Assembly (NCBI GenBank): GCA_002269645.1
Contig: NIVC01000197.1
Coordinates: 62,001 to 126,000, forward strand
Direction of reading: 5' to 3'
Source: Macrostomum lignano
Lineage: Eukaryota
DNA: 64,000 bases
The notes under the pieces are model-generated. The model was not told the origin of the DNA. It did no database searches and saw only the letters and a list, made by a program, of their open reading frames with translations. This document shows positions 1 through 64,000 of the stretch, one piece after another. Both the position numbers and the translations under genes were made by a program. The first letter of the stretch is position 1; each line of letters begins with the position of its first letter.

Positions 1-594
1 GCCGCACGGCGGGGGTAGACTGACAAGCCATGTACTCTATCATCCTTGGTCCCATCTTCCTCTCTACCCTGGGAGGGGTTGGGATTGGCGGGAGAGCCAA
101 TGCGGATTGCCTTCCTTTCCAGCAGCCTTGGTAGCGATATAGTAATATTAGATGACTTGCAAAATGCTTTAAAGTAGGGAATAGCCTATCTAATAGGTAG
201 GCTATCAATTTTTGTAGGTCTATGCCCTACGGTATCAAGAGTATATAATATATAAAAACTAGTCATAGTGTATTAATCAATCAAAGTTAAAAATATAGGC
301 ATAATAAATCGTATCCTATAAAAACAACCTGGAATATAGCCTAAAGTCTACGTCAAGCTATGGTCTCTTATCATATATCAAAATAGTTTAAACTGTCTAA
401 TATATTTCCTCTAGCCCACAGTGAATACAATAGTCAATAGATAAAAAAGGTATAGGTCTACTGACGAATGTTGACAACATTTTCAAGAAATACATTACAC
501 CTACATACTTACAACGCCTGAATTAATGGATTTATAATGGGGAAATTTTTTATAAGCGACACTCAAGTAGTCCGTAAAAAATAATTTGCTCTCT

Positions 595-800
595 AACCCA
601 CATAAAGAATCGCCCTCTGACCCGCATAAAGAATCGCCCTCTGACCCGCATAAAGAATCGCCCTCTGACCCGCATAAAGAATCGCCCTCTGACCCGCATA
701 AAGAATCGCCCTCTGACCCGCATAAAGAATCGCCCTCTGACCCACATAAAGAATCGCTCTCTGACCCGCATAAAGAATCGCCCTCTGACCCATATAAAGA
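595..800. repeat. 24-bp minisatellite (CCCGCATAAAGAATCGCCCTCTGA), about 8 copies
   Basis: Direct tandem repeat; the ORFs at 550-831 are translations of it. Confidence 0.95.
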
Positions 801-953
801 AACTCTCTCTCTCTATTCTCATTAACCGCATTTACTTCTTAAAAGTTTGAAACTAAACTGTGCTAATGTTAAATGTGCTAATCACTACTTTTAGTATGTG
901 TAGCGATTTTTTCGTAAAATCTTATTCAGTAACAAATTCGACGCCATCAACAG

Positions 954-1451
954 GTGCGCCTGTACATGCCCAACTACTGGATGAAGCTAGTCCGACCCAG
1001 ATTCCCTTTGCCGCCAGGCGTACTCAAATTCGAAGTTCAACCGCAAATGTCAGCTGATGAGGTGCGCCAGATGCTTGAGAAGCTGTACGGAGTTCGACTG
1101 CTGCACGCGCAGGTTCACCCGGTCGAGGGCGCCCCGGAGTCGGATCACGCGCATCCCAGCCGCATGGTGTTCAGTCCGTACACCATGAAGCCGCAGCCGT
1201 TAGATCTCTATAGAAAGGTTGCCTATGTATTTTTAGCCGAAGAGTACCGCGACTTTCAGTTCCCCGATCTGTTTGAGAAACGCCGGCCGTCTGGCAGTGA
1301 TGAGTTCAGGAAGCTGATGGCCAGCCGGGACTCGGAGGATGACGTCAGCGATGGGACTGACGAGCACAGGGAGAAGCGGAGTATGGCGCTGATTGCCGAG
1401 CTGGAGCGGGCAACTCGGCGGGCTAGTGAGGCTGGCGACAAGGATGACTGA
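954..1451 (+). CDS. MRPL23: Mitochondrial ribosomal protein L23 (uL23m), terminal coding exon; 5' end incomplete
   Basis: RLYMPNYWMKLVRP, MSADEVRQMLEKLYGV and KVAYVFL...FQFPDLF resemble metazoan mRpL23 motifs (RVFLPNFWMKLIRP; KVAYV...FxFPDLF). Acceptor AACAG at 949-953; an in-frame stop at 930-932 shows the ORF is entered by splicing. Confidence 0.9.
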   Translation: MRLYMPNYWMKLVRPRFPLPPGVLKFEVQPQMSADEVRQMLEKLYGVRLLHAQVHPVEGAPESDHAHPSRMVFSPYTMKPQPLDLYRKVAYVFLAEEYRDFQFPDLFEKRRPSGSDEFRKLMASRDSEDDVSDGTDEHREKRSMALIAELERATRRASEAGDKDD

Positions 1452-4400
1452 GGAGTCTGTGCTGTTGCTATTAGTGCATTATTGTTATTGAAATTATTGT
1501 GAATTGCTTTCTCATCATTGCAGCGTCTTTGCTATGAGACTACTGCTGGGAAGTTGCTGTCAGACTGTATATAGTAGCTGACAGATTGCAGTTTAGTAGC
1601 TGACAGATTACAGTTTAGTAGCTGACATATTACAGTTTGCAGCTGGCAGATGGCAGTTTGCGGTCAGTCTGCCATATTAATACTTGATCGGCTAACTGGT
1701 TGGTTCGTGCATGTGGATGTATACTTTCATAATTATGACATATCACTGCTGCATCCCAGAACCCAATCCAATTAAACCTCTGTTACTGTATTGCTAAAGC
1801 TGCAATTAGTGTCGGTTTCAATTCCTACTGATGTGTTAGTTTTCAGTTGACTTTACTGCTCAACTTTCGTTGATATGTCAAGGCGTTTAACTACTTGCAG
1901 TAGAATAGTATCGCATTTTTATACACGCATATTTAGATCAGTTGCTGTCTGCTTGCAAAATAAAATAAATAAATCTTAAGAATCCGGACTTGATTCTGAA
2001 TAAAAATAACACTACGGCTATTTTTAGCTTACTAATTACAACTGTGTGTATTTTTCACATTAGAAATTCACAATATTAATTATGTACACCCATCAGTGTC
2101 GCTTGCAGAGCCTTGCAGCTGATTTCACTGACAACGAATACGCAATTAACACTAACTGTAGCCGTTAGTCATGAAATCAGTGCAGAGTTCTGCTACTCAG
2201 GTAAATTTTCGAGCTCATTGCCAAACTTACCTGCTTAAGCTGTTGCTTCAGTGTGCCGTTTGTCGCGGTTTTCTAGCCGCAGACAGGGTGACTGGGAATG
2301 GTTTGCCTTCGCTCGCTGATTGTCAGAGCCGGTTTCGACCAAGCATTTTAAACCCCGTTCTCAAGCGGCTGGCCGTCACCTGTTCCTACAGTGGGACCCA
2401 CCCCCGCCCTCTGCCGCGATCCCTGCCCCCCCTTGCAGCCCCTTTAGCACCAATTTCTGACTTATTGGCCAGTGCTATTGCAAGTAAGTGAAGTTTGTAG
2501 TTAGAGTCGGGGGGGGGGGGCTAACTTCTGTCCCAATTGCTACTACCCCAGAAATTTCCCCATATGCATGCAAGGCTGTGTACACGGCTTTCTCTGACTC
2601 TAATCTTCGCAGCGTTTTTATATATTTACCCTCCCGCCAATCGGTTTTTTAAGTTTGCGCAGCTTTTCTGCGCGCTGTGTTGTGAGCACTGATCAAATAC
2701 AAGAGCTTCGCACTGACTGTTGAGGATTATTAACTATGCCAGTGCTCCCCTTCTAGGAACCCTTGTCGAGGGCTGGAATTCGGAAATGCGTTTCGCTATG
2801 CTTTAGTTAAGGGGGGGGGGGGAATTCTTCCCCACTTCCTAGCCTCCAGCTCTCAACCGCCACTCTATTCAACTATCCTAGGAATTTTCTGAGTCACAAG
2901 TTTGACTCTAAAACGCTCACTAAAAGTTACATCTGGCACTTGTTTGCGCGTGTCTGCCTTGGCTTTCTCTTTCAGTTTTTTAGAATAAAACTTTCTCCCC
3001 ATTCTCCACCGCTTTGCCAATATATGGGTTGAGCATGGATTTTTATAGAGAGCGGGCGGACTGCTCAAGTTTTGGAGTTGAGATCGAAGTGGATCTAGTA
3101 AGAGAAGCGGAGAAACTTAAGCTATAAAGAATTTGAACCGATCGCTATACTTGTACGAGCGCAGAGGGGAGGGCTGCATTTCATTCGAGAAATGCTTGTA
3201 TCAAAGTCGGTTTTTAATCATTTTTCATTTTTTGCCGTGTAATGTAGTTTTCTGAATAGACAGGCAGAATTAAGATTATATGATCAAAAATAGATAGCGT
3301 CACAACCTCAAGAAATCAATGCTAAAATGACTTGTTAATTGGCATTTGTATTTTTAATGTTGCTGAGTAAGCAATGATTCTGAGCACTTAACCATGTGCC
3401 TTGGCCATTTAGCCATGTGCCATGATTCCTTGAGTTTCGTATTACTGTAAGTATAGTAGCGCTATATATATTAAACGAGACCGAACAACACTGATTTTTG
3501 TGCACAAGGGATAAAGAATACATTAAGAATGTTCAAAGAACGAATTACATGTACGTACGTACGTACAGTACGTACATGCAAGTCGACGACTTGCGCTTCA
3601 CTAGTCCCCTTAGTGATCGTAAAATTCAATGGAATTCTTTAAAAAAACAGCTTCCAATTCTGGCTACATATAATAATATTTGAACTTGCAAATTTAAATA
3701 GTTTTCTAAGATTTTATCTGATCTACATGCATGTACAATGTACTCGTACATATATATTCTAGAGGTTTTTCATCAAACATGTTATCTTTTTTATGCGGGC
3801 TATACACGTAAAATTTCTTTCCGCTCAAAATAAACTGCTACAACATACATGTTATAGCATTTAGTCAATGTATACAATGTACATGACTATTGAATTTGCC
3901 CAATTGATTTGTAGCATGCAGTTTTTGTAAGCTTGATTGTCGTACTTTTCTAATTCCCTTTCGTTGCCAATTCCCATATCAACCATATACATCACTGTAC
4001 GCTGCAAAGTAAGCTCAGAGCTTTGGGGCTTGTGCATGCACATATTTACAACAAGAATTATACTCGCTCAGGAGCGCTATAAGCAAAAGCTCCAACAGCT
4101 CTAAACTTATATCAATTAAACAGCTAACAGATTATTACAATATATACCATGCAGTGTGCATGTATAAATCATTTGGCTGCATGCGAGCTGTGTTGGAAAT
4201 GGCTACAGGACGAATAAAAAAAAGAAGTGTGGCTCATTCAGAAATCACTGTGTTCAAATATTTAAGTCAACAAAATAGAATAATATGCACCGCAAACTTT
4301 ATGTTTTGGTACTCCGGTGCTCAACCCGTTACTCGTTACTATTCTACACGATTAACTTTACTACTACTCTGGGATTCATGTTTTAAAGCTAATAAAGTAT

Positions 4401-4869
4401 ATAAAAATTATGCTTTTTACTTTTGAAAAATACTACTAGAAATGACCGTATTATTTGTTTTACACTTTGTACTTCATAGAAAGAATTGTATAAGAGTACA
4501 GTTCGCTGAGATTCAATTTGTAACATGTGAACAATTTATTGACTTTCTGACAGCTCTGTCAACACATTGTGGCATTAGTCATTAGTCATAGTCATTAGTC
4601 ATAAATTTTATATATTTAGCCTGTCTTTTTTACTGATTTGCGGAGATAAAGGCAAGTCACAGAAATTTTTTCAGGTCTTGCTGATAAATTTTTTTATACC
4701 ACTAGTGCTGGTGGTAATGCATGTATGACTAGGCCTCTGGCCAGTAGGCCTGTGTGTGCCCAAACGTGACAATGACAATTGACAAACGAATCTGCTAATG
4801 GTGGCTAGTGTTAAATTAGTAACGACTTTTATGTTATTTGCAGTTTATCATTGACTGAACTTTTATAAA

Positions 4870-7800
4870 ATGTCACTGTTTATTTTCTCTTTCTATTTTT
4901 TATGTTTAGTATGTTTTGGGCTATATATATTTACACGCAAAACAAACACTCCACCAGAAGGCAGTAATGATGCAGAATTCGTTTCATTTCGAAATTCATA
5001 TCTTATTGTTTACACTCTTGGAATGGGTAAGTATAGTTTCAGCATTTTAATTTTTTGCTTCATGAGTCTTGATACTGCAGCATTGACTAGAGTAGTGACT
5101 TATAAAATAATTGCTAAACTAGTATACTAATTATATTATTTATATTAGGTCAATTTTATTTTATGATTGTAAGCTACTCTAGTCAATTTAAGAATATATA
5201 AATATATAATCATGCAAAAGCCTTGCTGGGTAACTAGTTTAAATATTAAAGTTAATTTCTGTTAACCTAGTCCATAGGATATCAATTGCAACATCATATG
5301 CTTATAAATGCTTTTCTTAAATTGTGTGTATCTTTTTCATACATTTGTAAAGTAGCTTATATGCTTTTGGATGAATTATTAGACTTAAGTGGCAATCCTA
5401 CACTTCCGTTCGGTAAATTATTTTGACATTGAATTTTGAACAGGCGTGGTAAATAACAATGTAACCAAACAAAACTAAAACAGTGGAACATGGTAGCAGT
5501 CTGTTAGAGCACATAGTCACTTAGAGTGTGTCTGCAGGTCATTAAGGTGTCTACAATGGATAGTAATGTCCAATCCAGTACAGGATAGCCCCAAATGGAC
5601 ATTGGGGATACAGACGACGCCAGAGAAATTCCTCAATGTGTGCGTCAAAGAGAGCGTCGCTCGTGCCATGCATGTTGCGGATCTTGCGCTTCACGTGGGC
5701 CCATGTGCCCTCCACGGTGTTGGTGTAGACATGTCTCCATGGCAATGAAGACTGGAAGATATGAGAAATTGAAGCTCAATAAAACAAGCAGCTCACAAGC
5801 AACAGCTCCCTTAAACTGACACCCCTTTAAACTCTGTTCGCTCAAACTTTTGGCCATAGACACATTGCCAATCGACGTCATTTGACTCGGTGGTACGAAT
5901 TCAAATGTGAAAATAATTTACCGAACGGAGGTGTGGGATTGCCACTTAAGTATATATGTATTGTATCAAATTGTTAAATTAAATTATAGATTAAAAAATA
6001 GTTTGTATAAATGGGGAATCTTTAAATTATTTTTAGCAAATCTTTAAATTCAAGCATAGTTCTTGACTTAGCTAGAGGCTCTAGGCATCTAGATACAAGC
6101 AGAGAGGTGTCAACAAATATTCTGCTAACCCCTAGCAATATTTAGATACATGTATAATTTTTTTTATTTAACCCATAAGTTATATTAGTTTATAATTCAA
6201 GTCTTAATTTTAATTTATATTTATAGCTACATAATCTTAGGTCAAACTGGTTTATGGCCACAATACCTTTTAGTTAAAAGAACCATTGCTGCTTTGACAA
6301 AGCAATTTTATAGAAAGCTTAGCAGACTTATAATTTATTAAAAGAATTATTCTTCAACATCCTCACACAGCTGGAGACTGGCTACAGGGTCCATATGTGT
6401 ACGCACTTTATGAGCACTATGGCATGTCCAAGCGAGACATTGAGTTCCTATTTGTGGCCGGATTTGGTGCCAGCATGCTGTTTGGCACCATAGTTGGCTC
6501 CATCGCTGACAAGTATGGCCGTCGGAAAAACTGCATCATCTATGGCATCGTCTATGGCCTGACCTGCATTACTAAACACTTCAATAACTTCTGGGTGCTG
6601 CTGATTGGCCGGTTGCTAGGCGGCACAGCAACCAGTATACTGTGGAGCGGGTTCGAGTCCTGGCTAGTTCACGAGCATCATAGCAGAGGCTACAGCGAGC
6701 ACCAATTAGAGGAGACATTTAATCTGGCCATCTTCTTCAACAGCATTGGCGCCATAGCCAGCGGTTTGGTGTCCCAGTACGCCGTGGACTGGTTCGGCTT
6801 CGTTGCCCCCTTCGACTGCGCCCTGCTGGTGCTGCTGGCCATGGCTGCCATCGCCTGGCTGCGCTGGCCAGAGAATTATGGCGACTCCGGTGCTCAACTC
6901 GGGGCCAACTTCGCTGCTGCATGGAATGCGGTGCGCACTGACCGCAAAGTGCTCAGCTTGGGCATCACTCAGGCCATGTTCGAGGGCAGCATGTACTGCT
7001 TTGTGCTGGAGTGGACCCCGGCCTTGACTCCAGAGAAGCTCAGTGAGTTGCGGCTGCGATGCCGTGTCGTGTTCGGTTGGTGCTAAAAATAAGCTCAGAC
7101 AGAGCTGCCAAAATCCCATGTAGTTTAACAAAGTTCAGCTAGTTATGCAGAGAAGTTCAGGTATTACTGCAAAGAATTGCGGCAGGTGCTGCAAAGAAAC
7201 TCAGGTAGTTGCTGCAAAGAATCTCAGGTAGTTGCTGCAAAGAATCTCAGGTAGTTGCTGCAAAGAATCTCAGGTAGTTGCTGCAAAGAATCTCAGGTAG
7301 TTGCTGCAAAGAATCTCAGGTAGTTGCTGCAAAGAATCTCAGGTAGTTGCTGCAAAGAATCTCAGGTAGTTGCTGCAAAGAATCTCAGGTAGTTGCTGCA
7401 AAGAATCTCAGGTAGTTGCTGCAAAGAATCTCAGGTAGTTGCTGCAAAGAATCTCAGGTATTTGCTGCAAAGAATCTCAGGTAGTTGCTGCAAAGAATCT
7501 CAGGTAGTTGCTGCAAAGAATCTCAGGTAGTTGCTGCAAAGAATCTCAGGTATTTGCTGCAAAGAATCTCAGGTAGTTGCTGCAAAGAATCTCAGGTATT
7601 TGCTGCAAAGAATCTCAGGTAGTTGCTGCAAAGAATCTCAGGTAGTTGCTGCAAAGAATCTCAGGTAGTTGCTGCAAAGAATCTCAGGTAGTTGCTGCAA
7701 AGAATCTCAGGTATTTGCTGCAAAGAATCTCAGGTAGTTGCTGCAAAGAATCTCAGGTAGTTGCTGCAAAGAATCTCAGGTAGTTGCTGCAAAGAATCTC

Positions 7801-10800
7801 AGGTATTTGCTGCAAAGAATCTCAGGTAGTTGCTGCAAAGAATCTCAGGTAGTTGCTGCAAAGAATCTCAGGTAGTTGCTGCAAAGAATCTCAGGTAGTT
7901 GCTGCAAAGAATCTCAGGTAGTTGCTGCAAAGAATCTCAGGTAGTTGCTGCAAAGAATCTCAGGTAGTTGCTGCAAAGAATCTCATGTAGTTGCTGCAAA
8001 GAATCTCAGGTAGTTGCTGCAAAGAATCTCAGGTAGTTGCTGCAAAGAATCTCAGGTAGTTGCTGCAAAGAATCTCAGGTAGTTGCTGCAAAGAATCTCA
8101 GGTAGAGCCGCATGAAAATTCGGGCAGTGCTACAAGAAAGTTCAGGCAGCGCCACAAATAAGTTCAGCTACAAAGAGAAGCTCTAAACCCTCCGCAGTGC
8201 CCTCCGTAGCGGCCGGCCATGCTGGCAGGTATTTGCTGCAAAGAATCTCAGGTAGTTGCTGCAAAGAATCTCAGGTAGTTGCTGCAAAGAATCTCAGGTA
8301 GTTGCTGCAAAGAATCTCAGGTAGTTGCTGCAAAGAATCTCAGGTATTTGCTGCAAAGAATCTCAGGTAGTTGCTGCAAAGAATCTCAGGTAGTTGCTGC
8401 AAAGAATCTCAGGTAGTTGCTGCAAAGAATCTCAGGTAGTTGCTGCAAAGAATCTCAGGTATTTGCTGCAAAGAATCTCAGGTAGTTGCTGCAAAGAATC
8501 TCAGGTAGTTGCTGCAAAGAATCTCAGGTAGTTGCTGCAAAGAATCTCAGGTAGTTGCTGCAAAGAATCTCAGGTAGTTGCTGCAAAGAATCTCAGGTAG
8601 TTGCTGCAAAGAATCTCAGGTAGTTGCTGCAAAGAATCTCATGTAGTTGCTGCAAAGAATCTCAGGTAGTTGCTGCAAAGAATCTCAGGTAGTTGCTGCA
8701 AAGAATCTCAGGTAGTTGCTGCAAAGAATCTCAGGTAGTTGCTGCAAAGAATCTCAGGTAGTTGCTGCAAAGAATCTCAGGTAGAGCCGCATGAAAATTC
8801 GGGCAGTGCTACAAGAAAGTTCAGGCAGCGCCACAAATAAGTTCAGCTACAAAGAGAAGCTCTAAACCCTCCGCAGTGCCCTCCGTAGCGGCCGGCCATG
8901 CTGGCAGGATCCCGCACGGCTACATCTTCGCGGCCTACATGGTGAGCATGATGATCGGCAGTCAGCTCTACAGCCTGTGCTCAGCCCAGGCCAGGCCCGA
9001 GAGCTTCATGCGCTGGGTGTTCGCCGTCAGCGCTCTGTGCTTCGCATTGCCGGCTTGGAAGAAAACCGACGCCCTGATCCCGGCCACCTTCGGCGGCTTC
9101 TTGGCGTTCGAGGCCTGCATTGGACTGTTCTGGCCGGCCATTGGCACCATGCGGGGCCGCTACGTGCCGGATGCTAGTGAGCCGGGGGCTCGGAGTGTTT
9201 TCAGCTTTTTTAGCACTCAATTCTCAGCTCCCAAACTCCGGAATTCCGGATAAGCAGGCGGCTACGCAAGCAAGGAAACGCAAAGCCTTCGACGATATCG
9301 TCCCCGCAACCAGCACTGAGGCAATTCTGCCCATTCTGCTGACTCCTGAGCACAATACAGGCGCGGTGTGAATGACACGACAAGCCCTCAGGTTAATTTT
9401 CGTGCACATCGAACCAAAGGTCGTGGGGCAATGGTCAGACACGTTTGCCGCTGCTGTATATGGCGTAATTGGCGTTAATCCAAGAAATCTTTCTGGCCAG
9501 AAAATGTCAGCTCAAACGCATTCCAGCTTATCTGATAGATTTTTCTCTCTAAGCCTTAATTAGTGAAGAACTCGCCCAGTTTCTATGGCTATGTAAAAGC
9601 AGATAAATTCTTATCTTGCTATTGCGTTTTAATGCGACATTTTCATAGCTTTGAACTTTCAGACTCTGCTGCTATTGCTACGTGGAACAAGCAGTCACGC
9701 CATGATGAAAAAAATAAGAAAACAAGAAACATTTATATGCATAAAATTCAAATTTTCTAACTCGGTAGTGCATAAGAGTATAGGAGGAGGGACAGCCCAG
9801 GGGTATAGCAACACTGGTTCGATTCCATGCACGGTCCCATTCATTCGGAGATGCACGAAAATTAGCTTGATGGCTTGTCGTGCGATTCCCGCCCATGGGG
9901 GCCAACCCCCAAGGCACAGAGAGTGAACAAGCCTGACGATTAGAAAGTCAGGGCTGCTGTACACCCTGTGTGAGTCTACTCAGAGGTCAGCGGAATAGGC
10001 ATGAATGCTTGCACCTTCGCTGATTGCGAGCCCACTGCCACCCCTTTGAAACAGCCACCCCACTCTCGCCCCTTTAAAACAACCACCTACTCCCGCTATT
10101 CAAAACAACCACCCCACTCCCGCTATTCAAAACAACCACCCACTCCCGCTATTCAAAACAACCACCCACTCCCGCTATATAAAACAACCACCCCACTCAC
10201 TCCTTTTAAACAACCACCCTACTCTCGCTCTTTAAAACAACCACCCCACTCACTCCTTTTAAACAGCCACCCCACTCTCGCTCTTTAAAACAACCACCCT
10301 ACTCACTCCTTTTAAACAACCACCCCACTCACTCCTTTTAAACAACCACCCCACTCTCGCTCTTTAAAACAACCACCCCACTCACTCCTTTTAAACAACC
10401 ACCCCACTCTCGCTCTTTAAAACAACCACCCCACTCACTCCTTTTAAACAACCACCCCACTCTCGCCTCTTTACAACAACTATCCCACTCCCGCTCTTTA
10501 AAACAGCCACCCCACTCACGCTCTTTAAAACAACCACCCACTCTAACTCCTTTTAAACAACCACCCTACTCTCGCCCCTTTAAAACAGCCACCCCACTCT
10601 CGCTCTTTAAAACAACCACCACCCACTCGCTCTTTAAAACAACCACCCCACTCTCACTCCTTTTAAACAACCACCCCACTCTCGCTATATAAAACAGCCA
10701 CCCCACTCCCGCTATATAAAACAGCCACCCCACTCCCGCTATATAAAACAGCCACGCCACTCCCGCTCTATAAAACAGCCACCTTACTCCCGCCCCTTTA

Positions 10801-12207
10801 AAACAGCCACCCCACTCTCTTTAAAAAAACCACCACCCACTCTCGCTCTTTAAAATAGCCACCCTACTCTCGCTCTTAAAAACAACCACCACCCACTCTC
10901 GCTCTTTAAAATAGCCACCACACTCTCGCTCTTTAAAACAACCAACCCACTCTCGCTCTTTAAAACAACCACCCCACTCTCACTCCTTTTAAACAACCAC
11001 CCAACTCTCGCCCCTTTAAAACAGCCACCCCACTCCCGCTCTGTAAAACAGCCACCCACTCTTATTCTCACCCTACTTTTATTTCTCTTTTTTTCTTTTA
11101 GCCCGAGCCACAGTCATGAACTTTTTTCGCGTACCGCTCAATCTGATTGTTGTGGTCATATTGACCCAGAACTTCCCGCTCGCTCTAATCTTCAAGTGCT
11201 GCACTGGTTTTATGTTTATTGCGTTTGTGACGCAAGTCTATCTGAATCGGTGAGTTGCGCTGTGCTGTTTTTTCATTGTGTTTTGATCCGTTTTACTAGC
11301 CTTTCGCCTCTTGTTGGTCGGGGGAGTGAACTAAGGTAGGCAGCTGCTGGTAGAGTGGGTGAAGCGGTTTTTTCTGCTAGAAAACTTTTACTAGGATTTG
11401 CTCAAACGATAGCATGCAAACGCGGTGCATTGAGTTTTTCCATTTTTAAAGCATTATCCTTGCAACCGGAAGAGCCCAGACTAATGACATTTACATACCG
11501 CTTTTCTCCTTCCAACTCAATCGATCCAAGCGCTCCTGGGATAAAAAAATTGCGCCTGTCGGTGGTCTGATTGACAGTAAAAATACTCCATTCTGTGCGT
11601 TTTCTAAATCAAGTGCCGGTTTGGGCTATTTGAAAAGCTGAACTTACTGAATTATTGAACTCACTAAGCTGTCCAATGCACCTGGTCCGAGATTGCAGCT
11701 GCTGTGCTGTCTCTGGTGGCACTATTGTTTTCCCAATCACGTAGTTAAATAGTGTATCTTGCGGTGGCAGAGCAGCTCAGCGGGGTGCACGCCGTCTGAC
11801 TCTTGCACCATATCTGATAGTTAACCTTTCCGTGCGCGGGTTTGTGCTCGAAAATTGGCCAAGGCGGTTTGTCGTGCGATTCCAAGTTCTATGTTCTAGG
11901 ATGAGAAAGTCAGGTCCGCTGTGCACCCTGTATGATCGTGTTCCTGGAGTAGTGTATTTCACGGGTGGCTTAGCAGTTCTCTTTTTAAATGTAAATTTAT
12001 GTGTTTAATTATTTTAACTTGCCCGCGCCTTTTTCTGTTCGCAGCATAACCAAATGCCAGGATTTGCAACATTTGAACGAGTTGCAAAAGCAGCAACAGC
12101 AGCAGGAGCAGGAGGAGTGGCGCACATCTGTTCTCGATTCCCCAGCTGAATCTGAGTCTGCTGAGCAGGAATCAGAAAAATACTCATCTCCTGAGCTCGC
12201 AGCCTAA
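4870..12207 (+). CDS. MFSD5: MFSD5-like molybdate-anion/MFS transporter, join(4870..5026,6371..7042,8877..9176,11102..11249,12045..12207), 479 aa
   Basis: Family motifs AGDWLQGPYVYALY (across exon 1/2), FESWLV, FEGSMYCFVLEWTP, IPHGYIFAAYM and RATVMNFFRVPLN. All four introns are GT-AG with matching phases; total 1440 nt. Confidence 0.92.
5391..5943 (-). mobile_element. Non-autonomous Merlin (IS1595/IS1016-like) DNA transposon, 553 bp, in MFSD5 intron 1
   Basis: About 45-bp TIRs (GGCAATCCTACACTTCCGTTCGGTAAATTATTTT... / ...AAAATAATTTACCGAACGGAGGTGTGGGATTGCC); 8-bp TSD ACTTAAGT at 5383-5390 and 5944-5951; internal ORF 5551-5745(-) with YTNTVEGTWAHVKR...GTSDALFDAHIEEFLWRR, typical of the IS1595/Merlin transposase C-terminus. 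Confidence 0.9.
7195..8783 (+). repeat. 23-bp minisatellite (CTCAGGTAGTTGCTGCAAAGAAT) in two arrays (about 7195-8104 and 8229-8783) in MFSD5 intron 2
   Basis: Near-perfect tandem repeat with degenerate copies at both edges. Confidence 0.97.
8105..8228 (+). other. Duplicate copy of the MFSD5 intron-2 3' end plus the first 31 nt of exon 3 (8198-8228)
   Basis: Identical to 8784-8907 (offset 679 bp); includes the acceptor CCGCAG (AG at 8196-8197) and is followed by GTATTT. Confidence 0.93.
9330..10035. mobile_element. Dispersed SINE-like repeat family: inverted partial copy at about 9330-9420, copy at about 9785-10035; further copy at about 11760-11960
   Basis: Shared TTGTCGTGCGATTCC...AGAAAGTCAGG...TG(T/C)ACCCTGT blocks; 9378-9410 is the reverse complement of 9850-9885; B-box-like GGTTCGATTCC near 9817. 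Confidence 0.5.
10040..11060. repeat. About 26-bp A/C-rich minisatellite (AAAACAACCACCCCACTCTCGCTCTTT-like) in MFSD5 intron 3
   Basis: Degenerate tandem repeat ending about 40 nt before the exon-4 acceptor. Confidence 0.9.
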
Positions 12208-12348
12208 TGTGGACTCTACCTTTTTTGCCTTCTCTATTTGAATTTTGCTTCCAATTTCTTGTCTTTTGCAAAGCAAAATTGGATTCTTCTTGCCAAATAT
12301 CGGAGATTGCGGTTGAGTCGTCGGAGTTAGCTTCATGATCAGTCCGTA

Positions 12349-12801
12349 TCACAGATGCTAGAATAACTAGATGGGCCACTCAGCACATTTGCATGTAAGC
12401 TACTTTCTGTTCAGTAGTAAGTTGAACAGAGGCATTTTAATTTATTTTTCAAGCCAATGCTCACTTATTAACTCTCACCCCTCCCAGCTTAAACCCTCCA
12501 ACCAGCTCCTTTCCACACTACCCCCCGCCCCAACCCAATTTTTATTGCCTTTCTCTCGGAATTCCAGCCTGAAGCTGCCATGTACATTTCAGTGGACTGG
12601 CTAATGTACATTATTGCTGAACCAATTAGCAAGTTATTTACGCCTGCAAGCTTGGGCTTCTAAACTTATCAAAGTAATTTCAGCTGCCTTTATTTTTATA
12701 AAATAGCTTATGTATTCTTCTTTGCTACTGAACTGAAAGTAGAATGCTGTTTTTTAAAGTATATATGCCTGAGTGCTCATCTATTTATTTTAGAATCTGT
12801 G
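12349..12801. mobile_element. About 450-bp MITE-like dispersed repeat with imperfect TIRs; other copies at about 38430-38850 (inverted) and about 41205-41640
   Basis: Three highly similar copies in the window; TIRs CACAGATGCTAGAATAACTAGATG...CTACTTTCTGTTCAGTAG versus CTACTGAACTGAAAGTAG...CATCTATTTATTTTAGAATCTGTG. Confidence 0.8.
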
Positions 12802-13342
12802 GTTCGAATCTTTCGCACTTGTCTACTGCTTATCAGGGATGCTAGAAAATGTACTTGGAGAGCTGTTGATTTCGACTTTTTAGTTTAACTGAGGAAAAGC
12901 TTTTGCAATGTTTTTTTAGTGAAATGTTCTTGCTTTTAATTTTTAGCGTATTGATAATAAAAAATAATGATAATAATATAAAGAATAGTATTAACTTTTG
13001 ATTTGTTTATGCAGAACGATTTTTCCGTTAACTCGGTTTGACAATAAATATTTTATTCGCTGTTATCCTAATATTATTTTATCGGAATTTTGACTCGATA
13101 ATTCGGCAAAGATACTTCGGGAACTGAAGGATTATGTTTAATAAAAGTACTTATTACAATGTAAGTACTTGTTTGTACCTATTTTCTTAGTTTATTAATC
13201 AGTAATGTTCTGTAGGTTAAATTGCTTAGCGGAAAAAATTACATGTACGCTCGTAGGGGGTCTGTTTCTACTGCAAGTAGCGTCCTTTGCGCCTGCAACT
13301 TGTCTTAAATTTCTGGAATTTATCAAGCATAATTTAAAATTG

Positions 13343-13505
13343 CACTACTACTACTACTACTACTACTACTACCGGTACTACTACTGCTACTACCCCACTG
13401 CTACTACTACTACTACTGCTACTACTACTACTACTACTACTACCGGTACTACTACTGCTACTACCCCACTGCTACTACTACTACTACTGCTACTACTACT
13501 CACTA
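13343..13505. repeat. (CTA)n/(CTG) trinucleotide microsatellite
   Basis: Direct inspection. Confidence 0.9.
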
Positions 13506-13519
13506 CTCAGATCCATGAG

Positions 13520-13820
13520 ATTTGCCCGCAGTGCAATTTGCCCGCGAGCGAGTTGCCCGCGGATTCTTTTCCCGCCGAGGTTTGCCCGCAGTGCTTTTTT
13601 ACTGCAGATTTTGTCTGCATTGTCTTCCCAATGCTTATTACATGTAATAAATCTTAGTAAAGAGATTTACACGATCAAAACTTTTTGATAGTAACTGCAT
13701 ATCAAATGCATATTTTTTGGGGGGCCGGGCAATGCAGACAATCTAGCTGCCAAATGCGCTGCAGTAAAAAAGCACTGCGGGCAAATCTCGGCGGGCAATT
13801 ATCGGCGGGCATTTCTCGTG
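13520..13820. mobile_element. Foldback MITE-like element with TTGCCCGC subterminal repeats
   Basis: CGAGGTTTGCCCGCAGTGCTTTTTTACTGCAG (left) is complementary to CTGCAGTAAAAAAGCACTGCGGGCAAATCTCG (right). Confidence 0.65.
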
Positions 13821-14364
13821 CTCCCTCACTACTCGGTAAATTTCAATTATCTTTACAGCTGAATATCGCAGGTATTGAGGCCAATTGGCAAATCGTTTAA
13901 GCTCGTAGTTCTGTTGACAAGCCAGAGCTGGGGCTCGAATCGTTTATTTTATTGCATGCCGGATGTGATTTACGGGCAGGTGGCGCCGCGTGTTTAGCTC
14001 AAAATCGGATTATTTTCCCAATAAATACATGTCTGCAAGGTACCTTTAGTCTTTGTTCAAGCCTAATGACCTGGTAGATAAGCAATTATTTTCTCTGTCT
14101 GGCCTGGCTCTGCTCAATGAAGTTGAGCAAATCTGCTGAGCAATTAGTCCTGTGTGCATTCGCTTCATTTATTTCATCCTTGGCTCACTTTGCGCTCAGG
14201 CGGACAAGTACATGTAATAAGCCTGCCATTTATAGAATGTTAGCCAGCTAATTAGCTGCTCGATTCAATGCAAACAGTTCGATACAGGAAGATCCACACA
14301 CAAGCAGTGCCGTTTTCTATGGGAAGCACTCTTTATAGTCTTGATTTAGGGATTTGTTTCTTAT

Positions 14365-15270
14365 AGTCTGTTTTACAGTCATTTTTACTGTTTTTTCTAC
14401 AGTCTTTTCTACAATCCGTTTTAGACTCTTTTCTACAGTCTCTGTAGTCTGTTTTACAGTCTGTTCTACAGTCTGTTCTGGAGTCTGTTCTACAGTCTGT
14501 TCTGGAGTCTGTTCTAGAGTCTGTTCTACAGTCTGTTCTACAGTCTGTTCTACAGTCTGTTCTACAGTCTGTTCTTCAGTCTGTTCTACAGTCTGTTCTA
14601 CAGTCTGTTCTACAGTCTGTTCTACAGTCTGTTCTACGGTCTGTTCTACAGTCTGTTCTACAGTCTGTTCTACAGTGTGTTCTACAGTCTGTTCTTCAGT
14701 CTGTTCTACAGTCTGTTCTACGGTCTGTTCTACAGTCTATATCAACATGAAGTATTATTTGAGTTGCCGATGCATTTCGTCCATTTGCATTAGGACATCG
14801 TCAGGGTCTTTTTATTTAAGAAACGAAATGGACGAAATGCGTCGGCAACTCAAATAATACTTCATGTTGATATTTACCTTTATTTATCTACTCTTCATCA
14901 AGCGAGCCACTTTACCTGTTCTACAGTCTGTTCTACAGTCTGTTCTAGAGTCTGTTCTAAAGTCTGTTCTACAGTCTGTTCTACAGTCTGTTCTACAGTC
15001 TGTTCTACAGTCTGTTCTTCAGTCTGTTCTACAGTCTGTTCTTCAGTCTGTTCTACAGTCTGTTCTACAGTCTGTTCTACAGTCTGTTCTTCAGTCTGTT
15101 CTACAGTCTGTTCTACAGTCTGTTCTACAGTCTGTTCTACAGTCTGTTCTACAGTCTGTTCTACAGTCTGTTCTACAGTCTGTTCTACAGTCTTTTCTAG
15201 AGTCTGTTCTTCAGTCTGTTCTACAGTCTGTTCTACAGTCTTCCACATAGTGTAATCTTTTCTACAGTCT
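14365..15270 (+). repeat. 12-bp minisatellite (TCTGTTCTACAG)n, interrupted at 14739-14905
   Basis: Direct tandem repeat. Confidence 0.95.
14739..14873. other. 135-bp palindrome with 48-bp arms (MITE or hairpin RNA)
   Basis: ATATCAACATGAAGTATTATTTGAGTTGCCGATGCATTTCGTCCATTT pairs with the distal arm; the single mismatch is a G-U wobble. Confidence 0.85.
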
Positions 15271-15545
15271 AACTCTAACTAGACGGGCCCGGTCGCTTTA
15301 ATTCTTCTCTCTCTGCAGTAATTGCTTAAAATGAGCTGATTTTCGGCCAATCGCAAGCCAAGCCCAGCTGCCGCATCCAGACAGACCGAGCCAATCAAAG
15401 TGTTTGTCGGGTGACAAGTACGGGCCAGACCTTAGTTGCTTCGAGTGTTAAGTGCAGAATGCGGCAGCCTGTGAGTTCTGCTCTGCGTTGCCATTTCTCG
15501 GGGGTTTCAGATTTCACAAGAGACTTATAGCTTCCATTGAAACCG

Positions 15546-18500
15546 ATGGCGGAGTTCCGAGAGGCTCGGAAGCTGAGCTTCTACATGTTCGGCTGCGCGG
15601 GCACAGCCATCTGCTGCCTGGGCGTGCTGGCCAACTGCCTCTCCCTGGTAGTGCTGTCTAAAAAGTCCATGCGGAGCAGCAGCACCAATCTGTACCTGAT
15701 GGCACTGTCGGTGGCCGACACCATGGTGCTGCTCATGTCGCTGCTCACCTTCCTGAAGGACACTCGCCCGGAATTTGATCAGCCCGAGTACCTGGTCTGG
15801 CGGGACTCGACCTGGCTGCCGCATGTCTATATTTATTCGCACGCGTTGAACCTCATGTTTCAGGTGCGAATTTGGGCCTGGTTTGCAGCGTTTCAGTGCA
15901 GTTTATGGTTTGGTTTACTGTCTGACTGTCTGGTTTACAGGTTGGTTTATGGTCTGGTTTACTGTCTGACCGTCTGGTTTACAGGTTGGTTTATAGTCTG
16001 GTTTACTGTCTGACTGTCTGGTTCACAGGTTGGTTTATGGTCTGGCTTAGTGTCTGACTTGTCTGGTTTACAGGTTGGTTTATAGTCTGGTTTACTGTCT
16101 GACTGTCTGGTTTACAGGTTGGTTTATGGTCTGGTTTACTGTCTGACTGTCTGGTTTACAGGTTGGTTTATGGTCTGGTTTACTGTCTGACTTGTCTGGT
16201 TTACAGGTTGGTTTATGGTCTGGTTTACTGTCTGACCGTCTGGTTTACAGGTTGGTTTATAGTCTGGTTTACTGTCTGACTGTCTGGTTCACAGGTTGGT
16301 TTATGGTCTGGCTTAGTGTCTGACTTGTCTGGTTTACAGGTTGGTTTATAGTCTGGTTTACTGTCTGACTGTCTGGTTTACAGGTTGGTTTATGGTCTGG
16401 TTTACTGTCTGACTGTCTGGTTTACAGGTTGGTTTATGGTCTGGTTTACTGTCTGACTTGTCTGGTTTACAGGTTGGTTTATGGTCTGGTTTACTGTCTG
16501 ACCGTCTGGTTTACAGGTTGGTTTATAGTCTGGTTTACTGTCTGACTGTCTGGTTCACAGGTTGGTTTATGGTCTGGCTTACTGTCTGACTTGTCTGGTT
16601 TACAGGTTGGTTTATAGTCTGGTTTGCAGGTTGGTTTATAGTCTGGTTTACAGGTTGGTTTATAGTCTGGTTTACTGTCTGACTTATCTGGTTTACAGGT
16701 TGGTTTATGGTCTGGTTTACTGTCTGACTGTCTGGTTTACAGGTTGGTTTATGGTCTGGTTTACTGTCTGACTTGTCTGGTTTACAGGTTGGTTTATGGT
16801 CTGGTTTACTGTCTGACCGTCTGGTTTACAGGTTGGTTTATAGTCTGGTTTACTGTCTGACTGTCTGGTTCACAGGTTGGTTTATGGTCTGGCTTACTGT
16901 CTGACTTGTCTGGTTTACAGGTTGGTTTATAGTCTGGTTTGCAGGTTGGTTTATAGTCTGGTTTACAGGTTGGTTTATAGTCTGGTTTACTGTCTGACTT
17001 ATCTGGTTTACAGGTTGGTTTATGGTCTGGTTTACTGTCTGACTGTCTGATTTACAGGTTGGTTTATGGTCTGGTTTACTGCTTTGTTTAAAGTCTAGTA
17101 ATAAAGTCATAAAGGCCCCCAAGAGACAGGGGCACCCACCAAGAGACAGGGGTGCCCACCAAGAGACAGGGGTTGCCCACCAAGATACAGGGGTGCCCAC
17201 CAAGAGACAGGGGTTGCCCACCAAGAGACAGGGGTGCCCACCAAGAGACAGGGGTGCCCACCAAGAGACAGGGGCGCCCACCAAGAGACAGGGGCGCCCA
17301 CCAAGAGACAGGGGCGCCCACCAAGAGACAGGGGCGCCCACCAAAAGACAGTGGCGCCCTCCAAGAGACAGGGGCGCTCACCATAGAGACAGGGGCGCCC
17401 ACCATGAGACAGTGGCGCCCTCCAAGAGACAGGGGCGCCCACCATGAGACAGGGGCGCTCACCAAGAGACAGTGGCACCCTCCAAGAGACAGGGGCGCTC
17501 ACCATGAGACAGTGGCGCCCTCCAAGAGACAGGCTTTTATTCTGGTGAAAAAATGTTATTTTACCATTCAGTTGGAAAATAATAGCTACTTTTTCCTATA
17601 ATTAATAAAATTATTGAGTCTACAGTCTACCCTCGGGCGAATGAGGCATCAAGGCTATAAAACTTCGATGTGTACTTTCCACTATGACTGATGATGGGCC
17701 AGTCTCAGCTCAGACCAAGAATTTTTTTATCCATTTGTCTCCGAGAAAATTGCATTATTTTTATTGCAAAGCCACTTCGTGACTGAAACTATAACTAAAT
17801 TTGGAATCTCGGGATTTTGCAATCGTAGCAAAAAGAAACTGCATGGTTCCCCTTGGCTACCGGCCTTTCGTATCTCCATCCCATTTCAGTATCGCCCCAG
17901 CTTTCAGCTTCTTTCTCTGTGTGTGTTCTCTGCACCAGTCTCTCTGTGCATGCTCTATCTGATAATGTCCCTCTGAATCGCTTCCACTTTTTATAGCTAT
18001 TTCACTTCCTTTTTTACTTGTGTGTACCACCGTCTTATGGGCCATCTGTCTGTGAGTAGTTCCATCTCACTTCATCGCCGTTCTTTCTCTTTTCCGCTTT
18101 CCCTCTCACCCTCTCTCCCTCTCTCCCTGTCTCCCTGTCTCCCTCTCTCCCTCTCTCCCTCTCACCCTCTCTCCCTCTCTCCCTCTCTCCCTCACTCCCT
18201 CTCTCCCTGTCTCCCTCACTCCCTCTCTCCCTCTCTCCCTCTCTCTCTCTCCCTCTCTCCCTCTCTCCCTCTCTCCCTCTCACCCTCTCAGCCTCTCTCC
18301 CTCTCTCCCTCTCTCCCTCTCTCCCTCTCTCCCTCTCACCCTCTCTCCCTCTCTTCCTCTCACCCTCTCTCCCTCTCACTCTCTCTCCCTCTCTCCCTCT
18401 CTCCCTCTCACTCTCTCTCCCTCTCACCTTTTCTCCCTCTCTCCCTCTCTCCCTCTCTCCCTCTCTCCTTCTCTCCCTCTCTCCCTCTCTCCCTCTCTCC

Positions 18501-21500
18501 CTCTCTCCCTCTCTCCCTCTCTCCCTCTCTCCCTCTCTCCCTCTCTCCCTCTCTCCCTCTCTCCCTCTCTCCCTCTCTCCCTCTCTCCCTCTCTCCCTCT
18601 CTCCCTCTATCTCTCTTTCCAGCGCTCTTCCCATGCATTCAGAGCCTCAGTACAAAGTGTCAGTAAAAGTAAAAAATCCCGTGCATGCAAAAAAGAGTTT
18701 CCCGATCCCCAGTGGTTGACGCTTAGATCCTCAACCGACCTTCGCTCAGCTCTAATCCGAGTTAAGCGAATATTAAGGATTAAAGCAGGAATAAAATGGA
18801 TTATAATATTTATTAACCCATAAAGTTTCATAAGCAAGCTTTTTTATCGAAGTTTTTTTCTTCCCAGAACTCGTTGAAAAAGATTTCCCCCGGGGAGTAA
18901 GTCGAAAATATGGCCAAAATTCGAGCCTTTAACGAATCTCCTGGGAGCAGAAGTTCTCTCTCTCTCTCTCTCTTTGGCGAAAGAAGCAGATTTTTTTTAG
19001 TCTCGCGCAAATGCTTGCAATGAATTCTTTTGTTTTTTACTCCCGCCGCAGTTCTAAATAGAAATATGCTCGCATATGGAATTGCAATAAAGCTGGCTCT
19101 GTGACACCGGATATGAGAGCGGGACGGTAGCTAATAGGGCTGCTCAAAAATAAAGAAGGTTGACGGTTGACGGTGGAAGCCCAAATCACTGGTGCCACAA
19201 TGTCTTGACATTGCTGCTGTTTGGTGCTAGCTGTTTGGCCGAATTTTGTTAATAAGGAGCAGAATTAATTTTATTAGATTTCTGGGTAATTCTTCGGCTT
19301 TTTGAACGCCCGACTGGCTGTAGAAATAGGCTCTCTATGGCCGAACCACCCTGCTGGCCTCACTTCTGAGTCATTCATTCCACACTGCACATAATAAACT
19401 GTCTATGGCTGAAACCCCCTGGCCTCACTTCTGAGTCATTCATTCCACACTGCAAATAATAAACTGTCTATGGCTGAAACCCCCTGGCCTCACTTCTGAG
19501 TCATTCATTCCACACTGCACATAATAAACTGTCTATGGCTGAAACCCCCTGGCCTCACTTCTGAGTCATTCATTCCACACTGCAAATAATAAACTGTCTA
19601 TGGCTGAAACCCCCTGGCCTCACTTCTGAGTCATTCATTCCACACTGCACATAATAAACTGTCTATGGCTGAAACCCCCTGGCCTCACTTCTGAGTCATT
19701 CATTCCACACTGCACATAATAAACTGTCTATGGCTGAAACCCCCTGGCCTCACTTCTGAGTCATTCATTCCACACTGCACATAATAAACTGTCTATGGCT
19801 GAAACCCCCTGGCCTCACTTCTGAGTCATTCATTCCACACTGCACATAATAAACTGTCTATGGCTGAAACCCCCTGGCCTCACTTCTGAGTCATTCATTC
19901 CACACTGCACATAATAAACTGTCTATGGCTGAAACCCCCTGGTTTCACTTCTAATTCGTTCATTCCACACTGCAAATAATAAACTGTCTATGGCCAAAGC
20001 TCCTGGCCTCAGTCTACGTCATTCATTAATCATTACACACTGCAGTAGAGAGCGACTGTCTATGGTCTCATCATATAGTCAATCCCAGTGCACAGACAAA
20101 CTGTCTATGGCCGAACCGTTCTTCGACTCTCACTCATTCATTCATTTATAGCCTAGAGTTCAACCGATGCCCCTAGCAACGAATAATATAATATGGAATG
20201 AATTCAATTGAAATCCTCAAGCCAATGCTTATCCTTTCACCCAATGACTGCAGGGTAGAGTAGAAAACGCTCATCATAGCTGTTCCATATGCTTAACCAT
20301 AGCCCTTCGAAATTCTAAATTTTGTTGAGCAAGACAAAAAAATTCGACTCTCTCCGGCACGCAATGGGAATGAAAATTGAATAATAGCGAGCAGGCAGTC
20401 ATACAGCTTTTTTTGACAGATCTACCAGAGTTGCCCCATGCGCGCGATTTCGCTATCCGTCCCTCCCAGCCTCTTGCACTTTTCACTTTTTTATCCGCTC
20501 CCCAGAGTTAACCAGTGCGCCACACTGATTGTGCAGATGTAGTGAGCATTCTAATTTTGTCAGATTTTGTCAGTAGACAGGATCAGTATCTGGGACAGAT
20601 GTCATAGTAGCGAAAATTAAAAAATAAGGTGCTGGTGAATTTTTTATTTAGAACCGAGATATTTGATTCGAAAGTCTGGAAAATTTGCGAAGCAGGAATG
20701 TACTTTACTGCTTACCCCAAACTGAAGGTGCGAAATTTTCCTTAGTCTCACCTGACAAACACATCCTCAGTTTCTGCAAGGTGTCCAACATTTTAGAATG
20801 CATTGCATTGGAATTTAATGGGATGCTGGAAGGTGGGGATTATTGCCGTCTATCTGTTCGTACTCGAGCACTTGAGAGCTCGGAGCAGCGCTATCAACAG
20901 ATCTGTTACTGCGGGACCCATGCTGCTCCTGCTCTGCTGCTTTCGCACTTGAGCACGTGCATGGAACTACAGATTTATGCCTTTTATCTTTTGCACAGAC
21001 TGCATACCTGTCTGTACTCACTCAGGCTGATAGGCTGTACGCACTCTCCACTCATCACTCACTCAGTTTCATAGATTGACTCAACTTCATCACTCACTCA
21101 GCTTCATAATAGAGTCACTCCATCACTCACTCAGCCTAAGAGAGTCACTCCATCACTCACTAAGCTTTAAAGAGTCACTCCATCAGTCAATCAGCTTCAA
21201 AGAGTCACTCCATCAGTCACTCAGCTTCAAAGAGTCCCTCTATCACTCACTCAGCCTAAGAGAGTCACTCCACTCCAGTCACTCACTCAGCTTCAAAGAG
21301 TCACTCCATCAGTCACTCAGCTTCAAAGAGTCACTCTATCACTCACTCAGCCTAAGAGAGTCACTCCACTCCAGTCACTCACTCAGCTTCAAAGAGTCAC
21401 TCCATCACTCACTCAGCTTCAAAGAGTCACTCCATCACTCACTCAGCTTCAAAGAGTCACTCCATCAGTCACTCAGCTTCAAAGAGTAACTCCATCACTC

Positions 21501-22676
21501 ACTCAGCTTCAAAGAGTCACTCCATCACTCCCTAAGCTTCATAGAGTCACTCCATCAGTCACTCAGCTTCAAAGAGTAACTCCATCACTCACTCAGCTTC
21601 AAAGAGTCACTCCATCACTCCCTAAGCTTCATAGAGTCACTCCATCAGTCACTCAGCTTCAAAGTCACTCCACTCCATCAGTCACTCAGCTTCAAAGTCA
21701 CTCCACTCCATCACTCACTCAGCCTCCCCGCCCCGCCATGCCGCAGGTGGCTTCGGTCTGGCTCACCCTGGCCTTCACCGTCGACCGCTACGTGATGATT
21801 TGCCACCCGTTCGTCGCCGAGCGTCGTTGCAGCCGCCGAATCGTCTACTGCGTGATCGGCGCCATCTTCGCCGGAGCCGGCGTCTATTCGTTGCCGCGCG
21901 CCTTCGAACAGGTGATCTTCCGGCACGACTGGCCCTACCGGCTCGGGCTGAATGACACCCTGCAGGGCCTCGGCAATGCGTCCAGCTGGCTGCACAGCGA
22001 GCAGCTGGAGAAACTGCAGGTGTACGAGGAACTCGGCACCATCCAGTGGTTTCACACGTCCGCGTTCGGCCTGTCAGACTCCTTCCGCATCGCCTACCAC
22101 CTCACCGCGTGGCTGCTGCTGGTGGTGGCTCTGCCCTTCGTCTGCATCGCCGTCATGAACGTCTTCCTGATCCTGGAGGTCCGCCGCTCCCGCCGCCGCG
22201 GCCGTCAGATCAACGCCAGCGAGCGGCGTCGTAGCGACACCAACCTGATGCTGATCGGAGTCATCTGCCTGTTCTTCACCTGCCAGATCCCCGCCGCGGT
22301 GTCGCACGTGCTCTGGAGCGTCCGGCCGGTGCACACCAACGGCACGGTCGGCATGCCGGTGTTCACCTTCTACGAGGTGTCCAACCTGCTGGTGGTGCTG
22401 AACTCCGCCATCAACATTGTGCCGTACTATTTGTTCAGCCGGAAATTCCGCCAGGAGTTCGCCAGCCTGCTGGCCTGCCGGCTGTTGAAGCTTTGCGGCC
22501 GCGGCGGCGAAGGCGAAGGCGGTGGCAGAGGCGGGAGGCGGCACGGAGAACAGCAGGCGGTGCCCATGGCCGAGCTGCAGCCTCTGGGACGGTGCAGCGC
22601 CGCGAGTGCCGCCTGGCACGAGGCTTCAACAAAGAGAAATCGGCGAGCAAGTCAGCGAAGCATTCCGGCAAAGTAG
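15546..22676 (+). CDS. Class A GPCR, FMRFamide/peptide-receptor-like, join(15546..15863,21747..22676), about 415 aa; N-terminus may extend in an upstream exon
   Basis: Seven hydrophobic segments; [14 protein letters not shown], ...FQ|[38 protein letters not shown]. Phase-0 GT-AG intron 15864-21746. Confidence 0.9.
15905..17085 (+). repeat. 44/45-bp minisatellite (TCTGGTTTACTGTCTGACTGTCTGGTTTACAGGTTGGTTTATGG) at the 5' end of the GPCR intron
   Basis: Direct tandem repeat with variant units. Confidence 0.95.
17115..17535. repeat. 20-bp minisatellite (CCACCAAGAGACAGGGGCGC)
   Basis: Direct tandem repeat; related inverted array at 32630-33030. Confidence 0.92.
18100..18612. repeat. 8-bp CT-rich satellite (CTCTCCCT)n
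   Basis: Direct inspection. Confidence 0.95.
19335..20140. repeat. 65-bp minisatellite, about 10 near-perfect copies plus degenerate flanks
   Basis: GTCTATGGCT recurs at 19401, 19466 and onward at 65-bp spacing. Confidence 0.95.
21075..21720. repeat. About 30-bp minisatellite (CACTCAGCTTCAAAGAGTCACTCCATCACT) abutting the GPCR exon-2 acceptor
   Basis: Direct tandem repeat. Confidence 0.92.
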
Positions 22677-22804
22677 CAGCTACTCATAGTAGCAGCAGAG
22701 TAAATTCAGGCTGAGCAACAAACGAATAAATTGATTTTTAGTGAGAGAAATTCGATGATAAATGTAAAATGCACTTTGCTGGTTTGCCAGTCCCCAACCA
22801 ATTG

Positions 22805-23060
22805 AAAACTTTGGCTCAGGTGGCCAAGGCTCAGGAGGAATTGTTCAGGTAGTTGCCAAGGTTCACGAGGAATTGTTCAGATAGGTGCCAAGGTTTATGG
22901 GGAATTGTTTAGGTGGTTGCCAAGGCTCATGGGGAATAGCTCAAGTAGTGCCAAGGCTCATGGGGAATTGTTTAGGTGGTTGCCAAGGCTCATGGGGAAT
23001 AGCTCAAGTAGTGCCAAGGCTCATGGGGAATTTTTCAGGTAGGTGCCAAGGCTCATGAAC
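22805..23060. repeat. Degenerate minisatellite (GTGCCAAGGCTCATGGGGAATTGTTTAG-like)
   Basis: About 7 degenerate copies downstream of the GPCR stop. Confidence 0.8.
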
Positions 23061-23519
23061 CTCTAGGTAAAAAAGCTTCAGTTTTGTTAGAAAAACATCA
23101 TATTGTAATTAATTAAGCCGTACCTACTTACTATTAGTCCATCGCCATAGAGTCACGTGACTTGCCTAGCCGTCATTTAAATTCGTGCGGCGAAATAATG
23201 TTACACCTGTTTTTACTCACTGCTGTCAATCAAACAGTAATTAGAGAGACAGTCCTGCCAAGAAGGCGTAATTGTGTCGTTTTTGAACTGCGCTATATTA
23301 AAATAAAAAAATTATTTAGAATTTTTATAAACAATTAGTTTAAATAACAGGTCTGTATAACCAACTGTTGTGTATTTTTGTGTAGCTGTTCTGTTATTTG
23401 TTTTACTAGCTGAATAAAATTTGAAATAAATTTCCCGCTCTTGTTTGATGTGACTCAAAACTCTGCAACTTGTTTGCAGGAGTTCTCTGCAACTTTTTTC
23501 TCTTTCAGACTGAAATCTT

Positions 23520-24645
23520 ATATGAGAATGATATGAGAATGATATGAGAATGATACGAGAGTGATATGAGAATGATATGAGAATGATATTAGAATAATAC
23601 GAAAATGATATGAGACTGATATGAGAATGATATGAGAATGATATGAGAATGATATGAGACTGATATGAGAATGATATGAGACTGATATGCGAATGATATG
23701 AGAGTGATATGAGAATGATATGAGAATGATATGAGAATGATATGAGAGTGATATGAGAATGATATGAGAGTGATATGAGAATTATATGAGAATGATATGA
23801 GAATGATATGAGAGTGATATGAGAATGATATGAGACTGATATGAGAATTATATGAGAATGGTACTAGAATTATATGAGAATGATATGAGAATGATATGAG
23901 ACTGATATGAGAATGATATGAGAGTGATATGAGAATGATATGAGAATGATATGAGAATGATATGAGAGTGATATGAGAATGATATGAGAGTGATATGAGA
24001 ATTATATGAGAATGATATGAGAATGATATGAGAGTGATATGAGAATGATATGAGACTGATATGAGAATTATATGAGAATGGTACTAGAATTATATGAGAA
24101 TGATATGAGAATGATATGAGACTGATATGAGAATGATATGAGAGTGATATGAGAATGATATGAGAATGATATGAGAATGATATGAGAGTGATATGAGAAT
24201 GATATGAGAGTGATATGAGAATTATATGAGAATGATGTGAGAATGATATGAGAGTGATATGAGAATGATATGAGACTGATATGAGAATTATATGAGAATG
24301 GTACTAGAATTATATGAGAATGATATGAGAATGATATGAGACTGATATGAGAATGATATGAGAGTGATATGAGAATGATATGAGAATGATATGAGAATGA
24401 TATGAGAGTGATATGAGAATGATATGAGAGTGATATGAGAATTATATGAGAATGATATGAGAATGATATGAGAGTGATATGAGAATGATATGAGAGTGAT
24501 ATGAGAATGATATGAGAGTGATATGAGAATTATATGAGAATGATATGAGAATGATATGAGAGTGATATGAGAATGATATGAGAATGATATGAGAATGATA
24601 TGAGAATGATATGAGACTGATATGAGAATGATATGAGAATGATAC
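23520..24645. repeat. 11-bp satellite (GATATGAGAAT) with 220-bp higher-order repeat
   Basis: Variant GTACTAGAAT at 23861, 24081 and 24301. Confidence 0.95.
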
Positions 24646-25079
24646 AGTAATTTCGGTTAAGAATGGTGTGAGAACAGATAGGTAATTAAAGTCCACAGAA
24701 GCTCATTTCAGACGCATCCCACCCTCCGTTTCACCTCTGCTGGCTCTTTGAAATCTAATCACATACCCTCGGTCTGCTTTGGCCAAGAAGCTCAGCTAGT
24801 CAGTTTGCGTGACAGCCGCTTCTGAAGGCCTACAAGTTGCTTCTTTTAATCTCTACAGCTTTGGTAGCCTCCCCTTTGCTTGCATTGCTTCAAGAAGCAT
24901 CGCGTCTTTCATATAAATCTTCTAGGGGATACTTGGATGCGAAGCCGAATATCACTGATTGATTTTTTTGCCGAGAAATTCTTTGAAGAGGCCGTCTTTG
25001 ATAAGGATTAACCCTACTGTTGCCAAAGAGTTGGATGATGAAACTGTACAGTGGATTGCATGATTGATTTTCTAGGGAT

Positions 25080-25325
25080 CAGAATGGGCATGAGAATGGG
25101 TATGAGGATGATATGAGGTGTTGAGAATGGGGATGAGAATGGGCTTGAGAATGGGGATGAGAATGGGCATGAGAATGGGGATGAGAATGGGGATAAGAAT
25201 GGGGATGAGAATTATGTTGAGAATGGGAGTGAGAATGTGGATGAGAATGGGGATGAGAATGATGTTGAGAATGTGGATGAGAATGGGGATGAGAATGATG
25301 TTGAGAATGGGGGTGAGTATGAAGA
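25080..25325. repeat. 12-bp satellite (GAGAATGGGGAT-like), related to the 11-mer
   Basis: Direct inspection. Confidence 0.85.
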
Positions 25326-26209
25326 TGAGCAGGCAAATATGAATTGTCTCTTAGTCAGGGTTCCAGAGAACTCGTTAGAAGCGAATTCCCTTCTCAGCAG
25401 CCAAAAAACAGACTCAGGCAAAGCTGCTTCCCCCGGAGACAGTCGGGCTCACCAAATCCCCAAGCGAGGCATCCCCAGTCATTTATCCCATCCGCTTCCC
25501 CAATCCCCCTGCCCCTATTCTCATTTGGTAATTGTCTCAGCATCCTATCCTGCTACATCCTAGGCCAAAGGAAATGCGTGTTTATCTACACAGAACTTCT
25601 AAGGGCAGTTGGGAGTTGGCCAAAGTCCATCTACATTGGTTTTCGTGTGTGTAATATGCATGCAAAATGTAGCATACAGTAAGCATTATTTTCCACATTA
25701 TTTATTTACGAGCTATTTATCCACGTCGTATGATAAACTATACAAAAAACGTTGATTATACTACTCTTCTTTAATTAGAAGTAGCTAGTTAAGGCAGTTC
25801 TTTTTAATGATAGTACAATAGTTTCCTAAATACGGTTGAACCCGCACCTATTTTACGGTTCATTACAAGGTCGGAAATCATTGAGGCCTGATTTATTAGG
25901 TAATTATGGCGGCTCAAGTTTCGGTCATAAAGGCGGTGTTGCCAACTGGAAAGTTATTATTTGGGTTAGTTTAGTGCAGTCAGTCACTGACTCTGACAAC
26001 TGCAAGCTTGAAGTGTTTGTTGCTAAATATAGACTCAGTGCATCAGTTCTAAAATTAAGCTTTGGTTCCGTTTGTGTAGGACCTGCTGTATGCTGTATAT
26101 AGCTTTGGGAACTGGGAGCTTCGGGAACTGGGCTGGAGACCCGCTCTGATAATTGCACTGCTGAGCCACCGCTGACAGCTACCACCGGCTCTGCGCAGGT
26201 GAGCAGATC

Positions 26210-27018
<809 letters not shown>

Positions 27019-27682
27019 ATGAGGCGTAGGCGTATGTACTACATAAGTTTATTCTTTCTAATATTGAAAAAGAGAAAGCCAAGCCAACAGCTGGTTGCAG
27101 CGGTGCTTGCAATCGTAAAACACATTGAAGTTTTCTGATTTTAAGCTCATTCAAATGCTTTTTCGTCTAGAAGAGCCGTTGGAGAACACAAGAAAGCACG
27201 GCTCAGTGGGCTTCTTCGTAGGAGTTTCATATTTTACAGTTTTTTTCTCAATCATGCAGCTGTTTGCAGTCGGTAGCAAGCATTTTAGGCAATGTCTGTA
27301 GTTTATATTGCAGCAATACAATCCTCTCCCATTTGGAATATGCGGTAAAAAATGCGAGCAGACTGTCTCAACTATACAATTTGCTAGAAAAGAATAAAGT
27401 GGCGTATGATTATTAGTGAGTTTCGTCAGTTTACAAAAACCGTGCTGGCTAAATTTAGCTATAAGGCACCGTGCAAGCACTGGGCGCATGCGGAATTTAT
27501 ATGTTTCCTAATTCTCGTAGTTGTGACAGGAATATTAAATTTCTATAGGAATTTAAATTTTGTCTCTCCAAATATATTTTCTAAAAGTTTCTATTTAACT
27601 TTCTACGCACTGCTGGATGCCCCTTTTTGTATTTGAATTTATTTGTAGTTTTAATAATTGTCATTTTCCAAAGATTAGATCG

Positions 27683-28846
27683 TTTGTGCTGTTGTTGCCT
27701 GTAGATTGTCTTGTTGCTTGTGCTGTTGTTGCCTGTAGATTGTCTTGTTGCTTGTGCTGTTGTTGCCTGTAGATTGTCTTGTTGCTTGTGCTGTTGTTGC
27801 CTGTAGATTGTCTTGTTGTTTTTGCTGTTGTTGCCTGTAGATTGTCTTGTTGGTTGTGCTGTTGTTGCCTGTAGATTGTCTTGTTGCTTGTGCTGTTGTT
27901 GCCTGTAGATTGTCTTGTTGCTTGTGCTGTTGTTGCCTGTAGATTGTCTTGTTGGTTGTGCTGTTGTTGCCTGTAGATTGTCTTGTTGGTTGTGCTGTTG
28001 TTGCCTGTAGATTGTCTTGTTGGTTGTACTGTTGTTGCCTGTAGATTGTCTTGTTGTTTTTGCTGTTGTTGCCTGTAGATTGTCTTGTTGTTTTTGCTGT
28101 TGTTGCCTGTAGATTGTCTTGTTGGTTGTGCTGTTGTTGCCTGTAGATTGTCTTGTTGGTTGTGCTGTTGTTGTTTGTAGATTGTCTTGTTGGTTGTACT
28201 GTTGTTGCCTGTAGATTGTCTTGTTGATTGTGCTGTTGTTGCCTGTAGATTGTCTTGTTGGTTGTGCTGTTGTTGCCTGTAGATTGTCTTGTTGGTTGTG
28301 CTGTTGTTGCCTGTAGATTGTCTTGTTTCTTGTGCTGTTGTTGCCTGTAGATTGTCTTGTTGATTGTGCTGTTGTTGCCTGTAGATTGTCTTGTTGGTTG
28401 TGCTGTTGTTGCCTGTAAATTGTCTTGTTGGTTGTGCTGTTGTTGCCTGTAGATTGTCTTGTTGGTTGTGCTGTTGTTGCCTGTAGATTGTCTTGTTGGT
28501 TGTGCTGTTGTTGCCTGTAGATTGTCTTGTTGGTTGTACTGTTGTTGCCTGTAGATTGTCTTGTTGATTGTGCTGTTGTTGCCTGTAGATTGTCTTGTTG
28601 GTTGTGCTGTTGTTGCCTGTAGATTGTCTTGTTGGTTGTGCTGTTGTTGCCTGTAGATTGTCTTGTTTCTTGTGCTGTTGTTGCCTGTAGATTGTCTTGT
28701 TGATTGTGCTGTTGTTGCCTGTAGATTGTCTTGTTGGTTGTGCTGTTGTTGCCTGTAAATTGTCTTGTTGGTTGTGCTGTTGTTGCCTGTAGATTGTCTT
28801 GTTGGTTGTGCTGTTGTTGCCTGTAGATTGTCTTGTTGGTTGTGCT
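27683..28846. repeat. 34-bp minisatellite (TGCTGTTGTTGCCTGTAGATTGTCTTGTTGGTTG)
   Basis: Direct tandem repeat, about 34 copies. Confidence 0.96.
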
Positions 28847-30280
28847 TGTTGATTTTTTATATCTGGAGTCTTATTGTTGGCGGTGTGCCATGAGCAACAT
28901 GTGGGAGGTATACATTGTCTGGATTTGAATGGCTCTACAGGTAGAAGTCTGGGTTATGTATAAACTACGCTCGTAGACGCTTCGAAGGCGTACTCATATT
29001 TTGAGGAAATTGCAATTGCCGCGCCCAGTGCAGAACGAAAAATGGGATTATAGAGAAGTCAATAAAGTGTTATTGTCATGCGATCTTAAGCTTCTTTATT
29101 ATCTTCAGGAAAGGCAAGCTTTCTGCTTTTTGTCAAGCAAGCTGGAATCAGTGCCTGAGAACTTTCCATACCTATTGCTTTCTGCCTAGCTGAGAGCCTG
29201 GCCGTTCATGTCGGGAAAGGAATTCAAACTTGGCAAGTTTTCCCCATTCTGTCTCTTGTCTGCAGTCAGCTCCTCCTCAGCGCGGGGGCTGAGGGGGGGG
29301 GAGGCCACGAAATTCTCCCCGATCCTCAAGCAGTATACGCCAGTTCCGATCCGGGAGCTTAATTTATTGATCGGAAAAGTCGCCCACTCTCCCGCTTTGA
29401 GCAGTCTCGGGAATCGGTCCTCTGGGGGTGAGTTCACTGCAGTTGTCACATGATCTCACAGACACACCAAGCACTGCTGCGATCTCATTTTGGATTGTTT
29501 CAAAGCTCAACAGCAACTTTAAGCAGCAATAATCCAGTCTGATTGAAACAAAACTCTTTATCGATAGCTAAATTGTTTAAATGGCAACAGAAAAAAAGCA
29601 GATTGCATTGTGGCTAGTTTGTATTTCAATATGGAAGCCCCCGATAGTCAATTTATACACAATATTTGGCTGTTTCAAGCAAAATATTACGAGTTTATGG
29701 AAGGTAGGCACAGTGCTGCAGTATTTCCATGGTGAGGCATTCATTAGGCTTTTCAACTTGAAAAAATGCACAAAAATCGCAGGCTCCACAGTCACTGGCA
29801 CTTTGCAGCACCTGAACTCAGACATGGGAAGGATGTTGCCATAGCAACTGTCTGGGTAATTAGCATGGCTAAAAAAGTAAATCATAGGCAATAAATCTGA
29901 TTGGCATAAATTTAATAAGGCAGGTGTGTAATCAGCAAAGCACTGATTTCTTGGCAAGGCACTTAATTAGAAATTAGGTCAAAACTAGTCTGGAAAATAT
30001 CGGGCATGGATAGATTGGGTTGGTTAATTCAAGCTGCATAGAAGTAGCCATAAAGGTAGCTGGTATTGCAAGACCGATCACGACAAAAATTCAGTAAAAT
30101 GGCATTTCAGGGCAAAGTATTACATTCAGACAATCGTGTTTTTATCTTAACAATCGTTGGCCGAATCTCTGGAATCCCAGTGTGTTTGTGTCTCTGTACA
30201 TTGGGAGATATGCAAGCAGCAGTTCGTAGCAGTCTTCGTCACTTGATGATTTACGACGCGGAGCCAGAGGCAGTCTGCAA

Positions 30281-30754
30281 CAGGGGTCGGCAAACTCCGG
30301 CCTCGGGCCACGTGCGGCTCCCGCAAAGCCTCTCTATCCGGCCCTCGGGGTCCTTTGAAGCTTCACAAAAGCAATCCAGCCCGCTCAGGGCTTGTGTCGC
30401 TGCTCAGCTCTCTTCTCTCTAATAGACGCTTTTCTATCCTTTTCTCTCTCACTTCTATCCTCTCTCTTCTCTTCTCTTCTCTCCTCACCCTCCTCTCCTC
30501 TTCTCTCCCCTCCTCTCCTCTCCCCTCCTCTCCTCTCCCTCCTCTCCTCTCTCCTCCTCTTCTCTCCTCCTCTTCTCTCCCTCCTCTTCTCCCCTCCTCT
30601 CCTCTCCTCTCCTCGTCTCTCCTCTCCTTTCTTCTATATGTCTCTTCTCTATTCCCTTTGACCCCCTCCTCTCTCTCCTCCCCTGGCCCGCAGTCGTGCA
30701 CTATAGTATGGATTCTCTGCCTGGCCCTGAGGTAGAAAAGCTTGCCAACCCCTG
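30281..30754. mobile_element. Non-autonomous hAT (Charlie/MER1-like) element, 474 bp, containing a CT-rich tract
   Basis: TIRs CAGGGGTCGGCAAAC / GCTTGCCAACCCCTG; 8-bp TSD GTCTGCAA (30273-30280) / GTCTGCGA (30755-30762). Confidence 0.85.
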
Positions 30755-30979
30755 GTCTGCGACAACCCAGTTCGAAGAGAGGCGGCTGCATCGGACAGCT
30801 GTCCAGTTCGCTGGCACCGCACCGCAGCTTACGCCGACCGTGCCTGCGCTCGTTCCGAATGATTCAGGTCGATTGCGCTCAAACAGTCTGTTTAAACAGA
30901 TTGGTTTTATCTTCTCTCACCCAAGACACACCGAACTGACTCACTATAGATGAAGAGGAAAGACGCTGAGCTTCTCAGG

Positions 30980-33227
30980 TCAAACGGAGCACTCGGCTGG
31001 TGGCGCGGTCGGCAGTCTGAGGTCAGCTCCGGGCGACGAAGGCGTCTGCGCCTCGGCGACATCCTCGCTGAGTGTTTGCAAACCTCTGCGCTGGCCGTTG
31101 CGCCTGTTCAAGCTGCTGGAGCTGTTGCACTTGGCCACCAGCGGCATCAGCTGCGGATCCGACGGCAGGTTCGGCGGCAGCCGGCCGTTCTCGTTGCGGT
31201 GCCGATGGCGCCGACCAGCGCTGCCGGCCTCGCTGACTACTTCGTCCAGCTGCTCCCGATATGACGCATTGTAGATGCTGAACAGCTCCGTGCACATGTC
31301 CGTCACCACCACCTCGCCAGCGTTCAGCACCAGCATGTGCACCAGGAAGACGCCATCAAAGCGGAGAAACTCGCGGCAGAACTCCAGGCCAGCATCAATG
31401 CTGCCGGATTTCTCTTTGCTGACGGCGCCGCTCAGCCTGAGGTGCTTGATCACCGTGCTGCTGCGTCCGTATGCGCTGCAGAAGCGGAACAGCCACAGCG
31501 GCACGCTGAGCACATTCATCAAGAGCAGGAACACGAACCAGAACCATAGAAAGATGTACAGCTTCTCGTGGATCATGTTCACCGGCAGGGCGCACTGGGC
31601 GAAGATGAACTGGGATGAGCTGGCCTGCCTGGTCTCGATGGCGCAGCAGCCGGAGCGCGGGAAGACGCCGGTGTTCTGCCAGTCCCGGCCCTGCAGCAGG
31701 TCCCTCAGCAGGTCAGCGCCAAATGTCGATGTGATTCTCAGCAGGCTGCTGTTCTTGTTCTCTGGCAGCTCAGTCAGCTGCAGCAGGCGGGTCATGAGCA
31801 CCAGCTGTCCGGCCGCGTTGCAGATGTAGAACAGCTTCACCAATAGGTAGACAATGATGAGCCAGGTGCCCAGCCGCTTGGACCACAGCAGGCCGGGCGC
31901 CCAGTTGAGGACAAAGTCGCGCACAGTTTTGCACTTGCCATACTTGTGAATCGGCATGTTGCCGCGGATCCACAGCTCGATCTGGCGGCACAGGTGCTTC
32001 ATGAGCTTCTCGCGCCTGTCGCCCTCGGCCTTCTGCAGTTCCACCGTCTGGCGGACCAGCTGGGTGAGGTCTGTGCCGGAGCGGTTGTTGATGAACAGGT
32101 ACCAGACTATGCGGGGCGCGTAGCACAGAACGCCTTGCAGGCCGAGCACAAACGGCAGCCATTGGTAATAATAGATCTTCTTGTCCTTGTAGGCCTCCAT
32201 CCAGCGTGGATTCTCGTTGTCAACTTTGAACTCGGCCAGTGGGACATTGTAAGTGCCCTCTGTGTAGCAGTAGTTGGTTATGTAGGCCGCCTGGCCTTCG
32301 TGCGACCCGACGATGTTGGGGATGTAGCAGATGATCGGCTGGAGAAAGTACGTCTTGACTGTAGTGACTGTGCTCATCAATAGCAGTAGCCACACTGGAA
32401 TATCATCATAGGGAAAGATTTTGTGTCTGCAAAAGTACTTTTTGTAAGCTAAAATAGCAGCACCCTAGCTTGAGTGCGTGGGCGGTGGCAGGATTTTGGA
32501 AGATCGGTTATAAAAATTCGTCACTTACCGGTAGTAACGGAAATAAGGCCCAGAGTAACGCTCCGACTTAACCAGTCCGCCTTCGGATTTTAATTGGAGT
32601 AGACACCAGACTCAAGGGGCGCCAGTATTTGGTGTCTTGGTGGCGCTTCTGTCTCTTGGTGGCGCCCTCTGTCTTCTAGTGGGCACCCCTGTCTCCTGGT
32701 GGTTGTCCCTGTCTCTTGGTGGGTTTCACTGTCTCTTGTTGGGTGTCCTGTCTCCTGGTGGTTGTCTCTGTCTGCTGGTGGGTGTCCCTGTCTCCTGGTG
32801 GGTGTCCTGTCTCTTGGTGGGTGTCCTGTCTCTTGGTGGGTGTCCTGTCTCTTGGTGGGTGTCCTGTCTCTTGGTGGGTGTCCCTGCCTCCTGGTGGTTG
32901 TCCCTGTCTCCTGGTGGGTGTCCCTGTCTCCTGGTGGGTGTCCCTGTCTCCTGGTGGGTGTCCCTGTCTCCTGGTGGGTGTCCCTGTCTCCTGGTGGGTG
33001 TCCCTGTCTCTTGGTGGGTTACTCTTGGTGGTCCTGTCTCCTTCTCAGTCTTCTTCTCTCCTCTCTCCTCTCCTCCATTCCCTCCCCTTTCCCCTCTCGC
33101 CTGTGGAGTGCCAAGCCTGCGACTCACCCGTGATTAGGAAGTTGAGCCGATCAAACCAGTCATCCAGGCCGACATAAGTCAGCACCTCCATCTTGCTCAT
33201 GCGGTCCAGAAACTCCTGAACAACCAT
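30980..33227 (-). CDS. Innexin (gap-junction/hemichannel protein), complement(join(30980..32394,33128..33227)), 504 aa
   Basis: GLDDWFDRLNFLIT|VWLL, ICYIP...YCYTEG, YYQWLPFVLGLQG, FPR..C..QCALPVNMIHEKLYIFLWFW, FLRFDGVF. Phase-1 GT-AG intron. Confidence 0.95.
32630..33030. repeat. 20-bp minisatellite (TGTCCCTGTCTCCTGGTGGG) in the innexin-1 intron
   Basis: Direct tandem repeat; reverse complement resembles 17115-17535. Confidence 0.9.
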
Positions 33228-33846
33228 GGTCAAGCTGGTCTGCTTCTGGGGTTGAAGTCAAAAAAGTCAGAAGGAAGACGATGAGTCTGTGTTGCAGTTT
33301 GCCGGAGAAGTGTCTGTCAGTAGAGCAGTGAGCAGAGTAGTCCAGTTCCAAACGAACTCGCGGTAATTCGCATCGAGAATGCCTGCCGGACACTGCAGAA
33401 TGGCACAGCAGTATTAAACGGTGGCATTTAAGCTTCTAAATTAGGGAAATCTGAAGCCACACTATTAGTTAAATAATACTCGTATATTTCTTCTCTGCAC
33501 AGTTCCCAAGCTCCCAAGTTAAGCTTTTGTTTGACTAAAAATACCTTTTGAATCCCCTGTGCAGACTGGAAGCAGATGGTCAGCCACTCAGCGCTTGAGC
33601 AGCTAATAAAGCCAGTCCATACTCTTCTTGGTGGCGTTGCCTTGTCCTCGATTGCCCCCCCCGTCAATCTGAGTAATCGGGTTCCCAACTCAAGGACACC
33701 GGATGCTTTTTGGCTCCCACGAGTCTTTAGCTAGCAGAAGCATTGAGTTTTTATTATTTATTTTCGTCTGCCTGAATTCAGTCCGTTTGGATTTACAGCG
33801 GAACTCCTTCAGGTGAGCTCAATCAACCCACTTCATAGTCAAAAAG

Positions 33847-34492
<646 letters not shown>

Positions 34493-35309
34493 ACAACAAT
34501 TTAGTAAAATTGGCTCTTAGTCAAAAGAAATAAATCCCTTACCTTTATGGGCCCCTTTGGCAAAATTCTGGAACAGGAAAGGTTTCGTCAGCCAAACTGC
34601 ACAAACACGCAATGGAATGAACTAAATATTAGTGAGGACAATTATATGGCTAAGCCAATGGCCTCTGCTCACTCCCCTTACTACACTCACTCCTGGGTTG
34701 AGCAGACTGTGAAATATTCTCCACTTGGGAAGCAACCAGAGAAACAAAGTATTGGCTTAGCTGGGAGGCGAGTTTCCACCGAAGGTGTACACACGGGGCG
34801 CAGGTGCGGGATCAGCCAGTATTGAGCGGAGCGAGAGAGTTGGGTTATTCCTCCTGCTCCTCTAGTTGAACTTGAATCGATTGATCGGCTTTCAGTCGCT
34901 CGAGTTAGAAACTCTGCAGCTTTGCTGTCCGACTGTACATGCGCGCCATTGAATTCCTGGGGCCAGCCAGACAGGCGCAATCTCTCTCTCGCTGTGTAGA
35001 AACTGAGAGTAGACAGACTGCAGCAAAAATCGATAAAATTTTAAGCGTCAATAGGCGACACTGTTTGATTCTCAAATCCGGCAGTTTGCCCCGCTGCCCC
35101 CGCTAAATTCTGTATTTTCGCTGGAATTTAACTTACTATTTTTAATCTTCCTTTCACTGTGTATAGTAAGTGCGTGTGTACACACTTACCTGGCTTCCAA
35201 CCTGCTGACTGTTGAGTACCGCTTCTCAAAACCTCTGTTGTATGAAATTCATGGGCCAAGATTCATGCCACACAAAGACTTGAATTTCACATCACATAAA
35301 TTTCAATTC

Positions 35310-36355
35310 ACATCTTATGAAGATTTGGTTTGTGTCAAATTCAGATCTCATGAAGATTTGGCGCTATCAAATTGAGATCTCATGAAGATTTGGCGCTGTC
35401 AAATTCAGATCTCATGAAGATTTTGCGCTGTCAAATTCAGATCTCATGAAGATTTGGCGCTGTCAAATTCAGATCTCATGAAGATTTGGCGCTGTCAAAT
35501 TCAGATCTCATGAAGATTTTGCGCTGTCAAATTCAGATCTCATGAAGATTTTGCGCTGTCAAATTCAGATCTCATGAAGATTTGGCGCTGTCAAATTCAG
35601 ATCTCATGAAGATTTGGCGCTGTCAAATTCAAATCTCATGAAGATTTGGTTTGTGTCAAATTCAGATCTCATGAAGATTTTGCGCTGTCAAATTCAGATC
35701 TCATGAAGATTTGGCGCTGTCAAATTCAAATCTCATGAAGATTTGGCGCTGTCAAATTCAGATCTCATGAAGATTTGGCGCTGTCAAATTCAGATCTCAT
35801 GAAGATTTTGCGCTGTCAAATTCAGATCTCATGAAGATTTTGCGCTGTCAAATTCAGATCTCATGAAGATTTGGCGCTGTCAAATTCAGATCTCATGAAG
35901 ATTTGGTTTGTGTCAAATTCAGATCTCATGAAGATTTGGTTTGTGTCAAATTCAGATCTCATGAAGATTTGGTTTGTGTCAAATTCAGATCTCATGAAGA
36001 TTTTGCGCTGTCAAATTCAGATCTCATGAAGATTTTGCGCTGTCAAATTCAGATCTCATGAAGATTTGGCGCTGTCAAATTCAGATCTCATGAAGATTTG
36101 GCGCTGTCAAATTCAGATCTCATGAAGATTTTGCGCTGTCAAATTCAGATCTCATGAAGATTTGGCGCTGTCAAATTCAAATCTCATGAAGATTTGGCGC
36201 TGTCAAATTCAGATCTCATGAAGATTTGGCGCTGTCAAATTCAGATCTCATGAAGATTTTGCGCTGTCAAATTCAGATCTCATGAAGATTTGGCGCCGTC
36301 AAATTCAGATCTCATGAAGATTTGGCGCTGTCAAATTCAGATCTCATGAAGATTT
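35310..36355. repeat. 32-bp minisatellite (TGTCAAATTCAGATCTCATGAAGATTTGGCGC)
   Basis: Direct tandem repeat. Confidence 0.96.
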
Positions 36356-36704
36356 AGACATGAGAGTGGATACATGTGCGAGCTATATAACTTTTAGATG
36401 ATGGGAAATTTCGATCTTGTGAGAGCACAAGTTTGTTTTCGAAACTGATATAAAAATTTCGATGCAGAAAATTGCAATATTAATCGACAGTTTTCTGACC
36501 TCCGGAGCGAGACAGTTTGATTGACGCGACATCAACGAAACGGAACGAACTATTGAAATCTGTCAATTACTATATAGTTCAAATATAACTTTATTGCATA
36601 GCAACTATTTACATGTAATCCCAGCTTGAAAAAGTACAATAGTGTATGCGTTTTCACTATTTTATTTCATTTTTAGAATAAGTTGTGAGCGAGAGACATA
36701 AATA

Positions 36705-37262
36705 TGCCAGTCCGGAATCTGCGCGCTTGTGCCAGTCCGGAATCTGCGCACTTGGGCCAGTCCGGAATCTGCGCAACTTGGGCCAGTCCGGAATCTGCGC
36801 ACTCGGGCCAGTCCGGAATCTGCGCACTTGGGCCAGTCCGGAATCTGCGCGCTTGGGCCAGTCCGGAATCTGCGCGCTTGGGCCAGTCCGGAATCTGCGC
36901 GCTTGTGCCAGTCCGGCAGTCCAGAATCTGCGCACTTGGGCCAGTCCGGAATCTGCGCGCTTGTGCCAGTCCGGCAGTCCAGAATCTGCGCACTTGGGCC
37001 AGTCCGGAATCTGCGCGCTTGTGCCAGTCCGGCAGTCCAGAATCTGCGCACTTGGGCCAGTCCGGAATCTGCGCACTTGGGCCAGTCCGGAATCTGCGCG
37101 CTTGTGCCAGTCCGGCAGTCCAGAATCTGCGCGCTTGTGCCAGTCCGGAATCTGCGCGCTTGGGCCAGTCCGGAATCTGCGCGCTTGTGCCAGTCCGGCA
37201 GTCCAGAATCTGCGCGCTTGTGCCAGTCCGGAATCTGCGCGCTTGTGCCAGTCCGGAATCGC
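36705..37262. repeat. 25-bp minisatellite (CCAGTCCGGAATCTGCGCACTTGGG) with expanded variants
   Basis: Direct tandem repeat; the six overlapping ORFs here are translations of it. Confidence 0.93.
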
Positions 37263-39027
37263 AGAAAATCAAACAAAGACTCAAAAATTATTCAGTCTTA
37301 GTTCCATAACTTGAAACCTGAATTGCCAGCAGTAGATTTCATTATTTGTTGTATTTGGCAGCAAATTACTGACATTAGTAATTAATAAAAAGCACGAATT
37401 CAAGAAACGTCACGCATGCAGAAAGTTGAAACATGGCATTGGCGCAAAACATTCAGTGATTGAAAAATGGGCAACTGATATTGACTAAAAAGCAAGGCTT
37501 TTGGGGAAACAGCAAAGATTAAATTTTACAAAAATTCTCTGGCACTACTTAAATTCAATGTTCCGGCTACTTGTAAAATTTATCCTTACTGGCTACTCTT
37601 AGTACTGACAGTAGTTCATTTTAGAATTGGAAGTATTTGCTGTAACAGCTTGAAGCAGTTTAAATCATGCCCTTAAATTAATGCTCACACGCTGAGGATA
37701 TTAAACATGTGTACAGATCAAAATAATAAAACAAGGGCAAATTAATAAATAAACAGTAGAGTGGCACTTTCAGGAACATGCAGCAGGCGTATTGTGTACG
37801 GTTTAGAGTCAATCGCACAAGTAGTAAAGTATGCAAATTCTTTGCGTTTTGAGTTCACTTTAAACTGAAAAAACCGACCCAGCTCATTGCATTGAAAATT
37901 CAATGAGGAAAAAACGGTAACATGATAAATGGCAGAAACACCAGCCTTGTGTAGCTCGTGTACTTTAAAGATTGGAATTTGCCTGGCGGATGAGATAAAG
38001 CCGGCGCATTAAAGGAGATTTCAAAAACATAAAAGGATGAGCTAATAATGCAATGTAAGGTGTTTTACAATTGTACGTTAAGTTTAGGGTTGCTAGGCGA
38101 CTGACTACTTGACTATTCTGCTAAGAATTAACCAGTAAGTTTCCATTGCATTCCTTTGGGACGGAGTTCCCCATAAGTTGGCTGTTAGAACCTGTTTTAA
38201 ATCAACCAGATTGCACCTAAACGCAGGAATGGCTTCATTTTAAAAGCTCAACTTGTGTTGTCATCGTGTTAACATCTCGATCAGTGGATAAAAAGGGCGT
38301 CGAGGTGAATAGGGAATTCGTTGAGAAAAGTTGTACACCTAAATAGAGGATGCTTGGAGCGTGGTTGAAGCCAAGAGTTTGACATGATTGACAACCAGAT
38401 TGATTTTCCGCTGTAGTTGTTTGACACTTTTACTACTTTCTGTTTCTGTTCTGTAACAATGAAGAATACATAAGGTTTTATAAGAATTTTATAAGAATAA
38501 AGGCAGCTGAGATGACTTTGATAAGTTGAGAAGCCAAGCTTGCGGACGTACTCGTAAACAGCTTGCTGATTGGTTCAGCAATAATGTACATTGGCCAATG
38601 AAATGTACGTGGCAGATTTAGGCTGGAACAACCGAGGAAGGCAATAAAAATTGGGTGGCGGGGCAGGGGTAGAGGTTCTGTGTGTAGTTTGAGGGTTTAA
38701 GCTTTGGGGGGGTAAGACTTAAGAGCCAATAAATGAGCCTTGTCTTTGAAAATACATTAAAATGCTTCAGTTTAACTTGCTACTGAACAGAAAGTAGCTT
38801 ACATGCAAATTTGCTGAGTGGCCCATCTAGTTATTCTGGTATCTGTAAACCGACTAGAAGAAACTTTTCTGATCTAAATTAAACGTTAATTTTTAATTAG
38901 CCACACAGCAGGCAAGATATTGATTTTTTGGGGTCAGGTACACTATGTACTTTAGCAAGCTCAATGCGAATCATTCAGTGAAGTTGAAATTTTATAAGCT
39001 ATGAGCACCAATCGGCTGAGGAGCGGC

Positions 39028-40942
39028 TCACAGCGCGGTGCTGGAAGTGTCCGCAGACGGGGCCACCGGGGCCGCCCCAGCGTCCTCCTCCATCAGCGGG
39101 GCCGACGGCTCAGCGAAGAAGACGCTCGCCCGGCTGTTGTGCTTCTCGTCTGCGCCGGCGCCGCTGTTACTCCGACGACGTCGCCGCTTGCCGATGGTGC
39201 CGACGGCGCCGTTCGGCGACATCGCGGCGATGCTGCTGTGGCTGACGTTCAACGCGATGGCATCGCCGATGTCTGTGGGATTGCGCAGGTCCAGGTGTGA
39301 GTACTGAGTCTTGAACTCGCCGTAGAGATCGGCGCAGATCTCCGTGGTGATGACGTCACCGCAGTTCAGCGCCATCATGTGCAGCACCAGGGCGCCATCG
39401 TGGCGCAAAAATTTCGTCACAAAATTTTCCACAACCGGCCGCTCGTCGTCCTTGTTCTTCTGGGACAGCTTCTCGGCCAGGAACAGGTACTTCTTGAATA
39501 GGCGGCTGCGCTGGTGGCTGAGCAGCCGGTAGCACCATAGAGCAACGCTGAGTAGCGTCAGCACGAGCACAACCACGTACCAGAACCACAGGAAAATGAA
39601 GATCTTCTCGTGGATCATGTTGACTGGCAGGGCGCACTGGGCGAAGATGTACTGCGCATCGGCTGTCTGGCGAGTCTTGATGGCGCAGGCGCCGCTCCGG
39701 GGAACAGGCCCGTGTCCTGCCAGTCGCGGCCCTGCGCCAGCTCCGACAGCAGGTCCAGCCCGAAGGTGGACGTCAGCCACAGCAGGGAGCCGCTGTAAGA
39801 CCGCGAGCTTTTCACCTGCAACACGTGGCACATGAGCAGCAGCTGGCAAATCAGGTTGACAATGTAGGCGCATTTGATGACAAAGTAGCAGAACACCAGC
39901 CAGGTGCCCAGTCGCTTGGAGGCCACGCAGCAGGACAGGAAGCCGTACAGCCGCCGCCTGGTCTGCTTCATCGGGCTGCTGCTCAGCTCGCGAGTGTTGA
40001 ACAGCCACAGCTCCAGCTGGCGGGTCACATGACCTCTGAGCTTCTCCCGCTTCTCGCCGTCTGCCCGCCCGGCGTCGCAGGCGACCCGCACCAGCTGGAA
40101 CAGGTCCGTGCCGGCACGCTGGGTCACCAGCAGCTGCCAGGTGAATCGCGGAATGCAGAAAATGATGCCCTGAACGCCCAGCAGGAACGGCAGCCACTGG
40201 TAATAGTAGATCTTTCTGCTGCGGAACTCTTCGTCCCAGTAGGCTTTGGTGTTGTCAATTTTGAAATCCTCTAGCGGGACATTGTAAGTTCCCTCCGTGT
40301 AGCAGTAGTTGTTGACGTAGGCCGACTGGCCCTCGTGGGAGCCGACGATGTTGGGGAGATAGCAGAAGATGGGATTCAGAAAGTAGGTCTTGATGGTGGT
40401 GGCGCAGCTGAACACCATCAGGAAGCAGACTGGAATTTGGAGTTAGTTATGGGGATTTTTAGGCTTAGGACGCGTTTCTTGGCTGGGGCCTTTACCCCAG
40501 ACCCGAACAAAGACACCAAGAAGCAATAAAGTCCTCGGGCTCCTACTTTTAGACCATAGACAACAAAAGTCAATAGACAAAACTATTGGTATTATGAACG
40601 TGCCACGCAGAGTTTCATTTCAGTCTAATTTCAGTGACAGACTTTTGTCTATGGTCGAAGCTATAAATTGGCTCTCTCTCTCTGTTCTGTTAGCTAATCT
40701 CGGTACTCTCTGGTCATACTACCAGATTCGGTATGGGGCCATGGGGGCGAACCCCCCCCCACCCCACTTAAAACAGTACCATAATGCGCACGCTTGGTGT
40801 CAATTAGTAAGTCAATTTGTATAATTTTGCAGTACCGCTCACCTGTGAACAGACAGTTCAACCTGTCCGCAAAATCGTCCAAGCCCACATGCGTCAGCAA
40901 CTCCATCTTGCCAGCTGCCGAGATGAAGTCGTGTACAACCAT
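39028..40942 (-). CDS. Second innexin paralog, complement(join(39028..40429,40843..40942)), about 500 aa, with an apparent 1-bp deletion at 39699-39702 (assembly error or young pseudogene)
   Basis: Same exon-1 length (100 nt) and intron position as innexin 1; YYQWLPF, QCALPVNMIHEKIF, FLRHDGAL. The frame switches at GLFP|RSGACAI between ORFs 39615-40418 and 39028-40197. Confidence 0.92.
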
Positions 40943-42314
40943 TTTTGCAGCAGTTGGTAGTACTCGGTGCCGAATAGATAATTAATTACGAATTTTATTG
41001 ACTTAGGCGGTGGTTGGGGTTTCTCAACCAATCAGAGAGATGATGTACAAGGGAGCGATGAGTAGCTGATGCCGGATGAATCGGGACGAAGTGAAATTGT
41101 TGCGAACAAAAATGGCTTGATGATTGATCTGAAATTGCAATTGGGACAGAGGTTGGGCGAAAGCATGATTTTTTTTTTCCTGGAGCTGAGACACTGCAGA
41201 AGTCAACCACAGATACTATAATAGCTAGATGTGCCTCAGCACATTTGCGTGTAAACTACTTTCAGTTCAGTAGTAAGTTAAACAGAAAAGCATATGTATT
41301 CTTAAAGTCAAGGCTCATTTATAGACTCTTACCCGCAGCTTAAACCCTCCAACCGGCGCCTGTCCACACTACCCCTGCCCCAATTTTTATTGCCTTTCTC
41401 GGAATTCCAGCCTAAAGCTTCCATGTACATTTGAGTGGACTGGCTAATGTACATTACTGCTGAACCAATTAGCAAGTTGTTTACGCCTGCAAGCTTGGGC
41501 TTCTAAACTTATCAAAGTCATTTCAGCTGCCTTTATTTTTATAAAATAGCTTTTTTATTCTTCTTTGCTACTGAACTGAAAGTAGAAAGCTGTTTTTTAA
41601 GTATATGCCTGAGATTGGCCTATCTAGTTATTTTAGAACTAAATGCGGGAGGTGTGGGGGCGGCGACCCTACCCAACAACTAAAGTATATATGGTATACT
41701 CGTTGCCCAATAAGCTTCTTACGCTCGTAGTTTTTTAATTTAGGCTAAATACATAAACAATAAAAACACAATAGCCATCGTCCCACCTTTGAAGACGACA
41801 GCGTCTTCATTCACTAGTTATTTTAGAAGCTGTGAAATCAACTAAAAACCTGATTTTCCTACTTCAAATAGATAAGCGTTTTTTTAGAATTTCAGATAAA
41901 AAAATTCTATTTTTAGAACCAGCCAATCAATACACGGCAAGTCCAAAAAAGCATGGCCGACACAAAATGACCGATGTCCCTCCCCTCTGACGAAACACAG
42001 TTTACTCTGCGCATGCTGGGTGGGTTAGCACCGAACCGAGTTGCTTGTAGCGTTTACTAAAGCCTCCATGAGAATTCTCGACTTGGCCCATGTGCTTGTG
42101 GTGTGGAGTAGTTTTTTTGCAGTTGTGCATTCCGAGAGGCGCGCCTCAGCGTGTTTTTGCAATATTTTGTAAGGCTCGCTGCATCGTACGCAGAGCAAGA
42201 TGCTCACGTGTCAGTCAGTCTGTCCACTCCACATGCTGCTCGTGTATGTGTGTGTAATGTGTGCCCGATGCCCTCACTCGGCATCAGAGTAGGTTGTTAC
42301 ATGCCGAATATCTC

Positions 42315-43560
42315 CAGGGGACACGAGAGGGGGAGAGGCCAAGAGGGGGACACGGGAGGGGGAGAGGCCAAGAGGGGGACACGAGAGGGGGAGAGGCCAA
42401 GAGGGGGACACGGGAGGGGGAGAGGCCAAGAGGGGGACACGAGAGGGGGAGAGGCCAAGAGGGGGACACGGGAGGGGGAGAGGCCAAGAGGGGGACACGA
42501 GAGGGGGAGAGGCCAAGAGGGGGACACGGAGGGGGAGAGGCCAAGAGGGGGACACGGGAGGGGGAGAGGCCAAGAGGGGGACACGAGAGGGGGAGAGGCC
42601 AAGAGGGGGACACGAGAGGGGGAGAGGCCAAGAGGGGGACACGGGAGCAAGGACAACTTAAGTAGAAGGACGCAACACTCGAAATCTATGGTACGCTCGT
42701 AAATGTTTTGAAGGCAACTTTTCGCCGAAAAATACACTACAGAGATAGGAGGTTCTAATTTTTTCAGCACAAAAATTGTTATTGCTTTTGATGGGAGGCA
42801 GACCCAGTGTTCATCTTTTGATATGTTGTGCCTTTCCTATTGCTCTATCGATAGTCATGAAACTATTCATAATATTCATATATCTGTCACTTGAAAAAAC
42901 GTTTAAAATAATGACAAGACCAATTTAACATGAAAATCGATTAATGCGTCGTTAGAGCAGCATGTGAGGCACAAAATAGTGTGATTAGGACTTTCTGACA
43001 CTGTTAAGAGACCCAATCACTGTTTTAGTGTTGAAAATCGTGAAATTTCCTATCTCCGTAGTGCATTTTTCCGGTGAAACCTGCCTTTAAAACAATTTCT
43101 TAACGAAAAGCTTTTTTAAGAATATCGATAAGAGCAATAAGAAAGGCGCAAAATATCAAAAGATGAACACTGGATCTGCCTCCCATCAAAAGCAATAGCA
43201 ATTTTTGTGCTGAAAAAATTAGAACCTCCTATCTCTGTAGTGTATTTTTCGACATTTACCAGATTTCGAGTGTAGCGTCCTATATATATGTTACTTGAGT
43301 AGTCCTTGCACGGGAGGGGGAGAGGGAGACACAGAAGGGGGGAGGGGGACACAGGAGGGGGAGAGGTGGACACGGGAGGGGGACAGTCGGTACGGGAGGG
43401 GGAGAGAGGGGGACACGGGAGGGTGAAAGGGGGGCTAAGAGCCGGAGAGGGGGACACGAGAGGGTGGGATGGAGGGAGACAGTCGGTAAGGTAAGGGAAG
43501 ACATGAGAGCGAGAGGGGGAGAAGGAGATACAGTAAAGTGAGATTGTGAGAAGGGAGAGT
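42315..43560. repeat. 29-bp G-rich minisatellite (GGGGGACACGAGAGGGGGAGAGGCCAAGA), 42315-42646, with degenerate continuation 43310-43560
   Basis: Direct tandem repeat interrupted by a foldback element. Confidence 0.88.
42647..43309. mobile_element. Foldback/MITE element, 663 bp, with about 200-bp TIRs
   Basis: About 42647-42852 is the reverse complement of about 43125-43309; ACGGGA flanks both ends. Confidence 0.8.
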
Positions 43561-44576
43561 CTGGGAGACACAGTAGGGTGATGGTCAAGGAGGGAAACGT
43601 GGCTTATATGGATTATACAAACTAATCATAAGATTTTTGACAAAGAACAATAAATTGCTCGTAATCATCAGTGTCAACTATTTCACATTTTAACACAGGA
43701 ACTTTAGTTGCAACTCTTCCATTCAGAGGCAAAACAATACAATACACATCCTAATCCCATTGTTTTGACTTTCGATAAAGTGAGCAAAGTTAATTCACAA
43801 TGTAAAAAATTAACAATAAGAACAACAATAGAATGAGAAAGACAAAGCTCATTGTACTCACCGTAGGTTCCAATAAGTCACGTGGGTTCGTTGATGAGGC
43901 TGAGAAGCAGCAGTGCTACCGTCAGTGCGCGAACGCAGCTCATTCTTCTGGGCTCAAACTTCCCCAATGCGCTTTCAAAAAGCCAGCTGAGACTGCATTA
44001 TCAAATGCATCTCAATTTTCGTTTAGTATTAACAGGAAGAATCTGGATTTGAACAAAGACTAAGGTTGGTCTGGAGCTTGCTTTGTTAACGAAATTCTCC
44101 GTTTTCCTGGTCTGTCTGAGCCACTTTATACCCACTAAAGGTTATATTATAGGTTCTACCAATGCCATAGTAGTTTTCCTTCCCCTGGCCGGGCCTTCTC
44201 TCGTTGGTTGATGCATCGCGCAGTATAACTAATGTAAGCATCGTCCAATGCCCAATGCAGACTGAGGCCCACCTCACACTGCGCATGAATCACCCTGAAC
44301 ATTCTGAACCTGAATGTACAGCTAAACTGACGATGAACGCCCCATATGTCCCCCCCTATGCTGGGGAAAATTGTGGAGGGAACTGGCAGAACCGAGGGGA
44401 AGACTTACAGATAAAACAGCATAGTGCGGGGGTCATACCCATACCGGGGGCGAATGAGGACAAGCCTTTAGTCTGGCTTTTTTCCTGAATGACTAAGCAA
44501 GCGGGTTCTAGAAATAAAGAACAAGGCAATGTAAAGGGTCTTAGATCCCACAGTTCTAATTTGGGGAACGTTAAAA

Positions 44577-44600
44577 TTAGGGTTAGGGTTAGGGTTAGGG
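44577..44600 (+). repeat. Interstitial (TTAGGG)4
   Basis: Four perfect telomeric hexamers. Confidence 0.9.
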
Positions 44601-44664
44601 TTAAAAGCCTTCGGGACTTTTTAAAGCAATTTCCTAGCAATCCTACCCGCTAGAAGTTTGTCTC

Positions 44665-45130
44665 TTTTCAGCTCTTCTCTCTCTTCTCCTCTCTCTTCTC
44701 TCTTTTCTCTTTTCTCTCCTCTCTTCTCTTCTCTCCTCTCTTCTCTCCTCTCTTCTCTCTTCTCTCTTCACTCTTCTCTTCTCTCCTCTCTCCGCTCTTC
44801 TCTCATCTCTCTTCTCTTATCTTCTCTCCTCTCTCCGCTCTTCTCTCTTCTCTCTTCTCTTCTCTCCTCTCTTCTCTCCGCTCTTCTCTCTTCTCTCTTC
44901 TCTTCTCTCCTCTCTTCTCTCCGCTCTTCTCTCTTCTCTCTTCTCTTCTCTCCTCTCTTCTCTCCGCTCTTCTCTCATCTCTCTTCTCTTATCTTCTCTC
45001 CTCTCTCCGCTCTTCTCTCTTCTCTCTTCTCTTCTCTCCTCTCTTCTCTCCGCTCTTCTCTCTTCTCTCTTCTCTTCTCTCCTCTCTTCTCTCCGCTCTT
45101 CTCTCTCCTCCCCTCTCTTTTCTCCTCTCT
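44665..45130. repeat. CT-rich polypyrimidine satellite
   Basis: Direct inspection. Confidence 0.92.
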
Positions 45131-45834
45131 GAGACACTAGGACACTAGGAGGTTAAAGAAGTCCACAATCTAGCAAGAACTAAAGTAAACTATAAGGCAG
45201 ATGTTTAAGCGTCAATATGAGTCACTAGGGAACTGGAATTCTAAACCGGAACTGAAACACGCATGCTGTTCTTGCTGTGGAATTTTCTTAAGCTGGTTCT
45301 GCTTTGATATGGCAAACTGGAAACCAAATTAAGCCAACAGAATCGAGTGCGAACTTCCACTGCAGTTCGCCCCGCGCTTATCTTCCCTTTCTTTCCATTT
45401 CTTCCCTTTGGCTGCGTGACCCTTGCCGTGCTCAAAATCTAATTATAAAACTCTTGAGAAGGCAATTTGCACCTGCTTCTAACGGTCCTCTTGTTCGCGT
45501 GGGTGGCAATATCAGTAAAAATTGCAGCTTATCTAAAATTGCCGATTCTTTTTTATTATGATTGACTCTCAGTTTCTAAGTTCCTACTGGTGGTGACCTC
45601 AATTGACCTCTGCATAGTTAACTAGGGTGAAGGTGCACGTGCACGAGCTACACGGCTATTTGAGTTTAACATTTGATTAACTTCGGTAATTTTTCTTAGC
45701 GAGGTCAGTTTAGGAATCTGGCGCTTACCGCAGCGCTCCGTTTTTGAACGAAATTCAACTTACGAAGTAGAATCAAATTTCACAAACCAAAAACTTCAGA
45801 CAGGGTGTTGCCAGAGTTTTTTACAGTATTAAAA

Positions 45835-46720
45835 ATTTAGGGTTTGTGAAGGTTAGGGTTTGTGAAGGTTAGGGTTTGTGAAGGTTAGGGTTTGTGAAGG
45901 TTAGGGTTTGTGAAGGTTAGGGTTTGTGAAGGTTAGGGTTTGTGAAGGTTAGGGTTTGTGAATTTTAGGGTTTGTGAAGGTTAGGGTTTGTGAAGGTTAG
46001 GGTTTGTGAATTTTAGGGTTTGTGAAGGTTAGGGTTTGTGAAGGTTAGGGTTTGTGAAGGTTAGGGTTTGTGAATTTTAGGGTTTGTGAAGGTTAGGGTT
46101 TGTGAAGGTTAGGGTTTGTGAAGATTGGGGTTCGTGAAGATTGGGGTTTGTGAGGTTTATGGATTGTGAAGATTGGGGTTTGTGAGGTTTAGGGATTGTG
46201 AAGATTGGAGTTTATGAGGTTTAGGGTTTGTGAATATTGGGGTTTGTGAGGTTTAGGGTTTGTGAAGATTGGGGTTTATGAGGTTTAGGGATTGTGAAGA
46301 TTGGGGTTTGTGAGGTTTAGGGATTGTGAAGATTGAGTTTATGAGGTTTAGGGTTTGTGAATATTGGGGTTTGTGAGGTTTAGGGTTTGTGAAGATTGGG
46401 GTTTGTGAGGTTTAGGGATTGTGAAGATTGGAGTTTATGAGGTTTAGGGTTTGTGAATATTGGGGTTTGTGAGGTTTAGGGTTTGTGAAGATTGGGGTTT
46501 ATGAGGTTTATGGTTTGTGAAGATTGGGGTTCGTGAAGATTGGGGTTTGTGAGGTTTAGGGTTTGTGAAGATTGGGGTTTGTGAAGATTGGGTTTGTGAA
46601 GATTGGGGTTTGTGAAGATTGGGGTTTGTGAAGATTGGGATTTGTGAAGATTGGGGTTTGTGAAGATTCGGGTTTGTGAAGATTGGGGTTTGTGAAGATT
46701 GGGGTTTGTGAAGGTTAGGA
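45835..46720 (+). repeat. 16-bp telomere-like minisatellite (GGTTAGGGTTTGTGAA) grading into GATTGGGGTTTGTGAA variants
   Basis: Direct tandem repeat. Confidence 0.93.
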
Positions 46721-47991
46721 TTTGTGATAGAGATGGCACCAAGAACTAACCTGCATGCATAGGGCTCATGATTTGCACTGCATCTGCAGCTGGTATTAAT
46801 ATATTTATTCTAAATCGAGCCATTATTTAGTTAGCCAGTATTTATCGAGCCATTATTTGCGAATAATGCGTATTCACTGCATAGGGCAATCTGTACGAGT
46901 GACCATACTAAATATATTGTTCACGAATAGCTATAGATATGCAGAGCTGCAGTTGGAATTCTATATGAATTTGCTATTTTTAACAACTGGTCAAGCTTAC
47001 AGATAAATGTATCTTTTAGCTGTCCTTATATGTACTAGGATGCATCAGCTGTGCCCTCAGTGTGACAGGCAATTTATATCCAGCATTCATCTGTATTGAT
47101 TTCCTATCGAGGTCTCCGCGCGCCCAGAAATTAAGCAGCTTTCAGCTGATCACGGGTTGCTGTTTTTGCGCAGCAGGATAAAAAATTGATGCCTGTGTAC
47201 AAAGTGCAGAAACCAGCGCGTGATGCAACAAAGTGGTACAGGAAACTAAACGTTTCTGGAAAAACTTTTAGGAGGCAGGTCTTAATGGAAAATACATTAC
47301 GGAGAATCTAGAGGTTCTCATTTTTTATTTTTGACCTGTTACACATTTTGTTACACAGTTATTAAAGCTAGCTACAGAATGATAAAATAGATTCATAAAA
47401 CCATATGAGTTGAGCCGTACCATTTTTGTGATTTTTAGACAAGACTATTAACACCAACATCTCATTAACAGACTATTGAAATATTGTCAACAGACCTTCT
47501 GACCTTCACACGCGCAGCAGCAGCTATCAGATACTTAGATAGTTGCATGTAATCTTGCACCAGATCGCATTAGTCACATGGACAACCAGATGAAAGAAAC
47601 CCACCGACTCGTTCAAGGACAGCTAAATGTCTGAATACTATATATAGTGCACACTTGGCCTGCACTGATGCTTGAACTTGTATCCAGATTACGATTTCGT
47701 CAGCTTTGCTCTCGCTTTCTTCTATAAAGAGTGTCTGGATGGCGAGCGCGTCCCAGAAGTCGTACAAAAGTTTTTTTTATTGATTAGTCTGTCGCCGAAG
47801 GACTGCAACAGTTGGATTTCTTTCTACAGAAAATAACACATTTCATAGAATTCCCACGGATTATGAAGCACTTGGTTATCATCATGTATCGAATTATTTC
47901 TTAAAGGGCTGTGCGTATCGTTTACGTACTGATGTACTGTGTCCTAAACTCAAAAGTTATTGATTTGTTTCCTTAAAAACCTGCTTTCTAG

Positions 47992-50822
47992 AGGTTTGGG
48001 AGTTTGGGAGGTTTGGGAGGTTTGGGAGATTTGGGAGTTTGGGAGGTTTGGGAGTTTGGGAGGTTTGGGAGTTTGGGAGGTTTGGGAGTTTGGGAGGTTT
48101 GTGAGTTTGGGAGGTGTGGGAGTTTGGGAGGTTTGGAGTTTGGGAGGTGTGGGAGTTTGGGAGGTTTGTGAGTTTGGGAGGTGTGGGAGTTTGGGAGGTT
48201 TGGAGTTTGGGAGGTTTGTGAGTTTGGGAGGTGTGGGAGTTTGGGAGGTTTGGGAGTTTGGGAGGTTTGGGAGTTTGGGAGGTTTGTGAGTTTGGGAGGT
48301 GTGGGAGTTTGGGAGGTTTGGAGTTTGGGAGGTTTGGAGTTTGGGAGGTGTGGGAGTTTGGGAGGTTTGGAGTTTGGGAGGTTCGGAGTTTGGGAGGCTT
48401 GGGAGTTTGGGAGGTTAGGAGGTTGGGAGGTTTGGGAGTTTGGGAGGTTTGGGAGTTTAGGAGGTTAGGAGGTTGGGAGGTTTGGGAGTTTGATTAGTTT
48501 GGGAGTTTGGTTAGTTTGGGAGATTTGGGAGTTTGGGAGGTTTGGGAGTTTGGTTAGTTTGGGAGTTTGGGAGGTTTGGAAGTTTGGGAGGTGTGAGAGT
48601 TTGGGAGGTTTGGAGTTTGGGAGGTTTGGAGTTTGGGAGGTTTGGGAGTTTGGTTAGTTTGGGAGTTTGGGAGGTTTGGGAGTTTGGGAGGTGTGAGAGT
48701 TTGGGAGGTTTGGAGTTTGGGAGGTTTGGGAGTTTGGGAGGTTAGGAGGTTGGGAGGTTTGGGAGTTTGGGAGGTTTGGGAGTTTGGGAGGTTTGTGAGT
48801 TTGGGAGGTTTGGAGTTTGGGAGGTTTGGGAGGTTTGGGAGATTTGGGAGTTTGGGAAATTTGGGAGTTTGGGAGGTTTGGGAGTTTGGGAGGTTTGGGA
48901 GTTTGGGAGGTTTGTGAGTTTGGGAGGTGTGGGAGTTTGGGAGGTTTGGAGTTTGGGAGGTTTGGAGTTTGGGAGGTTTGTGAGTTTGGGAGGTGTGGGA
49001 GTTTGGGAGGTTTGGGAGTTTGGGAGGTTTGGGAGTTTGGGAGGTTTGTGAGTTTGGGAGGTGTGGGAGTTTGGGAGGTTTGGAGTTTGGGAGGTTTGGA
49101 AGTTTGGGAGGTGTGAGAGTTTGGGAGGTTTGGAGTTTGGGAGGTTTGGAGTTTGGGAGGTTTGGGAGTTTGGTTAGTTTGGGAGTTTGGGAGGTTTGGG
49201 AGTTTGGGAGGTGTGAGAGTTTGGGAGGTTTGGAGTTTGGGAGGTTTGGGAGTTTGGGAGGTTAGGAGGTTGGGAGGTTTGGGAGTTTGGGAGGTTTGGG
49301 AGTTTGGGAGGTTTGTGAGTTTGGGAGGTTTGGAGTTTGGGAGGTTTGGGAGGTTTGGGAGATTTGGGAGTTTGGGAAATTTGGGAGTTTGGGAGGTTTG
49401 GGAGTTTGGGAGGTTTGGGAGTTTGGGAGGTTTGTGAGTTTGGGAGGTGTGGGAGTTTGGGAGGTTTGGAGTTTGGGAGGTTTGGAGTTTGGGAGGTTTG
49501 TGAGTTTGGGAGGTGTGGGAGTTTGGGAGGTTTGGGAGTTTGGGAGGTTTGGGAGTTTGGGAGGTTTGTGAGTTTGGGAGGTGTGGGAGTTTGGGAGGTT
49601 TGGAGTTTGGGAGGTTTGGAGTTTGGGAGGTGTGGGAGTTTGGGAGGTTAGGAGGTTGGGAGGTTTGGGAGTTTGGTTAGTTTGGGAGTTTGGTTAGTTT
49701 GGGAGATTTGGGAGTTTGGGAGGTTTGGGAGTTTGGTTAGTTTGGGAGTTTGGGAGGTTTGGAAGTTTGGGAGGTGTGAGAGTTTGGGAGGTTTGGAGTT
49801 TGGGAGGTTTGGAGTTTGGGAGGTTTGGGAGTTTGGTTAGTTTGGGAGTTTGGGAGGTTTGGGAGTTTGGGAGGTGTGAGAGTTTGGGAGGTTTGGAGTT
49901 TGGGAGGTTTGGGAGTTTGGGAGGTTAGGAGGTTGGGAGGTTTGGGAGTTTGGGAGGTTTGGGAGTTTGGGAGGTTTGTGAGTTTGGGAGGTTTGGAGTT
50001 TGGGAGGTTTGGGAGGTTTGGGAGATTTGGGAGTTTGGGAGGTTTGGGAGTTTGGGAGGTTTGGGAGTTTGGGAGGTTTGGGAGTTTGGGAGGTTTGGAG
50101 TTTGGGAGGTTTGGAGTTTGGGAGGTTTGGGAGTTTGGTTAGTTTGGGAGTTTGGGAGGTTTGGGAGTTTGGGAGGTGTGAGAGTTTGGGAGGTTTGGAG
50201 TTTGGGAGGTGTGGGAGTTTGGGAGGTTTGGAGTTTGGGAGGTTCGGAGTTTGGGAGGCTTGGGAGTTTGGGAGGTTAGGAGGTTGGGAGGTTTGGGAGT
50301 TTGGGAGGTTTGGGAGTTTAGGAGGTTAGGAGGTTGGGAGGTTTGGGAGTTTGGTTAGTTTGGGAGTTTGGTTAGTTTGGGAGATTTGGGAGTTTGGGAG
50401 GTTTGGGAGTTTGGTTAGTTTGGGAGTTTGGGAGGTTTGGAAGTTTGGGAGGTGTGAGAGTTTGGGAGGTTTGGAGTTTGGGAGGTTAGGAGGTTGGGAG
50501 GTTTGGGAGTTTTGGAGGTTAGGAGGTTGGGAGGTTTGGGAGTTTGGTTAGTTTGGGAGTTTGGTTAGTTTGGGAGATTTGGGAGTTTGGGAGGTTTGGG
50601 AGTTTGGTTAGTTTGGGAGTTTGGGAGGTTTGGAAGTTTGGGAGGTGTGAGAGTTTGGGAGGTTTGGAGTTTGGGAGGTTAGGAGGTTGGGAGGTTTGGG
50701 AGTTTTGGAGGTTAGGAGGTTGGGAGGTTTGGGAGTTTGGGAGGTTAGGAGGTTGGGAGGTTTGGGAGTTTGGGAGGTTAGGAGGTTAGGAGGTTGGGAG
50801 GTTTGGGAGTTTGGGAGGTTTG
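47992..50822 (+). repeat. 2.8-kb G/T-rich satellite (GGGAGTTT/GGGAGGTTT) with internal block duplications
   Basis: Almost C-free on the + strand; identical ORF translations recur at 520-bp and 1183-bp offsets. Confidence 0.97.
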
Positions 50823-52719
50823 GTATAGTTTTGGAGTTTCGAGTTCAGTCTCCTGAACTCAGCTTCTACGGGTACGAATGGCCCTTGCAAAGGTTTTTGG
50901 CGTAATTATAATATTTTGGTATTGCAATCTGATATCCGTATTAGATCAGAGCTCAGTTCTGGTAAGACGACTGCCTCAAATCTTACAAATTTTTGTTCAT
51001 GTAACCCCTTGTAAAGTCCTTGTTTGAAGAATCTTGGCCCGGCGTGACTAAATATAGCCAGTTCGAACTTCAAAGGATGCTCTGCCGTTCTGTCGTTGAT
51101 TTCTTATTTGCTCAAGTGTGCGCGCGAAATAGCGATAAGCGCGATCCTGTCTGCTTGCGATAAGATTCCGTGTTCAGTTGGTTGCTGGATCCTTCCGTTC
51201 TAAAACTGTATACGCACGAGCTACGAGTAGAAGTCATCGTCACGCAGGTATACATTCGGTAAAGAAACTGTCTTATACTCGTACATTGAACACGCTGCCG
51301 CACGTTTAGCAACAGGGAAGCAGTGTGGAGCATTGGTAGTACAGTGGATGAAACCGTGAGTGTACGCTGTGAGTCAGCTTCAATTCGTACAATTCATGCT
51401 CAGACGAGTCAGCCAAGAACTGGGACTGAGGGGGCCATGCAGTGCAGCGAGATGATGTGTATGAAGACAAGGAATTCTGCCTTAGATTTCGACTAAGAAA
51501 CTATTTACTATAGTGAATTAGCTTCGCCAAATTCGAGTTTTTGTAAACATTTCGTTGACAAAAGACAGCGTAGACAACAATAGATGAATGCTGACGCAGT
51601 GGACGCCCACTCTGCAGGACAGAACTACAAACCAGACCGAATCCAGACTCCCGCGACTGATAATTAGCTACATCAATCTCTGCACCTGTCTGCATGCACT
51701 CAGCATTGAGCTTTGAAACTGCATTCATTCATTCATTCAAAATTCGTCAGCTCAATAACCCAACCAAACGATGACGAAACTTGAGCTCTTCAGTACCCTC
51801 TTGTTGTTTTTGTGAACTCATTGTGTTTACGAATAGTAGGCGAGTGAATGAGCATTGGCGTGAACTATCATGGCTTGAATTGGGCATGGAAGTGCAGTTT
51901 AGTACTGTCTCTTTTGGTAAACAGGTGTGTTAATATAGTTTATAAGCGCATAGTTTAGTGTCAATAACTCTCAGCATTATGCGCCTAGCAGCTTGGTCAC
52001 CATGGCAACTGATAAAACAGTCAGTAGCCCTTTTCGTTAATTATTTTGTCATAACGGGATGCATTTGACAGCCTTAGTCGCAACAGGCTATCGCTTAAAA
52101 ATAACTACACAACCAGAAATGTTAAGCATATTTATAACATTTTATAGTAAATTTAACTTCTTGATTCGTTATATTTATTGATAGCAAATCACCAAGCGTA
52201 GCAGCAAATCATAGATATGATAAATAATATATATATAAATATTATGCGGAAACTGGTATTAATTAGAGTGAATAAGTCTAAATGTATGCATATTAATATT
52301 GCCACAAAATAATTTCACATACTAATTACTAATGCCTTCTATAGCTTATGATTAGAGTTATATATATATAAGCAAACTGATTAAACAGCAATAAGTTTTT
52401 GCGGTGTGGAAAAAATGGAAACTGAAAGTACGCAAACTGGAACACAGATTGAAGCAAAATAAGTTATAAATAAAGAATACAGCGTTTTGGAATAAATCAT
52501 GTTTTCGATACTTTGTTAAAAGATAACTTTGTAAAGCAGATTGTAGTGCAACCTGTTGTCCCTGTGTAATAACATGTAAAAATACTGGAAGCTTTTATCT
52601 ATGCGAATCATAAAACTATTGCACTGCAGAAGTTCACCTGAATATTTATCTGACTAACATCGTTAATAACAAATAAAATAATAGCAGCAATACTAATGAA
52701 TAACTATCTCTGACCATGA

Positions 52720-54085
52720 TAGTAGAGGCTGGAGGGAGCCGATTAGAGGCAGATTGGAGGGCTGGAGGGAGCGGAGTAGAGGCAGATTGGAAGGCTGAAG
52801 GGAGCGGAGTAGAGGCAGATTGGAGGGCTGAAGGGAGCGGAGTAGAGGCAGATTGGAAGGCTGAAGGGAGCGGAGCAGAGGCAGATTGGAAGGCTGAAGG
52901 GAGCGGAGTAGAGGCAGATTGGAAGGCTGAAGGGAGCGGAGTAGAGGCAGATTGGAAGGCTGAAGGGAGCGGAGTAGAGGCAGATTGGAAAGCTGAAGGG
53001 AGCGGAGTAGAGGCAGATTGGAAGGCTGAAGGGAGCGGAGTAGAGGCAGATTGGAAGGCTGAAGGGAGCGGAGTAGAGGCAGATTGGAAAGCTGAAGGGA
53101 GCGGAGTAGAGGCAGATTGGAAGGCTGAAGGGAGCGGAGTAGAGGCAGATTGGAAGGCTGAAGGGAGCGGAGTAGAGGCAGATTGGAAGGCTGAAGGGAG
53201 CGGAGTAGAGGCAGATTGGAAGGCTGAAGGGAGCGGAGTAGAGGCAGATTGGAAGGCTGAAGGGAGCGGAGTAGAGGCAGATTGGAAGGCTGAAGGGAGC
53301 GGAGCAGAGGCAGATTGGAAGGCTGAAGGGAGCGGAGTAGAGGCAGATTGGAAGGCTGAAGGGAGCGGAGTAGAGGCAGATTGGAAGGCTGAAGGGAGCG
53401 GAGCAGAGGCAGATTGGAGGGCTGGAGGGAGCGGAGTAGAGGCAGATTGGAAGGCTGAAGGGAGCGGAGCAGAGGCAGATTGGAAGGCTGAAGGGAGCGG
53501 AGTAGAGGCAGATTGGAAGGCTGAAGGGAGCGGAGTAGAGGCAGATTGGAAGGCTGAAGGGAGCGGAGTAGAGGCAGATTGGAAGGCTGAAGGGAGCGGA
53601 GTAGAGGCAGATTGGAAGGCTGAAGGGAGCGGAGTAGAGGCAGATTGGAAGGCTGAAGGGAGCGGAGTAGAGGCAGATTGGAAGGCTGGAGGGAGCGGAT
53701 TAGAGGCAGATTGGAAGGCTGAAGGGAGCGGAGTAGAGGCAGATTGGAAGGCTGAAGGGAGCGGAGTAGAGGCAGATTGGAAGGCTGAAGGGAGCGGAGT
53801 AGAGGCAGATTGGAAGGCTGGAGGGAGCGGAGGGGGGGCAGATTGGAAGGCTGGAGGGAGCGGAGTAGAGGCAGATTGGAGGGCTGGAGGGAGCGGAGTA
53901 GAGGCAGATTGGAAGGCTGGAGGGAGCGGATTAGAGGCAGATTGGAGGGCTGGAGGGAGCGGAGTAGAGGCAGATTGGAGGGCTGGAGGGAGCGGAGTAG
54001 AGGCAGATTGGAAGGCTGGAGGGAGCGGATTAGAGGCAGATTGGAGGGCTGGAGGGAGCGGATTAGAGGCAGATTGGAGGGCTAG
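52720..54085. repeat. 33-bp minisatellite (GAGGCAGATTGGAAGGCTGAAGGGAGCGGAGTA), about 41 copies
   Basis: Direct tandem repeat; gives stop-free frames on both strands. Confidence 0.96.
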
Positions 54086-54553
54086 ATTGGGCGGAGTCAG
54101 ACTATTATCAAAGCGCGAGCGCACCATGCGCAATTGAATTCTAAGTGAGCCACGCCCCGTCTGAATGAACCTAGAAAGAAACGCCCCAATATAAAAATGA
54201 AGATTAAAGGTGGCTGCGCAATTGAAATTTTTTGGAATTTCATTGTTTTAACTAGAGAAGAAACGATTGATCAAAGATTTACGAATCTGCGCACGAATAG
54301 AGAATATTAATCAATCGAGAGAGGCAGGGCACTGGACAGAGCAAACGAGCTGAGTCCCTACCCAGCTTGAAATTTGAAGCAAAGTAACTCCAGTTGTTTT
54401 ATAATACAGAGTCAAGTTATTAAGATATGCGGTGACTCAGCGATATAAAAGATAAGATACAAAACATTGCACTGAAAAGTTCCCGATCCACTTCTCTCGT
54501 TGCAGAGTGTACCGTTTAGTTGAAATTACAGTGCCTCAATTCTCATTGAACTC

Positions 54554-54982
54554 TCACTCCAAGGTAGACAGCATCATCAGCTGGCGCAGCACCTTAGTCT
54601 GGCTGGTCTCCCGGATCTCGCCAGCCAGGAACATCTCGTCAACCACAGTGTACACCTTGTAGAAATTGAACACCAAGTCCAGTTCGCACACGTTTTGAAA
54701 GTATTCGTTCAGTACCTCGACAAAATTGTGAATAGCCTCCAAGTACATCAGATTATTGTCGCCAATATCGACGCAGATGCAAAAGTACAAACCTGCATAG
54801 CGTCTATAAACGATTTTATAATTGCGAAACTCCACAAAGTTTGTGTGCTTAGCGTCGCGTACGGTCACGGTGGCGTGTACCTCTTCAATTAACTTCTGCT
54901 TCTCCTCGTCCGCAAACTCCATGTACCATTTGGCTAGGCGAGTCTTGCCCGCCCGGTTCTGGATCAGGATAAATCGGATCAT
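54554..54982 (-). CDS. AP2S1: AP-2 complex subunit sigma, intronless CDS, 142 aa
   Basis: [20 protein letters not shown]...[10 protein letters not shown]...[34 protein letters not shown] is the canonical sigma-2 sequence and length. Confidence 0.98.
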
Positions 54983-55650
54983 GCCTGCTGTTCAGGGTCT
55001 GAAAAATATCAAATTAGGGAATTAAAATTGCATTAATTCCAATAGCCCGAAGCAGAACATAGACAAGAGTCTGCAAATAGAATTAGACTATAAAAGTATC
55101 TGCAGCCAACTCTGCATTTCCATTAGTTACAGAATTTTGTCTATGGTAGAAAAGTGGCTATTCTGTTGGCTCGCGCTATTCTGGTACGAACCAGGGTGCT
55201 CTAGCTACATTTTTCAAAATGTCTATGTTAATTTACGTTAAGGCAATTACCCGTCAATGCTTACTGGGATATTATTTTAGAAAACGAACGAGTCCATGAG
55301 CGTAAAATAAAAGTCTATGGTTGTAAGTGGGGGCTTCGCCCCCACACCCCCATTCCTCCTTAAATCCTGATGGACAAATTGACCAATGAAGCTAGCTGGA
55401 AGTGAGAAAACATAGAAGTGAGAATTCCCACTTCCAGACAACCCCCCATTGTTTGTCTTTCTGCTTCAGGTTGCTTCTTTTGTTTTTGTCTCCTCGTCTC
55501 GTTACGAGAAAAAACTTGTGACTGTTATTTCATTTTCAATTAAGCCATACATCACAGCAGTCGCTAAAAAGCCCGCAGTCCCAACTAATGCAATTTAGTT
55601 ATTCTACTAGTTTGGGATTTAGATTGGGAAGATTTCCAATTTACAGGTAT

Positions 55651-55935
55651 AGATGGGGTTGGAGCCTAGTGGTCAGAGCGTCGGACTCACGACTTAAAGG
55701 GTCAGGGGTTCGATTCTTGATCCGACTTGGAACAGTTGGTGTCCTTAAGCAAGACACTTAACTCTGCATTGCTTCAGTTCACCCAGCCATAAAATGGGTG
55801 CCAGCATTAGCTGGGGCAATTGAGGGTGTGTGGCGACCCCCTAGGAGTCCTTGGACTGAACAGCCGTACGCAGCCTTCAGATGCGCCGCGCCTTCAGATG
55901 GCTGCGGCTGAGCTGTCGGTTGCACATCTGGCCCA
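55651..55935 (+). mobile_element. tRNA-derived CORE-SINE-like element
   Basis: A-box-like TGGAGCCTAGTGGTCAGAGC, B-box GGTTCGATTC, and GTGTCCTTAAGCAAGACACTTAAC...CTTCAGTT...TAAAATGGG resembling the MIR CORE. A 28-bp flanking direct repeat (55623-55650 / 55936-55963) has 2 mismatches. Confidence 0.8.
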
Positions 55936-56484
55936 ATTGGGAAGATTTCCAATCCACAGGTATGCAAAGGTCCTTGACCTATATACCTACATTTCGCTAT
56001 CTCTACCCCAATCACCCACACAGCCCACTCAATTACTCGGATTACCTACAGTAGAGCTATTTTTGGCTGACTCACTGAAAATTTCGTCAGCAAATGTGAA
56101 CGAAAACGTAAAAACCGGCTTTTTTAAATAGCACGCTGTTTATACACTGAAGCTCCTATAATTAACAGGTGACAGAATGCTTGCTGATGGCATTGCTAAA
56201 AATACTTTATTATTAACAGTAAGCAGTACTGGGACTATTGTTTGTTAACCTAAATGTTGCTGCTGTTGACAAGGTTTAGGGTTACGCAAAGTTGTTGACT
56301 AATAAAACAAAACGTTTTACTCATCAACTTGCTAGCAATGTCCGTGGGAATAGACGATTAAACTAATCTATTCTACGAGTACTATCAATATTTTCAATAC
56401 TTTCAACTAACACCAAATTCAATAGTTTGGCCTACTAATAGTAACAATATACAGACAGCTCAGCCCCACAACCCAACTCCAGAT

Positions 56485-56615
56485 TGCTAATGCTGGCACA
56501 CATTTTACAGCTGGCTAAATGGAAGCAATGCAGATTTAAGTGTCTTGCTCAAAGGACAAAAATTGTTCCGTGTGAGTTAAGAATCGAACCTCCGACCTTC
56601 CAGTAAGCCTAGCTG
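56485..56615 (-). mobile_element. Second, partial, inverted copy of the CORE-SINE-like family
   Basis: Reverse complement reads GGTTCGATTC...GAGCAAGACACTTAAATCTGCATTGCTT...TAAAATGTGTGCCAGCATTAGC. Confidence 0.75.
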
Positions 56616-56948
56616 ATAATAAAAAGCCCCAAATGAAAACAGCACAAATCGATTTAACGGACACAAAAAACGCCCTAGAAATTTATTGAGTTTTATTATT
56701 CGCTGGAAACAAATTTGAAACCCGATTGACATGCAGTCCGATGGATAAACAAATAGTTAACTAATGAGACTAATACAGTACTATGGTAGCCAAATAGGGA
56801 TGAATTTGGGTTTGGAACACATGACGAAATTTTTAATGTTAAGAATATTTGACAAAACTGACGCAATACTTCAATATTAACAAGCGATTCGAATACAGAT
56901 TAAGGAAGTGAAGCAAGCTTCGTTTACCCTTCGGGACAGGCAGTTGAA

Positions 56949-58267
56949 TCAGGCATATTTCTTATAGAATTTGCGCACAATAGTACTTGGCCGCAGTTGG
57001 CCGCTAATGCCGTGCGATTCGGCCCAGCGTTTCAATTCGGCCGACCGCTCCGCGTTCACCTGGGCGGCTCGCTGGCGCAGGCGCTCGCGCTCCTCCTCTG
57101 GCACAGTCGGCTGCGCCTGCCCGGCAACTAACGGCTTCTTGCCCTTCTGGCCGGACGTCCGTTCGGCAAACAGCAGGCTGTACCAGCTGACATTGGCCAG
57201 GGCCGGCATGCCGTGCCGGCGGGCGAACAGCTGCATCTTGCGGCGAGCCTTCTTGGCGGCTTCTTTTGCCGAGGCGTCGGCGCTGGACTCGACTGCTGCC
57301 GACTGGGACTTGAGGGCGGCGGCCTGACGGTGAAGGGGGGCGAGGTGACGGTGATATTTGACTAATTGATAGGGTGAGATTTGACTAATTGGTTAGCGAT
57401 GGTAGGGTGAGATTTGACTAATTGGTTAGCGATGGTAGGGTGAGATTTGACTAATTGGTTAGCGATGGCAGGGTGAGATTTGAGTAATTGGTAAGGGAGA
57501 TGGCAGGGTGAGATTTGAGTAATTTGTAGGGAAATGGCAGGGTGAGATTTGACTAATTGGTAGGGAGATGACAGGGTGAGATTTGACTAATTGGTAGGGA
57601 GATGGCAGGGTGAGATTAGAGTAATTTGTAGGGAGATGGCAGGGTGAGATTTGAGTAATTTGTAGGGAGATGGCAGGGTGAGATTTGACTAATTGGTAGG
57701 GAGATGACAGGGTGAGATTTGACTAATTGGTAGGGAGATGGCAGGGTGAGATTAGAGTAATTTGTAGGGAGATGGCAGGGTGAGATTTGACTAATTGGTA
57801 GGGAGATGGCAGGGTGAGATTTGAGTAATTTGTAGGGAGATGGCAGGGTGAGATTTGACTAATTGGTATGGATATGGCAGGGTCAGATTTGACTAATTGG
57901 TAGGGAGATGGCAGGGTGAGATTTGAAGACCAGAATTATATTTGAAACCCACAAAGACAGCCAAACTCACTTCCTCCTTGAGCTTGGCCAGCTCAGCCTC
58001 ATCCAGCTGTTTGTAAATTCGCGCCACCTCTGCCATGGCGGCCGCTGGTGTTAAGCCGGGGTTCTCTGATCGAACTTTGGCAAAGTTTGATTTGACAAAC
58101 ACTGCATAATGATTTACCGGCTTAATAACCGGCTGCTCCAGAGACGACAGTGTCTTGGACAGCAGGTGAGCTTGGCCGGGTTTCTCGTACAGCTGCCAGC
58201 TGATGCCAGCAACCTGCCTGGCGCAGACTCGAATGCCGTTGGCAGCGGCAAGGGCGGAGCTGAGCAT
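56949..58267 (-). CDS. TFAM: TFAM-like mitochondrial HMG-box protein, complement(join(56949..57323,57971..58267)), 223 aa
   Basis: Basic, acid-poor presequence-like N-terminus; HMG box 1 (KPVNHYAVFVKSNFAKVRSENPGL...VARIYKQL); basic linker; degenerate box 2 ending ELKRWAE; basic tail. Phase-0 GT-AG intron. Confidence 0.72.
57365..57925. repeat. 34-bp minisatellite (GGTGAGATTTGACTAATTGGTAGGGAGATGGCAG) filling the TFAM intron
   Basis: Direct tandem repeat occupying most of the 647-bp intron. Confidence 0.93.
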
Positions 58268-58384
58268 TGGGCTGGAGTACGGGATAGCTTAATTTATTGC
58301 CTGTGCTAATTTAGCTATGACATATAAGTACATTTTCCATAACCACTGAAACTTCATTCCAGGCATTTGAGGCTAAATCATCGA

Positions 58385-58800
58385 GATCTAGAGACTTTAG
58401 GGATCTGGGTTGGGATCTAAAGACTTTAGGCATCAGGTCGGGATCTAAAGACTTTAAGGATCTGGATCGGGATCTAGAGACTTTAGGGGTCTGGGTCAGG
58501 GTCTAGAGACTTTAGGGATCTGGGTCGGGATTTAGAGACTTTAGGGATCTGGGTCAGGGTCTAGAGACTTTAGGGATCTGGGTCGGGATTTAGAGACTTT
58601 AGGGATCTGGGTCGGGATTTAGAGACTTTAGGGATCTGGGTCAGGATCTAAAGATTGTGGGGATCTGGGTCGGGATCTAAAGACTTAAGAGATCTGGGCC
58701 AGGATCTAGAGACTTAGGGATCTGGGCCAGGATCTAACAACTTTAGGGATCTAGGCCAGGATCTAGAGACTTTAGAGACAGGCTGGGATCTAGAGACTGT
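58385..58800. repeat. 29-bp minisatellite (TCTAGAGACTTTAGGGATCTGGGTCGGGA)
   Basis: Direct tandem repeat. Confidence 0.9.
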
Positions 58801-60518
58801 GAAAAATAGGCATAAGCAATAAAATGTTAAAATAAAAGCAAAATTCATAAACAACTATGAACAGCAAAAGTTTTTGAGCACATATACATATAGTGAAATA
58901 GATGTACTAATGCCTTTTTGTACTAATGCATATAGTGAAATGAGTCATTGACTACATGCATATATTATAACAAAAAATAGAGACTTTTCTTAGTTAGTCA
59001 ATATAAGTCAAAAATATATGTTTTTAAACACTAACATTCAATTATTTAAGTGCAAAAATAGGCACATAGAGCATACTTTCTATCTGCTATCATGCAAATC
59101 ATTGTAGAATACCTACCCTCACAAATTATGACAATGAATTATGATAAATATTGCTTACAAAATATAAAATTCTTTATCAGTTACAAGATTTTTAGATCTA
59201 GTAGACTTTTAGACTAGACTCTAGTTTGAAGTCTCAAATATTTTTTAAAACAAAATCTCAATATATCAGCTTTTTATGTTCATACTTGAACATAAAACTT
59301 CAAATTTCAATCTAGTAGACTTGAAATTTTCAAATAAGCCTACTACTAATACTAGCTTCAAATCTTTTATATCAACCTTAAATAATAATATTATAGATTC
59401 AAATCTTAACAAATCTGATCTAAAAGCTTTTTGTTTTAGTTGAAGCAAGGGGCTATTTGCACCTTGGTGCACCCTTAGAAAACTGTCATAGTTGGCAAGA
59501 AGCACTATTGCCCATTCTATTAACTTTTCTAAGCAAGTATATAAGATTTATATAGTCAAAATGCATAAGCACATACTTACATAGGAGTATACATGTACAA
59601 TAGCCCTAGGGCCTAATATTTATCATTGGGCATATATACTTTAATGTGCCTTAAGGGTTGGTCTTCAATAGTATCAAATATGACCTAAGCTACTATGAGT
59701 ACTACTATGAGTACTACTAGCTATTACTACCAAACTGATTTGCTTTAGATGCCATTGGCATTTTAGATGTTAGCCAACTAGGACTACTAGTATACTAGGT
59801 CTATATGCATAATGCAATACAATCTAGAGCTCTATAAAGGAAAATTCCCTAGATTGGCTAGGAATAGGCCTAGAAAATAGTATTATCCTATTAATGATAG
59901 CCCTTTTGGCCAATATGTTTATATTAAATAGAAAATTTAAATATGCATATATAAGAATAGACTTACTAGGCCTACTAACTCATTAATAGGCATATTATCT
60001 GATGGCTAAAGACAAAAGTATATAATATCCTATATATAAAGCTAAGTGGACTAGCCCCTTTAATGCGTATCTCCTCCTAGATAGCTGCTAACTCAAATGC
60101 AGGACATATAATATAATATATAATTTCTGAAATCGATAACATAGATACCTAAGATACCAAAAATCATTTTTAGTATATGGTCTATAGATTTAGTATATAG
60201 GTAGATTGTGGATCTATAGCAAAAATAAGATATATATATAACTAGGCCCTAAGATATAGGTCTTCCATATATTATAAGAACTATATAAAAAATAGATCTT
60301 AAAAATTCAAATACTAGCAAAAACTATATTCTGCTATACAGATAGAATTTAGATTGGGGCTAGTCAGAGTGGCAGATCTGATCATGACATGGGCAAGGAG
60401 ACCATGGTCTTTCTACCTTAACTAGGGCCAAAAAATAGGCCTACCATAAATTTTTGTCAGGGCAGCCAGGCTTTCACCGTTTTTGTCTGGATGATAAACT
60501 ATTGTAGTCAACTGACAG

Positions 60519-60547
60519 ATGGCCGTGGCCGCCGCCGACGACATAGG
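60519..60547 (+). CDS. Candidate first coding exon of adenosine kinase (MAVAAADDIG)
   Basis: CAG|ATG start and GTTAGT donor at 60548; phase 2 matches the acceptor at 62090. CpG-rich island in a CpG-void region. No homology support. Confidence 0.35.
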
Positions 60548-62090
60548 GTTAGTCGGCTGTTCGGCTACTAACTCCTTCATTAAAGTTTTGCTAAAATTCA
60601 GAAAACGAAATTTTAGGAATAAAATTATAGCACTGAAATTTAGTATTTAGTTTACTTTTTAATTTTAGTTCTAGTTTTTGTTTAAATGTATCAGTGTAAG
60701 ATGTGTCCTGAGCATAATTTACTGCGCAAACTCAAATAAACTTCATTTTGACAGTCGAAGCGCGCGCATTGATTAACTGTGTCTGTATTCCTATCTCGGC
60801 CAGCATTCCCCCAGCAACTAATTGTACAGGCATGATGTTCAAATGTAACTAGAAATCAGCGCCCTCCCCATTGGGAAGCAACAAAAATAGAATAAAAATA
60901 TTTAATACCTTACATGTAGCTTCTGACCTCTCAAGTCTCAGGGTCTCATCATTAATGTCATGTCTTGAATCAAAAAAATTATTATTGATAGTGATAGGTC
61001 TTTTCAGGCTTAATAATGGCTATTCATTTTCAGTATTTTGTTCGGATGAAAATCTATATACTAATTTTGCACCGTTTGTTTGTCTATCATTGATTTTCTC
61101 ATAAATTACTATTTTTAATATAAATACAACCTAATATGTAATTTTCTAACCATTTTCTATACTTTTTCAATGCGACTTATAAATTGAAATTATTGTAATA
61201 TTTTACCTGTTTATTAATGCATTCTACCTGCTTTTTTGTACTAATCAGTTTGACTTAACTAGCTAACTGATGTACTAGCATCTAGCACCAACAATCACAA
61301 TATATTATTTCAGCTTACTAAACTAAAGGTACAATATAGCCATGGGTATAAAATACCCTGTCTTAATTTTTACTATATTTTTATTTGATATTATTTTTAT
61401 AAAAGAAAAAAATTACACCATTTCTCTTTGTATCACTTTGCTTTATCTAATGATATTGTAGTGAATAGGCATTTTGTTTTTAGAAAACATCTAAGTATAG
61501 ATCAGCCTAGCCTAGTATAGTAGTGATGTAATATAATAGAACCTGATATACTATAGGATAGGCACGTCTTTATAAAGGTTAAATGCTAAAACAGACTAAA
61601 AAGGCCTGTCTACATAACTATTTTGACAATTGCATTAGTCAAGTCCTTATCTTAATTTTAATCAATAATATAGGCCTAAAGTATGATAAGTAAATATAAG
61701 TTATTATACAAGTGTTATTTAAGAAGATTAAGGGGCCTATTGGTTTTTGAACAGAATAGTATAATAAAGTATGACAACTTTGATTAGATAAAAACTATTT
61801 TTATATAATATAAAATTAATGAAAGCAAAAAATGTTTTTGTTAAATTTAGTAGCAATCCATTTTTTTTCTTTTGTTTTTTTTTCAATTGATTTGTGTATA
61901 ATAAATACTTAAATACTTAGATCTAAATAAATATAAAATTTATATAAATTTCAGCTTTGAATCTTCTTACTACGCTTAAATCAAATCAGCTGCTAAAAGC
62001 TTCAAATTTAAACAGAAAACGAAAAATAGTTATTATATTATCTTATAGTTCCAATTAAGAATAAGTAAAAATTCTTTGGTTAATTAAAAG

Positions 62091-63907
62091 GTTGGCTGTC
62101 TTTGTGGCTAACCCAGCAATTGCTAAGCTGGAGCCAACTTGGCAGCATCATCATAGCAGCAGCTGCCCACTAATAGGCATTGGCAATCCCCTATTGGACT
62201 TGACTGTTCACGTCCAGCCTGATGTTTTGCAACAATACAAACTTGAAGAGAATAGCCAGTGTTTGGCTGGACAGCATCATGACAGTCTGTTCGATGCTAT
62301 CATCAGTGGCCAGTTGGGCTCTTGTGTTCGGCTGCCTGGTGGAGCCACTATGAATTCTATTCGGGTGGCCCAGTGGCTGCTAAGTGAGTGATACAGTGCT
62401 TATACATGAAAATTTAAAATTGCACCTCAAAAATAGACTCGAGGACTCGAGGTACGAAACTACACCTTGATTTTTTGATACAATGTACATCAGATTGTCT
62501 GTGTAGAAGTATCAACTTCCGCTGCCTTTAAAAAGTTTGATATAACTTAGCTAGATTGGTGAGTGGGCTTGTCTCAGGTTTGGTTTCAACCTTCAGGTAA
62601 TGGCGACAGCAGATCCTCAGCCACTGGATTCCTTGGCGCAGTTGGCACTGACGAAGCCGGCCAGTTGCTGTTCGATCTAGCTGGGCGAGCCGGCCTCCAG
62701 GCCCGATTAGAGCGAGTGTCCAGCAAGCCAACTGGCATCTGCGCCGCGCTCATCACTGGCCAGAATCGGACCCTGGTGACTCGGCTGGGCGCTGCGCTGC
62801 ATTTCAGCGACGCCCATCTGGCTAGCGAGCCGTGCCAGTCGCTGGTTAATCAAGCTCGGATGCTTTACATTGGCGGATTCTTTTTCTCGTCTAATCCTGG
62901 CGCTATTGCTCGATTAGTGAAACTGGAGGGGCCGTTGATTGCTATGAATTTGCACGCCACTTTTCTGTGCGAAAATTTTGCCAATCCTGAGGTGAGTATG
63001 GTATAGTTGCAGATTAGTATATACTCGTATATACTTGCTTAAATACGAGTACCATGGGTATTTCCTGTTGTTATTGCCAGCAAGCTAATAGTAGAATAAA
63101 ACCCTAAGCCAGGGAATTTCTAGAGAGGTCTTGAGATTTATTATCTAGGCTGGGATCTAGAGATTGAGGATCTGGGCATGACTGACATCTAGAGATTGAG
63201 GATCTGGGCATGGCTGACATCTAGAGATTGAGGATCTGGGTATGGCTGACATCTAGAGATTTAGGATCTGGGCATGGCTGACATCTAGAGATTGAGGATC
63301 TGGGCATGGCTGACATCTAGAGATTGAGGATCTGGGATTGGCTGAGATCTAGAGATTGAGCATCTGGACTTGGCTGACATCTAGAGATATTGAATCGAAC
63401 CATCGGCAGCTGCTCTCTCGTATCGACCTGCTGTTCGGCAACGAGCGCGAAGCCCTGACTCTGGCGCGTCATCTTGCCGACTGCGGCGACGCAGAATTAG
63501 CCAAACTACCGCTGGACTGCGGCCAGAAGAACTCAATGATAAGTGACGATCTGCTTCTTCAACTGGCCGGCATCATTGTTGGCCGTCTGCGTCAAAGCCG
63601 TCGGCCGCGGGTGGTGTTCACCCACGGCGCCAAGCCGCTGGCCTTTGCCGCTGGCGGCAGCGGCGGCCCCGTCGGCCACCCGGTGCCGACAGTTGAACCA
63701 GCTCGAGTCCGCGACACCAACGGCTGCGGCGACGCTTTCGTTGGCGGCTTTCTAGCCGGCGCTGTCCAACAACTGTCCGATCCTGCCTGCGTCCGGCTCG
63801 GCCAGTACGCGGCCGAAGTTGTGATTGAGCAGGACGGCTGCAGCCTGCCAGATTGGGAGCCGCGACCGCCGCCGTCGTCTCAGCTGGACTTGCCGTTGGG
63901 TAGCTGA
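62091..63907 (+). CDS. ADK: Adenosine kinase (PfkB family), join(62091..62383,62597..62991,63410..63907); 5' exon uncertain
   Basis: GIGNPLLD, PGGATMNSIRVAQW, GAVGTDEAG, PTGICAALIT..NRTLVTRLGAA, DLLFGNEREA, DTNGCGDAFVGGFLA. Junction phases are consistent. Confidence 0.92.
63140..63390. repeat. 32-bp minisatellite (TCTAGAGATTGAGGATCTGGGCATGGCTGACA) in the last ADK intron
   Basis: Direct tandem repeat ending about 20 nt before the acceptor. Confidence 0.9.
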
Positions 63908-64000
63908 GTTACGAGCGTACGAGGCACGAGCGGAGTAACTTTAATAGCTCGTATATGTGCTGCAGAAACCCCAGCTTTTGAATTGCATGCCGACCTCGTC

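Follow-up and report, generated by a model that had tools for sequence, protein, structure and literature searches.

Tandem duplication is an established proposal for how introns are gained (Hellsten 2011, PMC3265369; Ma 2016, PMC4974935), and a locus of the flatworm Macrostomum lignano raises the question of whether such an event has provided a gene with a new intron, with a frame-shifting pseudo-exon or with a lesion. The window that we analysed comprises 64,000 nucleotides (positions 62,001 to 126,000) of contig NIVC01000197.1 in the DV1 assembly Mlig_3_7 (GCA_002269645.1); a comparison over 22,207 nt gave 100% identity to this contig. All coordinates given here are those of the window. The host gene is the MFSD5-like Mlig024926 (BOX15_Mlig024926g1; annotated CDS range 4870-12207). 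In line with the original prediction, its product belongs to the MFSD5/MOT2 molybdate-anion transporter family, as judged from a match of residues 3-360 to Pfam MFS_5 (PF05631; E 1.4e-125) and from the name molybdate-anion transporter carried by its homologues in a protein search. A hand-built exon model yielded a protein of 479 amino acids that is exactly the annotated one, and it comprises the following features:

4870..5026, + strand: exon 1 of Mlig024926, with the ATG at 4870; the hand model matches the annotated protein.
6371..7042, + strand: exon 2, with the Pfam MFS_5 match; the donor of intron 2, CA/GTGAGT, follows from 7043.
8875..8876, + strand: native acceptor AG of intron 2, placed by the annotated proteins and a 65% paralogue.
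8877..9176, + strand: exon 3, with internal AGs at 8887-8888 and 8906-8907 (the latter being the acceptor of path B, described below).
11102..11249, + strand: exon 4, from the hand model.
12045..12207, + strand: exon 5, the last coding exon, with the normal stop at 12205-12207 and a stop in the +31 frame at 12147.

The annotated protein of the duplicated paralogue and that of the unduplicated one both read EKL-M-PSVAAGHAGR where exons 2 and 3 meet, and the 65% paralogue has an intron in the same place and phase as intron 2 of Mlig024926.

It had been claimed that the end of intron 2 and the first 31 nt of exon 3 occur twice. This tandem duplication across the intron 2/exon 3 boundary proved to be genuine at every coordinate given for it, and it is composed of these elements:

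7179..8104, + strand: 23-bp minisatellite array 1, one degenerate unit plus 39 units with the consensus CAGGTAGTTGCTGCAAAGAATCT.
7593..8225, + strand: copy 1 of the duplicated segment (633 bp), which begins with the CAGG microhomology at 7593-7596 and consists of the marker-unit pattern followed by 124 nt of unique sequence.
8105..8228, + strand: proximal unique segment, the intron end plus the first 31 nt of exon 3, matching 8784-8907 at 124/124 positions.
Within 8105..8228, + strand: decoy acceptor AG at 8196-8197 and 31-nt pseudo-exon at 8198-8228, both defined by the identity with 8784-8907.
8226..8229, + strand: CAGG of the duplication junction, where GT 8229-8230 forms the donor-like site CAG/GTATTT.
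8226..8904, + strand: copy 2 of the duplicated segment (679 bp), with array 2 (24 units, 8226-8777), the unique intron end and the start of exon 3.

The two unique segments are free of point differences, and the identity at an offset of 679 is unbroken from 7987 to 8229. The 23-mer was matched 63 times (39 plus 24 units), where none would be expected by chance. When units were coded as T (the GTATTT variant) or M (the CATGTA variant), the order in array 1 from 7593 was T aaaa T aaa T aaaaaaa M aaaa, and that in array 2 from 8226 was T aaaa T aaaa T aaaaaaa M aaaaa. Array 2 thus repeats the marker units of the 3′ part of array 1 with zero point substitutions and exactly two one-unit differences, which is the number originally predicted. 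The predicted microhomology was also found: CAGG is present at 7593-7596, 8226-8229 and 8905-8908, with differing flanking bases and no filler. A random junction would have at least 4 nt of microhomology with a chance of ~1.5%, by hand calculation. The locus therefore shows a head-to-tail intragenic duplication with an identifiable source (copies 7593-8225 and 8226-8904), and few shared junction bases without long homology, as is typical of microhomology-mediated tandem duplication; its junction k-mer is GGCCATGCTGGCAGGTATTTGCTGC. Homologous unequal crossover was rejected as the origin, since the exon and the satellite have only 4 nt in common at the junction. A dispersed repeat family was likewise rejected as the source of the 23-mer, which occurs nowhere else in the window and is absent from the homologous intron of the 65% paralogue.

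Supporting the view that the duplication is a derived event, the paralogous contig NIVC01000606.1 (Mlig030788) contains one array and one 124-nt segment with the same marker order. As this contig holds the undisturbed single-copy site, the duplication is derived and specific to the Mlig024926 copy, the relative that sets the polarity being a paralogous contig. The ancestral unit, taken from NIVC01000606.1, measures 656 bp; two slippages of one unit each have left the present copies at 633 and 679 bp. The proposed history is that a segment of ~656 bp was copied head to tail via the 4-nt CAGG shared by exon 3 and a variant satellite unit. The copied segment would have included the 3′ 23 minisatellite units, the last 92 unique intron bases with the branch region and the acceptor, and the first 31 bases of exon 3; later slippage would have removed one 23-bp unit from one copy and added one to the other. 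Intron 2 would thereby have been lengthened from ~1.13 kb to 1.83 kb.

The two genes are otherwise extremely close. Exon 2 differs from that of the paralogue by 2 substitutions in 672 nt, at 6402 and 6633, exon 3 by none, and the only two differences in the paralogous protein fall in its C-terminal tail. The Mlig024926 copy is marked by 6402C, 6633C and the QQQQQ variant of exon 5, an exon with an A/T difference and a 3-nt indel between the copies. The discriminating SNPs closest to the junction are found 409 nt upstream of it, in exon 2, and ~470 nt downstream of it, in exon 5. In the unique DNA between ~7455 and 11500, the window and the paralogue show no substitutions; dating by substitutions was rejected for this reason, and the identity of the two copies is silent on their age relative to the genome duplication.

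Conceivably, DV1 has a single copy of 8105-8228, and the duplication arose when three near-identical subgenome copies were assembled with Canu or polished with Pilon. Mlig_3_7, within which alone the duplication was verified, is known to have paralogous regions that are collapsed or expanded, with copy number misrepresented in places, and it was polished with Illumina and RNA-seq reads. Moreover, the locus is repeat-rich and locally identical to its paralogue, and there are zero point differences between the two copies. However, a mis-placed overlap expands an array only: it could not duplicate 124 nt of unique sequence, nor create, from within the array, a junction between exon and satellite that are non-homologous save for 4 nt. 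The copies are also set apart by two differences in unit number, and over ~550 bp they preserve the ancestral order of markers, an order that is resolvable by long reads only and that short-read polishing is unable to rebuild. The assembly was built with Canu from ~130x PacBio reads, and there are no Ns or gaps at the locus. We therefore regard an artefact as quite unlikely. The reading that we favour, and consider probable, is that the duplication is young, real and microhomology-mediated, that it affects one subgenome copy, and that it constitutes raw material for an intron gain of the kind described in the potato RdRp gene rather than a demonstrated gain.

What a genuine duplication would mean for splicing depends on the choice of sites. 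The original prediction named three paths, and direct computation showed its arithmetic to be correct. Path A joins the end of exon 2 at 7042 to 8877 and gives the normal 479-aa protein. In path B, exon 2 is joined to the proximal acceptor and 8229-8907 is removed, a potential GT...AG excision that takes out the redundant copy in frame and gives the same 479-aa protein. Path C joins 8198-8228 to 8877 (junction CATGCTGGCAG/TGCCCTCCGTAG, computed), and the resulting +31-nt frameshift stays open through exons 3 and 4 up to the stop at 12147. While these three paths exist, their count does not hold. AG 8196-8197 and GT 8229-8230 are located as predicted, but the latter is not new sequence: it belongs to one of 64 equivalent CAG/GTA sites in intron 2, and there are consequently far more than three paths. 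The choice amounts to ~24 donors by 3 acceptors. It includes an in-frame +54-nt product (junction for +54 and longer insertions AAGAATCTCAG/TGCCCTCCG, computed), and some donor choices (+77, +123 nt or more) stop early. Use of the proximal acceptor with retention gives AGAAGCTCA/TGCCC...GGCAGGTATTTGC (computed), and read-through past the decoy acceptor reaches a stop at 8299. Upstream of the two acceptors, over 600 nt of sequence are identical; transcription reaches the proximal acceptor first, and many U1-capable sites come after it. This stands as a counter-point to any preference for the distal acceptor.

Path A would nevertheless be the main source of productive mRNA, since the native acceptor alone precedes a full 300-nt exon with a GTGAG donor. 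The duplication would have placed a perfect decoy acceptor inside intron 2, followed by the 31-nt pseudo-exon and 24 donor-like CAG/GTA sites. Some transcripts probably take this decoy, giving mostly +31 and other out-of-frame or intron-retaining products, as the array donors pair with the native acceptor and not with the exonic CAG. The donor-like sites of the array read GTAGTT or GTATTT, with U1 duplex energies comparable to those of real donors. Array units were also considered as recursive splice sites (ratchet points) and rejected: they read aaagaatctcag/GTAGTT with a pyrimidine tract of 53%, and +4 and +5 depart from (Yn)CAG/GTAAGT.

In principle, to judge from the sequence, the duplication could create a new intron, and a nascent gain would consist of path B itself: splicing of exon 2 to the proximal acceptor and excision of the 679-nt 8229-8907 via the minisatellite donor, leaving a 31-nt micro-exon and an unchanged protein while the sister paralogue remains ancestral. 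In a variant, the in-frame +54-nt product would add 18 residues to the loop encoded by the 31 nt. The exact arithmetic by which the proteins of paths A and B coincide is consistent with this, as are the normal annotated protein and the U1 duplex energy of CAG/GTATTT at the junction (-7.2 kcal/mol), which falls within the range of the gene's own donors (-4.6 to -12.2). Likewise, duplication created a working intron in one step, spliced with 6-16% efficiency, in the ATP2A2 test (PMC3265369). However, the junction donor lacks A+4 and G+5, which all real donors checked in two paralogous gene families have (7/7 GTRAG). A 31-nt exon, moreover, is smaller than the size usually defined efficiently. 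The acceptor is a further obstacle. Splicing normally takes the first AG that follows the branch point, and path B would bypass both the native AG at 8875-76 and a second one at 8887-88 in favour of a third, an exonic CAG 31 nt beyond the native site with 47% upstream pyrimidines vs 59%. Thus, by splice-site rules that are mammalian and not flatworm, path B is expected to be the rarest outcome. The mature mRNA is, as predicted, identical for paths A and B and hence unable to tell B from A. A nascent gain is in our view very improbable.

Neutrality or degeneration is no less likely an outcome than gain, because the genome contains at least one intact and locally near-identical paralogue; thanks to this paralogue, the lesion may be tolerated. 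Dominance of the proximal acceptor could make the gene a hypomorph or a pseudogene. In its strong form this would mean that the decoy takes most transcripts into frameshifted (+31, +77, +100 nt) or prematurely terminated products, and that a hypomorph sheltered by the other subgenome copies is becoming a pseudogene. The shared upstream sequence of the acceptors and the earlier synthesis of the proximal one are compatible with this, and so are the possible pseudo-exons of 31, 54, 77 nt etc. offered by the 24 sites after the decoy, the read-through stop and the redundant paralogues. Against it, the pseudo-exon is without a consensus donor, and the coding sequence is otherwise intact, with the difference from the paralogue confined to the C-terminal tail. 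In addition, an ML2-derived protein with the C-terminal variant of Mlig024926 has as its first codon the one that the normal junction of exons 2 and 3 divides, and this speaks weakly for normal joining. Majority use of the decoy appears unlikely. SL trans-splicing was rejected as the source of this MPSV-start protein, since the start codon requires the final A of exon 2, given what we take to be the 3′ end of the M. lignano spliced leader.

The annotation of Mlig024926 was RNA-seq-guided, but its normal gene model is not independent evidence, because any read of the exon-identical paralogue would be placed here and appear as path A. A protein search and cluster listing for M. lignano returned solely NCBI, UniRef and MetaClust entries, with no transcript-assembly (Logan) members for Mlig024926 or the 65% paralogue. 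Literature searches found no papers on the gene identifiers and no match for duplicated acceptors.

A real duplication would amount to nature's own version of the Hellsten minigene experiment: a duplicated gene and its unduplicated paralogue with an identical exon 3 would share one nucleus, in an animal amenable to transgenesis. Such a locus could show how the spliceosome handles two identical acceptors and a donor-like minisatellite unit closing a new intron, and it bears on how often tandem duplication yields introns vs broken genes. As things stand, it is one among many indels separating the M. lignano subgenomes. DV1 has three paralogous subgenomes that differ chiefly by indels (PMC10733133), and tandem repeats make up 15% of its genome. 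Mlig024926 fits this pattern in carrying another single-paralogue indel, in a genome whose paralogues are told apart mainly by indels and by the length of tandem repeats, but besides repeat units its indel takes in unique sequence and a functional splice signal.

The predicted birth of a poison exon finds a formal likeness in NMD-coupled cassette exons, in that a short intronic exon shifts the frame upon inclusion. While the +31 frameshift of path C was borne out, the designation as a poison exon was not: the stop at 12147 lies in the last exon, 58 nt ahead of the normal stop, so that path C is without the hallmark of an EJC-dependent NMD poison exon. Nor is the 31-nt element conserved or regulated, since it is absent from the paralogue on NIVC01000606.1. 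Duplication as a route to intron gain, the other part of that reading, agrees with the studies of Hellsten and Ma. The AGGT model of Rogers (1989), as realized in ATP2A2 (PMC3265369), is fitted exactly by path B, in which the GT after copy 1 is joined to the AG ending copy 2, one unit is taken out and the mRNA is restored. The classical model, however, duplicates exon only and has no stronger acceptor inside, whereas here the native acceptor lies 31 nt upstream of the required AG, and only the AG side (CAG/G) is duplicated exon, the GT coming from the satellite.

The closest known case is the boundary-crossing duplication in the potato RdRp gene. In each, the duplicated stretch runs from the 3′ part of the intron into the 5′ part of the exon after it. 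The branch site, pyrimidine tract and acceptor of the parental intron persist in the downstream copy, and a new intron would be completed by a donor situated close to where the upstream exonic piece ends; relatives without the duplication set the polarity. For the potato intron there are 106 RNA-seq junction reads and 53 WGS boundary reads, and ten differences separate its copies (PMC4974935), whereas the Mlig024926 duplication is known from the assembly alone and has no substitutions. The donor is a cryptic exonic GTAAG in potato but a minisatellite unit at the junction in Mlig024926, where the splice equivalent to that of potato is path C and breaks the frame.

The boundary between intron 2 and exon 3 of the MFSD5-like gene Mlig024926 is doubled in the window: positions 8105-8228 recur at 8784-8907 with 124 of 124 nt identical, exactly the bases named in the original prediction, and identity is unbroken across 7987-8229 at an offset of 679. 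The window showed no mismatches to NIVC01000197.1 (Mlig_3_7, GCA_002269645.1) over 22,207 nt, and its first base apparently corresponds to position 62,001 there. Our hand-built gene model was identical to the annotated BOX15_Mlig024926g1 (protein P0121) and comprises five exons that together encode 479 aa:

4870-5026, exon 1
6371-7042, exon 2
8877-9176, exon 3
11102-11249, exon 4
12045-12207, exon 5

This product gave a full Pfam MFS_5 match (E 1.4e-125); its top database matches came from Macrostomum lignano itself, and the next were molybdate-anion transporters (MFSD5) from many invertebrates, with ~53% identity. Two gene models from the older ML2 assembly differ: in P0002 translation continues across the intron 2 donor (…EKLSELRLRCRV) and the first part of exon 3 is then left out, and P0122 begins precisely with the codon that intron 2 interrupts. 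Evidently, the earlier-assembly models broke at the repeat-filled intron 2.

Intron 2 is occupied by a 23-bp minisatellite with the consensus CAGGTAGTTGCTGCAAAGAATCT, of which 63 unit matches were found versus 0 expected by chance (39 in array 1 and 24 in array 2). When the units were coded by variant (T, GTATTT; M, CATGTA), the arrays and the positions of a shared CAGG read as follows:

From 7593, array 1 unit order: T aaaa T aaa T aaaaaaa M aaaa
From 8226, array 2 unit order: T aaaa T aaaa T aaaaaaa M aaaaa
7593-7596, 8226-8229 and 8905-8908: CAGG

Since the order of marker units matches, array 2 and its 124-nt tail are a copy of 7593-8225, from which they differ by the two one-unit changes originally predicted and by no point changes. 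The bases around CAGG differ between the exon (GCTGG_CAGG_ATCC) and the satellite (ATCT_CAGG_TATT); the duplication junction is therefore a 4-nt microhomology without filler, as had been proposed. By hand calculation, a microhomology of at least 4 nt is expected at ~1.5% of random junctions. Repeats are common elsewhere too: tandem and simple repeats account for 15% of the M. lignano genome, and in agreement with this figure 20-35-bp minisatellites are very dense in the window (10044-11062 in intron 3, 15901-17081, 23520-24644, 27684-28851, 35305-36355, 52726-54083 and others), with array lengths that are unequal between the paralogous contigs. The window also holds a 2.8-kb, G-rich and C-free array of a 17-bp unit, GAGGTTTGGGAGTTTGG, at 47991-50839 (GC skew ~1.0 across 48001-50000), and a 16-mer array containing TTAGGG at 45837-46727.

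Mlig_3_7 is a Canu assembly of ~130x PacBio data from the inbred DV1 line, polished by Pilon with Illumina and RNA-seq reads, and its copy numbers are known to be wrong in some regions. We nevertheless regard an assembly artefact as an improbable source of the doubling: an overlap mis-placed inside the array can only lengthen the array, and offers no route to doubled unique sequence or to an exon-to-satellite junction. Moreover, copy 2 keeps the marker-unit order over 550 bp, which short-read polishing could not rebuild, the unit numbers of the two copies are unequal, and there are no gaps. An origin by microhomology-mediated tandem duplication, confined to one of the subgenome copies, is well supported.

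DV1 carries three paralogous subgenomes with ~2.2% SNP difference (1.1% in coding sequence), most differences being indels. The paralogous contig NIVC01000606.1 is colinear with the window, and its gene Mlig030788g1 encodes a 99% identical protein. At this site it has a single array (...T aaaa T aaa x T aaaaaaa M aaaa) and a single 124-nt segment, followed by exon 3. Judged by this site and its marker order, the single copy is ancestral and the duplication specific to the window's gene copy; the unit originally duplicated was 656 bp, and later slippage removed one unit from copy 1 (633 bp) and added one to copy 2 (679 bp). A 65% paralogue, Mlig006233g2 (NIVC01000440.1, 9163-9822), has a homologous intron that interrupts the same codon in the same phase, filled with a long CT-rich microsatellite in place of the 23-mer. 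The intron is therefore old and its repeat local, the 23-mer array having arisen after the split of the two MFSD5-like gene families. Another local difference lies in intron 1, where a ~575-bp element (5380-5954) with 78-nt terminal inverted repeats is missing from NIVC01000606.1; the alignments on its two sides share 8 bp, in keeping with a target-site duplication. The ORF inside the element (5551-5745, minus strand) has weak similarity to the C terminus of an ISXO2/IS1595-like (Merlin-type) transposase (E 7e-4, short of the Pfam cut-off).

No substitutions separate the two duplicate copies. This dates nothing, because the unique DNA of window ~7455-11500 and NIVC01000606.1 ~10940-14400 (~3.4-4 kb, taking in exon 3, intron 3 and exon 4) is also substitution-free, with flanks that differ by 1-3.6%. 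The tract looks like a recent gene conversion between subgenome copies, and the duplication lies within it and is most likely later. The two slippage events show that the duplication is not brand new.

The sequence upstream of the two exon 3 acceptors is identical for >600 nt. The proximal one (AG 8196-8197) is transcribed first, and the distal one (AG 8875-8876) alone precedes a full 300-nt exon with a GTGAG donor. We infer that the distal acceptor mostly wins. The normal annotated protein, although derived from a genome-guided StringTie/TACO transcriptome, is no test of this choice: exon 3 is the same in both paralogues, and the closest SNPs that tell their mRNAs apart lie 409 nt upstream and ~470 nt downstream, so reads from the intact paralogue would be assigned to this copy as 7042->8877. 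A hint of normal exon 2/3 joining in this copy comes from P0122, which has this copy's C-terminal variant and begins at the Met codon split across that junction.

The original prediction envisaged three splice paths, a single new donor and a possible poison exon. Joining 7042->8198-8228->8908 indeed gave exactly the normal protein upon computation, and 8198-8228->8877 added 31 nt as anticipated. Reading in the +31 frame, however, continues uninterrupted across exons 3 and 4 to a stop at 12147 in the last exon, 58 nt short of the normal one, with no exon junction thereafter and a barely longer 3′ UTR. Its predicted 470-aa product, scrambled from residue 287 on, thus lacks the classical NMD character of a poison exon. 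Nor is the junction donor unique: intron 2 contains 64 CAGGTA sites, and with ~24 donors and three AGs many more products are possible. For instance, donor 8251->acceptor 8877 would insert 54 nt (18 residues) in frame, and for donors past 8320 the stop at 8299 stays in frame. The CAGGTA sites have U1 pairing energies (-7.2 and -7.8 kcal/mol) inside the span of the donors that belong to the gene itself (-4.6 to -12.2), but they have neither the A+4 nor the G+5 present in 7/7 genuine donors from the two paralogous families. The path 7042->8198-8228->8908 would use an exonic CAG, the third AG, 31 nt beyond the native acceptor and preceded by a 47% pyrimidine tract. Splicing normally takes the first AG past the branch point as 3′ splice site, with exceptions only for AGs that lie very near the branch or no more than about 12 nt apart. 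As every donor in array 2 reaches the native acceptor first, this path should be the rarest outcome. Intron gain or poison-exon birth at this locus is possible, but unsupported and partly contradicted.

The general frame for this locus is the model of Rogers together with its test in ATP2A2, in which 6-16% of transcripts had a duplicated exon removed as an intron (PMC3265369). The nearest known case is potato RdRp, in which a tandem duplication over an intron-exon boundary yielded a new intron with inherited branch site, pyrimidine tract and acceptor and a cryptic donor from the upstream exon fragment, as confirmed with WGS and RNA-seq reads (PMC4974935). The architecture is the same in the flatworm, a candidate known from sequence, whereas an intron gain is defined by RNA evidence of the potato kind. 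Two features differ: the candidate flatworm donor is a minisatellite unit at the junction rather than a cryptic exonic site, and the potato-type splice would correspond to 8198-8228->8877, which breaks the frame.
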